Below, one piece after another: positions 1 to 64,000 of a stretch of 64,000 nucleotides of DNA. A model generated the notes under the pieces. That model did no database searches and was not told the DNA's origin. It saw nothing but the letters and a program-made list of their open reading frames with translations. Position 1 is the first letter of the stretch; each line of letters begins with the position of its first letter. Origin of the DNA: an uncultured Candidatus Rokubacteria bacterium (GTDB lineage: Bacteria; Methylomirabilota; Methylomirabilia; Rokubacteriales; DASRDR01); contig CAWDVE010000024.1 of NCBI GenBank assembly GCA_963805625.1, forward strand, positions 64,001 through 128,000, given 5' to 3'. The translations under genes were made by a program, and so were the position numbers.

Positions 1-84
1 GGGATGAGGGCGGAGAGGCGTAGGCGCGCTCGGACAGTTCTCGTCTGAGGGCGCGGCGCCGGGCCCTGGCAGGGGAACAGGCAT

Positions 85-357
85 ATGAAGGTGAGAGATC
101 TCGCGTGTTGGCCTCCGAGATGGCGCCGGGCTTCCGGCCCGTCCGGCGAGGTCACCAGTGGTGAGCGCGGGGTTCTCATCGCCGCTCACTGGGACTACAA
201 GACCCAGTCCCTGTCCCTCGTCATGGAGGACGAAGGGGACCGACACGTCGGGGTCCTCGAGGACACGGTGCCGGTGCTGTCCACGCTCGCCCTCATGCTC
301 GATTGGCACGTCGGCCGACCGCTTGCCAAAATTGGCGGCCTGGAGATGACTGTCTAG
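85..357 (+). CDS. Small hypothetical protein (90 aa)
   Basis: ATG with purine-rich RBS (GGGGAACAGG); balanced, globular-looking composition, unlike the overlapping shadow ORFs. Confidence 0.6.
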   Translation: MKVRDLACWPPRWRRASGPSGEVTSGERGVLIAAHWDYKTQSLSLVMEDEGDRHVGVLEDTVPVLSTLALMLDWHVGRPLAKIGGLEMTV

Positions 358-710
358 GCTCCAGGGTCGGCCGGTTTCTCCCTGTGAAAGTCGGCGCCCG
401 GGCCAGGCCATTCCAGGGTTGGCCTCACGGCTAAGGAGCCGGAGGCGCACAGAGGCTGGCGATGCTCGTATCCTGGTGGGAGGAGTAGGTTCGTCTGTGG
501 AGCGCGTCGCGTGAAGGGTGGAAGCAACCACGGAAGAAGCCCCGCACCCTCGGCGCTCACGGAACGAGGGGACATCGTCTTCGACTGGACACTGATCGTC
601 GCCGGACAATGGGCCGGGGCCAGCGACGAGTCGCCCCGAGTGGCGCGCCGGGTCCCAAGGCGACTGGCTCGCAGGTCGCCCGTCCGCGCCGTGGCAGAAA
701 GGCTGCCGAC

Positions 711-3700
711 ATGCCGGGGCTGAAAGCCAGCGCACTGTTCCGAGACCTGGGGTCGCGCGCGTTCTCGTCCGGGTCGCTGCCTGACTCGCAGGACCCGATC
801 AGGGCCGAGCTCTTCAGCGCCGAGCGCCTCGAACAGCATGCGGAAAGCGTCGCCGCGCAGCGTGTCCACGTCGAGGGTGGGAGGGGACGCCCCCTCTCAC
901 CGCGCGTGCGAGACAGCGGGCGCGTGCTGCTCCGATGCTATCGCGAGGTCGCCGCCGTGATCCGAGAGGAAGGCGCGATCACCCCGGCCGCGGAGTGGTT
1001 CGTCGACAACTTCCACATCGTGGAGGACGTCCTTCGAGAAGTCCGGGAGGATCTTCCTCCGGGATTCTACCGCCGGTTGCCAAAGCTCGCGGAGGGACCC
1101 CTCGAGGGCTACCCCCGGGTACTCGGGCTGGCCTGGCCCTTCGTCGCCCACAGCGACAGCCGCTTCGAGCCCGAGACCCTCCAACGCTTCGTCCAGCGAT
1201 TCCAGCACGTCCAGGTGCTGACCATCGGCGAGCTGTGGGCCGTCCCGATCGCCCTACGTCTGGTGCTCCTGGAGAACCTCCGTCGTCTAGCCGAGCAGAT
1301 CGTCAACGGTCGCGCCGCGCGCCGTGACGCGGACGCGCTCGCGAACGAATTGCTGGGGCTCGGAGGGGAGCCGGCGCGCCGTCTGGCCTTTCGGCGGCTC
1401 GAGGCCGCTGCCCTGCCGATGGCCTTCACCGTGCAGCTCGTCCAGCGCCTGCGGGAGCAGGATCCGGAGTCGACACCGGCGCTCGCATGGCTCAGCGAAC
1501 AGCTGGCCGGCCTGGGCACGTCGCCCGAGGAGCTCGTGCGTCAGGAGCATCAGCGCCAGGCGGCGATGAACGTGACGGTCCGGAACGTGATTACCAGCAT
1601 GCGAACGATGTCGACGTTCGACTGGGCGGAGTTCTTCGAAAGCGTCAGTCTGGTCGATGCCGCGCTGCGCGCCGGGAGCGACTTCGGCGCGATGGACTTC
1701 AAGACGCGCGACCGTTACCGTCACGCGATCGAGGACCTCGCTCGAGGTTCACGGCGGACGGACATCGACGTCGCCCAGGAGGCGATCGCTCGAGCGAACC
1801 GCGCCGCTTCGGAGCGAGAGCCGGCGGGCACTCCGGCTGAATCCCGGGTCGAGGACCCTGGTTACTATCTGATCTCGAAGGGGCGCCGCGGCTTCGAACG
1901 GGAGATCGGCTACCGGGTCCCCCTCACACAGTGGCTGCTGCGAGCCTACGTGGGTGGAGCCACGCCGGGCTACCTGGGCACCATCGGCGTCATCGCGGGA
2001 TTGCTCGTGGTGGTTCCTCTCGTCGCCACGCATGCTGCGGGCGTGAGCCCGGTTGTGCTCGTTCTTCTCGGACTCGCCGCCTTGATTCCGGCATCCGATC
2101 TCGCCGTCGCGCTCATCAATCGCTTCGTCACGGAGCTGCTCGGTCCCCGAGCGCTGCCGCGCCTCGAGCTCGCCGAGGGCATCCCGCCGGCCCTACGAAC
2201 CCTCGTGGTGATGCCGACCCTGCTGGTGAGCGACGCCGAGATCGAGGAGCAGGTCAACCGCCTGGAGCTCCACTATCTGGCGAATCTGGAGGGCGCCATC
2301 CACTTCGCTCTCCTTTCTGACTGGATCGACGCGCCGGCGGAAACCATGCCGGCTGATGATCGGCTCCTCGAGACCGCCATCGAGGGGATCGCCCGGCTCA
2401 ACCGGCGCCATGGTCCCGCTCCCGACGCGGGGGCCCGATTCCTCCTGTTCCACCGGCGCCGGCTCTGGAATGACAGCGAGGGCCGGTGGATGGGATGGGA
2501 GCGCAAGCGCGGCAAACTGCAGGAGCTCAACCAGTTGCTCCTGGGGCACGACGGCACGACGTTCATGGGGTCCCGGCTGGACGTGCCACCTTCGGTCCGA
2601 TACGTGATCACCCTCGACGCGGACACGCGCCTGCCTCGAGGCGCCGCCATCCGCCTCGTCGGGACGATGGCCCATCCGCTCAACCGGCCTGTCTTCGATG
2701 CGCGCGTGGGCCGGGTCGTCGAGGGCTATGCGGTCCTTCAGCCGCGTGTCACTCCCACGATGCCCACCGATCGCGACACGTCACTCTTCCAGTGGCTCAC
2801 CGCCGGGCCGGCGGGGATCGATCCCTATGCGGCGGCGATCTCCGATGTCTACCAGGATCTCTTTGGAGGCGGCTCATACACCGGCAAGGGCATCTATGAC
2901 GTCGAGGCATTTGCCGGGGCGTTGGAGGGCCGCGTACCCGAGAATGCGCTCCTCAGCCACGACCTGTTCGAGGGCATCTTCGCGCGGACGGGACTGGTCA
3001 CCGACATCGAGCTTTTCGAGGAGTTCCCGACGGACTACGAGGTTGCAGCGGCCCGGCAGCATCGATGGGCGCGGGGCGACTGGCAACTGCTGCCCTGGAT
3101 CGTCCGGGGGGCCGCTGGCGCCGGGGCGCATCGAAGCTCCATCCCGCCGATCGATCAGTGGAAGATGGTGGACAATCTCCGTCGTACCCTGTCAGCTCCG
3201 GCCGCGTGGCTGACCCTTGCCACCGGCTGGACGCTGCCCGACCGCCTGCCGCTCGTGTGGACGACCTTCGTCCTCGCCACGATCGCGATACCCGCCCTCC
3301 TGCCTGCGTTCGCCGAGGCGATTCCGAGGCGAGCGGGAATCTCCAAGCGGACCCACATCCGGGCGGTCGGACGGAGCTTCGCGCTGGCGGCCTCCCAGAT
3401 TGCGCTGTGGATCACGTTCATGGCGCATCAGGCGTGGCTGATGGGCGACGCGATCGGACGGACCCTGGTCCGCGTGTATGGGACCCATCGACGGTTGCTC
3501 GAATGGATGACGGCCGCGCAGGCCAAGTTGGGACTATCCCTCACGCTGGCCGGTGCCTATCGACGGATGCACGGGGCGCCGATCCTGGCCGTTGTGGCCG
3601 GGATGCTGGTTGTTCTCGTTCGGCCAGGCAGCTGGCCGATCGCCCTGCCGTTCCTCTTGCTGTGGGTCCTCTCGCCGCTCATCGCACGATGGGTCAGCCG

Positions 3701-6700
3701 GCCCCCGCGCGTCGACCCGACGCAGGGGCTGTCGGCGTCGGATGCGAGGCTCCTCCGCTCGACCGCGCGCCGCACGTGGCGGTTCTTCGAAGCGTTCGTC
3801 GGTCCGGGCGATACGTTCCTGCCGCCTGACAACTTCCAGGAGGACCCGGCGCCGGTCCTCGCCCACCGCACGTCGCCGACCAACATCGGGCTGTATCTCG
3901 GGGCGATCGTCGCCGCCCGCGATCTCGGCTGGCTCGGGATGCTGGAGACCGTCGACCGGCTCGAGGCGACGCTCACGACGATGGGGCGGCTCGAGCGCTT
4001 CCGGGGCCACTTCTACAACTGGTATGAGACGACCGACCTTCGCCCGCTGGAGCCCCGCTACGTGTCCACGGTGGATAGCGGGAATCTGGCGAGCCAGCTC
4101 CTCGTTCTGGGAAATGCCTGCCGCGGGGCGCTCGAGCGCCCGCTACTCGATCACGAAGCCTTCGCCGGAATCGAGGACGCCGTATTGCTCGTACGCGAGG
4201 CGGCGAATGCCCTCGTGGATGACCGGCGCACGCAAACGGTGAGGCTCGGCCATCTGGACCAAGCCTGCGAGGCGCTGGTCATGATGCTGCGCGACCCACC
4301 TCGACCGGCGGCCGACTGGGTCGTCCGCTTGGGTCAGCTCGCCGGCCAGGCCGATGCCCTGGTGGACATCACACGCACGTTGACGGCGGAGCGCGGCGAT
4401 GGCGAGGACTCAGACGTCCTCGTCTGGGCGCAGGCGACGCGCGCCACCATCGCGAGCCACACGCGCGACCTCGACCGGCAGATGCCGTGGGCATCCCGTC
4501 TCGAGGCCGTCGTCGCCGACCTCCCCCCCGCGTCCCGCGAGGCCGCGATCGCGAGCCGGGCCCTCTGCTCCTCGTTTCCCACCCTGGCCGCGCTGGCTGA
4601 CCTCTGCGAGTGTGCGGTCAGTGAGCTCACGGCCATGCTCGACGGCGGCCCTCGCGCCGGATCCGCCCGTGGGGGTCGAGTCGAGCACGTCCACGAGCTC
4701 ATCGGACAGCTGGAGGGCGCGGCCGTGGCGTCACGAGCGCTCGTCGAGCGCCTCTCCGCCATCGCCCGCGTCACGAAGCAGCTCTTCGATGCGATGGACT
4801 TTGGCTTCCTCTTCCACTCTGCACGCAAGATCTTCTCGATCGGCTATCGCGTCACGGAGGGGAGTCTCGATCCGAGCGCGTACGATCTCCTCGCCTCCGA
4901 GGCGCGGCTCGCGAGCTTCATCGCGATTGCCAACGGCGGGGCACCCACGTCGCACTGGTTCCACCTGGGTCGCCCGATGACGCCCGTTGGGCTCGGGGCG
5001 GCGCTGGTGTCCTGGTCCGGCTCGATGTTCGAGTACCTGATGCCGGCGCTCGTCATGCAGGCGCCACCCGGAAGCTTGCTCCAGCGGACGTATCGCCTCG
5101 TCGTCCAGCGTCAGATCGGGTACGGTGCGGAGCACGGGATTCCCTGGGGCATCTCCGAATCGGCGTACAACGTGCGCGATCTCGACCTGACCTACCAGTA
5201 TTCGAACTTCGGGGTTCCGGGTCTGGGTCTCGAGCGGGGCCTCAGCGAGGACTTGGTCGTCGCGCCCTACGCGACCGCCCTGGCCGCCATGATCGACCCG
5301 AGTGCCGCCGCCCGTAACTTCACGCGCCTCATCGCGGTGGGCGGGAGGGGATTCTACGGCTTCTACGAGGCGTTGGACTACACGCCGTCCCGGCTCCCGG
5401 CGGGGACGACCGTGGCGATCGTTCGTGCCTACATGGCGCACCATCAGGGCATGACCCTCATCGCGCTGGCGAATGTGCTCCGAGATGGGGTGGTGCGCGC
5501 GCGATTCCACGGCGAGCCCATCATCCAGGCGACCGAGCTTCTCTTGCAGGAGCGCGTGCCCCGGGACGTGGCGGTGGCGAGACCGCGGGCGGAAGAGGTG
5601 CAGGCGCCGGCCCATGTGCGGGAGTTCGTGGAGCCGTCCTTCCGTCAGTTCACGTCTCCGCACGACCCGACGCCGCGGACGCACCTGCTCTCCAACGGCC
5701 GGTACACGGTGATGCTGACGACCGCGGGTTCGGGCTACAGCCGGTGCGCGGAGCTCGCCGTCACTCGATGGCGGGAGGATGTCACCCGGGATCACTGGGG
5801 GACCTATCTCTTCCTGCGGGATGTCCAGAGCGGGGCGGTATGGTCGGCGGGGTATCAGCCTACCGGAGTCGAGCCGGACGACTATCGCGCGACCTTCTCG
5901 GAGGACCGGGCCGAGTTGTATCGGCGCGATGGCGCCATCACGACCACGCTCGAGGTGCTGGTCTCGCCGGAGGCCGACGCCGAGCTGCGGCGGGTGTCCG
6001 TCATGAACCTGGGGGGGCAGACACGAGAGATCGAACTGACCTCCTACGCCGAGCTCGTGCTGGCGCCGCCGGCGGCGGATACCGCGCATCAGGCCTTTTC
6101 CAGCCTCTTCGTCCAGACGGAATGGGTAGCCGATCTCGGGGCCCTGCTGGCGACCCGCCGTGGCCGGTCGGCGACGGACCCGGCGATCTGGGCGGCCCAC
6201 ATCGTCGTCGTCGAAGGCCAGTCCGGTGGAGGGACTCAATACGAGACCGACCGCGGGCGGTTCCTCGGCCGGGGTCGCGGGGTCCGCACCCCGATGTCGG
6301 TCGTCGACGGGAGGCCCCTCTCGAACACGACCGGCTCGGTGCTCGATCCAATCTTCAGCCTCAGACGGCGAGTCCGTCTCGCGCCGGGAGAGAGCGCACG
6401 CCTCATCTTCTCCACGTTCGTCGGCCCGTCGCGCGAAGCCGCCCTGGCGCTCGCCGACAAGTATCGCGACCCCGCGACGTTCGAGCGGACGGTCACGCTG
6501 GCCTGGACGCGGGCGCAAATCCAGCTCCATCATCTCGGGGTTCGCGCGGACGAGGCCCGCCTGTTTCAGGATCTTGCAGGCCGGATTCTCTACGCGGACG
6601 CGACGCTTCGGCCCGCGGCGGTGATGTTGCGGCAGAATGCGTCCGGACCCGCGGCCCTGTGGGCCCACGGGATCTCCGGCGACCTCCCGATCGTCCTGGT

Positions 6701-9521
6701 CCGCATCGACGAGCCGGAGGATCGAGGGATCGTCCGACAGCTCCTCCGCGCGCACGAGTACTGGCGCCTGAAGGGGCTCGCGGTCGATCTGGTCATCCTG
6801 AACGAGCGGGCGCATTCCTACACGGAGGAGCTCCAGGCGTCGCTGGAGGCGCTGGTCCGGACGAGCCAGTCGGCATCGCGGCACGAGGGGCACGAGATAC
6901 ACGGGAAGGTCTTCATCCTGCGGAAGGACCTGCTCAAGGCGCCCGAGCGCGATGCCCTGCAGACGGCCGCTCGAGCCATCCTCCTGAGTCGGCACGGCAC
7001 GCTCGCCGAGCAACTCGCGCGGGCCACAATCACTCCGAGCCCGGCCACCCCGCCCCGCCGCCGCCCGGCCAGAACCCCATCCTCTGCCGACGCGCCGCCG
7101 GCCCGCCCGGAGTTCGAGTTCTTTAACGGGCTGGGGGGATTCGTCGACGATGGGCGGGAGTACGTGACCATCCTCGGAGAAGGGCAATGGACGCCCGCGC
7201 CCTGGATCAACGTCATCGCGAATCCCGCGTTCGGCTTCCAGGTCTCCGAGTGCGGGGCCGGCTACACGTGGTCGCGCAACAGCCGGGAGAATCAACTGAC
7301 GGCGTGGTCCAACGATCCCGTCAGCGACCCGCCCGGGGAGACCATCTATGTCCGGGACGAAGAGACCGGTGACCTGTGGGGCCCGACGGCGCTGCCCATC
7401 CGGGAGGACGCGTCGCCCTACGTCGCCCGGCATGGTCAGGGCTACAGCCGCTTCGAGCACACGTCCCATGGCATCTTCCTGAGTCTGCTCCAGTTCGTGC
7501 CGTTGAGCGACCCGGTGAAGATCTCCCGATTGAGGATCGAGAACCGATCCGGCAGGTCCCGGCGTCTATCCGTCACCGCGTACGTCGAATGGGTCCTGGG
7601 AGTCTCGCGAAGCGCGACTGCGCCCGTCATCGTCACCGAGATCGATCCGGGCACGGGTGCGCTGTTCGCGCGCAACCCGTGGAACATCGACTTCGGCGAT
7701 CACGTGGCCTTTGCCGATCTCGGGGGGCGTCAGACCGCGTGGACCGGCGATCGGACGGAGGTCCTGGGCCGGAACGGAACACTCGATCATCCGGCGCTCC
7801 TGGAGCGAGGGGGCCGCCCGTCCGGCCGGGTCGGCGCCGGACTCGACCCCTGCGCGGCCCTGCAGACCGTGATCGAGGTGGCGCCCGGCGGGCGCGAGGA
7901 GATCGTGTTCTTCCTCGGTGGGGCCGCGACGGCCGCCGAGGCGCGCGGGCTGCTCACTCGCTACCGGACAGCGGACCTCGATCTGACGTTGCAGGCCGTG
8001 AAGACTCGGTGGGACGACATCGTCGGCGCCATCCAAGTCAAGACGCCGGATCGCTCCGTGGACATCATGCTCAACCGCTGGCTTCTCTACCAGACGCTCG
8101 CCTGCCGTGTCTGGGCCCGATCCGCCTTCTATCAGGCCGGGGGCGCGTACGGGTTTCGCGACCAGCTGCAGGACGTCATGGCCTTGACCGTCACGAACCG
8201 GGAGGTCGCGCGGGAGCATCTCCTCCGGGCCGCCAGCCGGCAGTTCGTGGAGGGCGACGTGCAGCACTGGTGGCATCCCCCCTCCGGCCGGGGGGTGCGC
8301 ACCCGGATCTCCGACGACGCGATCTGGTTGCCCTACGCTGTCACGCAATACCTCGAGGCGACGGGCGATGCCGGCGTGCTTGACGAGGTCATCCCCTTCC
8401 TCGAAGGGCCCGTCCTCGAGACGGGGCAGCACGAGTCGTACTTCGAGCCCACGGTGTCCGCCGAGCACGGCACCGTGTTCGAGCACTGCGCCCGCGCGCT
8501 CGACCGGAGTCTCGCCATTGGCGTGCACGGCCTGCCTTTGATCGGTACGGGGGACTGGAACGACGGCCTGAACCGCGTCGGCCCCGAGGGGCATGGAGAG
8601 AGCGTGTGGCTCGGCTGGTTCCTGCACACGACCCTCTGGGAGTTCGCGCGGTGGGCCGATGCCCGCGGCGAGCGCGGCCGCGCCGAGAGGTGGCGCGGCC
8701 ACGTCGACATCCTGAAGACCTCGCTCGAAGAACAGGCATGGGACGGGGACTGGTATCGTCGCGCCTTCTTCGACGACGGGACCCCCCTCGGGTCCGTCGT
8801 CAACGCGGAGTGCCGCATCGACTCCATCGCGCAGTCGTGGGGGGTGCTCTCAGGCGCCGCGGAGCCGAAGCGCGCGGCGCGCGCGATGGCGGCCGTCGAG
8901 GAGTATCTCGTGCGGCGAGGGCAGGAGCTGGTCCTCCTGTTCACGCCCCCGTTCGACCGCGCGCCTGTCGACCCCGGCTACATCAAGGGTTACCCGCCAG
9001 GTGTGCGCGAAAACGGCGGCCAGTATACCCATGCCGCGATCTGGTCGGTGATGGCGTTCGCGGCGCTCGGTGACGGCGACAAGGCCAACGAGCTCTTCTC
9101 GATCCTGAACCCGATCAACCGCGCGAGCACGAGGGCGGGAGTCCACCGGTACAAGGTGGAGCCCTACGTGGCGGCCGCCGACGTCTATGCCGAGGCCCCG
9201 CATGTCGGCCGCGGAGGCTGGACGTGGTATACGGGCTCCGCGGGCTGGATGTACCGTGCGGGGATCGAGTGGCTCCTCGGGTTCCGGCTGCGTGGCGCGG
9301 TGCTTCACCTGGACCCCTGCATCCCGCGCGCGTGGCGACGCTTCGAGATCGCGTTCCGCTACCACGGGTCGCGCTATGAGATTACGGTCGAAAACCCCCG
9401 TGGGGTGTCGCGGGGCATTGCCCAGATCGAGGTCGATGGCCGTTTGCTGGCGTCCGGTAGCGCGAGCCTTCCCTTGACCGCGGATGGCGCGACACATCAA
9501 GTGCGCGCCATCCTGGGGTGA
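711..9521 (+). CDS. ndvB: Cyclic beta-1,2-glucan synthase (Cgs/NdvB/ChvB type; GT84 + glycoamylase-like + GH94 domains)
   Basis: About 2,940 aa. GT motifs WMGWERKRGKL, YVITLDADT, LLSHDLFEG, RQHRWARGDWQ; TM segments; SWSGSMFEYLMP; GH94 motifs GAYGFRDQLQD, GDWNDGLN, ENGGQYTHAA, WYTGSAGW. Start at 711 or 609 is uncertain. Confidence 0.95.
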   Translation: MPGLKASALFRDLGSRAFSSGSLPDSQDPIRAELFSAERLEQHAESVAAQRVHVEGGRGRPLSPRVRDSGRVLLRCYREVAAVIREEGAITPAAEWFVDNFHIVEDVLREVREDLPPGFYRRLPKLAEGPLEGYPRVLGLAWPFVAHSDSRFEPETLQRFVQRFQHVQVLTIGELWAVPIALRLVLLENLRRLAEQIVNGRAARRDADALANELLGLGGEPARRLAFRRLEAAALPMAFTVQLVQRLREQDPESTPALAWLSEQLAGLGTSPEELVRQEHQRQAAMNVTVRNVITSMRTMSTFDWAEFFESVSLVDAALRAGSDFGAMDFKTRDRYRHAIEDLARGSRRTDIDVAQEAIARANRAASEREPAGTPAESRVEDPGYYLISKGRRGFEREIGYRVPLTQWLLRAYVGGATPGYLGTIGVIAGLLVVVPLVATHAAGVSPVVLVLLGLAALIPASDLAVALINRFVTELLGPRALPRLELAEGIPPALRTLVVMPTLLVSDAEIEEQVNRLELHYLANLEGAIHFALLSDWIDAPAETMPADDRLLETAIEGIARLNRRHGPAPDAGARFLLFHRRRLWNDSEGRWMGWERKRGKLQELNQLLLGHDGTTFMGSRLDVPPSVRYVITLDADTRLPRGAAIRLVGTMAHPLNRPVFDARVGRVVEGYAVLQPRVTPTMPTDRDTSLFQWLTAGPAGIDPYAAAISDVYQDLFGGGSYTGKGIYDVEAFAGALEGRVPENALLSHDLFEGIFARTGLVTDIELFEEFPTDYEVAAARQHRWARGDWQLLPWIVRGAAGAGAHRSSIPPIDQWKMVDNLRRTLSAPAAWLTLATGWTLPDRLPLVWTTFVLATIAIPALLPAFAEAIPRRAGISKRTHIRAVGRSFALAASQIALWITFMAHQAWLMGDAIGRTLVRVYGTHRRLLEWMTAAQAKLGLSLTLAGAYRRMHGAPILAVVAGMLVVLVRPGSWPIALPFLLLWVLSPLIARWVSRPPRVDPTQGLSASDARLLRSTARRTWRFFEAFVGPGDTFLPPDNFQEDPAPVLAHRTSPTNIGLYLGAIVAARDLGWLGMLETVDRLEATLTTMGRLERFRGHFYNWYETTDLRPLEPRYVSTVDSGNLASQLLVLGNACRGALERPLLDHEAFAGIEDAVLLVREAANALVDDRRTQTVRLGHLDQACEALVMMLRDPPRPAADWVVRLGQLAGQADALVDITRTLTAERGDGEDSDVLVWAQATRATIASHTRDLDRQMPWASRLEAVVADLPPASREAAIASRALCSSFPTLAALADLCECAVSELTAMLDGGPRAGSARGGRVEHVHELIGQLEGAAVASRALVERLSAIARVTKQLFDAMDFGFLFHSARKIFSIGYRVTEGSLDPSAYDLLASEARLASFIAIANGGAPTSHWFHLGRPMTPVGLGAALVSWSGSMFEYLMPALVMQAPPGSLLQRTYRLVVQRQIGYGAEHGIPWGISESAYNVRDLDLTYQYSNFGVPGLGLERGLSEDLVVAPYATALAAMIDPSAAARNFTRLIAVGGRGFYGFYEALDYTPSRLPAGTTVAIVRAYMAHHQGMTLIALANVLRDGVVRARFHGEPIIQATELLLQERVPRDVAVARPRAEEVQAPAHVREFVEPSFRQFTSPHDPTPRTHLLSNGRYTVMLTTAGSGYSRCAELAVTRWREDVTRDHWGTYLFLRDVQSGAVWSAGYQPTGVEPDDYRATFSEDRAELYRRDGAITTTLEVLVSPEADAELRRVSVMNLGGQTREIELTSYAELVLAPPAADTAHQAFSSLFVQTEWVADLGALLATRRGRSATDPAIWAAHIVVVEGQSGGGTQYETDRGRFLGRGRGVRTPMSVVDGRPLSNTTGSVLDPIFSLRRRVRLAPGESARLIFSTFVGPSREAALALADKYRDPATFERTVTLAWTRAQIQLHHLGVRADEARLFQDLAGRILYADATLRPAAVMLRQNASGPAALWAHGISGDLPIVLVRIDEPEDRGIVRQLLRAHEYWRLKGLAVDLVILNERAHSYTEELQASLEALVRTSQSASRHEGHEIHGKVFILRKDLLKAPERDALQTAARAILLSRHGTLAEQLARATITPSPATPPRRRPARTPSSADAPPARPEFEFFNGLGGFVDDGREYVTILGEGQWTPAPWINVIANPAFGFQVSECGAGYTWSRNSRENQLTAWSNDPVSDPPGETIYVRDEETGDLWGPTALPIREDASPYVARHGQGYSRFEHTSHGIFLSLLQFVPLSDPVKISRLRIENRSGRSRRLSVTAYVEWVLGVSRSATAPVIVTEIDPGTGALFARNPWNIDFGDHVAFADLGGRQTAWTGDRTEVLGRNGTLDHPALLERGGRPSGRVGAGLDPCAALQTVIEVAPGGREEIVFFLGGAATAAEARGLLTRYRTADLDLTLQAVKTRWDDIVGAIQVKTPDRSVDIMLNRWLLYQTLACRVWARSAFYQAGGAYGFRDQLQDVMALTVTNREVAREHLLRAASRQFVEGDVQHWWHPPSGRGVRTRISDDAIWLPYAVTQYLEATGDAGVLDEVIPFLEGPVLETGQHESYFEPTVSAEHGTVFEHCARALDRSLAIGVHGLPLIGTGDWNDGLNRVGPEGHGESVWLGWFLHTTLWEFARWADARGERGRAERWRGHVDILKTSLEEQAWDGDWYRRAFFDDGTPLGSVVNAECRIDSIAQSWGVLSGAAEPKRAARAMAAVEEYLVRRGQELVLLFTPPFDRAPVDPGYIKGYPPGVRENGGQYTHAAIWSVMAFAALGDGDKANELFSILNPINRASTRAGVHRYKVEPYVAAADVYAEAPHVGRGGWTWYTGSAGWMYRAGIEWLLGFRLRGAVLHLDPCIPRAWRRFEIAFRYHGSRYEITVENPRGVSRGIAQIEVDGRLLASGSASLPLTADGATHQVRAILG

Positions 9522-9887
9522 CGGCCGCTCCGGAGCGCTGCGGCGCCCGGCCAGAGTTCACAGAGGTTCCCATCGCGCGGCCCTCCTCGCGGAGGCTGGA
9601 GCCGCTGCCCGGCGCGTCGTCCAGCATACGGAAGCGGCGTTCAGCCGCGTTCCGCGGCCCTTGGCTCACCGACGATGAGGCGGGTCCAGTCGGGCCACTC
9701 GGTCCCGCAGTCGCCGACGACCTCCCCGGAGAGGTCTCTCGTGGCCAGACGGGACACCCGGTCTCGTGGCGACTCAGCCGTTGGCGCGCGCGCGGCGTTT
9801 CTGCTCCTTCTTCTTCAGGGCGGCGCGCATGCGTGCGGTCTTCCGACGTCTCGGGGCGCGTTTTTGGGCTGGCATCACAGTTTCCTC

Positions 9888-10145
9888 TCAGTGTGAACCG
9901 TTCGTAGCGCGTTGACGTGGGGCGCCTGCTGATGACGGCTTCAGACCGAAATGCCGAAGGGCCTGTTCGATGGCTTCGCGCTTTTCGGGCGGTAATGGCG
10001 TGACGCGACGACCCCGCCCGGCGCGGTTCGGCGCTTGGCGCGTCGACAGACCCCAAACAACCTTGACATGATTGATCCATGCGGGCTTCGGGATGAAGCC
10101 GTGGTTACGCTGAACGAACTTCTGTATCTCACTGTAGGTCGGCAT
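9888..10145 (-). CDS. Small protein resembling the C-terminal tail domain of some RlmD/RumA RNA methyltransferases
   Basis: TYSEIQKFV...WINHVK...GL...APN...PPEKREAIEQALRHFGL pattern; AGGAGG RBS upstream of the ATG. Confidence 0.65.
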   Translation of the reverse strand: MPTYSEIQKFVQRNHGFIPKPAWINHVKVVWGLSTRQAPNRAGRGRRVTPLPPEKREAIEQALRHFGLKPSSAGAPRQRATNGSH

Positions 10146-10265
10146 GCACCCCTCCTTGTCGCCAACCCGCTTGATTTTCGCCCAGTTCGCCTGTCGGTGC
10201 GGCGAGGGCGTAAATTCGTCCGGACAGATCCGGCCGACCAGGGCGCTCGCGAGGGCCGGCTACGG

Positions 10266-10679
10266 TCATTCCTTCGTCGCCAGGATCGCCACCGCAGCAA
10301 CGAGCTCGCCGACGTTCACCGGTTTGGCGAGACAGAACTGGAATCCAACACGCAACACCTCCGCACGATCTTGAGCGGCTGCGAGGCCCGTGACCAGGGC
10401 GGCAGGCGTTCGCCCCCCATGTTCCGGTGAGAGGGCCCGGACCTGGCGAATCAAACTGAACCCGTCTGCTTCGGGCATGGTCAGGTCCGTCAGGAGCACA
10501 TCGGGCCGCTCCAGCGGCAGCACGCGAAGTGCCTCGGCTGCCGACGAGACGCTTGTCACCGTGGCCCCATGGGCTTCGAGTATCGTTGTCATAAGCGCGC
10601 GAAGAAGGACGTTGTCGTCGACGACCAGGACGTGCACGGCTGCGAGCGAGGGGGCAGGCGCCCCATTTTGCTCGCTCAT
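10266..10679 (-). CDS. Single-domain response regulator (CheY-like receiver)
   Basis: VLVVDDN, DVLLTDLTMPEADG, ALVTG, LAKPV motifs. Confidence 0.9.
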   Translation of the reverse strand: MSEQNGAPAPSLAAVHVLVVDDNVLLRALMTTILEAHGATVTSVSSAAEALRVLPLERPDVLLTDLTMPEADGFSLIRQVRALSPEHGGRTPAALVTGLAAAQDRAEVLRVGFQFCLAKPVNVGELVAAVAILATKE

Positions 10680-11101
10680 GATGCCCGTCCTGCTGCGCAC
10701 GTGGCCAGAGCGTGGCGCGCGGCATCGGCGACCTGGCCGGCGATGTCGGGCTGTCCGACCACGATGAGATGCCCGTCGGCGGCGGTCAACATCGTCTCCA
10801 GTGCGTCCTTGTGGGTAGTCGTCAAGATCCATCCACACCGTTGGAGCACGTCCACATGTTGCAGGAGCCGAAGGAAGTTGAGAGCCCGTCCGTCCGGTCG
10901 CGGGAGATCCACGAGGATCACGTCCGCGGCGATTTCGGACATCCAGGCGATGAGGTCCAGGGCGCCCATCTGCACGTCGGTGACGTGGGCTGCGGCGGTC
11001 CGAAACCCTCCCTCGTCGAGGGCCTGTTGTAGTCGCGCGATTACATCCTCGGACGAATTCAGGAGCGCGACCATGGCTTTGGGAGGAGGTGGAGTGGCCA
11101 C
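10676..11101 (-). CDS. Atypical receiver-domain protein
   Basis: VALLNSSED...VILVDLPRP...ILTTT pattern; stop overlaps the start of the downstream receiver gene (ATGA). Confidence 0.65.
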   Translation of the reverse strand: MATPPPPKAMVALLNSSEDVIARLQQALDEGGFRTAAAHVTDVQMGALDLIAWMSEIAADVILVDLPRPDGRALNFLRLLQHVDVLQRCGWILTTTHKDALETMLTAADGHLIVVGQPDIAGQVADAARHALATCAAGRAS

Positions 11102-11640
11102 AGGCTTACCCGTACTCTCTCTGGCGAAAACGCACCAAGATCCGTCTCGATCGCCGGTCGCCTTGGTTCTCTGCGGGCGACCAGACTATGGGGCGTTCGA
11201 CCTGTTCTATTGTGGAGGGACGGTCGCTGGGTCCACGGCCGAGGAGCCCTCTCATGGACCGTGATGCGGGGAACGGTGCGGCCTGCGGAGGGCCACCCGG
11301 CCATCGTCACGGGGTGTGCCGGCGTCTCCCTGCCCCGTGACCCCTCGTGCCTGGCGTGTCGGATTGTAGCCGCGCCGCCAGAGCAGCTCCGCCTCCGCCG
11401 GCGCGATCGTTATACTGCACTAGTACGGTGACACAGCGTCGTTGCTCTCGTCAAGTACCGAGCTCCAATCGAGCGCGGCGGGCTTCCTCGAAGCTGGACG
11501 TTGCCCACGGAACGAGGCTCCGGCCAGAAGCGCACTCGCTGTGAGGCCTGGAGGATTCGAGCGAGGACGGGCTGTCGTGCATGTGTGAAGGATGCCCTGC
11601 CGGGGTGCAGTGTTCCACCCACCCGGGCTCTCACGCGACC

Positions 11641-11672
11641 ACGGCCTCCGAAGAGAACTCCTCGGAGGCCGT
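11641..11672 (-). terminator. GC-rich hairpin downstream of groEL
   Basis: ACGGCCTCCGA...TCGGAGGCCGT, 11-bp inverted repeat about 60 bp past the groEL stop; no U-tract. Confidence 0.45.
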
Positions 11673-11730
11673 TCCATCGTGGACGACCGCGGTCAGCCGG
11701 TGTCGGCCGACCACCTCGGGTCCGGAAGAC

Positions 11731-13416
<1,686 letters not shown>

Positions 13417-13749
13417 TCACGCGCTGAGGATGCCGAGAACGTCCTCCTCCTTCATGATCAGATACTCCTTGCCGTTGAGCTTCACCTCGCTGCCGGAGTA
13501 CTTGCCGAACAGGATGCGGTCCCCCGTCTTGACGTCGAGCGGGAGCTTCTTGCCGTCGTCGGTCACCTTGCCGTTGCCGGCCGCGATGACCTTACCCTCC
13601 TGGGGCTTCTCCTTGGCGCTGTCCGGGATGATGATGCTCCCGTGCTTCTCTTCCCCCTCCTCGAGCCGCTTGACGAGCAGGCGGTCATGGAGCGGGCGCA
13701 GTGAGATCTTCGTTACCTGGGTCATTGGAGCTTTCGCTACCTGAGGCAT
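13417..13749 (-). CDS. groES: Co-chaperonin GroES
   Basis: [35 protein letters not shown]; start may be at 13725. Confidence 0.98.
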
Positions 13750-13806
13750 GGTTCGGGTACCCCCCTCTTCGGGTGTGTGTGAGCGCGGCGGGTCGTACAG
13801 CGGTCT

Positions 13807-13833
13807 TAGTGTACCACTAAACTAGTACAGTAG
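13807..13833. promoter_or_regulatory. Palindromic operator, copy 1 (TGTACCA-N6-TAGTACA), upstream of groES
   Basis: AT-rich island; 23/27 identical to 14192-14218. Confidence 0.7.
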
Positions 13834-14191
13834 TACGATAGATCCCCGGAGCGGTGGGCGCACCCGCCAGCACGAGGCCGACCGGGGCGCGGGACTCCCC
13901 GCCGGAGCCTCACCTGCAAGTCGCTGCCGGAACGGGGGGATGGGGCCGATTCCTCGAGGCTCCGGGGCTCCCGCGAACGCGCTTGGCTTCAGCGACGGGG
14001 TGCGCCGGTGTCCAGGCAGGCGAGGGAGCTGAACTCGACGTGGCGCAGGCCAAGGCGATGCCTTCCAGGCCCACGGACTGCCGGCTAGGGGTAGGCCCTG
14101 ACGGGGCCGGAGCCTATCAGGCCGGCTGGGCAGGTATCGGGGGTCAGCCGGACAGGAGAGGGGCGGCGGGGCTAGATGGCTACTATTGCTC

Positions 14192-14218
14192 TAGTGTACT
14201 ATTATAGTAGTACAGTAG
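14192..14218. promoter_or_regulatory. Palindromic operator, copy 2 (TGTACTA-N6-TAGTACA), overlapping the RBS of the GntR-like ORF
   Basis: Perfect 7-bp inverted repeat followed by AGGAGA and the ATG at 14228. Confidence 0.7.
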
Positions 14219-14227
14219 GAGAACCCA

Positions 14228-14590
14228 ATGGACCCGACCCGCCCTGGATGCGCATATTCCCGATCCCGTGTGGCCGAGTCGCGTATGAGTGTCATCGCAG
14301 GTGAGAGCCTCCGACGGGGTCCATCGTTGGCGAGTACCCGGGAGCGTTCCGACTCTTCGGGGGTGACTTCAAGTGCGGTGACGCGCGCCATCGAGGATCT
14401 CAAGGGAAGCGGATATCGGCCGCTCCACCGCGATCCGACGGGACCACAGCGCGCGTCCATTTCCGGGTACGTCGCGAGGCCCGCGTCAGGGGACGGATGC
14501 CGATCCGGTGGGAGGGCGCTCGGACTGATCGCGGCGAGTCATGTCATACCGGCGGATGCGGGCCGGATCGAAGCGGGAGTGAGGTCATGA
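14228..14590 (+). pseudogene. Degenerate GntR-family (YtrA-like) winged-HTH regulator
   Basis: IAGESLRRGPSLASTRERSDSSGVTSSAVTRAIEDLKGSGY fits the GntR pattern I..G.L..G..L.S.RE....GV....V.RA...L...GY; wing and effector domain not recognisable. Confidence 0.55.
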
Positions 14591-14937
14591 CGTTGAAGAT
14601 GAGATGGGAGACCAGAATGAGTGACGAATTCGGTGCGACGAGCACGGCCACGCGGCTGCCCCACGCCGAGCGGGTGCGGGAGAGCGTCCCTGACGTGTGC
14701 CGTTGGCCCACGATGGCGATCCGGGACATGACGATGGTTGACGCCGACGCCGCCCTAGGCGCGGATCCTCTGTTCCACGTTGGCTCCGACCGCCACCTCG
14801 GCCGGGTCGACGTGCGCTATTGGTACTTTCGCCCGGAGCTCAAGTACTTGACGTGCCGCGCGTGCTCCGACGGCGGCGATCCGTCGCCCATCCTGCCCGC
14901 GGCAGTTGGCTGCCGGCATCGGATCCCCACGAACTGA
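14588..14937 (+). CDS. Possible small hypothetical protein with CxxC
   Basis: GAGG RBS; segment LGRVDVRYWYFRPELKYLTCRAC looks protein-like. Confidence 0.3.
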
Positions 14938-15148
14938 ATGCTCGTGCCTATCCACCTCTTCGATCGTGGGGTCCCGAACGCAGGCGAGGGCGGCGCCAAC
15001 CTGGACAGATCTGTCTGAGCTGACCTCATACGTGAGGGCGACCCTGGCAACACACCGCGGGTTTCCCTGCTCGGCCGGGGCATGGCGGTGGCATGGCCGA
15101 TACACTGCGCCGTCGGGCGACGAGAATCAGTGTCGTGCCTGTCCGCCG

Positions 15149-15166
15149 GAGAGAGAGAGAGAGAGA
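15149..15166. repeat. (GA)9 dinucleotide microsatellite
   Basis: GAGAGAGAGAGAGAGAGA, seen directly. Confidence 0.9.
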
Positions 15167-15217
15167 AAGAAAGCTGGAGATGCGCTTCCCGCGAGCGCGT
15201 GATTTTAGTGCCCCACC

Positions 15218-15451
15218 ATGTCCGAGCCGGTTCTCATTCGGCTGGCTCGCCCCCGCGGGTTGACCCGAGTGACGCCGGACTACTTCGTGCAGTGCGACCA
15301 GACTGACTGCCAGTACGTCGAGACGAATGCTCTCCCGTGCCCCCTACGCGCTGACATGTTTCGTGACGACATCACCCGGATGAGATGGCGCGAGCGGCCT
15401 TGCGCGAGAGCTGGTCGGAGGATGCGCGGTAGCCGACGGGCGCGCGGATAG
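15218..15451 (+). CDS. Small Cys-rich hypothetical protein
   Basis: [22 protein letters not shown] motif. Confidence 0.45.
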
Positions 15452-15722
15452 CGTGACACCAGCGCTGGGGCGCGGCCGCAATCGGGGCGGGTGGGCAAGA
15501 CGTCAGGCCCGCCAGTCGTCGAACTCCTCCGTGGCGAGAGTGGCAGGAACGCCTGCCACGGCGCGCAGTTCCTGGGTGTCGGACGCCACGAGGTCGCGAC
15601 GGAGCGTCCTGATCGGTAGTATGGAAACGGCGGCCGCGGTCGGCTCGCCACGATCGGCGGGGGCCGCCGACACGTGCTTGCGAGCGTTTTGGCCGTCCGG
15701 CGACCGCCAAGGAGGGTACTCC

Positions 15723-16565
15723 ATGAGCACGATCACGACGAAGGACGGCGCGCAGATCTACTACAAGGACTGGGGTAGCGGGCAGCCAATCGTGTTCAGT
15801 CACGGCTGGCCGCTCAGCGCTGAGGACTGGGACGCCCAGATGATCTTCTTCGCGTCGCGCGGTTTTCGATGCATTGCGCACGACCGCCGGGGTCACGGGC
15901 GATCGACCCAGACGTGGGACGGCAACGAGATGGACACGTATGCCGACGATCTCGTCACCCTCGCCGAGAAGCTCGACCTGAAGAATGCGATTCACGTCGG
16001 TCACTCGACGGGCGGCGGCGAGGTCGCACGGTACATCGGCCGTCACGGCGCCGGCCGCGCGAAGGGCCGCGTCGCCAAGGCCGTCCTGGTGGGCGCCGTG
16101 CCCCCGCTCATGGTCAAGACGGCCGCCAATCCCGGCGGGCTGCCCCTCGCCGTCTTCGACGGGTTTCGCGCGACGCTGCTGGCCGATCGGGCGCAATTCT
16201 TCAGGGACATCCCCGCGGGTCCGTTCTACGGCTTCAGTCGTCCCGGCGCGAAGGTGTCGCAAGGCATCATCGACAACTGGTGGCGCCAGGGCATGATGTC
16301 GGGCGTCAAAGCCGCCTACGACTGCATCAAGGCCTTCAGCGAGACCGATTTCACCGAGGACCTCAGGAAGATCGACGTCCCCACGCTGATCATGCACGGC
16401 GACGACGACCAGATCGTTCCCATCGGCGCCAGCGCGATGCTCTCGAGCAAGCTGGTACGGAACGCGCAGCTCAAGGTCTACAAGGGCTTGCCTCACGGCA
16501 TGTGCACGACTCACCATGACGTGATCAACGCGGACCTGCTGTCGTTCCTCAAGGCCCAGTTGTAG
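15723..16565 (+). CDS. cpo: Non-heme chloroperoxidase/perhydrolase-type alpha/beta hydrolase
   Basis: [35 protein letters not shown] nucleophile, [12 protein letters not shown]; AAGGAGG RBS. Confidence 0.93.
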
Positions 16566-16591
16566 TAGGAAGGGGACACAGACCGCTCGGC

Positions 16592-17569
16592 ATGAACCTG
16601 ACCGACAGCGTGGAGCTGCTCGAACGATACAGCGCGATCATCCTGCCGATCCTGGTCGTCGCCGAGCAGGTCGGGATTCCGCTGCCGGCGGTCCCGGCCC
16701 TCCTTGCGGTCGGAGCCCTCGCGGCACAGGGGCGCGTGAGTCTCCTGCTGGTGATTGGCGCGATCGCGCTGGTCGCACTGCCCGTCGATCTCGTCTGGCA
16801 CGAGCTGGGGCGCCGGCGGGGGGCGCGCGTGCTCTCGGGGCTGTGCCGGCTGTCGCTCGAGCCCGATGTGTGCGTGCGGCGGACCGAGAACCTCTTCCTG
16901 CGCCACGGCGTCCGGGCGCTGCTCGTGGCGAAGTTCCTGCCGGGGCTGACGACCGTCATGCCGCCCCTGGCAGGAATCTTCGGCGTCCCGCGCCTCCGGT
17001 TCGCTCTCTACGACCTGGCCGGGGTCGTGCTGTGGGCGGGCCTCTGGGCGGCGATCGGTTACGCCTTCAGCGAGACCATCGAGGTGGTGGCGCTGCGCGT
17101 GAGCGCCCTGGGCCGCACGGCCGGCCTGATGGTGGTCGGCGCCCTCGTCGGCTATGTCCTGCTGAAATACCTGCGCCGCTGGCTCTTTATCCGGCAGCTC
17201 CGGATTGCCCGCATCTCTCCGGAGGAGCTTAAGCGACAGCTCGAGGCCGGGGAGGACGTCGCGATTCTCGACCTCCGCACCGCGCTGGACGTGGCCGCCA
17301 CCCCGTATGCGATTCCGGGCAGCCGCTGGGTCACGGCCGAGGCGCTCGACGAGCACCTGTCGGACATCCCGCGCGATCGCGAGCTTGTCCTCTATTGCTC
17401 CTGACCCAACGAAGCGACGAGCGCCCGGGTGGCGCTTCGGCTCAAGCGGCGCGGGATCACCCGCGTCCGTCCCCTCGCCGGCGGGATGGCGGGGTGGATG
17501 GCCCTGAACTTCCCGGTCCGCGAGCTGGCCGCGCCAGCGATCCCCGCGCTCGATCGGTCGCAGCAGTGA
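16592..17569 (+). CDS. DedA-rhodanese fusion protein, probable selenoprotein (in-frame TGA at 17402-17404, C-S-U-P-N-E)
   Basis: DedA domain (EQVGIPLPAVP, AKFLPG). The rhodanese domain continues in frame past the TGA: LYCS*PNEATSARVALRLKRRGITRVRPLAGGMAGW, up to TGA 17567-17569. Confidence 0.85.
17405..17440 (+). promoter_or_regulatory. Candidate bacterial SECIS hairpin
   Basis: AGCGCC-CGGGT-GGCGCT stem-loop at 17420-17436 with a G-rich loop about 21 nt after the TGA. Confidence 0.55.
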
Positions 17570-17634
17570 GGCGTGCGATGATCGCAGCCGATCGCGCTCC
17601 ACGCCTGCGGCACTGGCGCAGGCCAGCAGGCGCC

Positions 17635-17790
17635 TGCAGTGACACGACCGGCCGATTTGCCTCGGAGGTTGGCTACCACGTGACCCTGGTGAAGGATGTG
17701 ACCGCGGCCTTCACTCGGGAGATGATGAGCGCCGCACACGAGCTGAACGATCCGATGTTTCGCGAACAGGATTGTGACGACGGTCGAGCT
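17635..17790 (+). pseudogene. Isochorismatase/cysteine-hydrolase C-terminal remnant
   Basis: CSDTTGRFASEVGYHVTLVKDVTAAF...AAHELN; no N-terminus; frameshift near 17760. Confidence 0.7.
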
Positions 17791-17836
17791 GGGCGTCGCG
17801 CTGTCATGCGCGCGAGGCGGGAAGGAGGGTGACGCG

Positions 17837-18535
17837 ATGATCCAGGTTCGATCCGCCGGGGACCGCGGCCGCACTGACTGGGGCTGGCTCGACAGCCGGC
17901 ACACGTTCTCGTTCGGGGAGTATCACGACCCCGCGCACATGGGATTCAGCACGTTGCGGGTGATCAACGATGATCGGGTGAAGGCCGGCGCCGGGTTCGG
18001 CGCCCACGGGCACCGCGACATGGAGATCATGTCCTATGTGCTCGAGGGCGCGCTCGAGCACAAGGACAGCTCGGGCGGCGGCGGCGTGATCCGGCCGGGG
18101 GAGATCCAGCTGATGCGGGCCGGCACGGGCGTCACCCACAGCGAACAGAACCATTCGAAGGTCGCCCCGGTGCACTTCCTGCAGATCTGGATCGTGCCGG
18201 ATGCGCTCGGCCTGAAGCCGGGCTACGGACAGCAGGTCTTCGATCGGGAGATGGCCAGCCGGGCGTTCGTGCTCCTCGCTTCGAAGGGAGGCAGGGACAA
18301 CAGCCTCGACGTCCATCAGGACGTGGACCTCTGGGTCGCCTTCATCGGCGCGGGTGAGCGTCGAGACCTCCGGCTGCGCACCTCCCGTCATGCGTGGATC
18401 CACGTCGCCCGCGGATCGGTCTCGGTGAACGGGATCGTGCTGAAGGTGGGTGACGGCGGGGCGGTCAGCGGCGAGGACGGCCTGACCTTCCTCGGGCAAG
18501 AGCCGGCCGAGGTGCTCGTGTTCGACCTGGCGTGA
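17837..18535 (+). CDS. Pirin family protein (YhhW-like)
   Basis: WLDSRHTFSF, LRVINDD, HGHRDMEI, GVTHSE, FLQIWI. Confidence 0.95.
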   Translation: MIQVRSAGDRGRTDWGWLDSRHTFSFGEYHDPAHMGFSTLRVINDDRVKAGAGFGAHGHRDMEIMSYVLEGALEHKDSSGGGGVIRPGEIQLMRAGTGVTHSEQNHSKVAPVHFLQIWIVPDALGLKPGYGQQVFDREMASRAFVLLASKGGRDNSLDVHQDVDLWVAFIGAGERRDLRLRTSRHAWIHVARGSVSVNGIVLKVGDGGAVSGEDGLTFLGQEPAEVLVFDLA

Positions 18536-18613
18536 CACAATTCAAGGATACGGGATGGACCGGACCGAGACGTAGGCCGCCGGTGCAACCATTTCTCACA
18601 CAAGGAGCCCGAC

Positions 18614-19093
18614 ATGTTCAACACTCGAAACGATCTGCCCAAGACGACCCGGGCGAAGGTCATCGACCTCCTCGACGCCCGGCTCGCCGATGCGACGGAC
18701 CTGCAAACCCAGCTCAAGCAGGCCCACTGGAACGTGAAGGGCCCGACCTTTATCGCGCTCCACGAGCTCTTCGACAAGATCAACGAGGCGGTGGAGGACT
18801 ACGTGGACGATCTGGCCGAGCGCGTGGTGCAGCTCGGCGGGACTGCCCACGGAACGGCGCGGCAGGCCGCCAAGCGCTCGAGCTTGCCGGAGTTCCCGGC
18901 AGTGATCGACGGGCGCGCCCACGCCGAGGCGGTGGCGACGGTGCTGGCCGCATTCGGCAAGCTGGCGCGCGCGGGCATCGATCAGGCTGACAAGCTGGGC
19001 GACAAGGACACCGCCGATCTGTTCACGGAGATCTCGCGCGGCACCGACAAGTGGCTGTGGTTCGTCGAGGCGCACCTGCAGGCGAACCGGTAG
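18614..19093 (+). CDS. dps: DNA starvation/stationary-phase protection protein Dps
   Basis: KQAHWNVKGPTFIALHELFD, DDLAER, DKWLWFVEAH. Confidence 0.97.
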   Translation: MFNTRNDLPKTTRAKVIDLLDARLADATDLQTQLKQAHWNVKGPTFIALHELFDKINEAVEDYVDDLAERVVQLGGTAHGTARQAAKRSSLPEFPAVIDGRAHAEAVATVLAAFGKLARAGIDQADKLGDKDTADLFTEISRGTDKWLWFVEAHLQANR

Positions 19094-19289
19094 CGCGCTG
19101 GTGCGCTTTGGAGCGTCGTGAGGCGTTGCCCGGGACAGGCGCCACGCCGCTGGATGGCTCGATGCGGTGCCGATCCTGGATCGACGTCGCGCTCGACGCA
19201 GGCGACCTGAAGAGCGGGCACGTGCGGCCATCGAAGGAACGTCCGCGCGAACGTCACGTCGTCCGTGAGTCCTCGAAAGGAGGCGGGTC

Positions 19290-19790
19290 ATGATCCTGGG
19301 CATGTCGCTCACGACGTTCACAGCGGTGCACGTGGTGATCAGTCTGATCGGAATTGCCTCGGGGCTGATCGTCGTCGTGGGCATGCTGAGTGCGAGCCGA
19401 GTCGAGGGCTGGACGGCGCTCTTTCTCACCACCACGGTGTTGACGAGCGTCACCGGGTTCTTCCTTCCGGCCGCTCAGGTGCTGCCGTCCCATGTCGTGG
19501 GCGTCATCTCGCTGGTGGTGCTGGCGGCCACGCTCGGGGCGCTCTACGTCAAGCGACTTGCGGGATCCTGGCGCTGGATCTACGTGGCCGGCGCCGTCCT
19601 CGCGCTCTACCTAAACTGCTTCGTCGGGGTCGTCCAGGCGTTCCTGAAGGTGCCGGCCCTGAACCGACTGGCACCGACCCAGTCCGAGCCGCCGTTCCTC
19701 GTCGCGCAACTGACGGTCGTGACGCTCTTCGTCGTGCTCGGCGTTCGCGCTGTCATGAAGTTCCGCCCGGCGGTGCCACGGACGGGCTAG
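19290..19790 (+). CDS. Integral membrane protein (about 5 TM)
   Basis: Hydrophobic helices; HVVISLIGI, LYLNCFVGVVQAFLKVP, APTQSEPPF; GGAGG RBS. Confidence 0.85.
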   Translation: MILGMSLTTFTAVHVVISLIGIASGLIVVVGMLSASRVEGWTALFLTTTVLTSVTGFFLPAAQVLPSHVVGVISLVVLAATLGALYVKRLAGSWRWIYVAGAVLALYLNCFVGVVQAFLKVPALNRLAPTQSEPPFLVAQLTVVTLFVVLGVRAVMKFRPAVPRTG

Positions 19791-19818
19791 GGAAGAGTCG
19801 CCGGGGCGGCCGCTACGC

Positions 19819-20640
19819 TCACGTGGGCGGATAGAAGGCCGGGTTGTACCGCCGCGCGCAGAAGCCGGTGGCCCGAGACAGGTCGATGTCGTGCACCAAC
19901 AACCACTCCTTGCCATAGGGCACGTAGGCCACGCACTCCCCATCTGGACCGATGAGGCTGGTCGCGGAATCCTGGTACCGCATCGCGCAGTTGACGCTGG
20001 CGAAATAGATCGTGTTCTCGACGCTGCGCGCCACCATCGCCTTCTCATAGTAGGGCGAGCTCGGGTCACCCCAGCGATCGATGGTCACACCGGCGTGATC
20101 GCTGCCTGTGAGCTGCGGATGAAAGACCAGCCGGGCGCCGCGGGCGGCCGACCAGCGGACGGCCTCCGGATAGCGCCATCCCTCGTGGCAAATGGTGATC
20201 CCGAATGGGATGCCGTCGATCTCGAACAGCCGCCGCCGTCCGTCGGGCACGTAGAACGGCTCTTCTTCGAGCGGGATCTGGTTCTTCGCCTGATAGCCCA
20301 CGATCGTGCCGTCACGCGAGATCACGAACGCCACGTTGTGCAGGCCGGCGGGGGATTCCCACTCCATCCCGATGACGACTGTCATGCGGCTCCGCTGGGC
20401 CGCGGCGCGAATCTCCTCGAGCGCCGCTTGCTGGCGGCGTTGATCAGGGGATGGGACGGGAAAGTCCTGGCCTCGCAATCCCGGGATGTAGGTTTCGGGG
20501 AAGCAGACGATGGCCACCCCCTGCGTGGCAGCATCGTCCAGAAAGCGGCTGACCGTCTGGAGGCGCTCCTCGACGGACGGCGCATTCCGCGCGGCCGCCA
20601 AGCCGATGCGCAAGCTCGTGATCGCCGTCATCTGTCCCAT
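19819..20640 (-). CDS. Carbon-nitrogen hydrolase (nitrilase superfamily)
   Basis: E-K-C triad in CFPETY, YQAKNQI, ITICHEGW. Confidence 0.9.
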   Translation of the reverse strand: MGQMTAITSLRIGLAAARNAPSVEERLQTVSRFLDDAATQGVAIVCFPETYIPGLRGQDFPVPSPDQRRQQAALEEIRAAAQRSRMTVVIGMEWESPAGLHNVAFVISRDGTIVGYQAKNQIPLEEEPFYVPDGRRRLFEIDGIPFGITICHEGWRYPEAVRWSAARGARLVFHPQLTGSDHAGVTIDRWGDPSSPYYEKAMVARSVENTIYFASVNCAMRYQDSATSLIGPDGECVAYVPYGKEWLLVHDIDLSRATGFCARRYNPAFYPPT

Positions 20641-20799
20641 CCGCCCTCCTCGAACGCTTGCAGCGCCGATCCCACTCGGGATCCCTCATTGGCATTCTCG
20701 CATGATGTATCTCACCAACCGCCACCGCCAGCACCGGTTGCCTGCGAGGGGAGCCCAGTCACGCGAATGTGTGTCACTGCGACGCGAGCGCGGAGCCCA

Positions 20800-21091
20800 T
20801 CAACCGCTCGTCGCCGCACTGCTTGGCGGCCGTTTCGGTCGAGATCGCCTTCGTCTTCGACACCCTCGACAAGGGCATCGACCAGACGCTGGGGCCGCTG
20901 CAGGGACCGGCGCCTCCGCAACAGCTCGCCGACAAGATGCACGCCGCCCGGGTTGCGTTTGCCACCGACGGAGACGCCGTTGGCCGAAGTACGACCTCAG
21001 CCGCAGGGCGACCATGCACTTCGATACGACCTCGGAGGTCGTGGACGATCCTCGATTCGTGGAGCGGGAGCTATGAGCGGGAGTGCGTTAG
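20800..21091 (+). pseudogene. Type-B carboxylesterase C-terminal remnant
   Basis: EIAFVFDTLD...LADKMHAARVAFATDGD, then after a frameshift WPKYDLSRRATMHFD...VVDDP...EREL*; premature TGA. Confidence 0.75.
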
Positions 21092-21546
21092 GGCATTCAA
21101 TGTCGACTGGCGAGGCCAGGACGTTCGCCCGCATGGCTGCCGGGAGCGACGAGTCCGGGAGCGGCCGGTCGATCGCGCATCTTTGCGACGCACTCCCGCG
21201 GCATTCAATGGAGGCGGCGTTGATTTCCTATCTGGCCTGGTCCTCTTGGTCTCGACTCGATCGTAGGTGCGCAGTGCGATGCGTCCATCCGCCGGATCGA
21301 GGTGCGGCTCGCCCGCCTCGGCCGTAGGATGCAGCAGGGCGTCGACCGCCGCACGTGCGGCTGGACCGCCGAGTCGGCCGCCTGGTCGAGGAGTATCCTG
21401 GAAGGTAGGGTTCCTGGGCCGCGCGTCCTGGTACGATGTAGGGGAATGGTATGACCTCGGGCAGCGGGCTCGAGGCCGCGACATGCCGCCGGCCGGCCGT
21501 GAATGAGCGATCCGGCGTATCCTCGCCGGAGTGATGAGGAGGTTCG

Positions 21547-23262
21547 ATGCGCACGTACTACGAGATCGACCTGACCGGTCGTACGGTCACGAAGCGGGAT
21601 CTGCAGGGCGAGGAAATCGTCAGAGCCGGCCGCTACCTCATCGCCCGGACGCTCCTCGAGCGGGGCGCGGCGACGGTCGACCCGCTCTCACCCGCGAACC
21701 CGCTCATCTTCTCGGCGGGCCCCTTCGCGGGGACGTCGTTCTCCAACGCGAACCGGACCAGCGTCGGCTGCAAGAGCCCGCTGACGGGCGGCATCAAGGA
21801 GGCGAACGGCGGCGGGACCTTCAGCTACGGACTGGGTCAGCTAGGCATCTCCGGCTTCACGCTCTCCGGGGCGGCGCCGGACTGGGTGGTCCTCCACTTC
21901 CGGAAGGACGGTGGCATCGACTTCGACGACGCTGCGCCGTACCTCGGCAAGGGGAACTTCCAGGCCGCTGAGATGCTCCACGCCCGCTACGGCAAGAAGG
22001 TCTCCCTCGGGCTGTGCGGCCCGGTGGGTGAGTACGGGGGTCTGATCGCCGGCATCTCCTTCAGCGACAAGGATCGCCGTCCGTCGCGCCTGGCGGCGCG
22101 TGGCGGCGTCGGGGCGGTGATGGGCGCCAAGCGGGTCAAGGCCATCGTGCTCGACCTCGACCGGATTCCGCCCTTCCACGACAGCCGCAAGGTCACCGCC
22201 GCGATCAAGGACTACGCCAAAATGCTGCAGGCCGACAGTATCGTGGAGAACTTCTACGCGAAGCTCGGGACCATGGGCATGGCCGATGTCCAGAATCACA
22301 TGGGCGGCCTGCCGGTCCGGAACTTCAGCGCCGGGCAGCTCGCGGACACCGGCGCCGGCGAGAGGTTCAAGCTGGGCGCCGACTACATCGGCCCCCTCAA
22401 CACGTCCCGCGGCGGCGAGCAGACCCACGCGTGCATGCCCGGCTGCGTCATCCAGTGCAGCAACGTGTACCACGACGCAAGCGGCAAGGAGGTCGTCTCA
22501 CCGGTCGAGTACGAGACTCTGGGGCTCCTCGGCTCGAACTGTGGGCTCACCGAGCCCGACGACCTCGCCCAGCTCAACTTCATCTGCAACGACCTGGGTG
22601 TCGACACGATCGAAACAGGCGCGACGCTGGCCGTCCTGATGGAGGCGGGCCTCGGCGCCTTCGGAGACGCGAAGTTCATGGCCGATGCCCTCGGCGAGAT
22701 CGCCCGCGGAACGGAGAAGGGGCGCATCTGGGCCCAGGGCACGGCGCGCGTGGGGGCCCATTACAACGTGCGGCGGACGCCCGTCATCAAGCGCCAGGCC
22801 ATCAGCGCCTACGACCCCCGTGTTGTGGAGGCCACCGGCATCACCATGATGGTCACCGCCCAGGGCGCCGACCATACGGCCGGCAACCTGCCACGCCTCA
22901 AGACGCGCGAGATGGACCTCGACACGCTCATGAGCCAGAGCCTCCTCCAGCAGACGCGCGTGGCCGCCAACGACTCGCTCGGGCTCTGTATCTTCGGCCA
23001 GAGCGTGACAAACCCCAACACCGAGTTCCTGGCGACCACCATCAACGCGGCCCACGGCACGAGCCTGACCAAGGAGTTCTTCGAGGCGCTGGGCCGGGAG
23101 ACGCTCCGGCTCGAGCACGAGTTCAACCGGCAGGCCGGCTTCACGGCGCGCGACGACGAGCTGCCGCAGTTCTTCTACGAGGAGGCGCTGCCGCCCACCA
23201 ATCACGTCGCACGATTCCACGGGGCGGACGTACACTCGATCTACGAGCGCCTGCCGACCTGA
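21547..23262 (+). CDS. aor: Aldehyde:ferredoxin oxidoreductase family protein (W/Mo-pterin, 4Fe-4S)
   Basis: KSPLTGGIKEANGGG, AARGGVGAVMGAK, CMPGCVIQC, EYETLG, DLGVDTI, DSLGLC. Confidence 0.92.
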   Translation: MRTYYEIDLTGRTVTKRDLQGEEIVRAGRYLIARTLLERGAATVDPLSPANPLIFSAGPFAGTSFSNANRTSVGCKSPLTGGIKEANGGGTFSYGLGQLGISGFTLSGAAPDWVVLHFRKDGGIDFDDAAPYLGKGNFQAAEMLHARYGKKVSLGLCGPVGEYGGLIAGISFSDKDRRPSRLAARGGVGAVMGAKRVKAIVLDLDRIPPFHDSRKVTAAIKDYAKMLQADSIVENFYAKLGTMGMADVQNHMGGLPVRNFSAGQLADTGAGERFKLGADYIGPLNTSRGGEQTHACMPGCVIQCSNVYHDASGKEVVSPVEYETLGLLGSNCGLTEPDDLAQLNFICNDLGVDTIETGATLAVLMEAGLGAFGDAKFMADALGEIARGTEKGRIWAQGTARVGAHYNVRRTPVIKRQAISAYDPRVVEATGITMMVTAQGADHTAGNLPRLKTREMDLDTLMSQSLLQQTRVAANDSLGLCIFGQSVTNPNTEFLATTINAAHGTSLTKEFFEALGRETLRLEHEFNRQAGFTARDDELPQFFYEEALPPTNHVARFHGADVHSIYERLPT

Positions 23263-23380
23263 GCGCCCGCCCGCGGAGCCGAACGAGACTCTTCGCCGCC
23301 ACAGAGACCCGGACAAGGTCAGGGTCTCGCCCGCGTGTCGACGCTAGCGTGTCAGCGCCCTGAAATGAGAGGGCGGATGC

Positions 23381-23396
23381 TGGCACGGTGCGTGCG
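23381..23396 (+). promoter_or_regulatory. Possible sigma54 -24/-12 promoter
   Basis: TGGCACGGTGCGTGCG (GG-N10-GC) upstream of the OmpA-like ORF. Confidence 0.4.
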
Positions 23397-23539
23397 ATGG
23401 GTCGGGCGGACGGCCGTGCTAGTTAATAGATGGCGCGATACGCACGGTTGCACCTCGGGAGCGGAGTGACCTATCATGCGGGCGCCACCGCCCGAGCCGC
23501 ACCCAGAGCGGTCGCGCGGGGCAACGCGGACCCGGCGAG

Positions 23540-24211
23540 GTGATGAGAGGTTTGGGACGACTCGGTGGGATCCTTGGGCTCCCGGTCCTTCTCGGAATCG
23601 CGGGTGCGAGCCGGTCGAGGCCGGCAGTCGGTGACTCGACGGCGACGTCGCCAGTGCCACCGGCGACTGCCGGGCCGGAGACGAGGCCCTTCACCGACCG
23701 CGAGCTGGCCGACGAGCTGCGGCGCCAAGGCATCGGGGTGGCGGCAACCGGCCAGACGGCAAGGCTCTTCCCCGAGATCAACGCAACCCCCCGCGGGGTG
23801 GTCATCACGCTTCCGCACACGGACTTCGCGTTCGACAGCGACAATCTCGTCCCGCAGGCCCGGCGCGTGGTTGCGCGGATCGCCTACGTCCTGAACCATC
23901 CTCGCGCGATGCGTCGCCTCGTGGTGCTCGAGGGTCACGCCGACTCGATCGGCACCGAGGCGTACAACCTCGCCCTCTCGCGCCGCCGGGCTGAGGCGGT
24001 TGCTCGGGAGCTGATCGGACAGGGGGTGCAGCGCGGGCCGGTCATGATCGAGGCGTACGGCAAATCGCGTTCCATCGGGCCGAACGAGACTCCAGACGGC
24101 ACGGACAATCGGCCGGGCGCGCGAGGAACCGGCGTGTCGAGGCGGTCATTCGAAACTGGCTGCATCCGATCGGTGTGTCCCCGGGGACATGGGCCAGCCG
24201 GAAGCCCCTAG
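23540..24211 (+). CDS. OmpA-like peptidoglycan-binding domain protein, frameshifted near 24110
   Basis: FAFDSDNL, LEGHADSIG, YNLALSRRRAEAV, AYGKS; the terminal motif AGRARNRRVEAVI lies in a different frame. Confidence 0.85.
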   Translation: MMRGLGRLGGILGLPVLLGIAGASRSRPAVGDSTATSPVPPATAGPETRPFTDRELADELRRQGIGVAATGQTARLFPEINATPRGVVITLPHTDFAFDSDNLVPQARRVVARIAYVLNHPRAMRRLVVLEGHADSIGTEAYNLALSRRRAEAVARELIGQGVQRGPVMIEAYGKSRSIGPNETPDGTDNRPGARGTGVSRRSFETGCIRSVCPRGHGPAGSP

Positions 24212-26760
24212 CGATGGGCGTCCCTCCGGACTATTCGCCAAAGCATCCGTTCGCTGACACCGTCGACCCGGACGTCTTCTACCGAAGTCCGATGCACGAG
24301 ACCGTCTGCGCTGAGCTCTTCGCTGCTGGGAAGACACACCCTGGCTTGCTCGTCCTCTCCGGCGAGCCGGGAACCGGGAAGACGACTGTGTTGCGTCGCG
24401 TCGCGCGTCATCTGGAGCAAGCGGGCGGCCGCGTGTTCTGGTGCGGTGACATCCTGTCGCTCCACGAAATGTTCGGCCCGGTTGGCGGAGGGCCGGGTGC
24501 CCCCGACACCGCCACACCGGAGGCGCTCCTCGCCACGATGCAGGCTCGCGTCCAGTCGGCCGGCGCGACGGTCGTCGCCGTCGACGAGGCGCAGCGCCTG
24601 GAGCCGGGGGAACTCGGCATTCTCTGCGACCTCGCAGAGGCTGGGCGGGGGTCCGGGAGGCCCTTAGTCGTCCTGCTCGTAGGCCTACCCGGGCTTGACG
24701 TGAAGCTCGCGCCTCTCGTGGGGAATAGAGCCGGACGGGCCTCCGCGTTTCACGCCCGGTTGTCGCGTCTCGAGACCCCGGAGGTGCGCGCCTACATGGC
24801 GTACCGGCTCGAGCGAGCGGGGGTGCGCCTCGATCGCCTCTTCCAAGCCGAAGCGGTGGAGCGCGTCGCCGCCTACGCTGAGGGCATTCCGCGGGTGATC
24901 AACCACCTCTGCTACGGTGCTCTCCACGGCGCCCGCGAGGCCCGTCTCACGATGGTATCGGCGCCCGCCGTCGACGCCGCGGCCCACTGGCTCGACCTCC
25001 CGCCGCCTGCTGATACACGGGTGACGGGTGCGTGGCGTGCGACGGGTCCATGGAGGGAACTCTGGGCAGCACGCCGGGCGCTGTCCGGGCGCAGGATGAT
25101 TCAAGCGTGGTCGCCCGGGATTGACGTCGCGGCCCTCGGCCTCCCGGTGCCCAGTGCGTGGGGCGGGGCGCGCCGGCGGCTCAGGCTCTGGGCAGCACGC
25201 CGGGCGCTGTCCGGGCGCAGGATGATTCGAGCGTGGTCGCCCGGGATTGACGTCGCGGCCCTCGGCCTCCCGGTGCCGAGTGCGTGGGGCGGGGCGCGCC
25301 GGCGGCTCAGGCTCTGGGCAGCACGCCGGGCACAGTCCGGGCGCAGGATGATTCGAGCGTGGTCGCCCGGGATGGACGTCGCGGCCCTCGGCCTCCCGGT
25401 GCCGACTGCGTGGGGCGGGGCGCGCCGGCGGCTCAGGCGCTGGGCAGCACGCGGGGCACAGTCCGGGCGCAGGATGATTCGAGCGTGGTCGCCCGGGATG
25501 GACGTCGCGGCCCTCGGCCTCCCGGTGCCGACTGCGTGGGGCGGGGCGCGCCGGCGGCTCAGGCGCTGGGCGGCACGCGGGGCACAGTCCGGGCGCAGGA
25601 TGATTCGAGCGTGGTCGCCCGGGATTGATGTCGCGGGCCTCGGCCTCCCGGTGCCGACTGCGTGGGGCGGGGCGCGCCGGCGGCTCAGGCGCTGGGCGGC
25701 ACGCGGGGCACAGTCCGGGCGCAGGATGATTCGAGCGTGGTCGCCCGGGATTGATGTCGCGGGCCTCGGCCTCCCGGTGCCGACTGCGTGGCGCGGGGCG
25801 CGCCGGCGGCTCAGGCGCTGGGCAGCACGCGGGGCACAGTCCGGGCGCAGGATGATTCGAGCGTGGTCGCCGGGCATCGGCATCGCGGCCCTCGGCCTGG
25901 GAGCGATCGCGGTGTTCTTTGCGCCCCGGCTGACATCACAGCCGCCGTCGTCGCCACCGCAGCAGGCGGCACCCGTGCAAGACAGGCCGGTGAAGCCGCC
26001 CCCGCTCGTGTCCGCTCCCGGCGTGCCGATGCGCCCGCCAAAGACCGCGCAGATCATCGAGCGTCCACCGCCGCCAGCCACGCCCCGTCGGGTGGAGCCG
26101 CCCTTGGACACGGTGCCCGTCCCGCAACCGTCTGCCCGAGGGGGGACGTGCGGCGGGCCGCCCCCTCGGGTGGTCTCGGGGACGCCCGCGTCGGGGCCGG
26201 CCCGCCGAGCGCCTTCGGCGGCGGTGGCCCTCCTGCAAAGCGCGGAGGCGGGCAACCTGACAGAAGTGCGAGACATCATCGACGCGGGGGTGTCGCCCAA
26301 CGCGCGGGATACCGCAGGGATGACGCCTCTCATGATGGCCGTCATCCACGACCACGGTCCGGTCGTCGAGCTCTTGCTCACCAGGGGTGCCAACATTAAC
26401 ACGGGAGACGTCAGCGGCATTACGGCACTCATGCTGGCAGCGAACAACGGGCGAGCTGTGCTCCTCCAGCGGCTTCTTGCGCGCGGCGCCAAGGTTAACG
26501 CCCAGACGCGGACAGGCTGGACGGCGCTCATGTGCGCGGCTTGGGCGGGGCATCCGAGCATTGTCCGCCGACTGCTCGATTCCGGCGCGGATCCCGCACT
26601 TCCCGACCGGACGGGGCGGACCGCGCTTCAGTACGCAACCTTGCGAGCCGCGGATCCAGCGAACCCATCGGCGGGGAACGCCGCGGCACTGCCTGCGGTT
26701 GCCCACCGCCGCTACGTCGAGGTAATCGACGTTCTCAGCAAAGCGAGCAGGCGGCGTTAG
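24175..26760 (+). CDS. ExeA/GspA-like AAA+ ATPase with 42-aa tandem repeats, TM helix, Pro-rich linker and C-terminal ankyrin repeats
   Basis: Walker A GEPGTGKTT, Walker B VAVDEAQRL, GIPRVINHLC; ankyrin repeats GMTPLMMA, GITALMLAA, GWTALMCAA, GRTALQYA. Confidence 0.88.
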   Translation: MSPGTWASRKPLAMGVPPDYSPKHPFADTVDPDVFYRSPMHETVCAELFAAGKTHPGLLVLSGEPGTGKTTVLRRVARHLEQAGGRVFWCGDILSLHEMFGPVGGGPGAPDTATPEALLATMQARVQSAGATVVAVDEAQRLEPGELGILCDLAEAGRGSGRPLVVLLVGLPGLDVKLAPLVGNRAGRASAFHARLSRLETPEVRAYMAYRLERAGVRLDRLFQAEAVERVAAYAEGIPRVINHLCYGALHGAREARLTMVSAPAVDAAAHWLDLPPPADTRVTGAWRATGPWRELWAARRALSGRRMIQAWSPGIDVAALGLPVPSAWGGARRRLRLWAARRALSGRRMIRAWSPGIDVAALGLPVPSAWGGARRRLRLWAARRAQSGRRMIRAWSPGMDVAALGLPVPTAWGGARRRLRRWAARGAQSGRRMIRAWSPGMDVAALGLPVPTAWGGARRRLRRWAARGAQSGRRMIRAWSPGIDVAGLGLPVPTAWGGARRRLRRWAARGAQSGRRMIRAWSPGIDVAGLGLPVPTAWRGARRRLRRWAARGAQSGRRMIRAWSPGIGIAALGLGAIAVFFAPRLTSQPPSSPPQQAAPVQDRPVKPPPLVSAPGVPMRPPKTAQIIERPPPPATPRRVEPPLDTVPVPQPSARGGTCGGPPPRVVSGTPASGPARRAPSAAVALLQSAEAGNLTEVRDIIDAGVSPNARDTAGMTPLMMAVIHDHGPVVELLLTRGANINTGDVSGITALMLAANNGRAVLLQRLLARGAKVNAQTRTGWTALMCAAWAGHPSIVRRLLDSGADPALPDRTGRTALQYATLRAADPANPSAGNAAALPAVAHRRYVEVIDVLSKASRRR
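25061..25897 (+). repeat. 126-bp in-frame tandem repeat, about 6.6 copies
   Basis: Units start at 25061, 25187, 25313, 25439, 25565, 25691 and 25817. Confidence 0.97.
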
Positions 26761-26781
26761 CGGCGGACCGGCCGGAAGCCC

Positions 26782-26830
26782 GAGCAACTAGCTCGTTGGG
26801 CTCATAATTCAAAGGTCCCTGGTTCAAATC
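26782..26830 (+). tRNA. Degenerate fragment of initiator-type tRNA-Met(CAT), non-functional
   Basis: GAGCA..TAGCTCGTTGGG-CTCATAA-TTCAA-AGGTC..GGTTCAAATC matches the D, anticodon and T arms of tRNA-fMet; acceptor stem absent. Confidence 0.75.
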
Positions 26831-27022
26831 AGCACATGATGCGTGTCCGCGAACTGCGCCGGACTGCGCGTGAATAAGTCTGCGGAATCGCAACGGCCCG
26901 AACCAGCGCCTCCAGTCGTGGTCTCGATGGAGTGTGTCCACGTCGAGGAAGCTGACGCGAAGCCAGATGCGTAGCGGCGTGGCGCCCGCGCCTTTCGCCT
27001 CGATGGCCGGTCTCTGAACAGG

Positions 27023-27310
27023 TCAGCGGGCAAGGGGCACCGCGGGGCGTATGGACGCGACCGCCTTCAGCATCGCAGGTCGCGGACGCCGGGCGGCGGA
27101 CCACGCTGCCGTCAGTCCCCGGAGCGTGACGCCTTTGGCTTTGAGCTGGGCCAGAGTCGTGTCCGGCGCCACCACTCCTAGCCGCAACGGCGTGAGCGCC
27201 TCCAGGAGGCGAGCTTTCTCCACAGCGAGCGCGTGCTGCTGCTCTGAGATGTCGGTGAGCCGGCGCTCGATGGCCCCGAGGAGTGCCTTGGACCTGGCCT
27301 CGGTCGTCAT
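27023..27310 (-). CDS. Small coiled-coil hypothetical protein
   Basis: AGGAGA RBS; helical composition (IERRLTDISEQQHALAVEKARLLEALTPLRLG). Confidence 0.6.
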   Translation of the reverse strand: MTTEARSKALLGAIERRLTDISEQQHALAVEKARLLEALTPLRLGVVAPDTTLAQLKAKGVTLRGLTAAWSAARRPRPAMLKAVASIRPAVPLAR

Positions 27311-27887
27311 GGAGATTCTCCTTCCGCGTGGGGTAGGCGCCGGGCCGCTCTTTCCGTGCCTGGCTGATCATCCTACCCAACGTACGCCGGCCCGCAGCGA
27401 ATATCGCATCGAGCGCCGCGGTCGGTGTCCGAAGTGGAATGTACAGCACGATCGTCCTCGTGAAGCCGCTTCCCGCCACGACACACTGTCCGGTCCATTC
27501 CCCCTGCCCGTTCAACTCGGCTTCCGCTTGGGGCTGTGACTGCAGTAGGTTGCCTTGGCCATGACCTTAATCCCCGCCATCGGACAGTTATCCTTCTGGC
27601 CCACATCGCAAATGGCATGCCCTACGGGGGACGGGCACCTGCCCTGGAGGACGCTCGCGGGAAGCGCGCGATATTGGTGGCAGAGCGGATCCGTCTGAGG
27701 AAAACTCAGGAGTTGTGCCAGGAAGACTTTCCGCGGTCGGGAAATCTTCCACTGACCTTTCGACGATGGCCTCAATCGGCTCCGGCGCCGCACCGGGCAG
27801 CGCGAGCATCCACTCCAGGTTTGGCGTGGCCAGCGTCAGCGTGGGTCAGGCTGATGATACTGAAGCAGAAGCCCGGCCGAAGGACCG

Positions 27888-28526
27888 TCAGTGCGCGAGC
27901 ACGTCGCGGACCGCGGCGAGGAGATCGCTCATGCCGAACGGCTTGAGGAGCGTATGGTGGGCGCCGACGTGCTGCGCGGCCGTCAGGCGGTTGAAGCGGC
28001 CTCGGACAGCCGTGACGGCGATGACCTTGGCAGCCGGGTGCTGGCGTCGTAGGCCCCTGATAGTCTCGACGCCGTCCTTCCGAGGCATGAGGAGATCCGT
28101 GATGACCAGGTCGGCCGGGGCCGCCGCGTAGGCGGCGAGTGCCTCCTCGCCGTCGGCAGTCGCGACCACGTCGTACCCCGCCATGGTGAGTGACTGGTAC
28201 AGTACCTCGCGCACCCGCGGATCGTCCTCCACGAGGAGAATGCGCTCCCGCGGTGCCTGGCACGATTTCACCGTCTCCTCCGGAGTCTCGACGATGACAA
28301 GACCAGGCCATCCCCAGCTGGGCGGCGGGGAACCCCGCCGCTCCCGGATGCGACGGTCGCAAGCGGGGACTTCAACGCGGCGCCGGCGTTCGGCAAGCCG
28401 GCGGTCCCAAACCACCTGCATACACGGCTCGGCCCGACAGGTGTCGAGCGTGAGGAACAGCACACTCCGGCCGCGGCGGATGATCGCCAGGTATGGTGCT
28501 GAAGAGAACACGGGCGGGCCGGCCAT
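27888..28526 (-). CDS. Response regulator with an N-terminal DRR/ERR-motif domain
   Basis: ILLVEDD, DLVITDLLMPRKDG, LLKPF; N-terminal VVWDRRLAERRR...DRRIRERR. Confidence 0.85.
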   Translation of the reverse strand: MAGPPVFSSAPYLAIIRRGRSVLFLTLDTCRAEPCMQVVWDRRLAERRRRVEVPACDRRIRERRGSPPPSWGWPGLVIVETPEETVKSCQAPRERILLVEDDPRVREVLYQSLTMAGYDVVATADGEEALAAYAAAPADLVITDLLMPRKDGVETIRGLRRQHPAAKVIAVTAVRGRFNRLTAAQHVGAHHTLLKPFGMSDLLAAVRDVLAH

Positions 28527-28921
28527 ACGAGTATCGTTTTGGCATGGGAAGCTGTCGGGGGCCAAGGGAATTGAGGTGGTGCCACGCGTCAGTGGCCGAC
28601 GGGGGCCCACGTGTTCGTTCTCAAGACGGCCCGGCCTGGGCCTCGGCCGCCGCCTCCAGCTCCTCCATCAGCACCGGCACGTCCTGCTCTAGTAGCGTTC
28701 GGATTCCTCCCGGGCCCCGGGCTGCGAGACTTCGCTTGCGTCATCGAGACGAAGGCGTTCACCGTCCAGGTCACCTGGAGGACTTCGACGCCTTTGTCCT
28801 TTCCGTTGCCGAGGTTGGGCGGGCCGGTTATCCTACCTCAGCCTGAGCGGAGGGAACGCGGTCATGCTTTCACTCCCTGCCTACAATGTACCGACGGCTG
28901 TCGGTTGGTCGAGCCGTTGAC

Positions 28922-29103
28922 CCTGCGGGAGACCACCCCGGTCGCCGCGCCCAGGTTCCGTGTCCTCGACCGGGTTCGCCGAGCCTTGCAGGCTCGCCCA
29001 CTACAGTCCGCGCGCCGCTCCTGAACCCAACGCCAGCGGGATAGGCTTGCACGACTCCGCTGCCTATTCCGCCGGGGATGACTTTGGCCGTCGCAGGCAA
29101 GGG
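28922..29103 (+). mobile_element. Integron-integrase-derived remnant, repeat copy 1
   Basis: Encodes PRFRVLDRVRRALQAR(fs)HYSPR, like the IntI N-terminus, joined to the hairpin GCGGGATAGGC...GCCTATTCCGC. Confidence 0.6.
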
Positions 29104-29379
29104 ATGTCTCTGTTGCTGCGAGCCGATCCGGTAGTCGAGTGAGCACTGATCGGCTTCGCCCATCGCGCCATCGTGCGAGACTTCGCTCAGACGTCCATCG
29201 CCGTAGAGGTTACTTTCCTCGGGGTCGAAGCGGCACACGGAGAAGTCCTGGCCCTCGCACCCCCGCTGGGAGTGCGCCGTCCGGTGCACGGTCGTGCCGA
29301 CCTCAAACGTGACCGACTGGAGCGCCCCAGATCACGCTGAGGGTGATGGGATCGATGTGATTCATCGGCCCTTCTGTCC

Positions 29380-30123
29380 TCATTTGATCTCAAGCTCCAG
29401 GCGCTGGCTGTGTCGATCGATCGTCGCGCGGAAGTGTCCCAGGACCTCTCCACCCAGGATCCCGTCCACAGGCGCCACGCCAGAACTGAGGTCGTACACG
29501 CCGACGTCGAGGTCCTCAACGGCGAGGGTTCCCAGCCGGAGCGATCGGAGGCGCGCGTAGGGAACCACGATCACTCGCCCGTCGGCGACCTGGCTTGGCC
29601 AGCGTGGCGCGTCGGGCGGCGGATTGAGGCCCAGCCGGGTCGCGGCGGCGGAGCGGAGGATAGTCCTCGACGCCCCGGTGTCGAGGAGGAGCGTGAGAGG
29701 CTCGGTACCGTTGGCGACCACCTTCACCCGGATCAGGTTGCCCGTCACGACGATGGGGACCCAGGTCTGCCGAGACCCATCCGGTGCTGGCACCGGGTGC
29801 CCCGGCGCGAGGGCAGCCTTGGCCCGCTCGATACGCTCGCGGGCGCGCTCCTCAAGGCAGGTGGTAAACCTTCGCCGCTCGTCGGAAGTTCGGGACGAGA
29901 ATTCCACCTGCCCGCGCCGGTTGATCCCCCAGACGTGCACCCCTGAAGACTCGAGCTCGCACTCTCGGGCCGTCTGCAGGACGAGATCGTGGGGCGTGCT
30001 CTGGGGCAGAGGTGCGCTGGTGCAAGCCTCGAGAGCGAACGTGACCAGGAAAGGCCCGAGCACCGTGGAGCCACGCGATGCACTCGTCGTGAGACTGGCC
30101 ACCCAAGCGGACGGGCGGGGCAT
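29380..30123 (-). CDS. Clan AA (retropepsin-like) aspartyl protease
   Basis: LLLDTGASRT, VADGR flap, VDGILGG; start uncertain. Confidence 0.85.
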   Translation of the reverse strand: MPRPSAWVASLTTSASRGSTVLGPFLVTFALEACTSAPLPQSTPHDLVLQTARECELESSGVHVWGINRRGQVEFSSRTSDERRRFTTCLEERARERIERAKAALAPGHPVPAPDGSRQTWVPIVVTGNLIRVKVVANGTEPLTLLLDTGASRTILRSAAATRLGLNPPPDAPRWPSQVADGRVIVVPYARLRSLRLGTLAVEDLDVGVYDLSSGVAPVDGILGGEVLGHFRATIDRHSQRLELEIK

Positions 30124-30221
30124 CAGGCAAAGCTCACGAGGAGGTTCGCCCGCGGATCGACCTCGGCGGTCGCTCCCGGCGGGAGCATGGTCGTTGACTC
30201 CGCCTCTCTCGCTCAGCGGCG

Positions 30222-30413
30222 GTGAAGATGGTCGGCCACAAGACCCAGTCGATCTATTCCAGGTACGCGATTGCCGACGAATCGATGCTCCAGGACGGCG
30301 GACTGAAGCTATCGGCACTCCATGCCAAGGAGGCCGAGGCAGTGCGAGTCGCTGTGCCAATTATGGCAGCCCGATCGCGATCGGACAAGGTTGAGACAAA
30401 GTCGAGAGGGTGA
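30222..30413 (+). pseudogene. Tyrosine recombinase/integrase C-terminal remnant
   Basis: KMVGHKTQSIYSRYAIAD, box II with the catalytic His and Tyr; no N-terminal part. Confidence 0.8.
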
Positions 30414-30449
30414 CGGGCCGACAGGAGAGGCGTAACTACCGAAACGAAA

Positions 30450-30496
30450 TGGTGGACAGCGGGAGAATTGAACTCCCGACACGGGGATTTTCAGTT
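30450..30496 (-). tRNA. 3' half of tRNA-Phe(GAA), att-site-like duplication
   Basis: Minus strand reads CTGAAAATCCCCGTGTC-GGGAG-TTCAATT-CTCCC-GCTGTCC-A-CCA; 5' half missing. Confidence 0.85.
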
Positions 30497-30507
30497 CTTC
30501 GACCGGG

Positions 30508-30650
30508 CCTGTGGGAGACCACCCCGGTCGCCCCGCCCAGATCCCGTGTCCTCGACCGGCGCGCCGTCCCTGAACCCAACGCCAGCGGGATAGGCGCACG
30601 ACTCCGCTGCCTATTCCGCCGGGGATGGCCTTCGCCGTCGCAGGCAAGGG
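30508..30650 (+). repeat. Integron-integrase-derived remnant, repeat copy 2
   Basis: Direct repeat of 28922-29103 with about 37 bp more deleted. Confidence 0.8.
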
Positions 30651-30679
30651 GTCGCAGCGAAAGGGACCGAAGGCGGAGC

Positions 30680-31221
30680 GAGTGGTGAGCACGGCGCGCA
30701 GGTCGGAGGCCGAAGTCATCTGGCCGGTCGGCGAAAACCGGTGCATGGTACTGCTGGAGCTCGGTGACGGTGATGCGGCGGCGGGCGAGCACCACCTCCC
30801 CGAGGCCGGGGATGGTCAGGTCGCGCACCTCGGGCGCCCAGGTGGCGCAGCACCAAGATTGCCGCCTCTACCGTGGCCCGCACCTCGTTCTCTAGGCGGT
30901 CGAAGAACCAGTCGCACGGCAAGTCCACGCGCAGGCCATGGATGCTGGCTCGTAGGTTGGCCGTGTAGTCCTCCACGGGCATCCGCACGGTGCTGCAGTC
31001 GTCCGGGTCGTAGCCCGCCATCGCCCCGAGCATGAGTGCCGCGTCCTCGACCGTACGCGTGATCGGACCGGGGTGCTCGAAGATGAAGGATAGAGGGTAG
31101 GGTTCAGCCGGTCGATGTGGCGCAGGTACGCCTCGGTCAGCTCCAGCGGCGATAGCTCGTGGGCACGGATCAGCTCCGCGGCCCGCGCGATGGTGAGGCC
31201 GGTGACGTCGAGGGCTTGCAT
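30680..31221 (-). pseudogene. Amidase-signature (GatA-like) pseudogene with internal deletion and frameshifts
   Basis: LTIARAAELIR...SPLELTEAYLRHIDRLNP joined directly to EHPGPITRTVEDAALML...GYDPDD; catalytic GGSS region absent. Confidence 0.85.
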
Positions 31222-31290
31222 GGAGGCCTCCCGGTGTGAGGCTGGGCGATGGCTCAATCTGGCAGAGGCCACGCGCCGTAGGTGGTGCAC

Positions 31291-32247
31291 TCACGCTGTC
31301 AGCGGCATGATTCTGTCCGCGAAGTGCTGCATGCGCTCCAGGGTCCGCGCCTGCGTCTCGTCCTGCAGGTTCACCATCATGTGGCGGACGCCCAGTTCCT
31401 CATAGCACTTGATGTCATCCGCGATCTGTTGCGGCGTCCCAGTCAGGGGGCGGCGCCGGCCATTGGGTAGCGTCTGGGCCTGCTGGTCGTTCAACCAGTT
31501 GATGCTGTACGCGAAATCCAACACCGACGGGTCGCGTCCAGACTCCTGCGCGTGGCGCCTGACTCTGGCCGCGTAGTCAGCGAACTGCTCAGGCGTCCCC
31601 ACGGGGAAGCGCGGGTTGCTGCCAATGGGATACCAGGCGTTGGCGAGGCGTCCGGCACGTCGCACCGCCACCGGGCTCTCGCCGCCGATCCAGATGGGCG
31701 GGTGCGGTTTCTGGACCGGCTTCGGTGCAAAGGCGACATTGGCGAAACGACAGTACTTGCCCTCGAATGTCGGATTGTCACTCGTCCACAGTTCTTTGAA
31801 GGCGCGGATGTACTCGTCGCTGACGGTACCGCGCTCGTCGTATGGGGGCGCGCCAATCGCCTCGAACTCTTCGCGCATCCAGCCTACCCCGCAGCCGACG
31901 ATGAGGCGCCCATTGGAGAGCACATCGAGCGTCGCCAGCATCTTCGCCGTGAGCACCGGCGGCCGGTGCGGGAGCACCAGGACCGACGTCAGCAGCTTCG
32001 CGGTGGACGTGATGCCCACCAGGAAGCTCAGAAGTGCCAGCTGCTCCATGCATGCGCCCGATGGGTCACCCGCAAACGAGCCGCTCTCGTTGTAGGGATA
32101 GATCGAGGCAATCTTCCTCGGGATGATGACATGGTCGCTTACGCTAATAATCGCGAAACCCAACTCCTCGCCCTTGTGTGCCAATATCGCGAGGCTGTGC
32201 GGTGTCGCCATCGGTCCGCGCGTTGGTAGTCCAAAGCCAAACTCCAT
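31291..32247 (-). CDS. LLM-class F420-dependent oxidoreductase
   Basis: VSDHV, AKMLATLDVLSNGRL, GVGWMREEF, PKPVQKPHPPIWIGG; GGAGGA RBS. Confidence 0.93.
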   Translation of the reverse strand: MEFGFGLPTRGPMATPHSLAILAHKGEELGFAIISVSDHVIIPRKIASIYPYNESGSFAGDPSGACMEQLALLSFLVGITSTAKLLTSVLVLPHRPPVLTAKMLATLDVLSNGRLIVGCGVGWMREEFEAIGAPPYDERGTVSDEYIRAFKELWTSDNPTFEGKYCRFANVAFAPKPVQKPHPPIWIGGESPVAVRRAGRLANAWYPIGSNPRFPVGTPEQFADYAARVRRHAQESGRDPSVLDFAYSINWLNDQQAQTLPNGRRRPLTGTPQQIADDIKCYEELGVRHMMVNLQDETQARTLERMQHFADRIMPLTA

Positions 32248-32449
32248 TGTCGTTCCTCCTCCTGCCACCGGCACAGCGGAACGCCCTCGACCGGGTACGA
32301 TTTCGTCGTGGGTACGCGCAGGCTGGGTTGAGCATACGTGAAGACTTGGCATCCAACGAGGAAGGCGTCAAGTACCTCGATCGGGAAGGGAGGGAGCACG
32401 GGAAGTCGCGTGCGCGCGTGCGGTCCGGCTTCTTCTGCAGACCGGCTCC

Positions 32450-32710
32450 CAACGATAACGCGCTGACCGAGACGGTGATCGGGCTGTTCCGACCGAGGAG
32501 ATCCACCGACGCGGAGCCTGGAAGGGCCTTGAGGACGTGGAGTTCGCGACGCTCGAGCGGGTCGCGTGGTACAACAAGGGCCGCCTGCTCACCCCGCTCG
32601 GCTACGTGCCGCAGGCCGAGTTCGAGCAGGCCTATCATGACCGTCAGACGGCTCCGGCCGAGTTGGCGGTCCTCACGTAACGAGCTCTCCGGAGAACCCG
32701 GGGCGGTTCG
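32450..32710 (+). mobile_element. IS3-family (IS51/IS6110-like) 3' remnant with right inverted repeat
   Basis: DNALTETVIGLF, then after a frameshift GPWKGLEDVEFATL...WYN...LGYVP..EFE; ends CTCTCCGGAGAACCCGGGGCGGTTC. Confidence 0.88.
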
Positions 32711-33140
32711 AGACGCACTCTGTGAAGGTCCGATCGCCGGCCTGACGAGGTCGCCACATTTTGCGCAAAGGGCAGCGTCCCGATAGCTGTGGAAAAGAGG
32801 AATGGCGTATCTTCTCGGAGGTTGGGATTGGAGTCCACCATCCATGGCCTTGGCCGGGGCGCACCGAGAGGAGATACGCCGATGCCGACCTTGCCACAGA
32901 AGGCAACCGCGTACAACCTAGCAGCCGTGGACTGGGCCGCCGCTCTCAGGCCGACATGCTGGAGGTTGGTCCGGCGGGCCATTGAGCACGTGGTCGAATC
33001 GGAGCTGGCCGTGGCGCTGGGCCCTCGTTACGCACGACAGGAGACGCGCGTCGGCCACCGCCACGGGACGAAGACGCGCACGATCACGAGCCTAGTCGGC
33101 ACCGTCACGCTGACGGTGCCACGCGTCCGCTTGCAAACGC
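32711..33140 (+). mobile_element. IS256-family transposase 5' remnant
   Basis: ESELAVALGPRYAR...GHRHGTKTRTITSLVGTVTLTVPRVR, starting at ATG 32882; truncated. Confidence 0.75.
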
Positions 33141-33443
33141 CATCACCTCGGGCTCTTCGAGCAGCGCGGGGTGCCATCGTCCGACGAGCGCGTGGCGCGG
33201 ATGCATCACTCCCCGTGGAAGGTGGGGGAGCCCACGGACCTCGTACGCGCGCGGCAGCGGCTGATCGAGACCGGGGCGCTGGTGGGCTCGTCGAACCACG
33301 GGGTGAGCCTGTCGCTCTACGCGAAGGATCCCGACGGGCTCGAGTTCGAGGTCTTCTGGACGGTCCCGGATGGCAAGCCCGTCGGCACCAGACCGCTCCA
33401 TCTCGAGGCCGAGCTGGCCCGGCGCGGCATCACGGTGTCGTAG
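33140..33443 (+). pseudogene. VOC/glyoxalase protein, 5'-truncated
   Basis: HHLGLFE, then after a frameshift NHGVSLSLYAKDPDGLEFEVFW. Confidence 0.75.
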
Positions 33444-33477
33444 GGCGCTCCGGGGCCGCGCCTCGTTAGGGGCCCTG

Positions 33478-34551
33478 ATGGATTCCGGCGAGACCGACGC
33501 AGATCGAGGGCGCCTCGGGGGTCTGCAGGATGCCTTCGACCAGGCGTGGCGCGCTGCCGAGGCACGTCGCGAGTCGCACTACGTCTTGCTCGGTCGGCCC
33601 GTGCGCATCCGCATCGCCGGCGGCGCCCTAGCGGCCCACATTCATGAGGCCTTCGCGCACCTGAGCGCGGGCGCAACCGTGGACGCGCCCCGCCTCACGG
33701 TCGACCTCTGGGACGTGCGGGAGACGGGCGTGCCCGTTCCCGACGACGGGGTGCGCTGCGTGGGCGAGCAGACCTGGGGGCCGGCCGAGGACCGCTTTGC
33801 CGCCACTCACGATCGGCGCGTCGTCGGCACCCACCTGCCCGGCAGCGGCGCGTGGCTCGACCGGCGCGCCGGGCACGCGATCGGCTGGTTCGCGGACGGC
33901 GATGGCCTCACGACGCACGAGCGGAGCAAGCCGCTCTACGCGCTGCTCGCTGTCTGGGCCAGCGATCGCGGCGTCCACGGCGTTCACGCCGCGCTGGTCG
34001 GCCGCGATGGGAGCGGGGTGCTGGTCCCGGGCGGTAGCGGTGCGGGGAAATCGACGGTCGCCCTCGCCTGCCTCTGCGCAGGGCAGACCTACTTCGGCGA
34101 CGACTGGATCGGACTCGCCCGCGTCGGCGACGTCTTCGAGGGCTACGGGTTCTATGGCGCCGCACTCCTGGAGGCACGCCACGCCACGCGTTTCCCGCTG
34201 CTCCAGCCCCACATTGTTCGCCCTCCGGGCCCAGGCGAGGGGAAGGCGCTCCTGCCGCTCGCGAGCGCGTTTCCCGAGCGGCTCGGACATTCGACGCGCG
34301 TGCGCGCGCTGGCCCTGCCACGCATCGTCGCGAGGTCGGGGACGCGGGTTGGCCCCGCCTCGCCGCGCGAGGCGCTGCTGACGCTCATGCCCAGCTCGGT
34401 CTTCATGATGCGGCCCCGCGGTGGACGCGCCGGAATCGAGCGCCTGGCCCAGCTCGCCCGCGAGCTCCCAGCGTACTGGCTCGAGATCGGCAGCGACCTG
34501 GACGACATCCCCCGAGGCGTCGACGAGATCCTGGTGCGCGCGACGACGTGA
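33478..34551 (+). CDS. HPr kinase-related P-loop kinase
   Basis: VHAALVG...GVLVPGGSGAGKSTVAL, YFGDDW, GKA; HprK-like core. Confidence 0.85.
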   Translation: MDSGETDADRGRLGGLQDAFDQAWRAAEARRESHYVLLGRPVRIRIAGGALAAHIHEAFAHLSAGATVDAPRLTVDLWDVRETGVPVPDDGVRCVGEQTWGPAEDRFAATHDRRVVGTHLPGSGAWLDRRAGHAIGWFADGDGLTTHERSKPLYALLAVWASDRGVHGVHAALVGRDGSGVLVPGGSGAGKSTVALACLCAGQTYFGDDWIGLARVGDVFEGYGFYGAALLEARHATRFPLLQPHIVRPPGPGEGKALLPLASAFPERLGHSTRVRALALPRIVARSGTRVGPASPREALLTLMPSSVFMMRPRGGRAGIERLAQLARELPAYWLEIGSDLDDIPRGVDEILVRATT

Positions 34552-35708
34552 ACCGCCCTTGGCCCGACGGCCTGTGTCTCCTGCTACCGACCTCGGAGGA
34601 GACTGATCTCCTGCGCGCCTGCTTGTGGTCGGGGCCGGGGGGACGCGAGGCCTGGGAGCGGTGGCAAGGGCGTGTGGGCGGGGTGCGCCGGGGGCTCGGC
34701 GACGAAGCCGTGAAGCCGTTGCTCCCGCTGCTCTATCACGCCGTGCGCCGGAACGAGCTCGCGGTCGAGCCCCGCGTGCGCACCACCCTCGGCGCGGCGG
34801 TGCTCGCGGAGACGCTCCGGAGCGCGACCTACCAGCGGATCTGCGCGCGGGCCTGTGCGGCCGTCGAGGGGGCCTCCGTTCCGTTCCTCGTGCTCACGGG
34901 CGCGGCGCTGGGGGACACCGTCTATCCCGCAGGGGCGCTCCGGCACTCGCACGACGTCGACCTGCTCGTCGAGGCGCGCGACCTGGACCGCGCCACCGAG
35001 GCCCTGCGGCGTGGCGGCTTCACGCTGGTTCCCGGCCGGTGCGCGGACCCCGAGCAACGGGAGCTGCGCGACGAGTCCGGCCTCCCGATCCAGCTTCACT
35101 CCCGCCTGTTTCCCGTGCGCTACTACGCCATTGCCCTGGACGGCATCCGGGCCCGGGCCCAGGTCTCTGCGATCGCGGGCCGGCGCGTGCCCACGCTTTC
35201 CGCGGCCGACCACCTCGTGCACGTCTGCGGGCTGGCTGCCTGCGCGGGCCGCGGTCGGTCGCTGAAGTGGGTGTTCGACGCCTGGTACCTCATCGCCCGG
35301 CACCCTGAGCTGGACGGCCAAGCCCTTCTCCGGATGGCGTCCGATGCCCGCGTCGTGCTGCCGCTGACCGTGCTCCTGGGCTACCTGGCCGATCAGCTCG
35401 AGGCCCGCCTGCCGAGCCAGCTGCTCGCCGGGCTGGCGGCCGCCGCCGCGAGGACCGATCGGACCGCGCGCGAAGTCGCCCTGTTCGGGGTGCGTGCCGG
35501 CGGCCGGGGGACGCTTCGCAACCTCTGGCGGGCCACGCGCAGCTGGCGCGACGGAGCGGATCTGGTCCGCTGGATGCTCGTGCCGACGCCCGCCAGCTTG
35601 CGATTCGGCTGGCGGTTCCATGATTCTCGGCCCGTGGCCGCCGGCTATGTCCTGCGGCCCCTGTCCTACCTTCTGCGCCGCCTCGGATCGTGGCGGGGCG
35701 CCGCCTAG
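34548..35708 (+). CDS. Nucleotidyltransferase family protein (NTP_transf_5-like)
   Basis: VPFLVLTGAALG...YP...LRHSHDVDLLV, IQLH, KWVFD; overlaps the kinase stop (GTGA). Confidence 0.85.
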   Translation: MNRPWPDGLCLLLPTSEETDLLRACLWSGPGGREAWERWQGRVGGVRRGLGDEAVKPLLPLLYHAVRRNELAVEPRVRTTLGAAVLAETLRSATYQRICARACAAVEGASVPFLVLTGAALGDTVYPAGALRHSHDVDLLVEARDLDRATEALRRGGFTLVPGRCADPEQRELRDESGLPIQLHSRLFPVRYYAIALDGIRARAQVSAIAGRRVPTLSAADHLVHVCGLAACAGRGRSLKWVFDAWYLIARHPELDGQALLRMASDARVVLPLTVLLGYLADQLEARLPSQLLAGLAAAAARTDRTAREVALFGVRAGGRGTLRNLWRATRSWRDGADLVRWMLVPTPASLRFGWRFHDSRPVAAGYVLRPLSYLLRRLGSWRGAA

Positions 35709-35838
35709 GCGCGGGCCATGGTGGCCGTCGCCGGCGGCTGACGGCGGCCGGGGACCCCGCCTGCCGGTGCCGTCCAAGGTGAATGAGGGAGGCTACGAAT
35801 CGCAGTATCATGCAGGTCGACGTGCACAGGAGGTGGCG

Positions 35839-36291
35839 ATGCTGACGAACGACACTCGCCTGCGTCCGAACGACGCCGAGGTCGCGGCCGAGGTGATGGA
35901 TGGTGAGGCGATTCTGATCAACCTCGCCACCGGCGCGTACTACTCCATGGACAAGGCCGGCGGGCTGGTCTGGCAGTCGATCCAGCAGCACTGCTCGCTG
36001 GAGGAGATCGCCCAGCGGCTCACCGGCAGCTACGCCGTCTCGATCGAGCAGGCGCGCGCCGACGTGACCCGGCTCGGGTCCGAGCTGCTGGAAGCGCACC
36101 TCGTCACGGTCTCGACGGATGCCGCCCCCAGCGGTGATGCGTACGTCCCCCCGCCCGAGCGGCTGCTCTACGAGTCACCCACGGTGTCGGCTTACAGCGA
36201 CCTGCGCAACCTGCTCGCCCTCGATCCCCCGATGCCGTCCCTGGAGACCCTCCAGATCGAGGATCCGAGACGGGGGCCGTCCACCGCATGA
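35839..36291 (+). CDS. PqqD-family RiPP recognition element (RRE) with a C-terminal peptide extension
   Basis: AGGAGGT RBS; VAAEVMDGEAILINLATGAYYSMD..G.LVW; tail YESPTVSAYSDLRNLLALDPPMP. Confidence 0.88.
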   Translation: MLTNDTRLRPNDAEVAAEVMDGEAILINLATGAYYSMDKAGGLVWQSIQQHCSLEEIAQRLTGSYAVSIEQARADVTRLGSELLEAHLVTVSTDAAPSGDAYVPPPERLLYESPTVSAYSDLRNLLALDPPMPSLETLQIEDPRRGPSTA

Positions 36292-36298
36292 TTGGCAC

Positions 36299-37045
36299 GT
36301 GACCGGCGCCCTGGTGAGCTGCGTCGTCCCCGTGTTTAACGGGGAGCGCTACCTGCGGGAAGCGCTCGACAGCATCCTGGCCCAGACCTATCGGCCGCTG
36401 GAGGTCGTCGTGGCGGACGACGGCTCGACCGACAGCACGGTGGAGATCGTGGCTGGCTACGCCGACGCCGTGCGCTACGTCCGACAGGACAACGCCGGTG
36501 CCCCGGCGGCCCGCAACCTCGGTCTCGATAACGGGCGAGGTGACTTCATCGCCTTCCTCGACGCCGACGACGTCTGGCACCCGGAGAAGCTGGCCCGGCA
36601 GATGGCGCGCTTCGACGCGCGCCCCGACCTCGATCTCTGCGTCACCCACCTGCAGGCGTTCTGGATCGCCGAGCTGAAGGAGGAGGCGGCGAGATTCCGC
36701 GATCACCCACTGTCGGGGCCGCTGCCCGGGTATTCCACGGTGACCCTGTTGGCGCGACGCGCGCTGTTCGAACGGGTCGGCCGCTTCAACGTCGCGCTGA
36801 GCGTCGGCGATCCCATGGAGTGGTTCCTTCGTGCCGCCCACGAGGGCGCGGTGATGGAGCTGCTGCCGGAAACCCTTGTGTACCGGCGCATGCACCAGCG
36901 GAACCTGTCGTGGGATGTCGACGAAACCCGGCGCATGACGACGGCGATGCAGGCCTCGGTTCTACGGGTGGTGAAGGAGTCGCTCGATCGCCGGCGCCGC
37001 GAGGGATCGGCGGTGCGCGCCTACGACATCCCGGGGCCTCGATGA
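36299..37045 (+). CDS. Glycosyltransferase family 2
   Basis: VSCVVPVFNGERYL, DDGSTD, ARNLG, FLDADD. Confidence 0.93.
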   Translation: MTGALVSCVVPVFNGERYLREALDSILAQTYRPLEVVVADDGSTDSTVEIVAGYADAVRYVRQDNAGAPAARNLGLDNGRGDFIAFLDADDVWHPEKLARQMARFDARPDLDLCVTHLQAFWIAELKEEAARFRDHPLSGPLPGYSTVTLLARRALFERVGRFNVALSVGDPMEWFLRAAHEGAVMELLPETLVYRRMHQRNLSWDVDETRRMTTAMQASVLRVVKESLDRRRREGSAVRAYDIPGPR

Positions 37046-37764
37046 GCCGGGCCCTGGTGAGCTGCGTCGTCCCCGTGTTCAACGGGGAGCGCTACCTGCG
37101 GGAAGCGCTCGACAGCATCCTGGCCCAGACGTATCGGCCGCTGGAGGTCGTCGTGGCGGACGACGGCTCGACCGACGGCTCGGCGGCGGCGGTGGCCGCC
37201 TACGGTGACCGGGCGCGCTGGCTGAGCCAGCCCACGGCGGGGCCGGCCGCGACGCGCAACCTCGGCCTGCGGGCCGCCCGCGGGGAGTTCGTCGCGTTCC
37301 TCGACGCCGACGATCTCTGGCATCCGGAGAAGCTGTCGCGCCAGGTCGCGCGCTTTGCGGCGCTGCCGGAGCTCGGCGTCTCGGTGACCCATATTCAGAA
37401 CTTCTGGATCGCCGACCTGGTGGAGGAGGCCGCGCGGCTTCGCGACGATCCGCGCGCAGGCCCGCTTCCCGGATACGTCACGATGACGATGATGGTGCGC
37501 CGGACGCTGTTCGACTCGGTCGGGCCGTTCGATGAATCCCTGTGGCACACGGACGCCGCCGACTGGTTCGTGCGCGTCGCCGCCCAGGGCGTCGTGATAG
37601 AGATGCTGCCCGATGTTCTCGCCCACCATCGCATGCACCGCACCAACCTCAGCCGCCGGATGGGGCCTGGCTCGCGCCGGGAGTTCGTGGGCATGGTGAA
37701 GCGGTCGCTCGACTGGCGACGGCGCTTCGGTGAGCCGGCGCCTCCGTTCCTGGCCTTCGACTAG
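37042..37764 (+). CDS. Glycosyltransferase family 2 (paralog)
   Basis: Same motifs; ATGA overlap with the preceding gene. Confidence 0.93.
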   Translation: MSRALVSCVVPVFNGERYLREALDSILAQTYRPLEVVVADDGSTDGSAAAVAAYGDRARWLSQPTAGPAATRNLGLRAARGEFVAFLDADDLWHPEKLSRQVARFAALPELGVSVTHIQNFWIADLVEEAARLRDDPRAGPLPGYVTMTMMVRRTLFDSVGPFDESLWHTDAADWFVRVAAQGVVIEMLPDVLAHHRMHRTNLSRRMGPGSRREFVGMVKRSLDWRRRFGEPAPPFLAFD

Positions 37765-37787
37765 GGTGGCGCCGGGCGGGGGTCGAG

Positions 37788-38903
37788 GTGCGGGTCCTCG
37801 TGTGGCAGGAGCCCTTCGGCCCTGGGCGCGGCGGCGTGCACACGATGGCGGAAGCGCTGCTCCCGGCCCTGCGGGGACGCGGTCACGACCTCGCCGTCGT
37901 CTCCCGACAGGACGCGACCGACGGCCCGCAGCGGGGGATGTGGAAAGGGATTCCCGTCTACCGATTCCCGCTCTGGCAAGCCCTCGAGAGCGCTGATCCC
38001 GCAGCGATCATGCGATGGCGACGCGAGATCGAGCGGCTCGAGCGCGACTTCGCGCCGGAGCTGGTTCATCTCAACTCCTTTGGTCCGACGGCCCTCTATC
38101 ACCTGGAGGCGAGGCGGGCCGCCCCCCCGCCGCTCCTCGTCACCCTCCACTCGTCGAACGTCTTGGTCCCCGGCTCCGCGACCGTGCTGCGACGGACCCT
38201 GCGGGCCGCCAGCTGGACGACCGCATGCTCGCATGCGCTACTCGCGCAGGCCCGACGGGTGGCCCCGGAGATCGAGGCGCGGTCGTCCGTCATCCACAAC
38301 GGCGTCGATCCTCCGGTCGGCGCGCCCTCGCCGCTTCCGTTCGACGAGCCCCGGGTGCTCTGCCTGGGTCAGCTCGCCCCCCACAAGGGGTTCGACCTGG
38401 CCATCCGAGCCTGCGCGGTGGTCCGCGCCCGATTTCCACGGTTGCGGCTGATCGTCGCCGGGGAAGGTCCGGCGAGGCGCGACCTGGAGGCGCTGGTCGA
38501 GCGGGAAGGCCTCGGCGCCGCGGTCGACTTCGTCGGCCGCGTAGCGCACGCCGATGTGCCAGAGCTCCTCGACACCGTCACGCTGGTCGCGCTGCCGTCG
38601 CGGCGCGAGGCGTTCCCACTCGTCGCGCTCGAGGCCGCGGTAATGGGCCGCCCAGTCGTGGCCGCTCGCGTCGATGGGCTGCCCGAGGCCGTGGCCGACC
38701 GGGAGACTGGCCTGCTGGTGGACCCGGAGAGCCCGGTGGCGCTCGCCGCGGCGATCACGTTCCTCCTGACCCACCCCGACGCGGCCGTGGCCATGGGCGC
38801 GGCCGGGAGGCGCCGCGCCGCGCGGGAATTCGGGCTGGCGCGGCACGTGGACGCCTACGATAGGCTGTACCGGACGCTGCGGGAAGGGCCGGTGCCGGGA
38901 TGA
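37788..38903 (+). CDS. Glycosyltransferase family 4
   Basis: VIHNGVD, HKGFD, PSRREAFPLVALEA, GLPEAV. Confidence 0.93.
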   Translation: MRVLVWQEPFGPGRGGVHTMAEALLPALRGRGHDLAVVSRQDATDGPQRGMWKGIPVYRFPLWQALESADPAAIMRWRREIERLERDFAPELVHLNSFGPTALYHLEARRAAPPPLLVTLHSSNVLVPGSATVLRRTLRAASWTTACSHALLAQARRVAPEIEARSSVIHNGVDPPVGAPSPLPFDEPRVLCLGQLAPHKGFDLAIRACAVVRARFPRLRLIVAGEGPARRDLEALVEREGLGAAVDFVGRVAHADVPELLDTVTLVALPSRREAFPLVALEAAVMGRPVVAARVDGLPEAVADRETGLLVDPESPVALAAAITFLLTHPDAAVAMGAAGRRRAAREFGLARHVDAYDRLYRTLREGPVPG

Positions 38904-39712
38904 AGACCATCGACAACCTCGAGATCCACCTCGTTCACAGTTGTAATCTGGCTTGCGAGGGCTGCTCGCACTATTCCAACCAGGGACACCGGGGGATGAT
39001 CTCGCTCGAGGAAGCGGACGCCTGGATGCGTCAGTGGAACCGGCGGGTGAGCCCGCGCACCTTTTCGCTGCTGGGGGGCGAGCCCACGATTCATCCGAAG
39101 CTCGTCGACTTCGTGTCCCTGAGCCGCCGGAACTGGCCCGAGGCGCGGCTCCAGCTGGTGACCAACGGCTTCCTGCTAGACCGGCATCCGGACCTGCCGG
39201 TCGTCCTCGGCAACGACCCGAATGCCTGCATCTCGCTCTCGATCCATCACGCCTCACCGCAGTATCGCGACCGGCTCCTGCCCGTCGTCCGGCTCCTCGT
39301 CGAGTGGACCCGCCGCCACGGTGTGCAGATCGACTTCCGGCCATCCCACGGAAGCTGGACTCGCCGGTACAAGGGGTTCGGGGCCTCGATGGAGCCCTTC
39401 GACGACGGCCGGCCGCGGGAGAGCTGGGAGCGCTGCCCGGCGAAGTACTGCAAGCAGCTGTTCCGGGGCGAGTTGTGGAAGTGCGCCCCGATCGCCTATC
39501 TGCCGATGCAGCACGCGAAGTACGGGCTCTCCGCAGCGTGGAAGCCCTATCTCAAGTACAAGTCGCTGGCGCCCGGCTGCACGGACGAGGAGCTCTCGGC
39601 GTTTCTTGCCCTAGAGGACGAGTCCTGCTGCCGGATGTGTCCGGCCGAGCCGGAGCGCTTCGAGATGCCGCTGCCCTTCCCGTCTCGCGCTTTCGTCCGC
39701 ACGCCCCGATAG
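38900..39712 (+). CDS. Radical SAM protein with C-terminal Cys-rich (SPASM/twitch-like) region
   Basis: CNLACEGC (CxxxCxxC), LLGGEP, VTNG; C-terminal CPAKYC, LWKC, CCRMC. Confidence 0.9.
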   Translation: MKTIDNLEIHLVHSCNLACEGCSHYSNQGHRGMISLEEADAWMRQWNRRVSPRTFSLLGGEPTIHPKLVDFVSLSRRNWPEARLQLVTNGFLLDRHPDLPVVLGNDPNACISLSIHHASPQYRDRLLPVVRLLVEWTRRHGVQIDFRPSHGSWTRRYKGFGASMEPFDDGRPRESWERCPAKYCKQLFRGELWKCAPIAYLPMQHAKYGLSAAWKPYLKYKSLAPGCTDEELSAFLALEDESCCRMCPAEPERFEMPLPFPSRAFVRTPR

Positions 39713-40279
39713 CGTCGGGTTTCCTCGGGCGCCACGGCCCTCCGGCCGGGCGAGGGTGACGGTGTCGTCCCGCTGGGCGCCGCCGACGCGTGGCCGCCCG
39801 GGCCGACCACCAGCGTCGACCCTCCTCGTTCATGGTCCGATGCGCTCTATTGACATCGGGCCCACGTTGGGTCGACGCGGATGATCCGAAAGCGCCGGGA
39901 CCGCCCGTCGGGAAGATCGAACATGCGTATCCGATTCTGGGGGACTCACTCATCCCCTCAACCCCTTGACGGCTTTCACCCCTCGGCCATAGCGTAGCTC
40001 TACCAGCGAAGGACAACCCTATGAGCTGTCGAGTTACGCGAGCCCTGCCCCTCATCCTGCTCGGCACTACCGCCTGTGGCGATGCGACCATCACCGCCAC
40101 GTCACACTTCCCGAAGCGAGACGAGGACAACCGCGGCGCCACGGTTCGCGTCGTGGCTGAAGAGGCTCCGCAGAGGAGCGAGCCCGAGATCAGCCATCCA
40201 TGAGAGTCGAGGCCCAAACCTGCCCTGCGCTGGCGCCGGCGCCGTGACTCGGTCGTCTGATTTCCTGGGGGCCTGTGGG

Positions 40280-41533
40280 GTGGCCCTGTGCCGTCTGGCG
40301 CATCCGCTGGTTCGCAAGATCCTGAAGAACCTCGCCCTGGTGGCCCTTGGCCTGGTTGTCGGGCTCCTGCTCGCCGAGCTCGCTCTTCGCGTGCTCGCCC
40401 GCTTCAACGCCCCGGTGAGGTACCTGGCGACGATTGGCGCCGCTCCTGAACGGCCGGTCTTCGCTAACCTCGAGGCCTACCTAGCCTCGCAACGCCCTCA
40501 GGTGGAGCCGCACCGTGACGTTCTCAACTTCTGGACCAACTCACTCGGACTGAACGACGTCGAATTCGTCGTGCCGAAGCCGCCGGGCCGCTTTCGAATC
40601 CTGGCGCTGGGCGACTCGTTCACGTACGGCTCCGTCCCCTACCCGGACGCTGTCATGACGCGGCTCGAGGAGGCCCTTCGGGCAAGCTGCCCACGGGTCA
40701 GCCTCGACCTGCTCAACTTCGGCATCGGCGGGGCGGGCGTCTGGGACTACAAGACACTCCTCGAACTGGCAACCGAAACATTCGACCCCGACCTCGTCCT
40801 CGTGAACTTCTACATGGGCAACGATGGTCCCGACCTATACGTCCGTCCGCGATCGTCCACGCGGCGGCGCCTGTCGATTCGGCGCTCCTATCTCGTCAGA
40901 TACGTGCGCAACGCGTTGGCGCTTGCGACGGGTCTCGAGCGGCAGCGTCGAGTTACAGGCCCAAGCCCACGCTCGCCTGGTTCGCCGGGCGCCCAGGGTG
41001 GCATGCTGGTGAATCCTGAGAGCTCCCTGCAACCGGACGATTCACGCCTGACGGGACCGAGCTTCACCGAGGAGAAGTTCCTTGAGATCATGAGTGTTGA
41101 GCTCCGCCGATTCTCGCGGCAGTTCGAGTCGGATGACCCGGAGCGTGCATGGCAGGCCACACTGACGATACTCGACCTCCTCCGGCACGAGATCACGGGA
41201 CGGGGCCATCGCCTAGTCATGACCCTCTACCCATCGGAACTCCAGGTCGACTCCAAGAAGGGATCCGAGCTCGTGGAGGAGCTTCGCCAGCAGTCGCGAT
41301 TGGCGAGCCTCTTGCCGGTACACATCGACCCGCAGATCCCCAACCGGATCTTGCTCGACCACTGCCGACGCGTCGGGATGGACTGCTACGATGTGACGCC
41401 CGACCTCATCGCCGCGAGCAGGGAGTCGGCCGAGCCGCTGTACAAGAAGCGCGACACGCATTGGACCGTTCGAGGCAACCGGGTGGTGGCCGAGGCTCAG
41501 GCGCGCTGGCTGCGCCGCATCGTGTGTCCCTAG
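40280..41533 (+). CDS. Membrane-anchored SGNH/GDSL hydrolase (AlgJ/AlgX-like)
   Basis: N-terminal TM LAELALR, ILALGDSFTYG, NFGIGG, MGND, DTHW; start uncertain. Confidence 0.85.
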   Translation: MALCRLAHPLVRKILKNLALVALGLVVGLLLAELALRVLARFNAPVRYLATIGAAPERPVFANLEAYLASQRPQVEPHRDVLNFWTNSLGLNDVEFVVPKPPGRFRILALGDSFTYGSVPYPDAVMTRLEEALRASCPRVSLDLLNFGIGGAGVWDYKTLLELATETFDPDLVLVNFYMGNDGPDLYVRPRSSTRRRLSIRRSYLVRYVRNALALATGLERQRRVTGPSPRSPGSPGAQGGMLVNPESSLQPDDSRLTGPSFTEEKFLEIMSVELRRFSRQFESDDPERAWQATLTILDLLRHEITGRGHRLVMTLYPSELQVDSKKGSELVEELRQQSRLASLLPVHIDPQIPNRILLDHCRRVGMDCYDVTPDLIAASRESAEPLYKKRDTHWTVRGNRVVAEAQARWLRRIVCP

Positions 41534-41663
41534 TCTATCCACCACCGTCACTCTCCCTGCTCGTCCAACTCCTCCACATCTCGGGCCAACCGCTGAAGGT
41601 GTGGGTTGTCCCGAATGAGGCGCAGGCCAGCACCTCGGTGGCCCCGTCCCGCGCCTCCGATCC

Positions 41664-44600
41664 CTAGCGCCGGTGGACGAGCGACACCGCCGCCACCGAC
41701 CCCTCTCCGTGGCACACTTCACAGGTCTCGATGTTCCCCAACGTGTTGATCGCCGCGTGCGTCGCCGCGATCACCGAGTCGTGGCACGTGAGGCACGCAT
41801 CCGTAATCGGCAGGATGCTGCCCGTCACCGTCTCGGTCGACGGCGGTGTCACCTGGCTCAGCCGAGTCGGTAGGAGGTTCGACGGGAGCGGCAGCAGCTG
41901 GCTGCCATTCACGTGGCACGTCGCGCAGTCCCTTCGGTCCCCCGGGAAGCGGATCTCGCTGAAGTCGTGCGCCGTGTAGTTCTGCGGGGCCGATCCGAAG
42001 CCGTACACGATGTACGGCTTGTTCTCGAGTTCCTCTCCGGTGTGAACCTTGTGGAGCAGGTGCTTCAGGTTGATGGGCTCATTCGCGAGGTCTGGGCTCG
42101 GGGTCCCGGCCTGAGTCTGGCCATAGGTGTAGGCATTCACGCGGCGCGTGAAGTCGCTCACGTTCGGGTTGTGGCAAATGACGCAGTGGTTCGTCTGGTT
42201 GCGTGAGCCTCCGTGCACGGCGAAGCCCTGCGAGAAGACCCCGTGGCACTGCTGGCAGTTGCCGATCGCCACCACCGTGCGCCGAGGCACCACGGGCGAG
42301 CCGTCCACGCTGAAGTCCCGCACCGGGTTCTGAGCGAACTCGGTGACGGTGGTGGGGCCGCCGACCAGGTTGACGTTGGCGACCGCGCGGCGGGCTTCAA
42401 GCCCGACGCGCCAGGTTCCGGTGGCATCTGCCGGCAGCTTGTTCGCGCCCGTCGTCGTGAACGTGAAGGCGTCGACGCCGTCGAACACGGCACCCGTCAC
42501 GTTCTGACTGAGCATGGGCGCGGAACTACCGCCGAAGTCGGTTGTGGGCCCGCTGGCCCTGAGGCTGATCGTGCCGATCGGAGCGGAAAGGCTGGTGATC
42601 GGGCTGTTATCATCGCCGTTCTTGAGACGGAATTTGACCGTGATGCCGTTCCCGGGGGTCCCCGACGCGTCCAGCAGCTCGGCGACGAGCCCCCGCAGCT
42701 GCAGCGACTGCTGGGGAATGGTATGGGCCCCGGTCACCGAGACGGTCGCCTCGTTGGCCACCGTCCCGTCTCCGGGCGTGTGGCAGCCGGCGCAGGCCGC
42801 CTCGGGCGCGGCGCCGCCGCCGTGGGGCTTGCCGTTGCTCTTGAACCCGGCCGGAATTGTCCCGAGGTTCGACTGGGGCGGTGTCACGATGTCCGCCGTG
42901 CTCGGGTTCACGTCGTCGTGGCATCCGGTGCAGGCGGGTGTCGACGGCAGGGTTCGGAACGTGTGCGCGGTGGCCCCGCCGGTGTGGCACTTGGTGCAGT
43001 TCCGGACGTCCTGCGGGAAGCCCACCCCCGTCACCGCCGTCCCGGTGCAGGTGCCGGTCCCGCAGTCGGGGTCACCGGTGCAGGGCGCGCCCTCCTTCGG
43101 GCCCAAGACGCAGACGTTGATCTTCTCGGAGAACACCGTGTTCCCGACGGCGAACTTGGTGCCCACCGGGCCGGCCACGACCGACGGAAGCTCCTTGCCG
43201 CGGTGGATCTTATGGATCATCACCCTGAAGTTGAGGCTGCCCGCGTCGGGATCGACGAGCTGTTCCGTATGGCAGAGCATGCAGAGGCGCACTTCGCGCC
43301 GGCCGCCCCCGTGGACCGCCAGAGGGTTGTGGCACTCGTTGCACGCCGCCGTGGACACCGGCTCGCGCTGAAGGGTCAGCGCGCTCCTCCCCGGATTGCA
43401 GGCCACCCAGACCCCGCCGGTGAAGGCGGGGTTATAGGCGAAGAAGGAGCCGATGGGTCCGGGGACCTCAAGGCCCGTCGCGCCGTCGAAGGCGCGGACG
43501 TGGGGGCCGCCGCCGGGCCCGGCGCCCGTCACCACGTCCAGGATTCCGTCGCCGGTTAAGTCGCACGCCGCGACCTGTACGCCCCCGGTAAACGTCGGGT
43601 CGTAGGCCCACAGTTCGAGACCGGCCGCCGTCCCGAGGCCGGTGAAGCCCCGGACGTGAGGGCCGCCGCCGGGCCCGGCGCCGGTGATGATCCGGGCCTC
43701 CGTCGAGCCCCGGAGGCTCCCGCATGCGACGAACACCCCGCCGGCGAATGCGGGGGCGTAGGCCAGGAAGGTCGACAGCTGCTGCGCCGGATTCTGTCCG
43801 TTGAACACCGTGACGCGCGGCTCTCCGCCGGGCCCGGCGGCCGTCACGATGTCGGCCCGCCCGTCGTTGTTCACGTCGCACGCCGCGACCCGCACGCCGC
43901 CGGTGAAGGCGGCGTCGAAGGCGAAGAACGACGCGACTTCGGCGCCGGTCTTGCCGTCGAACGCGCGGACATGGGGGCCGCCGCCCGCGTCGGCGGCGGC
44001 GATCACGTCCGGCGTGCCGTCCCCGGTGACATCGCCGCACGCCACGAATACGCCCCCGGTAAAGGCCACATCGAAGGCCATGAACGACCCGATCGGCCCG
44101 GGCAGCACCGCCCCGGTCACTCCGTCAAAGGCCCTGACGTGGGGCCCCCCGCCCGGGCCGGCGCCGGAAACTACATCGACGACGCCGTCACCGGTCAGGT
44201 CGCACACGGCCACGCGCGCGCCGCCGAGGAAGGCAGGGCTATAGGCGAAGAAGTCGCCCGGCGTCCCGGGGAGCGGCAGACCGAGGACGCTGTTGAAGCC
44301 GCGGATGTGAGGCCCGCCCCACGACCCGGCACCGGTCGTCGGGCGCCCGTCGGGCACGAAATCGAAGATCGGGTTTGCAGCGAGGCGCCCCCCGTCAAAG
44401 AACCGGTCGACCTGCCCTCCGATCGTGTGAACCAGGGCCGCGGACCCGGGAAAGGGCGCCGGCAGCGTCCTGCCGAAGGTGTATCGGTAGGTGCCCGTGC
44501 CCTGATCCTCGAGCAGGAAGCTCCCGCCCGTATCGAAGGTCGGCTCTCCGGACGCGTTGAGGAGGTAGTTCATGTAGCGCGTGAACTGGACGGTGCTGGC

Positions 44601-44900
44601 GCCGTCCGTCTGCTCGTTGACCTCCAGCCGCGCGATGGCGAAGCGGACCCGGGCCAGGACGGGGTCAGAGGCGGACGAGACCGCACTTGCGGTGGGCGTG
44701 AGGGGGACGCCGGCCGTGTCGGTGAGGGTGAACCTCACGCTCGCGATCCCGGTGTCGCTCACCGAGGCGGCCAGGATGGCCACCTCGAGGCCGGGTCCGG
44801 GGAGCGGCACCGGCGGCGCGCTCGCGCTCTGGAGAAAGCCGAGGATCAGGACCAGAAGAACGGAGGGAGTGACCGTCTGAACGCCCTTCGGACGCCGCAT
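41664..44900 (-). CDS. Decaheme c-type cytochrome, OmcA/MtrC family, with an inserted FG-GAP/VCBS beta-propeller
   Basis: Ten CxxCH motifs in two pentaheme blocks; HKIH and HKVH axial motifs; HGGxR; signal peptide; six GAGPGGGPHVR...GGVxVAxxD repeats. Confidence 0.92.
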   Translation of the reverse strand: MRRPKGVQTVTPSVLLVLILGFLQSASAPPVPLPGPGLEVAILAASVSDTGIASVRFTLTDTAGVPLTPTASAVSSASDPVLARVRFAIARLEVNEQTDGASTVQFTRYMNYLLNASGEPTFDTGGSFLLEDQGTGTYRYTFGRTLPAPFPGSAALVHTIGGQVDRFFDGGRLAANPIFDFVPDGRPTTGAGSWGGPHIRGFNSVLGLPLPGTPGDFFAYSPAFLGGARVAVCDLTGDGVVDVVSGAGPGGGPHVRAFDGVTGAVLPGPIGSFMAFDVAFTGGVFVACGDVTGDGTPDVIAAADAGGGPHVRAFDGKTGAEVASFFAFDAAFTGGVRVAACDVNNDGRADIVTAAGPGGEPRVTVFNGQNPAQQLSTFLAYAPAFAGGVFVACGSLRGSTEARIITGAGPGGGPHVRGFTGLGTAAGLELWAYDPTFTGGVQVAACDLTGDGILDVVTGAGPGGGPHVRAFDGATGLEVPGPIGSFFAYNPAFTGGVWVACNPGRSALTLQREPVSTAACNECHNPLAVHGGGRREVRLCMLCHTEQLVDPDAGSLNFRVMIHKIHRGKELPSVVAGPVGTKFAVGNTVFSEKINVCVLGPKEGAPCTGDPDCGTGTCTGTAVTGVGFPQDVRNCTKCHTGGATAHTFRTLPSTPACTGCHDDVNPSTADIVTPPQSNLGTIPAGFKSNGKPHGGGAAPEAACAGCHTPGDGTVANEATVSVTGAHTIPQQSLQLRGLVAELLDASGTPGNGITVKFRLKNGDDNSPITSLSAPIGTISLRASGPTTDFGGSSAPMLSQNVTGAVFDGVDAFTFTTTGANKLPADATGTWRVGLEARRAVANVNLVGGPTTVTEFAQNPVRDFSVDGSPVVPRRTVVAIGNCQQCHGVFSQGFAVHGGSRNQTNHCVICHNPNVSDFTRRVNAYTYGQTQAGTPSPDLANEPINLKHLLHKVHTGEELENKPYIVYGFGSAPQNYTAHDFSEIRFPGDRRDCATCHVNGSQLLPLPSNLLPTRLSQVTPPSTETVTGSILPITDACLTCHDSVIAATHAAINTLGNIETCEVCHGEGSVAAVSLVHRR

Positions 44901-45041
44901 ATGCACCTCCACGCGACCGGCGAAGAAGTCAGCCCCAGCGTTCCCGGCGAGCCATGCGAGCGGACCTCCCTGCCGGATGCATCGCGATCCCGCGGCGCAG
45001 GCCAGGTTAGTGTCTTCCAGACTCTCGTACTCTGTCAATGG

Positions 45042-45065
45042 TGCGAACTAATGATGCGAACTAAT
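45042..45065. promoter_or_regulatory. 11-bp direct repeat next to a TTGACA box upstream of the cytochrome gene
   Basis: TGCGAACTAAT at 45042 and 45055; minus-strand TTGACA at 45039-45034. Confidence 0.5.
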
Positions 45066-45566
45066 CAGACGACCCCGAGTTCGAGCGTGCAACGGGGTCA
45101 CAAGCTCATGATCGGTCGTGGAACGGGGTGTGTCAGCGGTCCACGTCGAGGCGTACCTCAGTCAGCCTGCGCACCGTAGATAGGCAGCTCGTCCAGGAAG
45201 AGCACCCCCCAGGTGGGCCAGGCTGACCTCGCCGGGATGCGGCGGCCGGCCTCCCACCCACGAGTCCCGCGGCCGAGACCGTGTGGTGCGGGGTCCGGAA
45301 CGGTCGCCGCGTTCCGAGGCCTTTCGGGCACCGGCGTCTGCGGCTACTCGAACAGGCCGGCCTGCTCGGGTTGTCAGGGGTGGGGCGCTTCAACCTGGAG
45401 CTCCTGGGTCAACCTGGCGAGGCCTCGGGCGGTCAAGGTCGTGGGGCCCGGGCGCCGTGGGCTGTGAGAGGCGTGGCCGCCGAACTGAGAAAGCCCACGT
45501 TTCGAGATCGAACCAGGTGGTATTGGCCGGGTTTCGCCACGATGATCTCGGGGATTCGCTTGGAAT

Positions 45567-46364
45567 CTAGTGGCCCGCGCCCTTCGTCGGGAGGGCCTGC
45601 CGGTCAACGTCGCGCTCGAGGTCGGCAGCGGGTCCCCTCCGTAGGAAGACCTGGCGGAGGCCGAAGTAGGCGAAGGCGTCCTTGAGGTTGGAGGCGAGCC
45701 GCTTCACCGGGTGCATCGAGGGATCGGTCACGTACTCCAGCGTGAGGCTGACGCGCTCCTCGCCCACGCCAAGGGGCGTCACCGCGTGCCACAGCCGGTC
45801 GCCGTTGAACAGGATGAACGTGCCGGGGTGCGTCGCCAGCGCCAGTTCCACCGGCGCCCGCCCCGGGTCCTTCTTGTGGAGCTGGCAGACCAGGCGGCTG
45901 GACGAGCGCTCAAGCAGCCCCACCAGCACCGTGTAGCGGGCGCCGCGGTAGTAGGACGTGTCGAAGTGGAAGCCGATGTGGTCGCCCGGCTCCGTGTAGA
46001 AGTAGAGGGCGCAGGCGTGTGGGTCACAGGGTGGGCACGGCTGCAGGCGCGCGCCTGTCAGGGACTCCAGGAACGCGATGAAGGGGAGCGTACGGTAGAG
46101 CGCCAGGATCGTGGGCGCCCGCTCGACCAGGGTGTGGAAGCTGACGCTGCCGCCCTTCTTGTGGCGGGGGATATAGCTGCGGCTGATGGCCGGCCGCACC
46201 GACTCGATCTCGGCCACCATGCGTGCCACCACCGGGGCCGGCAGCCAGCGCTCGAGGTGGACAAACTCGCCCTGCTCCTGGTACGTGCGGCGGAGCGCGT
46301 CCACGTCCACGCGCGCAACGGCCTCGGCCACCGCCTCGGCCACCGACGTCGTCGCTTCGTTCAC
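45567..46364 (-). CDS. 2OG-Fe(II) oxygenase
   Basis: HxD in GFHFDTS, distal WHAV, RVSL. Confidence 0.85.
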   Translation of the reverse strand: MNEATTSVAEAVAEAVARVDVDALRRTYQEQGEFVHLERWLPAPVVARMVAEIESVRPAISRSYIPRHKKGGSVSFHTLVERAPTILALYRTLPFIAFLESLTGARLQPCPPCDPHACALYFYTEPGDHIGFHFDTSYYRGARYTVLVGLLERSSSRLVCQLHKKDPGRAPVELALATHPGTFILFNGDRLWHAVTPLGVGEERVSLTLEYVTDPSMHPVKRLASNLKDAFAYFGLRQVFLRRGPAADLERDVDRQALPTKGAGH

Positions 46365-46534
46365 GCACGACCTCCCGTGCTGCGCGCGTGGCGCCCAGCA
46401 TACACCGGTGATCGAACCGTCGGGGTTCTTCTTCAGGGGAAGGATGTGCGGCGCCCACGCGACTTGGCGTGCTGCTGGTGTCGAGCCATCTGCTTTTGCT
46501 TGGGCTTGCTCATAGCTCCTGTCTAGACGCCGCG

Positions 46535-46567
46535 ATGGCGGGCGGCCCGCGCTGAGCCGCCCGCCAT
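46535..46567 (-). terminator. 12-bp-stem hairpin downstream of the sulfatase
   Basis: ATGGCGGGCGGC...GCCGCCCGCCAT. Confidence 0.5.
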
Positions 46568-46593
46568 GAAGGTCATCAAGTACCTTCGTGTGC

Positions 46594-48195
46594 CTACTTG
46601 CCCATCGCCGCCCGGGCCGCCTCGATCTTCGCTTTCACGGCATCGAGGTTGAAGCTCGCGCCCTTCTGCATCGGCGGGAACTCGACGGCGGTCATGGCGA
46701 GTTTCACCACCTCCTGCTGGACGAACACGAAGCGCCAGAACTCGTACTGGAACCACTGGAAGTAGTTCTGCGACCCGGCCTTGGTCCCGCTGTCGGGCCA
46801 GCCCGTGCGCTCGAAAGGATCGAGGCGCAGATTGGTCAGGTAGGGCACGTCAGCCTTGGTCTTGTCGCCCAGCCAGCCGCCGGGCTGGTCGATGAAGCGA
46901 TACTTGAAGTCGCCGATGCGAACGGCGCCAAGCTCGCTTTCCCCGAAGTACCAGATCTCTTGGCGGTTCGACGGCCCCTTGCCGGTGATCATGGCCGTCT
47001 GGTCGTACCCGTCCAGATGCACCTTGTAGGTCGTGCCGCCGAGCTGCTTGCCCTGCTTCAGCTCTGCCGCGATGTTCGGGTTGCCGGCTGCGGCCACCAG
47101 GGTCGGGAACCAGTCGAGCCCGGAGATGAGCCCGTTCTCGACCTTGCCCGCCGGCACCTTGCCCGGCCAGCGGATCATCGCCGGCGCGCGGAAGCCGCCT
47201 TCCATGACCGTGCCCTTGCTCTGCGCGAACGGCGTCTGTCCGCCGTCCGGCCAGGTGAAGACCTCGGTGCCGTTGTCGGTGGTGAACACGACGATGGTGT
47301 TATCGTCCACCCCCATGTCCTTGAGCTTCTGCATCACGAGCCCGATGTCGTCATCCATCTGCGCCATGCCGGCTTCATGGATGGACCAGCCATTCTTGGA
47401 GTTGCGCGTCGCCTGGTATTTCGGCGACAGGTGCGTGACGATGTGCATGCGGGTCGGATTGAGCCACAGGAAGAACGGCTTGTTGTCGGCCTTGGCCTTG
47501 TCGAGGAACTTGAGCGCGAGATCGCGGATCTCGTCGTCCACGGTTTCCATGCGCTTCGGGCACAGCTCCCCCGCATCCTCGATCTTCTGCTTGCCGACCT
47601 TGCCCCAGCGCGGATCCACGGTGGCGTCGTCGACGCTGGTCGCCCACGAGTGGACCATGTTCCGCGGGCCCACCTGCGACCTCAGGTCCTGCGGATAGTT
47701 CGGGTGGCAAGGATCTTCCATGGCGTCCAGGTGATAGAGATAGCCGAAGAACTCGTCGAACCCGTGCACCGTGGGCAAGAACTCGTTCTTGTCCCCCAGA
47801 TGGTTCTTGCCGAACTGGCCGGTGGCGTAACCCATCGACTTCAGCACCGTCGCAATGGTCGCGGCCTCCGCCGGCAGGCCGGTTGGCGCACCAGCCTGGC
47901 CGACCGTGGTCATGCCGGTGCGGATCGGCAGCTCGCCGGTGATGAAGTTCGCGCGGCCGGCCGTGCAGCTCGCCTCGGCGTAGTAATCGGTGAATAGCAT
48001 GCCCTCGGCGGCGATCTTGTCGAGGTTCGGCGTCCGGCCCGCCATCATGCCGCGGTGGTAGGCGCCGATGTTCCAGATGCCAATGTCGTCGCCCATGATG
48101 ACGACGATGTTAGGCTTTGGCTGCGCGGCCGCCGGGCCGGCGCCCCAGGCGAGCGCGGCCAGGACCGCGACCAACACCGCTACGCATCTCTGCAT
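46594..48195 (-). CDS. Arylsulfatase (Cys-type formylglycine motif), secreted
   Basis: Signal peptide, KPNIVVIMGDD, SCTAGRA, GKNHLG, TTDNG. Confidence 0.95.
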   Translation of the reverse strand: MQRCVAVLVAVLAALAWGAGPAAAQPKPNIVVIMGDDIGIWNIGAYHRGMMAGRTPNLDKIAAEGMLFTDYYAEASCTAGRANFITGELPIRTGMTTVGQAGAPTGLPAEAATIATVLKSMGYATGQFGKNHLGDKNEFLPTVHGFDEFFGYLYHLDAMEDPCHPNYPQDLRSQVGPRNMVHSWATSVDDATVDPRWGKVGKQKIEDAGELCPKRMETVDDEIRDLALKFLDKAKADNKPFFLWLNPTRMHIVTHLSPKYQATRNSKNGWSIHEAGMAQMDDDIGLVMQKLKDMGVDDNTIVVFTTDNGTEVFTWPDGGQTPFAQSKGTVMEGGFRAPAMIRWPGKVPAGKVENGLISGLDWFPTLVAAAGNPNIAAELKQGKQLGGTTYKVHLDGYDQTAMITGKGPSNRQEIWYFGESELGAVRIGDFKYRFIDQPGGWLGDKTKADVPYLTNLRLDPFERTGWPDSGTKAGSQNYFQWFQYEFWRFVFVQQEVVKLAMTAVEFPPMQKGASFNLDAVKAKIEAARAAMGK

Positions 48196-48679
48196 GAGGT
48201 CCTCCGTTCTAGGTATGGGTGTGTCTGCGTGAATCGGGCTGGCGGAGCCCGCACTCTGGGTGTGAGGGGGCACCAGTGGCCCGGACTCCCGCCAGCATCA
48301 GGAAGGCCCCCAGCAGACTCACGGCCGCCGCACGTCGAGCCATGGTCTCGCATTCTCCGTGGTCGATTCCCGACCGACTTCTGCTGAGGCCATCAGCCTC
48401 GCGGCGACTGTAGCCGCACACTCCCCGTGCGTGCTATGGGACTTTGGTCCCATGGCCGCGATAGCGTCGGCCACAGGCGATCTCGGCTCACGCCGGCCCG
48501 GGGCTGCGCCGCCGGACGGGATTTGCTGTTTGGCTCGCGAGTATCACACGGGGACTCTTCTCCACATCGAAGGCCTGGCGCTCTCGGAGCGCCTCGCGGA
48601 CGGACCCGCCGAGGCGGCGTCCCCCCCCGAAGCGGAGCATGGCAGCGACTGGGATACGTCTGGCGCGCAGCCCCGGTGC

Positions 48680-50080
48680 ATGTCGTACCCGGAGCTCACT
48701 TCGGGTACCTTTGGCCGCGTGGGACAGCAGGTCGCACCGCGTTTCGTCCTGTCCCTGTACGATCACCTGACGGGTGAGCGGGTGTGGCGAGGGTACGCCA
48801 GCATGCGCGACGCCCAATGGCGACCGGCAGCGGAGCTCGACGCGCGCGCTGCCGTGGCCCTGGGGCGCATCGTCGGTCACGCCGCGACGCACGTAGTCCA
48901 TTACCGCGACTTGCTGCGCGAGGTCGGCCTGCGTCCGGAGGACATCCGGAGCGTCGACGACCTGGCCCACGTGCCGGTCACGACCAAGGCCGCGCTGCGG
49001 AACGGGTTCCCGGACCGCGTCACGGAGCCCGATCTGGCGGAGCGGCGCGGCGAACTGGGAAGGACTTCGGGTTCAACGGGATTGCCGTTCGAATTCTACC
49101 TCGATCGAGGCGACACGGGCCTCCGGCGCGCGGGCTACCTGCTCTTCCGGGAATGGGCGGCGATACCCCTGCGGATGCCCATGCTCCGGCTCGTGGGCCT
49201 GAGGGAGCCCCCGCTGCCTGGCCTGCAGCGTTTCGGGCGGCGCCTCCTGCTGGGCGAGCGGCGCCTGTGGCTGGGCGCCATGACGGCGACACCCGCCCAA
49301 CTGGGCGAGGCGATCCGGCATCTCGGTGGCGGAGAGTACTTCATCTGGACCCATCCGTCGTACGGCGCGCGCCTCGCGCGGCGCCTCGTCGACGAGGGCA
49401 CTCGGCTCGACCGGTACCCATCGGCCGTGGTCACCTTCGGCGAGACTCTCAGTCCGATCGATGCCTCGATACTGGCCGAGGTGTTCCGGTGTCGCGTCGT
49501 GAATCACTACTCGACCTCGGAAATCCACGGCATCGCCCAAACGTGTCCGGACGAGCCCACCCTGCTCCACGTCAACAGCGAGCGCGTCGTCGTTCGTGTG
49601 GTGCGCCACGACGGCCGGGCGGCCGCGCCCGGCGAGCGCGGAAAGGTCCTCGTCACCGACCTGAGGAATCAGGTGATGCCCTTCCTGAACTACGACGTCG
49701 GCGACCAGGCCGTCGTGGGGCCGCCATGCCCGTGCGGCCGGGGCTTCCCGACCCTGCGTGCGATCGAGGGGCGAAGTGCCGAGTCGATCGAGACGCCGGA
49801 CGGCCGGACCCTGGGACCGTCGACCCTCGGCTTGCTCGTCGTGAGCACGGCCCCGGCGCTGTCCCACGTCTGGGAGTATCAAGCCGTGCAGACACGGCCG
49901 GAACGAGTGATCCTTCGCGTGGTGCCTTGCAGCGGCTTCTCGGCCGCGGTCGCGGAGCGCCTTCGGGCGCGTCTGCACGAGCATCTCGGGCCCCTGGTGC
50001 ACCTGACGGTCGAGGTGGTCGACGCGATCGAGCCAGAACCGTCAGGCAAGCGCCTGATGATCAAGCGGCTTGCGGAGTGA
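48680..50080 (+). CDS. Phenylacetate-CoA ligase / CapK / F390-synthetase-like adenylating enzyme
   Basis: TSGSTG, HYSTSE, VLVTDL, NYDVGD, CPCGRG, IEGR, SGK. Confidence 0.88.
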   Translation: MSYPELTSGTFGRVGQQVAPRFVLSLYDHLTGERVWRGYASMRDAQWRPAAELDARAAVALGRIVGHAATHVVHYRDLLREVGLRPEDIRSVDDLAHVPVTTKAALRNGFPDRVTEPDLAERRGELGRTSGSTGLPFEFYLDRGDTGLRRAGYLLFREWAAIPLRMPMLRLVGLREPPLPGLQRFGRRLLLGERRLWLGAMTATPAQLGEAIRHLGGGEYFIWTHPSYGARLARRLVDEGTRLDRYPSAVVTFGETLSPIDASILAEVFRCRVVNHYSTSEIHGIAQTCPDEPTLLHVNSERVVVRVVRHDGRAAAPGERGKVLVTDLRNQVMPFLNYDVGDQAVVGPPCPCGRGFPTLRAIEGRSAESIETPDGRTLGPSTLGLLVVSTAPALSHVWEYQAVQTRPERVILRVVPCSGFSAAVAERLRARLHEHLGPLVHLTVEVVDAIEPEPSGKRLMIKRLAE

Positions 50081-50140
50081 CGCCGGGTGCGACCGACTGA
50101 CAGTGGCGACCCTCGGCGGCGATCGGATTCGCATGGCGTG

Positions 50141-50815
50141 CTAGCGGGAGTCCGCATCGTGTGTCTCGCACGCGAGGTGTCGTGTCAAGCGCACCTCATC
50201 CCCGACGCTGATCGTCCCCCCCTCAACCACCTGGGCATTCAGCGCGAGCTTTCCACCAAACCGCTTGACGATGTGGTTCAATACCGAGCGATCTTGCTCG
50301 AGCGTGTCGGGGTCGAACGTAGTCATGACGCAGCGACCGCGCAGATCCTGCACGTCGATGACGACATCTCCGATGCGGAGCCAGTGTCCGGGCCACGTGC
50401 GCTCGTCGAGACCATCGACATTATCGATCACGAGATTGGGTCTTAGGCGCCGGTGATCGTGTCCGAAGGCCCGGATCGCGCCGTCGGTCGCGACCAGCAG
50501 CGGGAGTACGTCAAACCGGTCGAGGCTGGCGTCGCGCACGAGCTTCGCGCCGGGCCCCACGATGGCGGCGACATCCGCTAGCACGCTCGGCTCGGTCCAC
50601 GGCCGACCGTCCACCAGTGGCTCTCCGGAGGCGCTCAGAGTCGCCTGATGTCCGAGCAATCGTGGGTGCGTTCGTGCCGTGATGACCCGGCCGGCAGCGT
50701 CCCGGACATGAACCACCCGATCTCCGACGATCCCCAGAGCATCGACGCCGGTCCGGTCGAGGCGTTCGCCCGCCATGGACTTTACCGGATATCGCCAGAT
50801 CTCCGAGACTCGCAT
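50141..50815 (-). CDS. MOSC domain protein
   Basis: IWRYPVKSMAGE, RRLRPNLV, RGRCVMTT. Confidence 0.92.
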   Translation of the reverse strand: MRVSEIWRYPVKSMAGERLDRTGVDALGIVGDRVVHVRDAAGRVITARTHPRLLGHQATLSASGEPLVDGRPWTEPSVLADVAAIVGPGAKLVRDASLDRFDVLPLLVATDGAIRAFGHDHRRLRPNLVIDNVDGLDERTWPGHWLRIGDVVIDVQDLRGRCVMTTFDPDTLEQDRSVLNHIVKRFGGKLALNAQVVEGGTISVGDEVRLTRHLACETHDADSR

Positions 50816-50855
50816 AATCTACTCCCCAGGATCGGTTCCCGCCTTGGGGTCCAGG

Positions 50856-51761
50856 CTAGGCGGTGATCCGGAGGGCGGATGGGCGGGACGTCGTAGCGGC
50901 CGGCGCGACCTTCTTGTCATAGAAGTTGCGGATCCCGGCCGCGATCTCCTCGAGGCAGTCCTCGATCGCAAAATGCCCGGAGTCCAGTCGATGCAGCTCC
51001 GCGCTCGGCAGGTCGCGCAGATAGGCCTCGCCGCCTTCCCGGGTGAAGAAGATGTCGTTCTGTCCCCAGAAGATGAGGGTCTTCGGTTGACGCTGGCGCA
51101 GGAACGCCCGCCAGGCGGGGTAGAGCGCGACGTTCGTCCGATAGTCGTAGAAGAGGTCGAGTTGCACGCGGCGCGCGTGCGGACGTTCCATGAACCGGAA
51201 GTCCATGTTCCAGTTGTCCGGGCTGATCAGCTCGGGGCGCTTGTGCCCATGGAGGTAGACCAGTTTGATCCCCTCCAGCTCCAGGAACGGCAGCAGTGGC
51301 GTCTCGGTCTCCGGGGCGCGTCTCTTCCAGAGCGCGTGACGGATGGCATCCCAGGCCGTGGTGAACCCCTCCTCATAGGCGTTCGTGTTCTGGAGGATCA
51401 GCCACTCCATCCACTCCGGGTGACGGCTCAGGATCCGGAAGCCGACGGGGCCGCCGTAGTCCTGCATGAACAGCCCGAACCGGGTGAAGCCGGTCTTGAG
51501 GAGGAGCCCCTCGACCACGTCAGACAGCCGGTCGAACGTGTAGGCGAAGGTGGCCGGGTCGGGCATGTCGGTGTTCCCGAATCCCGGGTAGTCGGGCGCG
51601 ATGATGTGAAAGCGGTCGGCCAGCGCCGGAATGAGATTCCGGAACTGGTGGGACGACGCTGGGAAGCCGCCGAGCAGGATCAGCTTCGGATTCCGTGGCT
51701 CACCGGCTTCGCGGTAGAAAACGGAGAGACCGTCAACGGTGGTGGTCTTGTGTCGGGTCAT
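50856..51761 (-). CDS. Alpha/beta hydrolase (epoxide hydrolase/haloalkane dehalogenase-like)
   Basis: GFPASS, APDYPGFG, QDYG nucleophile Asp, WGQND, SGHF. Confidence 0.92.
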   Translation of the reverse strand: MTRHKTTTVDGLSVFYREAGEPRNPKLILLGGFPASSHQFRNLIPALADRFHIIAPDYPGFGNTDMPDPATFAYTFDRLSDVVEGLLLKTGFTRFGLFMQDYGGPVGFRILSRHPEWMEWLILQNTNAYEEGFTTAWDAIRHALWKRRAPETETPLLPFLELEGIKLVYLHGHKRPELISPDNWNMDFRFMERPHARRVQLDLFYDYRTNVALYPAWRAFLRQRQPKTLIFWGQNDIFFTREGGEAYLRDLPSAELHRLDSGHFAIEDCLEEIAAGIRNFYDKKVAPAATTSRPSALRITA

Positions 51762-51820
51762 GTGATGCCCTCCTCATTGATCTGGTTCGTGCTCTTAGGG
51801 GTCAGCACTCCTCGGTACGG

Positions 51821-51837
51821 AGCAAGAGCGACGCCAG
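51821..51837 (-). promoter_or_regulatory. sigma54 -24/-12 promoter
   Basis: Minus strand CTGGCGTCGCTCTTGCT (GG-N10-GC, TTGCT), 60 bp upstream of the hydrolase and next to a divergent bEBP gene. Confidence 0.7.
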
Positions 51838-51961
51838 GACGCCTGGAAGGAACTAACTGACTGAAAACATTGGTTCTGAGGGGCTGAACGCCCGGCCCAA
51901 CCTGTCGTGAGAATTCACGGCGTCGCGAATCCTCGGCGCCGTCTCGCGACATCTAACGAGC

Positions 51962-53596
51962 ATGGATCTCCTGCCCGTGATTCTCGCCATGGCTCAGGCG
52001 GAAGGACCGACGTCGGTGCTGGGCCATGTGGTGGGGGCGGTGCTCGAGCACGACGAGATCGCGCTGGCACGCGTGTGGTTTCTCGATGACGAGGACTGCC
52101 CGGTCTGTCCCGTGCCCGGCGTCGAGCCCGAGGCCCCCGCTCTCCATCTCCGCGCCAGTGGCGGGAGTCCCGCTAGGCCGGTCATGGAGTCGAGTCGGAT
52201 CGAGGGGCCGTGTCATCGAGTGCCGATGCAGGCGCGGTCGAGGATCGCCGACTGTGCGGCGCAGCGGGAGCCGCTGCTGCTGTTCGAGCTCGATCAGGCT
52301 GGCGAGTGCGGCGTCGAGCCCGAGTTCGTGCGCCGAATGGCGCTTCGCGGGGGCGTGGCGTACCCGTTGCGCTTCAGAGACAAGGTCGTGGGCGTGCTCG
52401 CCGGCTATCTTCGAACACCCCCACAGGATGCGGGACAGCGCTGGCTGCCGACGTTGGCGGCTCATGCCGCGGTGGCCATCGGCAACTGCCGCGCGTTCCA
52501 GGAGATCAAGCGACTCCACCGGCGGCTCGAAATGGAGCGTGACTATCTACTCGAAGAACGCGGCCAGGCGGGCGCCTTCGAGGAGATCGTCGGCAAGAGC
52601 GAGGCGCTGGAAGGGTTGCTGCGCCAGGTGGAGCTGGTGGCGCCGACCGATGCGAATGTGCTCATCCAGGGTGAGTCGGGAACCGGGAAGGAACTCGTGG
52701 CGCGGGCGATTCACCAGCGAAGCCCCCGAGCCGCGCGAGCAATGGTCAAGGTCAATTGCGGGTCGATCCCCAAGGAGCTCTTCGAAAGCGAGTTCTTCGG
52801 GCATGTCAAGGGCGCGTTCACGGGAGCCATCCGCGATCGGGTCGGCCGCTTCCAGCTGGCCGACCGGGGCACGTTGTTCTTGGACGAGGTCGCCGAGATT
52901 CCGCTGGATCTGCAGGCCAAGCTCCTCCGCGTGCTCCAAGAGGGTGAGTTCGAACGCGTCGGGGAGGAGACCACTCACCGAGTCAGCACGCGCATCCTCG
53001 CCGCCACGAATCGAGACCTGCGCGCCGAGGTCGATGCCGGCCGGTTTCGGCTCGACCTATTCTACCGGCTGAGCGTGTTTCCGCTGCGGGTGCCGTCGCT
53101 GCGCGATCGACGGGAGGATATCCCGCTGCTGGTGGCCACGTTCGTGCATCAGGCCTGTCAGCGGCAGCACCGTCCGGTGCCGAGGGTGCCGCAACGAGAG
53201 CTCGACAAACTGATGGCGTACGACTGGCCCGGCAATATCCGCGAGCTGCAGCACGTCGTCGAGCGGGCCGTGATTCTCGCGTCTCGAGGGGTGCTGCAAT
53301 TCTTGGGGCTCGTGTCCGATGAGGCGCGGCGCGCTGAGCGAGCGCGCCCGGGCGCAGCCTCGAACCCCGAGTACTACACCGACAAGGAATGGCGACGGAT
53401 GGAGCGGGACAATCTGACAGCAGCGCTGCGGAAGGCTGGTGGGAGAGTGGCGGGTCCCGCGGGGGCGGCGGCGCTGCTGGGCATGAATGCGAACACGCTC
53501 GCCTCGCGGCTGCGTGCATTTGGACTTCGTCGAACCTACCGGAATGATCCGGCGATGCGTGCGGAGGGCGGATCAGACCGGGCTGGCGAGGATTAG
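51962..53596 (+). CDS. sigma54-dependent enhancer-binding protein (GAF + AAA+ + Fis HTH)
   Basis: GESGTGKE, ESEFFGH, GAFTGA, FLDEV, WPGNIREL, C-terminal HTH. Confidence 0.96.
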   Translation: MDLLPVILAMAQAEGPTSVLGHVVGAVLEHDEIALARVWFLDDEDCPVCPVPGVEPEAPALHLRASGGSPARPVMESSRIEGPCHRVPMQARSRIADCAAQREPLLLFELDQAGECGVEPEFVRRMALRGGVAYPLRFRDKVVGVLAGYLRTPPQDAGQRWLPTLAAHAAVAIGNCRAFQEIKRLHRRLEMERDYLLEERGQAGAFEEIVGKSEALEGLLRQVELVAPTDANVLIQGESGTGKELVARAIHQRSPRAARAMVKVNCGSIPKELFESEFFGHVKGAFTGAIRDRVGRFQLADRGTLFLDEVAEIPLDLQAKLLRVLQEGEFERVGEETTHRVSTRILAATNRDLRAEVDAGRFRLDLFYRLSVFPLRVPSLRDRREDIPLLVATFVHQACQRQHRPVPRVPQRELDKLMAYDWPGNIRELQHVVERAVILASRGVLQFLGLVSDEARRAERARPGAASNPEYYTDKEWRRMERDNLTAALRKAGGRVAGPAGAAALLGMNANTLASRLRAFGLRRTYRNDPAMRAEGGSDRAGED

Positions 53597-53714
53597 GCGA
53601 CGGTCGGGGTGCCCGTACTGCGTGGTCCCCGCCCAATCTGAGCTCCCGGCGCGATCCACAGAGCTGTTCCGCAGCTGACCGTGCTCCCCTGGGGCGGGAT
53701 CTGCCATCGTGCTG

Positions 53715-54439
53715 CTACCAGCCGGCACGTACCCAGGACATCCGGACGGGCTTGCACGCGGTCTCCATCCATGCCCGCAGCGTCTCGGACACGCTCCACG
53801 CTTGGGCGATGCACCCGCGCGGGCGGAAGGGGGGATCGCCCTCGAAGAGCTCGGCGATGCTGCCCACGCCGAAGTCGTCGAGGTGGTGCGCCAGCGGCTC
53901 GAGAAACGTCCGGGCCGCCGCCGGGTCGCCATAAACGCGCACGTGCGCCAGCACAAAGGGGCCGAGCAGCCACGCCCAGGCCGGCCCCTGACCAGCGTCT
54001 TGATCTCCACGTCCATCGGCCCGGCGGCTCGGATCAGCCGATATCGGACGTACGTCGTGTTGGCACCGGGCTCCATGAAGATGCGCTTCTCGAGTAGGGC
54101 GTCTGCACAGGCGTACGTCCAGACCGGGGTCGTCCCGTCGAGCCGGAACTCCTGGAGGTCCGCGTGGCCAGATGGTTCGACCGTGCCGTCAGCCCAGCGG
54201 TTGGCGAAGAGTGGGTGGGTGAGGCCGGCGTATTCGACCTGCTCGTCGACCTTGGCGACGAGCAGGGTGCGCCCGAGCGGTGGCTCGAGGGCGGCGACGA
54301 GGAGCCCGTGATAGCGTCGCGTGAGCACGCCCGGCACCGTGCCCGACGCGAAGCCGCCGATCCCGTTCGTGCAGAGCCACTCACGCGTTTCCGCCGTCGC
54401 CAGGTCGCCGCAGATCTCCCGCCCCCACGCGAGGTTCAT
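53715..54439 (-). pseudogene. Glycogen debranching enzyme (amylo-alpha-1,6-glucosidase) with a large internal deletion
   Basis: N-terminal REWLCTNGIGGFASGT...RRYHGLL joined near 53990, out of frame, to C-terminal QGPAWAWLLG...IAELFEG...CIAQAWSV. Confidence 0.88.
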
Positions 54440-55470
54440 GGCTGGACCACCTTCAGGGCATGTCCGTCGGGATCGCGGATCAGGACCCCCTTCGTGAAGC
54501 CGAGCTCCCGCTCGGGCGGCTCCGCGACGCTCGACGACAGGAGGGCGCAGGGGCCCCCGCGCACCGCGCGCGCCACGGCCTCCGCGTCGTCGCTGGCCAG
54601 GGTCGTCTGCCAGTGGACGAGGTCGTTGGATCGCGTATCGGCCGGGATCGGTCGCCCGTCTCGGGGTGTCACGTATTCGAGAAACTCGACGCTCGGGCCC
54701 GACGGCGCCCGCAGCGCCGTGATGCGAAGGTGGGCGCCGAACACGTTGTTCAGCCGCTCCTGCTCCGGGCCGTAGTTCTCGCTCTCGCCGGCGACCCGGA
54801 GCCCCAGGGTGTCCCGGTAGCACCTGAGGCTCACCTCGGTGTTGCCGACGACGATCGCCGTGTGGTCAATGCCGAGGAAGAGTCGATTGCTCGGCCGGTG
54901 CCACTTCGGATCGCCCTTGCCCGGTGGGAACCAGAGGACCTCGAGGGGGTGACCGTCCGGGTCCTTGAAGTAGAAGGCCCGGATCCCGCCCGCGTTCGGG
55001 TTCCAGTCCGGTAGGCGTTGAGGGACTGGCGAGGCGTGCTCCGCCCGGTGCTGCCGGAGCCACGCATAGGCGCGATCCATGTCGCTCACGATGATCGCGA
55101 TGTGCTGGAACCAGCGGTCGTGGCTCCGCGAGTCCACGGGGACCGGCCGCCCCCGGGGCGTCAGGTACTCCGTCAGCTCGATCGCCTCGTCGCCCAGCCG
55201 CATCCGCACGACACGCATCCGAAGCCCGAACACCCCCTCCAGCCGCTCATAGTTCTCGCCCCACACCTCGACATCCGAGACCGTCTCGAACCCCAGAACC
55301 TGGTGGTAGAAGGCGATCGATCGGTCCATATCGGAGACGGTCATCCCGACGGCATCGACCGCGCGGATGAGGCCCGCCGGTTGTGCGTCCGACGCACGCC
55401 CGGCCGGGAGCCCCAGCCCGGCAGCGAGGACGAGGAGTCCCAGCACCGCGATCCGCGATCGGGTGGTCAT
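54436..55470 (-). CDS. Secreted two-domain VOC/glyoxalase family protein
   Basis: Signal peptide, VGMTVSDMDRS, FQHIAI, YFKDPDGHPLE, IDHTAI, RDPDGH. Confidence 0.9.
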   Translation of the reverse strand: MTTRSRIAVLGLLVLAAGLGLPAGRASDAQPAGLIRAVDAVGMTVSDMDRSIAFYHQVLGFETVSDVEVWGENYERLEGVFGLRMRVVRMRLGDEAIELTEYLTPRGRPVPVDSRSHDRWFQHIAIIVSDMDRAYAWLRQHRAEHASPVPQRLPDWNPNAGGIRAFYFKDPDGHPLEVLWFPPGKGDPKWHRPSNRLFLGIDHTAIVVGNTEVSLRCYRDTLGLRVAGESENYGPEQERLNNVFGAHLRITALRAPSGPSVEFLEYVTPRDGRPIPADTRSNDLVHWQTTLASDDAEAVARAVRGGPCALLSSSVAEPPERELGFTKGVLIRDPDGHALKVVQP

Positions 55471-55496
55471 GTCCGCTCTCCCTGGCGTCCGGGGCC

Positions 55497-57068
55497 TCAC
55501 CGGAGCCGCTCGAGCAGGTGGTCTCCCACCCGGAGGGCATTCGCCATGACGGTAAGGGCGGGGTTCACCGCGCCGCTCGACGGGAAGACGCTGGCGTCCA
55601 CGACGTAGAGGTTGCCCACCTCGTGGGCTCGGCAGTTCTGGTCCAACGCGGACGTCTTCGGGTCGCGACCGAACCGCACCGTCCCGTTCTGATGGGCGAC
55701 GCCCGCGAGCGGAATGCGTTGGCCGAGGTAGAGGCTCCGGGCGAAGAGCCCCTCGTGACACTCGTGGCCGTGGACCGTGCAGCGCGTCTGCTGCTTCATG
55801 AGGTGCTTCAGCTTGTCGATGAGCCGGGTATGCCCTTCCTCGTTGTTCGGCTGGTAGCTGAGCACGATGTTGCCGGCCCGATCGAGGGTCACCCGGTTGT
55901 TCGGATCCGGGAGATCCTCCGAGGTGAGCCAGAAGTCCAGCGAGTGCTTGGCCATCAGGTCGAGGGTCCAACCCGGGGCGACGGCGGGCGCCCCAGCCTT
56001 CAGCGTGTCCCCGTCGAGCTTGCCGACGAAGGAGATGTGCCCCATCGGGAACTCCCACTCGGACGAGCCGAAGTAGAAGTCGTTCACCGCGAGCGTCTTC
56101 TGGAAGACGGTCGGGTTCGGACACTTCGAGAGGGCCATCAGCACCGAGTTGACATGACCCATGTAGTGACGGCCCACGACGTCCGAGCCGTTGGCCAGCC
56201 CGTGCGGATGCTTGTCGGTGGCCGACCGGAGCAGGAGCGCCGCCGAGTTGATGGCGCCGCACGACACGACGACCACGTCGGCCGAGTAGACTTCCTTGGC
56301 CCCCTGGCGTTCGACGATCACGCGCGTCACCTCGCCGCCCGAGGGGCTGGTCTCCAGCCGGGAGACGTAGGCCCCGGTCCGGAGTGTGACGTTCGGGTGC
56401 TCGAGCGCAGGATCCACGCAGAGCACCTGGGCATCGGCCTTCGCGTAGACGAGGCACGGATGGCCATCGCAGGTGCCGCAGCGGATGCAGCGGCTCTTCC
56501 GGGGGTTCTGCTCGTCGAGCAGAACGCCGAGCGGCACGTGAAACGGTCGGAGCCCCAGGCGGGCGAAGTCGTCACTGAGCTGCTGCATACGAGGCTCGTG
56601 GCTGACCACCGGGTGGGGGTACGGCGTGCTGGCCGGGGGGTCGGTCGGGTCCTCCCCCCGCCGACCGTGCACGTGATAGAGCTGCTCGGCCTGCGTGTAG
56701 TAGGGCTCCAGGTCCTCGTAGTGAATGGGCCACGCGGGCGAGATTCCGCCCCAGTGTTTGAGCTCCCCGAAGTCCTCCCGGCGCAGCCGAAAGAGCGCGG
56801 CCCCGTAGAACTTGGTGTTGCCCCCGACCCAGTAGTTCGTGTGGGGATGGAGCGGCTCGCCGTCCGTGGTGCGCCAGACCTCCTTGGTGTTGTACTTCCC
56901 CTCGAGGTTGACGGCCCGCGTGCTCCAGTTGTCCTTCTCGCGCGGGACATAATCGCCCCGCTCGAGGAGCAGGATGCGCTTGCCCGAGGGAGCCAGACGA
57001 TGGGCCAGCGTGCCGCCGCCGGCCCCGGTTCCGATGATGATCACGTCGTAGCGGCTCGTCTCGTTCAT
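55497..57068 (-). CDS. GMC-family FAD oxidoreductase
   Basis: IIIGTGAGGG, VGGNTKFYG, CIRCGTCDGHPC, AHQNGT, VNPALT. Confidence 0.95.
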   Translation of the reverse strand: MNETSRYDVIIIGTGAGGGTLAHRLAPSGKRILLLERGDYVPREKDNWSTRAVNLEGKYNTKEVWRTTDGEPLHPHTNYWVGGNTKFYGAALFRLRREDFGELKHWGGISPAWPIHYEDLEPYYTQAEQLYHVHGRRGEDPTDPPASTPYPHPVVSHEPRMQQLSDDFARLGLRPFHVPLGVLLDEQNPRKSRCIRCGTCDGHPCLVYAKADAQVLCVDPALEHPNVTLRTGAYVSRLETSPSGGEVTRVIVERQGAKEVYSADVVVVSCGAINSAALLLRSATDKHPHGLANGSDVVGRHYMGHVNSVLMALSKCPNPTVFQKTLAVNDFYFGSSEWEFPMGHISFVGKLDGDTLKAGAPAVAPGWTLDLMAKHSLDFWLTSEDLPDPNNRVTLDRAGNIVLSYQPNNEEGHTRLIDKLKHLMKQQTRCTVHGHECHEGLFARSLYLGQRIPLAGVAHQNGTVRFGRDPKTSALDQNCRAHEVGNLYVVDASVFPSSGAVNPALTVMANALRVGDHLLERLR

Positions 57069-57119
57069 GGACGCCTCCCTTGGAGTAGGCGGAGTTGAAT
57101 CAGCTTCGACGACCTAGGC

Positions 57120-58117
57120 GCTTAGATGCGAGCGCCCGGTGCCGAGGTTCCCGCGCGTCGTCCCGAGTGGTCAGCTCCCGACCGCCGCGCCCGTATTGAG
57201 CCGAACCCCCGCCCCCCGCCAGCCCAATCCCAGCCCGTAGAGCCCACGAAACCCGAGGGCCGTTCCGAAGAGGAACGGGCCGAGCACGTCCAGACCGAGA
57301 TGGCGGGCCAGGACGCCGGCGGCTCCCGGAAGGGCGGCGGTCCCCAGGTAGAACGCGGCAACCTGGAAGCCAATTGCGTGGGTGGCGCGGGTCGTCCCTA
57401 CCCGCTCGGGCGTAGTTGCGACCAGGAGCGGGAAGATCGGCGCCCCCGACTGCCAGTCCGGCGTAGACGAAGAAGAGGCCGACGTTCAGCCAGACCGCGG
57501 GTTGCCGGAGCGCTTCGCCGATCCCAGGGGCCATGCGAGCGAGCGGCGCCGGTCCTTTCTCCCCCGCCCAGCGACCCTCCGTCGGGACGAAGCCGATGGT
57601 CATGGTCGCCAGCACGACCCCGATCAGGCCATAGGCCATCCGCCACGATCCCGTGGCGCCGAGGACGGCGCCGGTCAGCAGGGTGGCCCCGATGCCTTAG
57701 CTCGCGTGCAGCCAGGTCGTCACGCGGGCCGAGAGGTGCGCGGCGGCGAAAGCGTTAATCCCGGCGTCGATTGCCCCGCGCCCAGGCCAGCCACGACGGC
57801 GCTCACGACGACGACCTCCCAGACGGGGGCCAGCGCTTAGGCGAGAGCGCTGGCCGCCGTGGGGGCGCTGCTCGCCGCCAGGACCCGGCCGAGGCCCATC
57901 CGCGCAACGAGGGCCTCGCTGGCGAAGCTCGATGCGAGGTAGCCGACCATGGCGGCAGTCAGGCGGCCGCCGAGCGGCTCATCGGCAACGCGAAGCTGCC
58001 TCGCATGGACGGCCACGCCACGCCGAGGACGCCGTCGGGCAGCCCGAGACTGAAAAATGCGAGTAGCGCGATCAGGCTCAGCGACCGGCCGGATCGGCTC
58101 GATGCGTCGCTCCTCAC
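57120..58117 (-). pseudogene. MFS transporter pseudogene
   Basis: LAFFSLGLPDGVLGVAWPS, GAIDAGIN, APIFP segments interrupted by TAA stops and frameshifts. Confidence 0.8.
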
Positions 58118-59581
58118 GGCTGGGTTCGCAGAGCCTGGCTGGGCGCTCTGCTGCGCGGCGAGTCGAGCAGGCGAAACAGGAGATTGTCGGTGAAGCCCAG
58201 ATCCTGGGTCAGGGCCAGATGGTCCGAGAAGAGGAAGGTTACGCTGCTCCACGCGATCGGGGACGCCAGCCCCGGCGTCCACGCCTGACCGACCCGCTCG
58301 TCCAGCACGGCACTAGTCCGGAGCACCGTCCCGTCCCCCGGTCCCTGCTCGCGAACGGCGAGCTGGCCGGAGGCGGGGTCCACGGCCAGCCGGGCCGCGG
58401 TCGGCTTCGCGTCGCCGGCGAAGAGGTGGACGTCGAGGCCCGTCGGCGGCGTCGCCAGGCGGTCGAGAGCCGCATGGAGCTGCTTCGCCCGAGCGAGCGC
58501 CTTGCGAAGATGATCCCGGGCGATTTGCTGACGGGCGGCGGGCTCGGAGACATCGGGCAGGAGCCACGCCAGTGCGGGGTCGCGCTCGGCCGCCAGTCCC
58601 CAGCCGAACCGCTCCCAGACGGCGGGGTCGAACACGTCGAGATCGCGGGCATCCGCTCCCTGGCCTTCGACGACGGCGCCATGTCGCATCCGCGGCAGGA
58701 GCCGGTAGATGGACGGCATGGGTGCCGAGCACGGCGGCCGGGTAGCGCGGCAAGATGGGGGCGAACCGTCGGCCCTCGACGAGCTGGATCAAGGCGTCGG
58801 CAGACCCGGCGTTCGGCGTCCCGATCAAGATCACGCGGTTCACGTACGCGGCGCCAGCCCAGGTTAGCGGCGGGAGGGAGCCGTCCGCCGGCAGGTCGAC
58901 GGGTCCATGGCGGAGGTAGTACCGGGTGAGCAGCCCCCCCATCGAGTGGGCGACGATGTCGAACTTGAGGTCGGGCCGATCGATCCCGTAGCGCCGCTTG
59001 AGCTCGGCGATCACGTAGGCTCGCTTCTCCAAGATGAATTCGTGGAGCCGTCGCGCGTTCTCCACGTTGTCCCGCCGCCAGTCATACGGGAACTGGAAGC
59101 AGGTGAAGTGCCCGGGGCCATAGTCGAGCTGGCCCATGCGGCCGAGGGTCTCGTCCCGATAGCCGCCAACGCCGAGCGTTCGCAGGATGTAAAGATAGGC
59201 CTGCGGCTCGATCGGCAGCCCGAGGAGGCTCACGCGCACGCGATCCAGCACGCCCGTCGGCTCCACGGTGTCACGGAGCTCGGCGAGGGGACGCCCCTCG
59301 GCCATCGGGAGCGCGACGAGCCGGGCGCCGTCCGGTCGGCTCGGGTTCGCGTAGGTGCCAGCGAACGCGCCCCACACCACCCGGCCGGTGCCCGGATCCA
59401 TGAGCTTCGAGCCGCCGATGCCGGGCACCACGATCACGGGGTTGCGAGTGGCGTCTCCGCCCTGGGCCGCGCGGTTGTAGAGGCCCCCAAGGTCTGGCGC
59501 CGGTGCGAGGCTGGCGGCGCAGCCCGCCATGAGCCCTGCGGCTACCAGCGCGCCGATCGCGGATCTGCGGATCCTCGGCAT
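58114..59581 (-). CDS. Lipoprotein lipase/acyltransferase (LCAT/PGAP1-like), one frameshift near 58721
   Basis: Lipobox MAGC, VPGIGGSKL, YDWRRD, AHSMGG, GTPNAGS, GDGTV; one extra C in GGCACCCATG. Confidence 0.85.
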
Positions 59582-59646
59582 GACGCCCCTTTCCGAGCCA
59601 CGTGAGCGGCCCCGCTCGTGTGGCTTTCTCTCGTCAGACGCTCGGG

Positions 59647-60252
59647 CTAGACGAGCCAGCGTAGCCACCCCGCGCGCCGGTTGCCCCGTGCCGCCGCGCG
59701 ATCGAGCGGGGGCGCCAGGAACCCGTCGACGCCGAAGCTCCGCCCGGCGTCGGTCAGGAGGAAGAGCGCGGGGAACATGAGGAGCATCGTGTAGGTCCAG
59801 CCCCACTCGTTCGGGACATTCAGGATGCTGACCGTGATGTTGGCGGCCATGCCGATCGCCACGAGGGACCCCAGCCGGGCGCCGAGCCCGAGGATCAGCG
59901 TCACGGCGATGAAGGTTTCGGTGCAGAGCGTCATCCAGCCGAAGAAGGTCCAGTGGGGGATCACGACGTTGAGCTGGAAGTCCTTGTAGGCGTTCAGCGT
60001 CGGGTGCTGGATGCCCTGCTGGAACCAGTACCAGAGGCCGCCGCCGGACTTCCGGCCGAAGTCGTCGGAGGGTACCTTCCAGGCGGACTGTTGCCACCAG
60101 AGGTACCCGTAGAGGATTCGGGCTAGCCCGAGCGGCCACAGGGGGGCCGTGGCCCGGAGCCAGCCCGTGCGCGGACGATCCTCCGCCGGCGCCGCGTGGC
60201 CATTTCGTGCGGATCCCATCGTGACCGGCTCGGTCTGCAGTGTGGTTGGCAA
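59647..60252 (-). CDS. DoxX/DoxD (TQO small subunit-like) membrane protein
   Basis: LARILYGYLW, WKVP, TM helices, EWGWTY, AGRSFGVD. Confidence 0.8.
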   Translation of the reverse strand: MPTTLQTEPVTMGSARNGHAAPAEDRPRTGWLRATAPLWPLGLARILYGYLWWQQSAWKVPSDDFGRKSGGGLWYWFQQGIQHPTLNAYKDFQLNVVIPHWTFFGWMTLCTETFIAVTLILGLGARLGSLVAIGMAANITVSILNVPNEWGWTYTMLLMFPALFLLTDAGRSFGVDGFLAPPLDRAAARGNRRAGWLRWLV

Positions 60253-60276
60253 GGCGTTCCTTCCCCGCGCCGCCCG

Positions 60277-61170
60277 TCAGCGGGCGGGCGCGCCGTAGTT
60301 GCAGCGAAAGATGCAACGTTGTTCATTGTCATGGTGGAGCTTGGCGCACAGGACCGCGGGCAGGCCTCGGGTCGCGAGGTAGAGCTGGGCTGCGGCGAGC
60401 ATGCCTAGGAGCGGCGCGGTGAAGTACACCCAGAGCGCGGTCCACACGTGGGCGTGGACGGCCGAGCCCACGGTGCGCGCCGGATTCAGGCTCATCCCCG
60501 AGAGCGGCGCCTCGAGGACGATGTAACTGGCGACGAGCGCCCCGGCGAAGAATCCCGTGAAGCGGTTCAGGCCGGGCCGGTTGGTGACCGTCAGGATCAC
60601 TGTCATGAGCGCGAACGTCATGAGGAACTCCGCGCCGAACGCCACGCCGACGCCGCCCGCGCCGGGTACCGTGGCCGCGTAGTTCACGGCAGGGTGCGCG
60701 AGCCGCAGGCCGAGCGCGGCCGCGGCGACGGCGACTCCGATGATCCCGCCGACGAACTGCGCCGCGACGTAGAAGACCGCATCCCAGGCCTTCACCTTGC
60801 CCAGACGCCAGAAGGTCACCGTGAGTGCGGGGTTCAGATGGGCGCCCGACCGTTGCCCCCACCGCGAGTAAACGATGGTCACGGCAGTCAGTCCCATCGC
60901 GAACCCCATCGGGATCCGCCGCAGCATGGCGTTCATCACCGTCTGCCGGACCGGCGAGCTCGGGTACTCCAGCAGCGTGGCGAACAGGCAGGCTGACACC
61001 ATGAAGAAGCCCAGCCCGACCGCCTCGATCAGATACTCGGGCCAGTGCTGGCGGAGGGCACCCAGCGCGCCGTCGTCCGATCGAGGCAGGGCGGTCTGAG
61101 TTATCGCTTCGGGGCGATTGGCCGCACGTGGTTCGGCCTCAGCCCTCAGCGCGATGACATAATCGTTCAC
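60277..61170 (-). CDS. Aquaporin/MIP family channel
   Basis: SGAHLNPA and SLNPART motifs; six TM helices; C-terminal CAKLHH...RCIFRC. Confidence 0.92.
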   Translation of the reverse strand: MNDYVIALRAEAEPRAANRPEAITQTALPRSDDGALGALRQHWPEYLIEAVGLGFFMVSACLFATLLEYPSSPVRQTVMNAMLRRIPMGFAMGLTAVTIVYSRWGQRSGAHLNPALTVTFWRLGKVKAWDAVFYVAAQFVGGIIGVAVAAAALGLRLAHPAVNYAATVPGAGGVGVAFGAEFLMTFALMTVILTVTNRPGLNRFTGFFAGALVASYIVLEAPLSGMSLNPARTVGSAVHAHVWTALWVYFTAPLLGMLAAAQLYLATRGLPAVLCAKLHHDNEQRCIFRCNYGAPAR

Positions 61171-62507
61171 CCGCGGCTCCCCACAGATGCCGCTGACCGG
61201 GGCCCGGCCTCTGCCCGTGACATCGTCGGCGCGCGCTGCGTCCGAAACTGGACCAGATCCTTCGAGAAGACGATGTCGAGCAGCCAGTCGAGCGCGACGC
61301 GAACCTTCTTCTCGAGCCGGGGCAGCTTCGACAGGTAGATCGTCCGCCACAGCCACCACGCGACAAATCCCGAGAAATTGACGCCCAGGATCTGGGCGAC
61401 CCCGGTCCGCCGGCCGATCGACGCGAGGAGCCCGATCGTCTTGAACGCGAACGTCTTCTTCTGACCGCTACCGATCGTGGCCAGGATGTTCTCGGCCACC
61501 ACCCGACCCTGGCGCAGCGCGTGCTGCGCGGTGGGAGGATACGGTCGTCCCGTGGGATCCTGGATGACGGCACAGTCCCCGAGGGCCCACACGCCGGGCC
61601 AACCGGGGACTTCCATGAAGGCGTTGGCGACCAGCCGTCCCCGCTCCTTCTGGCAGGGCAGGGCCGCCAGCAGGGGATTCGGCGCGGTCCCGGCCGTCCA
61701 CACCAGCGTGTTCGCCGGGATCGCGGTGCCGTCGCCGAGTTTCACGCCGACCTCCGACATGCCCGCGATCTTCGTGTTCACTCGGATGTCGACCTTCCGC
61801 TCGGTGAGCTTGCGCTGGGCGTAGGTGCCGAGTCGCTCGCCGAGCTCGGGCAGGATGACCGGGCCGTCGTGCACCAGCACGACGCGCAGCTGGGCTTCGG
61901 TGAGGTTGGGATAGAATCGCAGCGCCTCTCGCACGAAGTCGTTCACGGCCGCTACCGTCTCGACCCCCGCGAAGCCGCCGCCGGCGACGACGAACGTGAG
62001 GAGCGGCACCTTGACGCGGCAGCACTCGGGGTCGGCCTCCTCCAGGCACTCGATCAGGCGGTTCCGCAGCGCGATGGCGTCGCCCAGCGACTTCATGGTG
62101 AGCGCGCGCTCCTCGACGCCCGGCAGGTTGTAGAAATTCGTGATGGCCCCCAGACCGATCACCAGATGGTCGTAGTCCAGTTCGTGGCCGTGCGCGTCAC
62201 CGCCGTGCGACACGGCCACCCGGCGCGCCTCGAGGTCGATCGCCTCCACCTCGCCCTGGACAAACTTCACGCGGCGGAGGAGCGTCCGGATCGGACTGAC
62301 GATGTCCGTGATGTCGAGGTCGCTGGCGGCGACCTCGTGGAGCATCGGTGTGAACAGGAAGAAGTTCTCACGGTTGACGAGAGTGACCTCGAGCGCCGCG
62401 CCCCGGGCGAGCGCCTTCTCGAGCCGGAGGGCGGCGTAGATGCCACCGAAGCCACCCCCGAGAATCACGACCCGTGTGCGCGCCCCGCCGTTCATGCGGG
62501 TCTCCAT
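61167..62507 (-). CDS. ndh: Type II NADH dehydrogenase-like FAD oxidoreductase
   Basis: GGGFGG, FTPMLHEVA, AGGGFAGVE, WTAG, ALGDCA, PPTAQHA. Confidence 0.92.
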   Translation of the reverse strand: METRMNGGARTRVVILGGGFGGIYAALRLEKALARGAALEVTLVNRENFFLFTPMLHEVAASDLDITDIVSPIRTLLRRVKFVQGEVEAIDLEARRVAVSHGGDAHGHELDYDHLVIGLGAITNFYNLPGVEERALTMKSLGDAIALRNRLIECLEEADPECCRVKVPLLTFVVAGGGFAGVETVAAVNDFVREALRFYPNLTEAQLRVVLVHDGPVILPELGERLGTYAQRKLTERKVDIRVNTKIAGMSEVGVKLGDGTAIPANTLVWTAGTAPNPLLAALPCQKERGRLVANAFMEVPGWPGVWALGDCAVIQDPTGRPYPPTAQHALRQGRVVAENILATIGSGQKKTFAFKTIGLLASIGRRTGVAQILGVNFSGFVAWWLWRTIYLSKLPRLEKKVRVALDWLLDIVFSKDLVQFRTQRAPTMSRAEAGPRSAASVGSRG

Positions 62508-62517
62508 GGCCGTGGCC

Positions 62518-64000
62518 TTAGCCGCCGCTCTGCTGGAGCAGCTTTGCCACGAGCCCGGTCCACCCCGTCTGATGGCTCGCGCCGATACCGGCGCCGTTGT
62601 CGCCGTGGAAGTATTCGTAGAACCAGACGAGGTCTCGCCAGTGGGGATCCTCCTGGAAGGCCCGCACGCCCCCGTGGACCGGCCGCCGCCCGTCTGGGCC
62701 ACGAAGGAAGATCCGGGTCAGGCGGCGCGACAGCTCGGTCGCCACGTCCCAGAGGGTGGCGCGCGAGCCCGATCCCGTCGGGCACTCGACCTGGAGGCCC
62801 GGCCCGTAGAAGTGGTCGAACTTCTGGAGAGCCTCGATCAGGAGGTAGTTGATTGGGAACCAGATCGGGCCGCGCCAGTTCGAGTTTCCGCCGAAGAGGC
62901 CAGTGCTCGACTCGGCCGGCTCGTAGTCGACCCGATACTCGCGTCCGTCGACCGTGAGCACATACGGATGATCGCGGTGATGCTGGGAGACCGCCCGGAT
63001 CCCGTAGGGCGACAGGAACTCCCGTTCGTCGAGCATGAGCCGCAGCACGCGGGGGAGCTCTTCCTGCGTGACGATGGACAGGAGCCGACGCTCGCCGCCG
63101 CCTGGCTGGGCCATGGCCTCCATGTGCTCGCGGAACTCCGGTCGGTTCTGGATGAACCACTCCATCCGGCGCTTGAAGCCGGGGAGCTTCGCCACGACGT
63201 CTGGCTCCAGCGTCTCTACGGCGAGGAGCGGGATCAGGCCGACGAGCGAGCGCACCTTCATGTACCGGTGCCCGCCGCCGGGGAGGTGAAGGGCGTCGTA
63301 GAAGAAGCCGTCCTCATCGTCCCAGAGACTCAGCTCCGAACACGCCCGCTTGTCCATGGCGTGGGCGATCTGTACGAAGTGCTCGAAGAACTTTGAGGCC
63401 ACGCTCTCGTACGCCGCGTTCTCGCGCGCGAGCTCGAGCGCGATTGCCAGCATGTTGAGCGAGAACATGCCCATCCAGCTTGTCCCGTCGGACTGCTCGA
63501 TGTGCCCCCCCGTGGGCAGGGCCGCCGAGCGGTCGAAGACCCCGATGTTGTCGAGACCGAGGAAGCCGCCCTGGAAGACGTTCATCCCCTCGGCGTCCTT
63601 CCGGTTCACCCACCAGGTGAAGTTCAACAGGAGCTTGTGGAAGGCGCCTTCCAGAAACTGGCGGTCCGCGCGCCCCGTGCGCTTCTTGTCGATCTTGTAG
63701 ATGCGCCACGCAGCCCACGCGTGGACCGGCGGGTTCACGTCGCCGAGCGCCCACTCGTAAGCCGGGATCTGGCCGTTCGGATGCATGTACCACTCGCGCA
63801 GGAACAGGGTCAGCTGTCCCTTCGCGAACTCCGGGTCTACCAGGGCGAGGGCGATCGTGTGGAACGCCAGGTCCCACGCGGCGTACCAGGGGTACTCCCA
63901 CTTGTCAGGCATCGAGACGACGTCGTCGTTATACAGGTGGCTCCACTCGCGGTTCCGCCCGTCCTGGCGTTCCGGGGGCGGCGCGGGCTGGGCGGGGTCG
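62518..64000 (-). CDS. GH63/MGH1-like glucosidase (5' end outside the window)
   Basis: [53 protein letters not shown]. Confidence 0.95.

What the first reader, a model, noticed from the sequence alone, without database searches (positions are those of the whole stretch)
41664..44900. Decaheme MtrC/OmcA cytochrome with an inserted integrin-like FG-GAP propeller
Seen: ten CxxCH motifs in the MtrC 5+5 layout. Between the first beta-domain and heme 1 (about 44335-43390) lie six ~52-aa repeats (GAGPGGGPHVRAFDG...FFAY.PAF.GGV.VA.CD..GDG..D). The signal peptide has no lipobox Cys, and no mtrA/mtrB genes are adjacent. Knowledge: MtrC/OmcA are surface lipoproteins for extracellular electron transfer; FG-GAP repeats form Ca2+-binding adhesive propellers. 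Inference: an adhesin-cytochrome hybrid that could dock a heme wire onto minerals, an S-layer or partner cells. I know of no described example of this architecture.
Basis: partly seen in the sequence, partly recalled or inferred. Interest (0 to 1): 0.85.

Follow-up and report, generated by a model that had tools for sequence, protein, structure and literature searches.

The report
Decaheme cytochrome with inserted propeller tether
A soil and sediment bacterium carries an MtrC-type ten-heme electron-transfer protein that lacks the usual lipid anchor and its usual partner genes but has a whole six-repeat domain, predicted to fold as a beta-propeller, inserted into it, which likely ties the protein to the cell's own surface sugars or biofilm matrix.

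Summary
Observation confirmed. Window 41664-44900 (-) encodes a 1078-aa OmcA/MtrC decaheme (TIGR03507 above cut-off; 10 CxxCH, 10 invariant distal His). It has no lipobox and no domain-III disulfide. A 321-aa six-repeat FG-GAP/VCBS unit sits cleanly in the domain I-II linker and models as a six-bladed propeller (integrins have seven). It is not a chimera: an independent 80%-identical fused protein exists, and contigs from other studies bridge both junctions. The fusion is rare: 2 of 80 aligned MtrC homologues. The host is a Methylomirabilota bacterium, and the gene was in 1 of 251 phylum genomes. Its cytochrome groups with Binatia-type MtrC from mtrCAB operons, yet no mtrAB was found here. The same propeller ends four other secreted host proteins and many unrelated ones, so it is a generic module. 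Best reading (0.45): a non-covalent tether to the cell's own glycans or matrix, replacing lipid anchor and MtrAB docking. Against this, a close relative lacks both anchor and propeller, and no binding is shown. No paper found with this architecture. The scan noted a different (14-heme, actinobacterial) cytochrome-propeller fusion on other DNA. New variant of a known kind.

The parts
41664..44900 (-). Gene for a 1078-aa OmcA/MtrC-family decaheme cytochrome with an inserted propeller (P0001)
44906..44910 (-). Shine-Dalgarno-like GGAGG, 5 nt before the ATG
   Evidence: sequence
44817..44900 (-). Sec-type signal peptide (about residues 1-28): basic n-region, about 10-residue h-region, no lipobox Cys; likely cut after S27 (inferred from the S-x-S/A-P register shared with P0002 and P0003)
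   Evidence: no signal-peptide predictor was run
44349..44816 (-). MtrC domain I (beta domain), residues about 29-184
   Evidence: alignment; model
43386..44348 (-). Inserted six-repeat FG-GAP/VCBS unit, residues 185-505, predicted six-bladed beta-propeller with Velcro closure; one Cys per repeat
42711..43385 (-). MtrC domain II, hemes 1-5 (distal His 530, 563, 566, 693, 726)
43047..43112 (-). 4-Cys mini-insert (residues 597-618) between hemes 2 and 3, shared with 75 of 92 MtrC homologues examined
42291..42710 (-). MtrC domain III (beta domain), no Cys, so no CX8-15C disulfide
41667..42290 (-). MtrC domain IV, hemes 6-10 (distal His 896, 950, 953, 1048, 1076)
45183..45327 (-). Degenerate 145-bp comM/YifB-like fragment upstream of the gene (80% identical to an intact gene at G000:C17); possible integration scar
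   Evidence: the name comM/YifB is recalled from the motif, not from a family scan

Best explanation
This is an MtrC/OmcA-type decaheme cytochrome without a lipid anchor, likely acquired sideways without its mtrAB partners and likely exported to the cell exterior, where the inserted domain, predicted to be a six-bladed propeller, would hold it by binding the cell's own surface or matrix polysaccharide. Steps: (1) Sec export and heme attachment in the periplasm. The signal peptide and the CcmC/CcmF-like genes are seen; the process is inferred. (2) Passage through the type II secretion system. The genes are seen; the substrate is inferred from Shewanella MtrC/OmcA. (3) The propeller loops out of the domain I-II linker and leaves the ten bis-His hemes intact. 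This is predicted by the model and supported by the conserved ligands. (4) Its Asp-rich loops would bind Ca2+ for stability and it would grip a glycan, replacing the lipid anchor and MtrAB docking. This is inferred by analogy to Bap1/RbmC and is untested. (5) Electrons would come from a different porin-cytochrome-like cluster on contig C13, or from soluble shuttles, and pass to or from Fe/Mn oxides or humics. This is inferred and the direction is unknown.
For: Intact heme machinery: 10 CxxCH plus exactly 10 non-motif His invariant in 80 of 80 aligned homologues. The full model has pLDDT 87 and pTM 0.80; its top 15 Foldseek hits are OmcA, MtrC, UndA and MtrF. The insert matches end to end the terminal module of secreted proteins in the host family. 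In the host genome four other signal-peptide-like proteins end in it: Fn3/InlB-repeat, GDSL-like, subtilase and beta-helix-like (the GDSL and beta-helix labels are my reading of the sequence). Of 149 propeller proteins from two searches, 72 have it at the C-terminus, 40 near the N-terminus and 37 internally, and 83 have six blades. Partners include proteases, an L,D-transpeptidase, GSDH, DUF11, Ig and cadherin domains (67 of the 149 scanned). Anchors vary in this clade: of 92 homologues, 11 have a lipobox, 59 a Cys-rich N-domain, 7 a short N-terminus and 15 were unclassified. No MtrB was found in the 99.9%-complete genome with a home-built profile that finds MtrB in 27 of 86 control loci (best own hit E 0.56), while 3 of 3 closest named homologues have mtrAB adjacent. 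GspD is above cut-off within a gsp-like cluster. A barrel-like protein flanked by 3-, 4-, 6- and 11-heme cytochromes lies at G000:C13. The propeller is as conserved between P0001 and P0002 (80%) as the heme part (80%). Precedent: the Bap1/RbmC propeller binds the cell's own exopolysaccharide (PMC10102183 and bioRxiv 10.64898/2026.08.03.742583, passages); Bap1 appears at Foldseek rank 29 with TM 0.40.
Against: P0003 (83% identical) has no lipobox, no Cys-rich domain and no propeller. It groups with the propeller-bearing P0002 (98/96; AU p=0.019 against P0001+P0002), so this lineage tolerates having no visible tether; P0003's genomic context could not be fetched. No ligand is shown. The repeats lack the GW sugar-pocket motif of PVL/tachylectin (sequence against PMC8023676). 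Fold matches are generic and flat (Z 22.9 to 18, 6-16% identity at the top), and Bap1 is eight-bladed and a weak match. Export to the exterior is not shown; a cleaved signal peptide alone gives a periplasmic protein. The C13 cluster is unlinked and its barrel has no Pfam or NCBIfam hit; the atlas neighbours with porin families score only 0.84-0.88. Host origin of the propeller is only weakly supported (group support 81), and the host genome's own copies rank 33rd or lower of 205 by score.
Confidence: 0.45

Rival explanations
1. The propeller is a secretion or sorting tag, or a periplasmic scaffold-binding domain, not a glycan tether. It would route diverse cargo to the type II system, or hold a periplasmic decaheme relay or electron buffer in place.
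For: The module sits mostly at termini of unrelated exported proteins. A Bap1 construct lacking its propeller was not properly secreted (PMC10102183 passage). A diheme protein also carries the module (P0288), so periplasmic transit is shared. The signal peptide alone predicts the periplasm.
Against: Here the module is internal. P0003 has none yet keeps the same signal peptide. Many partners (cadherin, Ig, Calx-beta, proteases) look extracellular.
Confidence: 0.2
2. One reading: an outward-facing adhesin that docks the heme wire onto minerals, an S-layer or partner cells.
For: Asp-rich Ca-type loops in four blades. Integrin alpha propellers are the top Foldseek hits of the isolated domain (TM about 0.5). 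ANME multiheme cytochromes carry S-layer or pectin-lyase-like docking domains (PMC9012536 passages).
Against: The same module serves enzymes with no mineral role. With no lipid anchor or MtrAB, an outward adhesin would leave the cytochrome unattached to its own cell. It has six blades, not seven.
Confidence: 0.15
3. A tolerated passenger: a mobile domain landed in a permissive linker of an orphan, laterally acquired gene and adds little function.
For: Only 2 of 80 aligned homologues have it. Clean absence in the nested relative P0003. The gene occurs in 1 of 251 phylum genomes.
Against: The propeller is as conserved as the heme domains over 20% divergence. The fused form occurs in contigs of several soil and sediment studies, including RNA libraries. 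The frame is intact and GC3 is 0.90 in all parts.
Confidence: 0.15
4. Assembly chimera or contaminant contig.
For: The genome is listed with 6.26% contamination, and the propeller is repetitive.
Against: P0002 is an independent fused copy at 80% identity. Contigs bridge the domain I/propeller junction in 4 of 4 DNA runs and the propeller/domain II junction in 3 of 4 (3 of 3 and 2 of 3 if X1, a possible source, is left out). GroEL on the same contig is 91-93% identical to same-genus copies, and the gene 1.7 kb upstream is 89-92% identical (DNA) in six same-genus genomes.
Confidence: 0.02

Closest known systems
Shewanella MtrC / OmcA / MtrF / UndA surface decaheme cytochromes (TIGR03507; PDB 4LM8, 4LMH, 3PMQ, 3UCP)
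   Same: Four-domain beta/heme/beta/heme layout, 5+5 CxxCH, ten distal His, fold match.
   Different: No lipobox, no CX8-15C disulfide in domain III, no mtrAB found in the genome, a 321-aa propeller in the domain I-II linker, and a 4-Cys mini-insert in domain II.
Binatia-type MtrC homologues (uncharacterised; e.g. P0013 = HLK10607.1, loci L050 and L077)
   Same: About 55% identity over domains I-IV, the same 4-Cys mini-insert, no lipobox; one clade with support 99.
   Different: They have an N-terminal Cys-rich domain and adjacent mtrA/mtrB genes; this protein has neither, and has the propeller.
Vibrio cholerae Bap1 / RbmC
   Same: Secreted modular proteins whose propeller anchors them to the cell's own exopolysaccharide while another domain does the outward job; weak fold match.
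   Different: Eight blades, not six; the partner is an adhesive beta-prism, not a heme wire; no sequence-level kinship was tested here.
Integrin alpha propeller and VCBS superfamily (PF01839, PF13517)
   Same: Four-stranded blades with an Asp-rich AB loop; both Pfam families above cut-off.
   Different: Six blades, not seven; GPGGGP instead of the GAP cage motif; no GW lectin motif.
ANME multiheme cytochromes fused to S-layer or pectin-lyase-like domains
   Same: A heme protein fused to a non-heme envelope-docking domain (PMC9012536 passages).
   Different: Archaeal, with unrelated cytochromes and docking domains, and often a membrane helix.

Membership tests
OmcA/MtrC decaheme family | Family HMM above curated cut-off | tested here: met
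   TIGR03507 366.1 bits against 209.3; PF22113 163.6 against 30
OmcA/MtrC decaheme family | Ten CxxCH in 5+5 layout with ten distal His | tested here: met
   (10 non-motif His invariant in 80 of 80)
OmcA/MtrC decaheme family | Four-domain fold | tested here: met
   Predicted model; top 15 Foldseek hits are OmcA/MtrC/UndA/MtrF, target TM 0.50-0.62; hemes not modelled
Shewanella-type surface MtrC/OmcA | Lipoprotein signal (lipobox Cys) | tested here: not met
   First Cys is residue 233
Shewanella-type surface MtrC/OmcA | CX8-15C disulfide in domain III (PMC4486940 passages) | tested here: not met
   No Cys between residues 706 and 882
MtrCAB conduit | mtrA and mtrB in the cluster or genome | tested here: not met
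   Home-built MtrB profile: 27 of 86 control loci, 0 hits in the genome (best E 0.56); no phmmer hit for MtrA/MtrB queries. TIGR03508 had no match over cut-off. TIGR03509 and PF11854 found nothing, but their controls did not pass cut-off either. The genome is 99.9% complete in 28 contigs.
MtrC/OmcA function | Surface location and electron transfer to extracellular acceptors | not testable with these tools
   T2SS and Ccm-like genes present; location and activity unmeasured
Integrin-type propeller | Seven blades, each with the FG-GAP/Cage motif (PMC3192720 passages) | tested here: not met
   Six repeats and six predicted blades
VCBS/FG-GAP propeller superfamily | Four-stranded blades with an Asp-rich DxDxDG-like AB loop | tested here: met
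   PF13517 52 bits against 26.9; motif-like loops in four of six repeats, between predicted strands A and B
VCBS/FG-GAP propeller superfamily | Ca2+ binding | not testable with these tools
   Motif only
PVL/tachylectin-type lectin propellers | GW motif in loop DA' forming the sugar pocket (PMC8023676) | tested here: not met
   The loop reads [YF]xxxF[TLA]GG; no GW in any repeat
Bap1/RbmC-like matrix-anchoring propellers | Direct binding of the cell's own exopolysaccharide | not testable with these tools
   Analogy only; fold match TM 0.40

The most novel reading that the evidence does not exclude
The six-bladed GPGGGPHV-repeat propeller is an unrecognised, portable surface or matrix tether used by Methylomirabilota, Planctomycetota and others on hundreds of secreted proteins. 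Here it has turned a laterally acquired, orphaned MtrC into a lipid-free, MtrAB-independent electron hub held in the matrix and fed by an unrelated porin-cytochrome conduit. With the separately noted actinobacterial 14-heme fusion, propeller-tethered multiheme wires would be a convergent third way, besides lipidation and S-layer fusion, to anchor extracellular electron transfer.
Probability: 0.25. Interest if true: 0.82.

Novelty: new variant of a known kind. Interest (0 to 1): 0.62.

Why it matters
If true, it shows that MtrC can work without its lipid anchor and without MtrAB when given a generic tether. It would give an abundant uncultured soil and sediment lineage a candidate route to extracellular electron transfer. 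It also offers a natural with/without pair (P0001 or P0002 against P0003) for finding the ligand of a widespread, uncharacterised propeller family. Two large Mtr surveys dropped proteins with extra domains or without the full mtrCAB set by design (PMC8805035 and PMC12133095 passages), so such forms would have been missed. The domain I-II linker tolerates a 321-aa domain, which is a useful site for engineering surface cytochromes.

Tried and rejected
Chimera or contaminant: rejected.

Common architecture: rejected within the searches run. Only P0001 and P0002 carry both parts in the 120 best word-index hits (7,996 candidates scored, lengths 592-1887 aa), the 150 best of 1.84 billion representatives and the 120 best junction-query hits. 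There were 0 blade hits in 86 fetched MtrC loci. Longer and shorter length classes were not searched with the word index.

An 'empty allele' joint in reads: none among the joints shown (15 of 68; 2 of 2); contigs cannot show absence.

Expression: RNA-library contigs hold the fused form (X17: one contig over 42449-44273; X18: both junctions; the same study). The flanks had no cover in 4 of 4 RNA runs. This is a weak hint, not proof of transcription.

TIGR03509 and PF11854 searches for MtrB were uninformative because the controls did not pass cut-off. The metagenome locus scan gave only distant hits. The atlas search of the propeller returned only unnamed FG-GAP clusters at 0.83-0.88. The propeller tree did not settle its donor. 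Excision between short repeats at the junctions was considered: it would give a linker one residue longer than P0003's, so it was not adopted.

No complex prediction was run, because no specific partner is claimed and hemes could not all be modelled.

Literature: 'MtrC'+'FG-GAP' gave 0 papers and 'decaheme'+'MtrC'+'VCBS' gave 0. 'Rokubacteria'+'MtrC' gave 4 and Methylomirabilota+multiheme+EET gave 7, both seen as listings only. Searches gave no description of this fusion in their listings. Only open-licence PMC and bioRxiv were searched, and no supplements were read; supplementary tables of Mtr surveys could list these proteins.
Full report
Observation. Window 41664-44900 on the minus strand is one open frame of 1078 aa, with a GGAGG 5 nt before the ATG. 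It has ten CxxCH motifs in two groups of five and scores 366 bits on TIGR03507 against a cut-off of 209. Ten further His are invariant in 80 of 80 aligned homologues, the number needed as distal ligands. Residues 185-505 hold six repeats of 55, 56, 52, 53, 52 and 43 aa, matching PF01839 and PF13517 above cut-off. The first Cys is at 233, so there is no lipobox. Domain III has no Cys, so the CX8-15C disulfide described as conserved in Shewanella proteins (PMC4486940, passages) is absent. A 4-Cys mini-insert at 597-618 is shared with 75 of 92 homologues.

The insert is clean and real. P0003 is 83% identical and lacks exactly the 321 residues, keeping the usual linker. The distance from the NPxxF motif to heme 1 is 23-26 residues in 87 of 103 proteins with eight or more hemes, about 340 in P0001 and P0002, and could not be measured in 14. 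In alignment A2, 78 of 80 MtrC rows have five or fewer residues under the insert. P0002, from a different source, has the same fusion at 80% identity in both parts. Assembled contigs bridge the upstream junction in 4 of 4 DNA runs from four studies and the downstream junction in 3 of 4; without X1, a possible source, the counts are 3 of 3 and 2 of 3. RNA-library contigs of one study also hold the fused form, which is a weak hint only. The contig belongs to the host genus.

Structure. The full model has pLDDT 87 and pTM 0.80; its best 15 Foldseek matches are OmcA, MtrC, UndA and MtrF. The insert alone folds at pLDDT 91 and pTM 0.91 into 24 strands. VIA-align ranks six-bladed YWTD, NHL and Kelch propellers first (Z 22.9-21, rmsd about 3 A, about 250 aligned, 6-16% identity), with integrins at Z about 18.6. 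Foldseek ranks integrin alpha first at TM about 0.5. It is therefore a six-bladed member of the VCBS/FG-GAP group (PMC8023676, parts 1-2 of 3 read), not a seven-bladed integrin-type domain (PMC3192720, passages). Four of six AB loops are Asp-rich. The GW sugar-pocket motif of PVL lectins is missing.

Where the parts come from. A CoxII of this genome shares a 90% cluster with a protein labelled Methylomirabilota. The cytochrome was found in 1 of 251 genomes of the phylum, the genome itself. In a 103-row tree without the insert, P0001-P0003 lie in a clade (support 99) with Binatia-labelled proteins and one labelled Limnocylindria. The three closest named loci all have mtrA- and mtrB-like genes adjacent. 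A profile of these MtrBs finds 27 of 86 control loci but nothing in this 99.9%-complete genome. Lateral gain of mtrC alone is thus the likely history; a degenerate comM-like fragment 280 bp upstream may be a scar.

The propeller, in contrast, is at home in the lineage. Four other host proteins end in it, 6 of 40 relatives have matches, and the insert aligns end to end with these terminal modules. Its exact donor is unresolved. Across two searches, 149 proteins carry two or more blades, mostly six and mostly terminal, on proteases, an L,D-transpeptidase, GSDH, DUF11, Ig and cadherin domains. Of 258 proteins with five or more blades, three have CxxCH: P0001, P0002 and the diheme P0288.

A result against a simple story: P0003, which lacks lipobox, Cys-rich domain and propeller, is sister to P0002 (98/96), and a P0001+P0002 clade is rejected (AU p=0.019; polarised shared sites 9 against 2 and 1). 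The propeller was therefore gained once and then cleanly lost or recombined away. It is dispensable in at least one close lineage, whose gene context I could not fetch.

Mechanism. The genome has CcmC- and CcmF-like WWD proteins (motif search), a GspD above cut-off in a gsp-like cluster, and an unlinked cluster on C13. That cluster holds 3-, 4-, 6- and 11-heme cytochromes, two NHL-repeat proteins with lipoprotein-like starts, and a barrel-like protein of about 680 aa. Shewanella MtrC/OmcA reach the surface through the type II system, and replacing the lipid signal makes MtrC soluble (PMC4486940, passages). In the Mtr complex electrons enter at heme 5, and heme 10 faces outward (PMC7198977, passages). 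A lipid-free MtrC with no MtrAB to dock on needs another hold. Its clade already varies its N-terminus: 11 lipobox, 59 Cys-rich, 7 short and 15 unclassified of 92. A module shared by many unrelated exported proteins most simply binds something common to the cell's own exterior, as the Bap1/RbmC propeller binds Vibrio polysaccharide (PMC10102183 and bioRxiv 10.64898/2026.08.03.742583, passages). I put this self-tether reading at 0.45, a secretion or periplasmic-scaffold tag at 0.20, the mineral or partner adhesin at 0.15, a passenger at 0.15 and an artefact at 0.02. Location, ligand, partner and direction of electron flow are all inferred.

Novelty. The cytochrome is a member of the OmcA/MtrC family by HMM, motifs and fold. 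It fails the lipobox, disulfide and mtrAB tests of the Shewanella system. Full-text searches for MtrC with FG-GAP or VCBS returned 0 papers (open-licence PMC and bioRxiv only, supplements not read). Two Mtr surveys excluded proteins with extra domains (PMC8805035 and PMC12133095, passages). Fusing hemes to docking domains has precedent in ANME archaea (PMC9012536, passages), and separate NHL-type propellers accompany EET clusters (PMC8322314, passages). The scan's own notes list a different 14-heme actinobacterial protein with an inserted seven-bladed propeller (unchecked). Verdict: new variant of a known kind, interest 0.62.

Noticed in passing
G000:C13:328881-337102 (locus L034): Porin-cytochrome-like cluster on the minus strand: NHL protein, 4-heme, 6-heme lipoprotein-like, c7-type triheme, a barrel-like protein of about 680 aa ending in Phe with no Pfam/NCBIfam hit, NHL protein, 11-heme. 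It lies beside a Rieske/cytochrome b/NapC-like multiheme cluster. The barrel was found in 1 of 20 other family genomes.
   Followed up: partly
window 45183-45327: Degenerate, frameshifted comM/YifB-like fragment 280 bp upstream of the gene, 80% identical to an intact copy on C17; possible integration scar.
   Followed up: partly
protein P0288: A 752-aa diheme protein (peroxidase-like by my reading; Pfam found only FG-GAP) with the same six-blade propeller at its C-terminus: a second heme-protein fusion of this module.
   Followed up: partly
loci L050, L057, L077 versus L046-L048, L055, L059, L062, L067, L074, L080, L095: Binatia-type MtrC splits into a non-lipidated, Cys-rich-N-domain group beside mtrAB, and a group beside a different protein of about 440 aa with small 7-, 4- and 2-heme cytochromes, possibly an undescribed conduit.
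   Followed up: partly
loci L076, L091, L109, L119 (archaeal labels); L071, L083, L085, L103, L104, L115, L120 (Chloroflexota labels): MtrC-like decahemes in records labelled Bathyarchaeia, Nitrososphaerota and Chloroflexota form one clade with support 100; binning not checked.
   Followed up: no
G000:C21:322213-323445: Secreted protein with only two propeller repeats followed by a collagen-like GPxGPx tract; it might trimerise to build a six-bladed propeller.
   Followed up: no
G000:C17:294412-296502: Propeller repeats split over several frames, suggesting a frameshifted gene or assembly error.
   Followed up: no
window 609-9518 (+): A 2970-aa ORF, not examined.
   Followed up: no
window 33370-41533 (+): Downstream convergent cluster: HprK-related kinase, nucleotidyltransferase, glycosyltransferases, radical SAM, SGNH/AlgX-like protein; possibly surface polysaccharide modification.
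   Followed up: no
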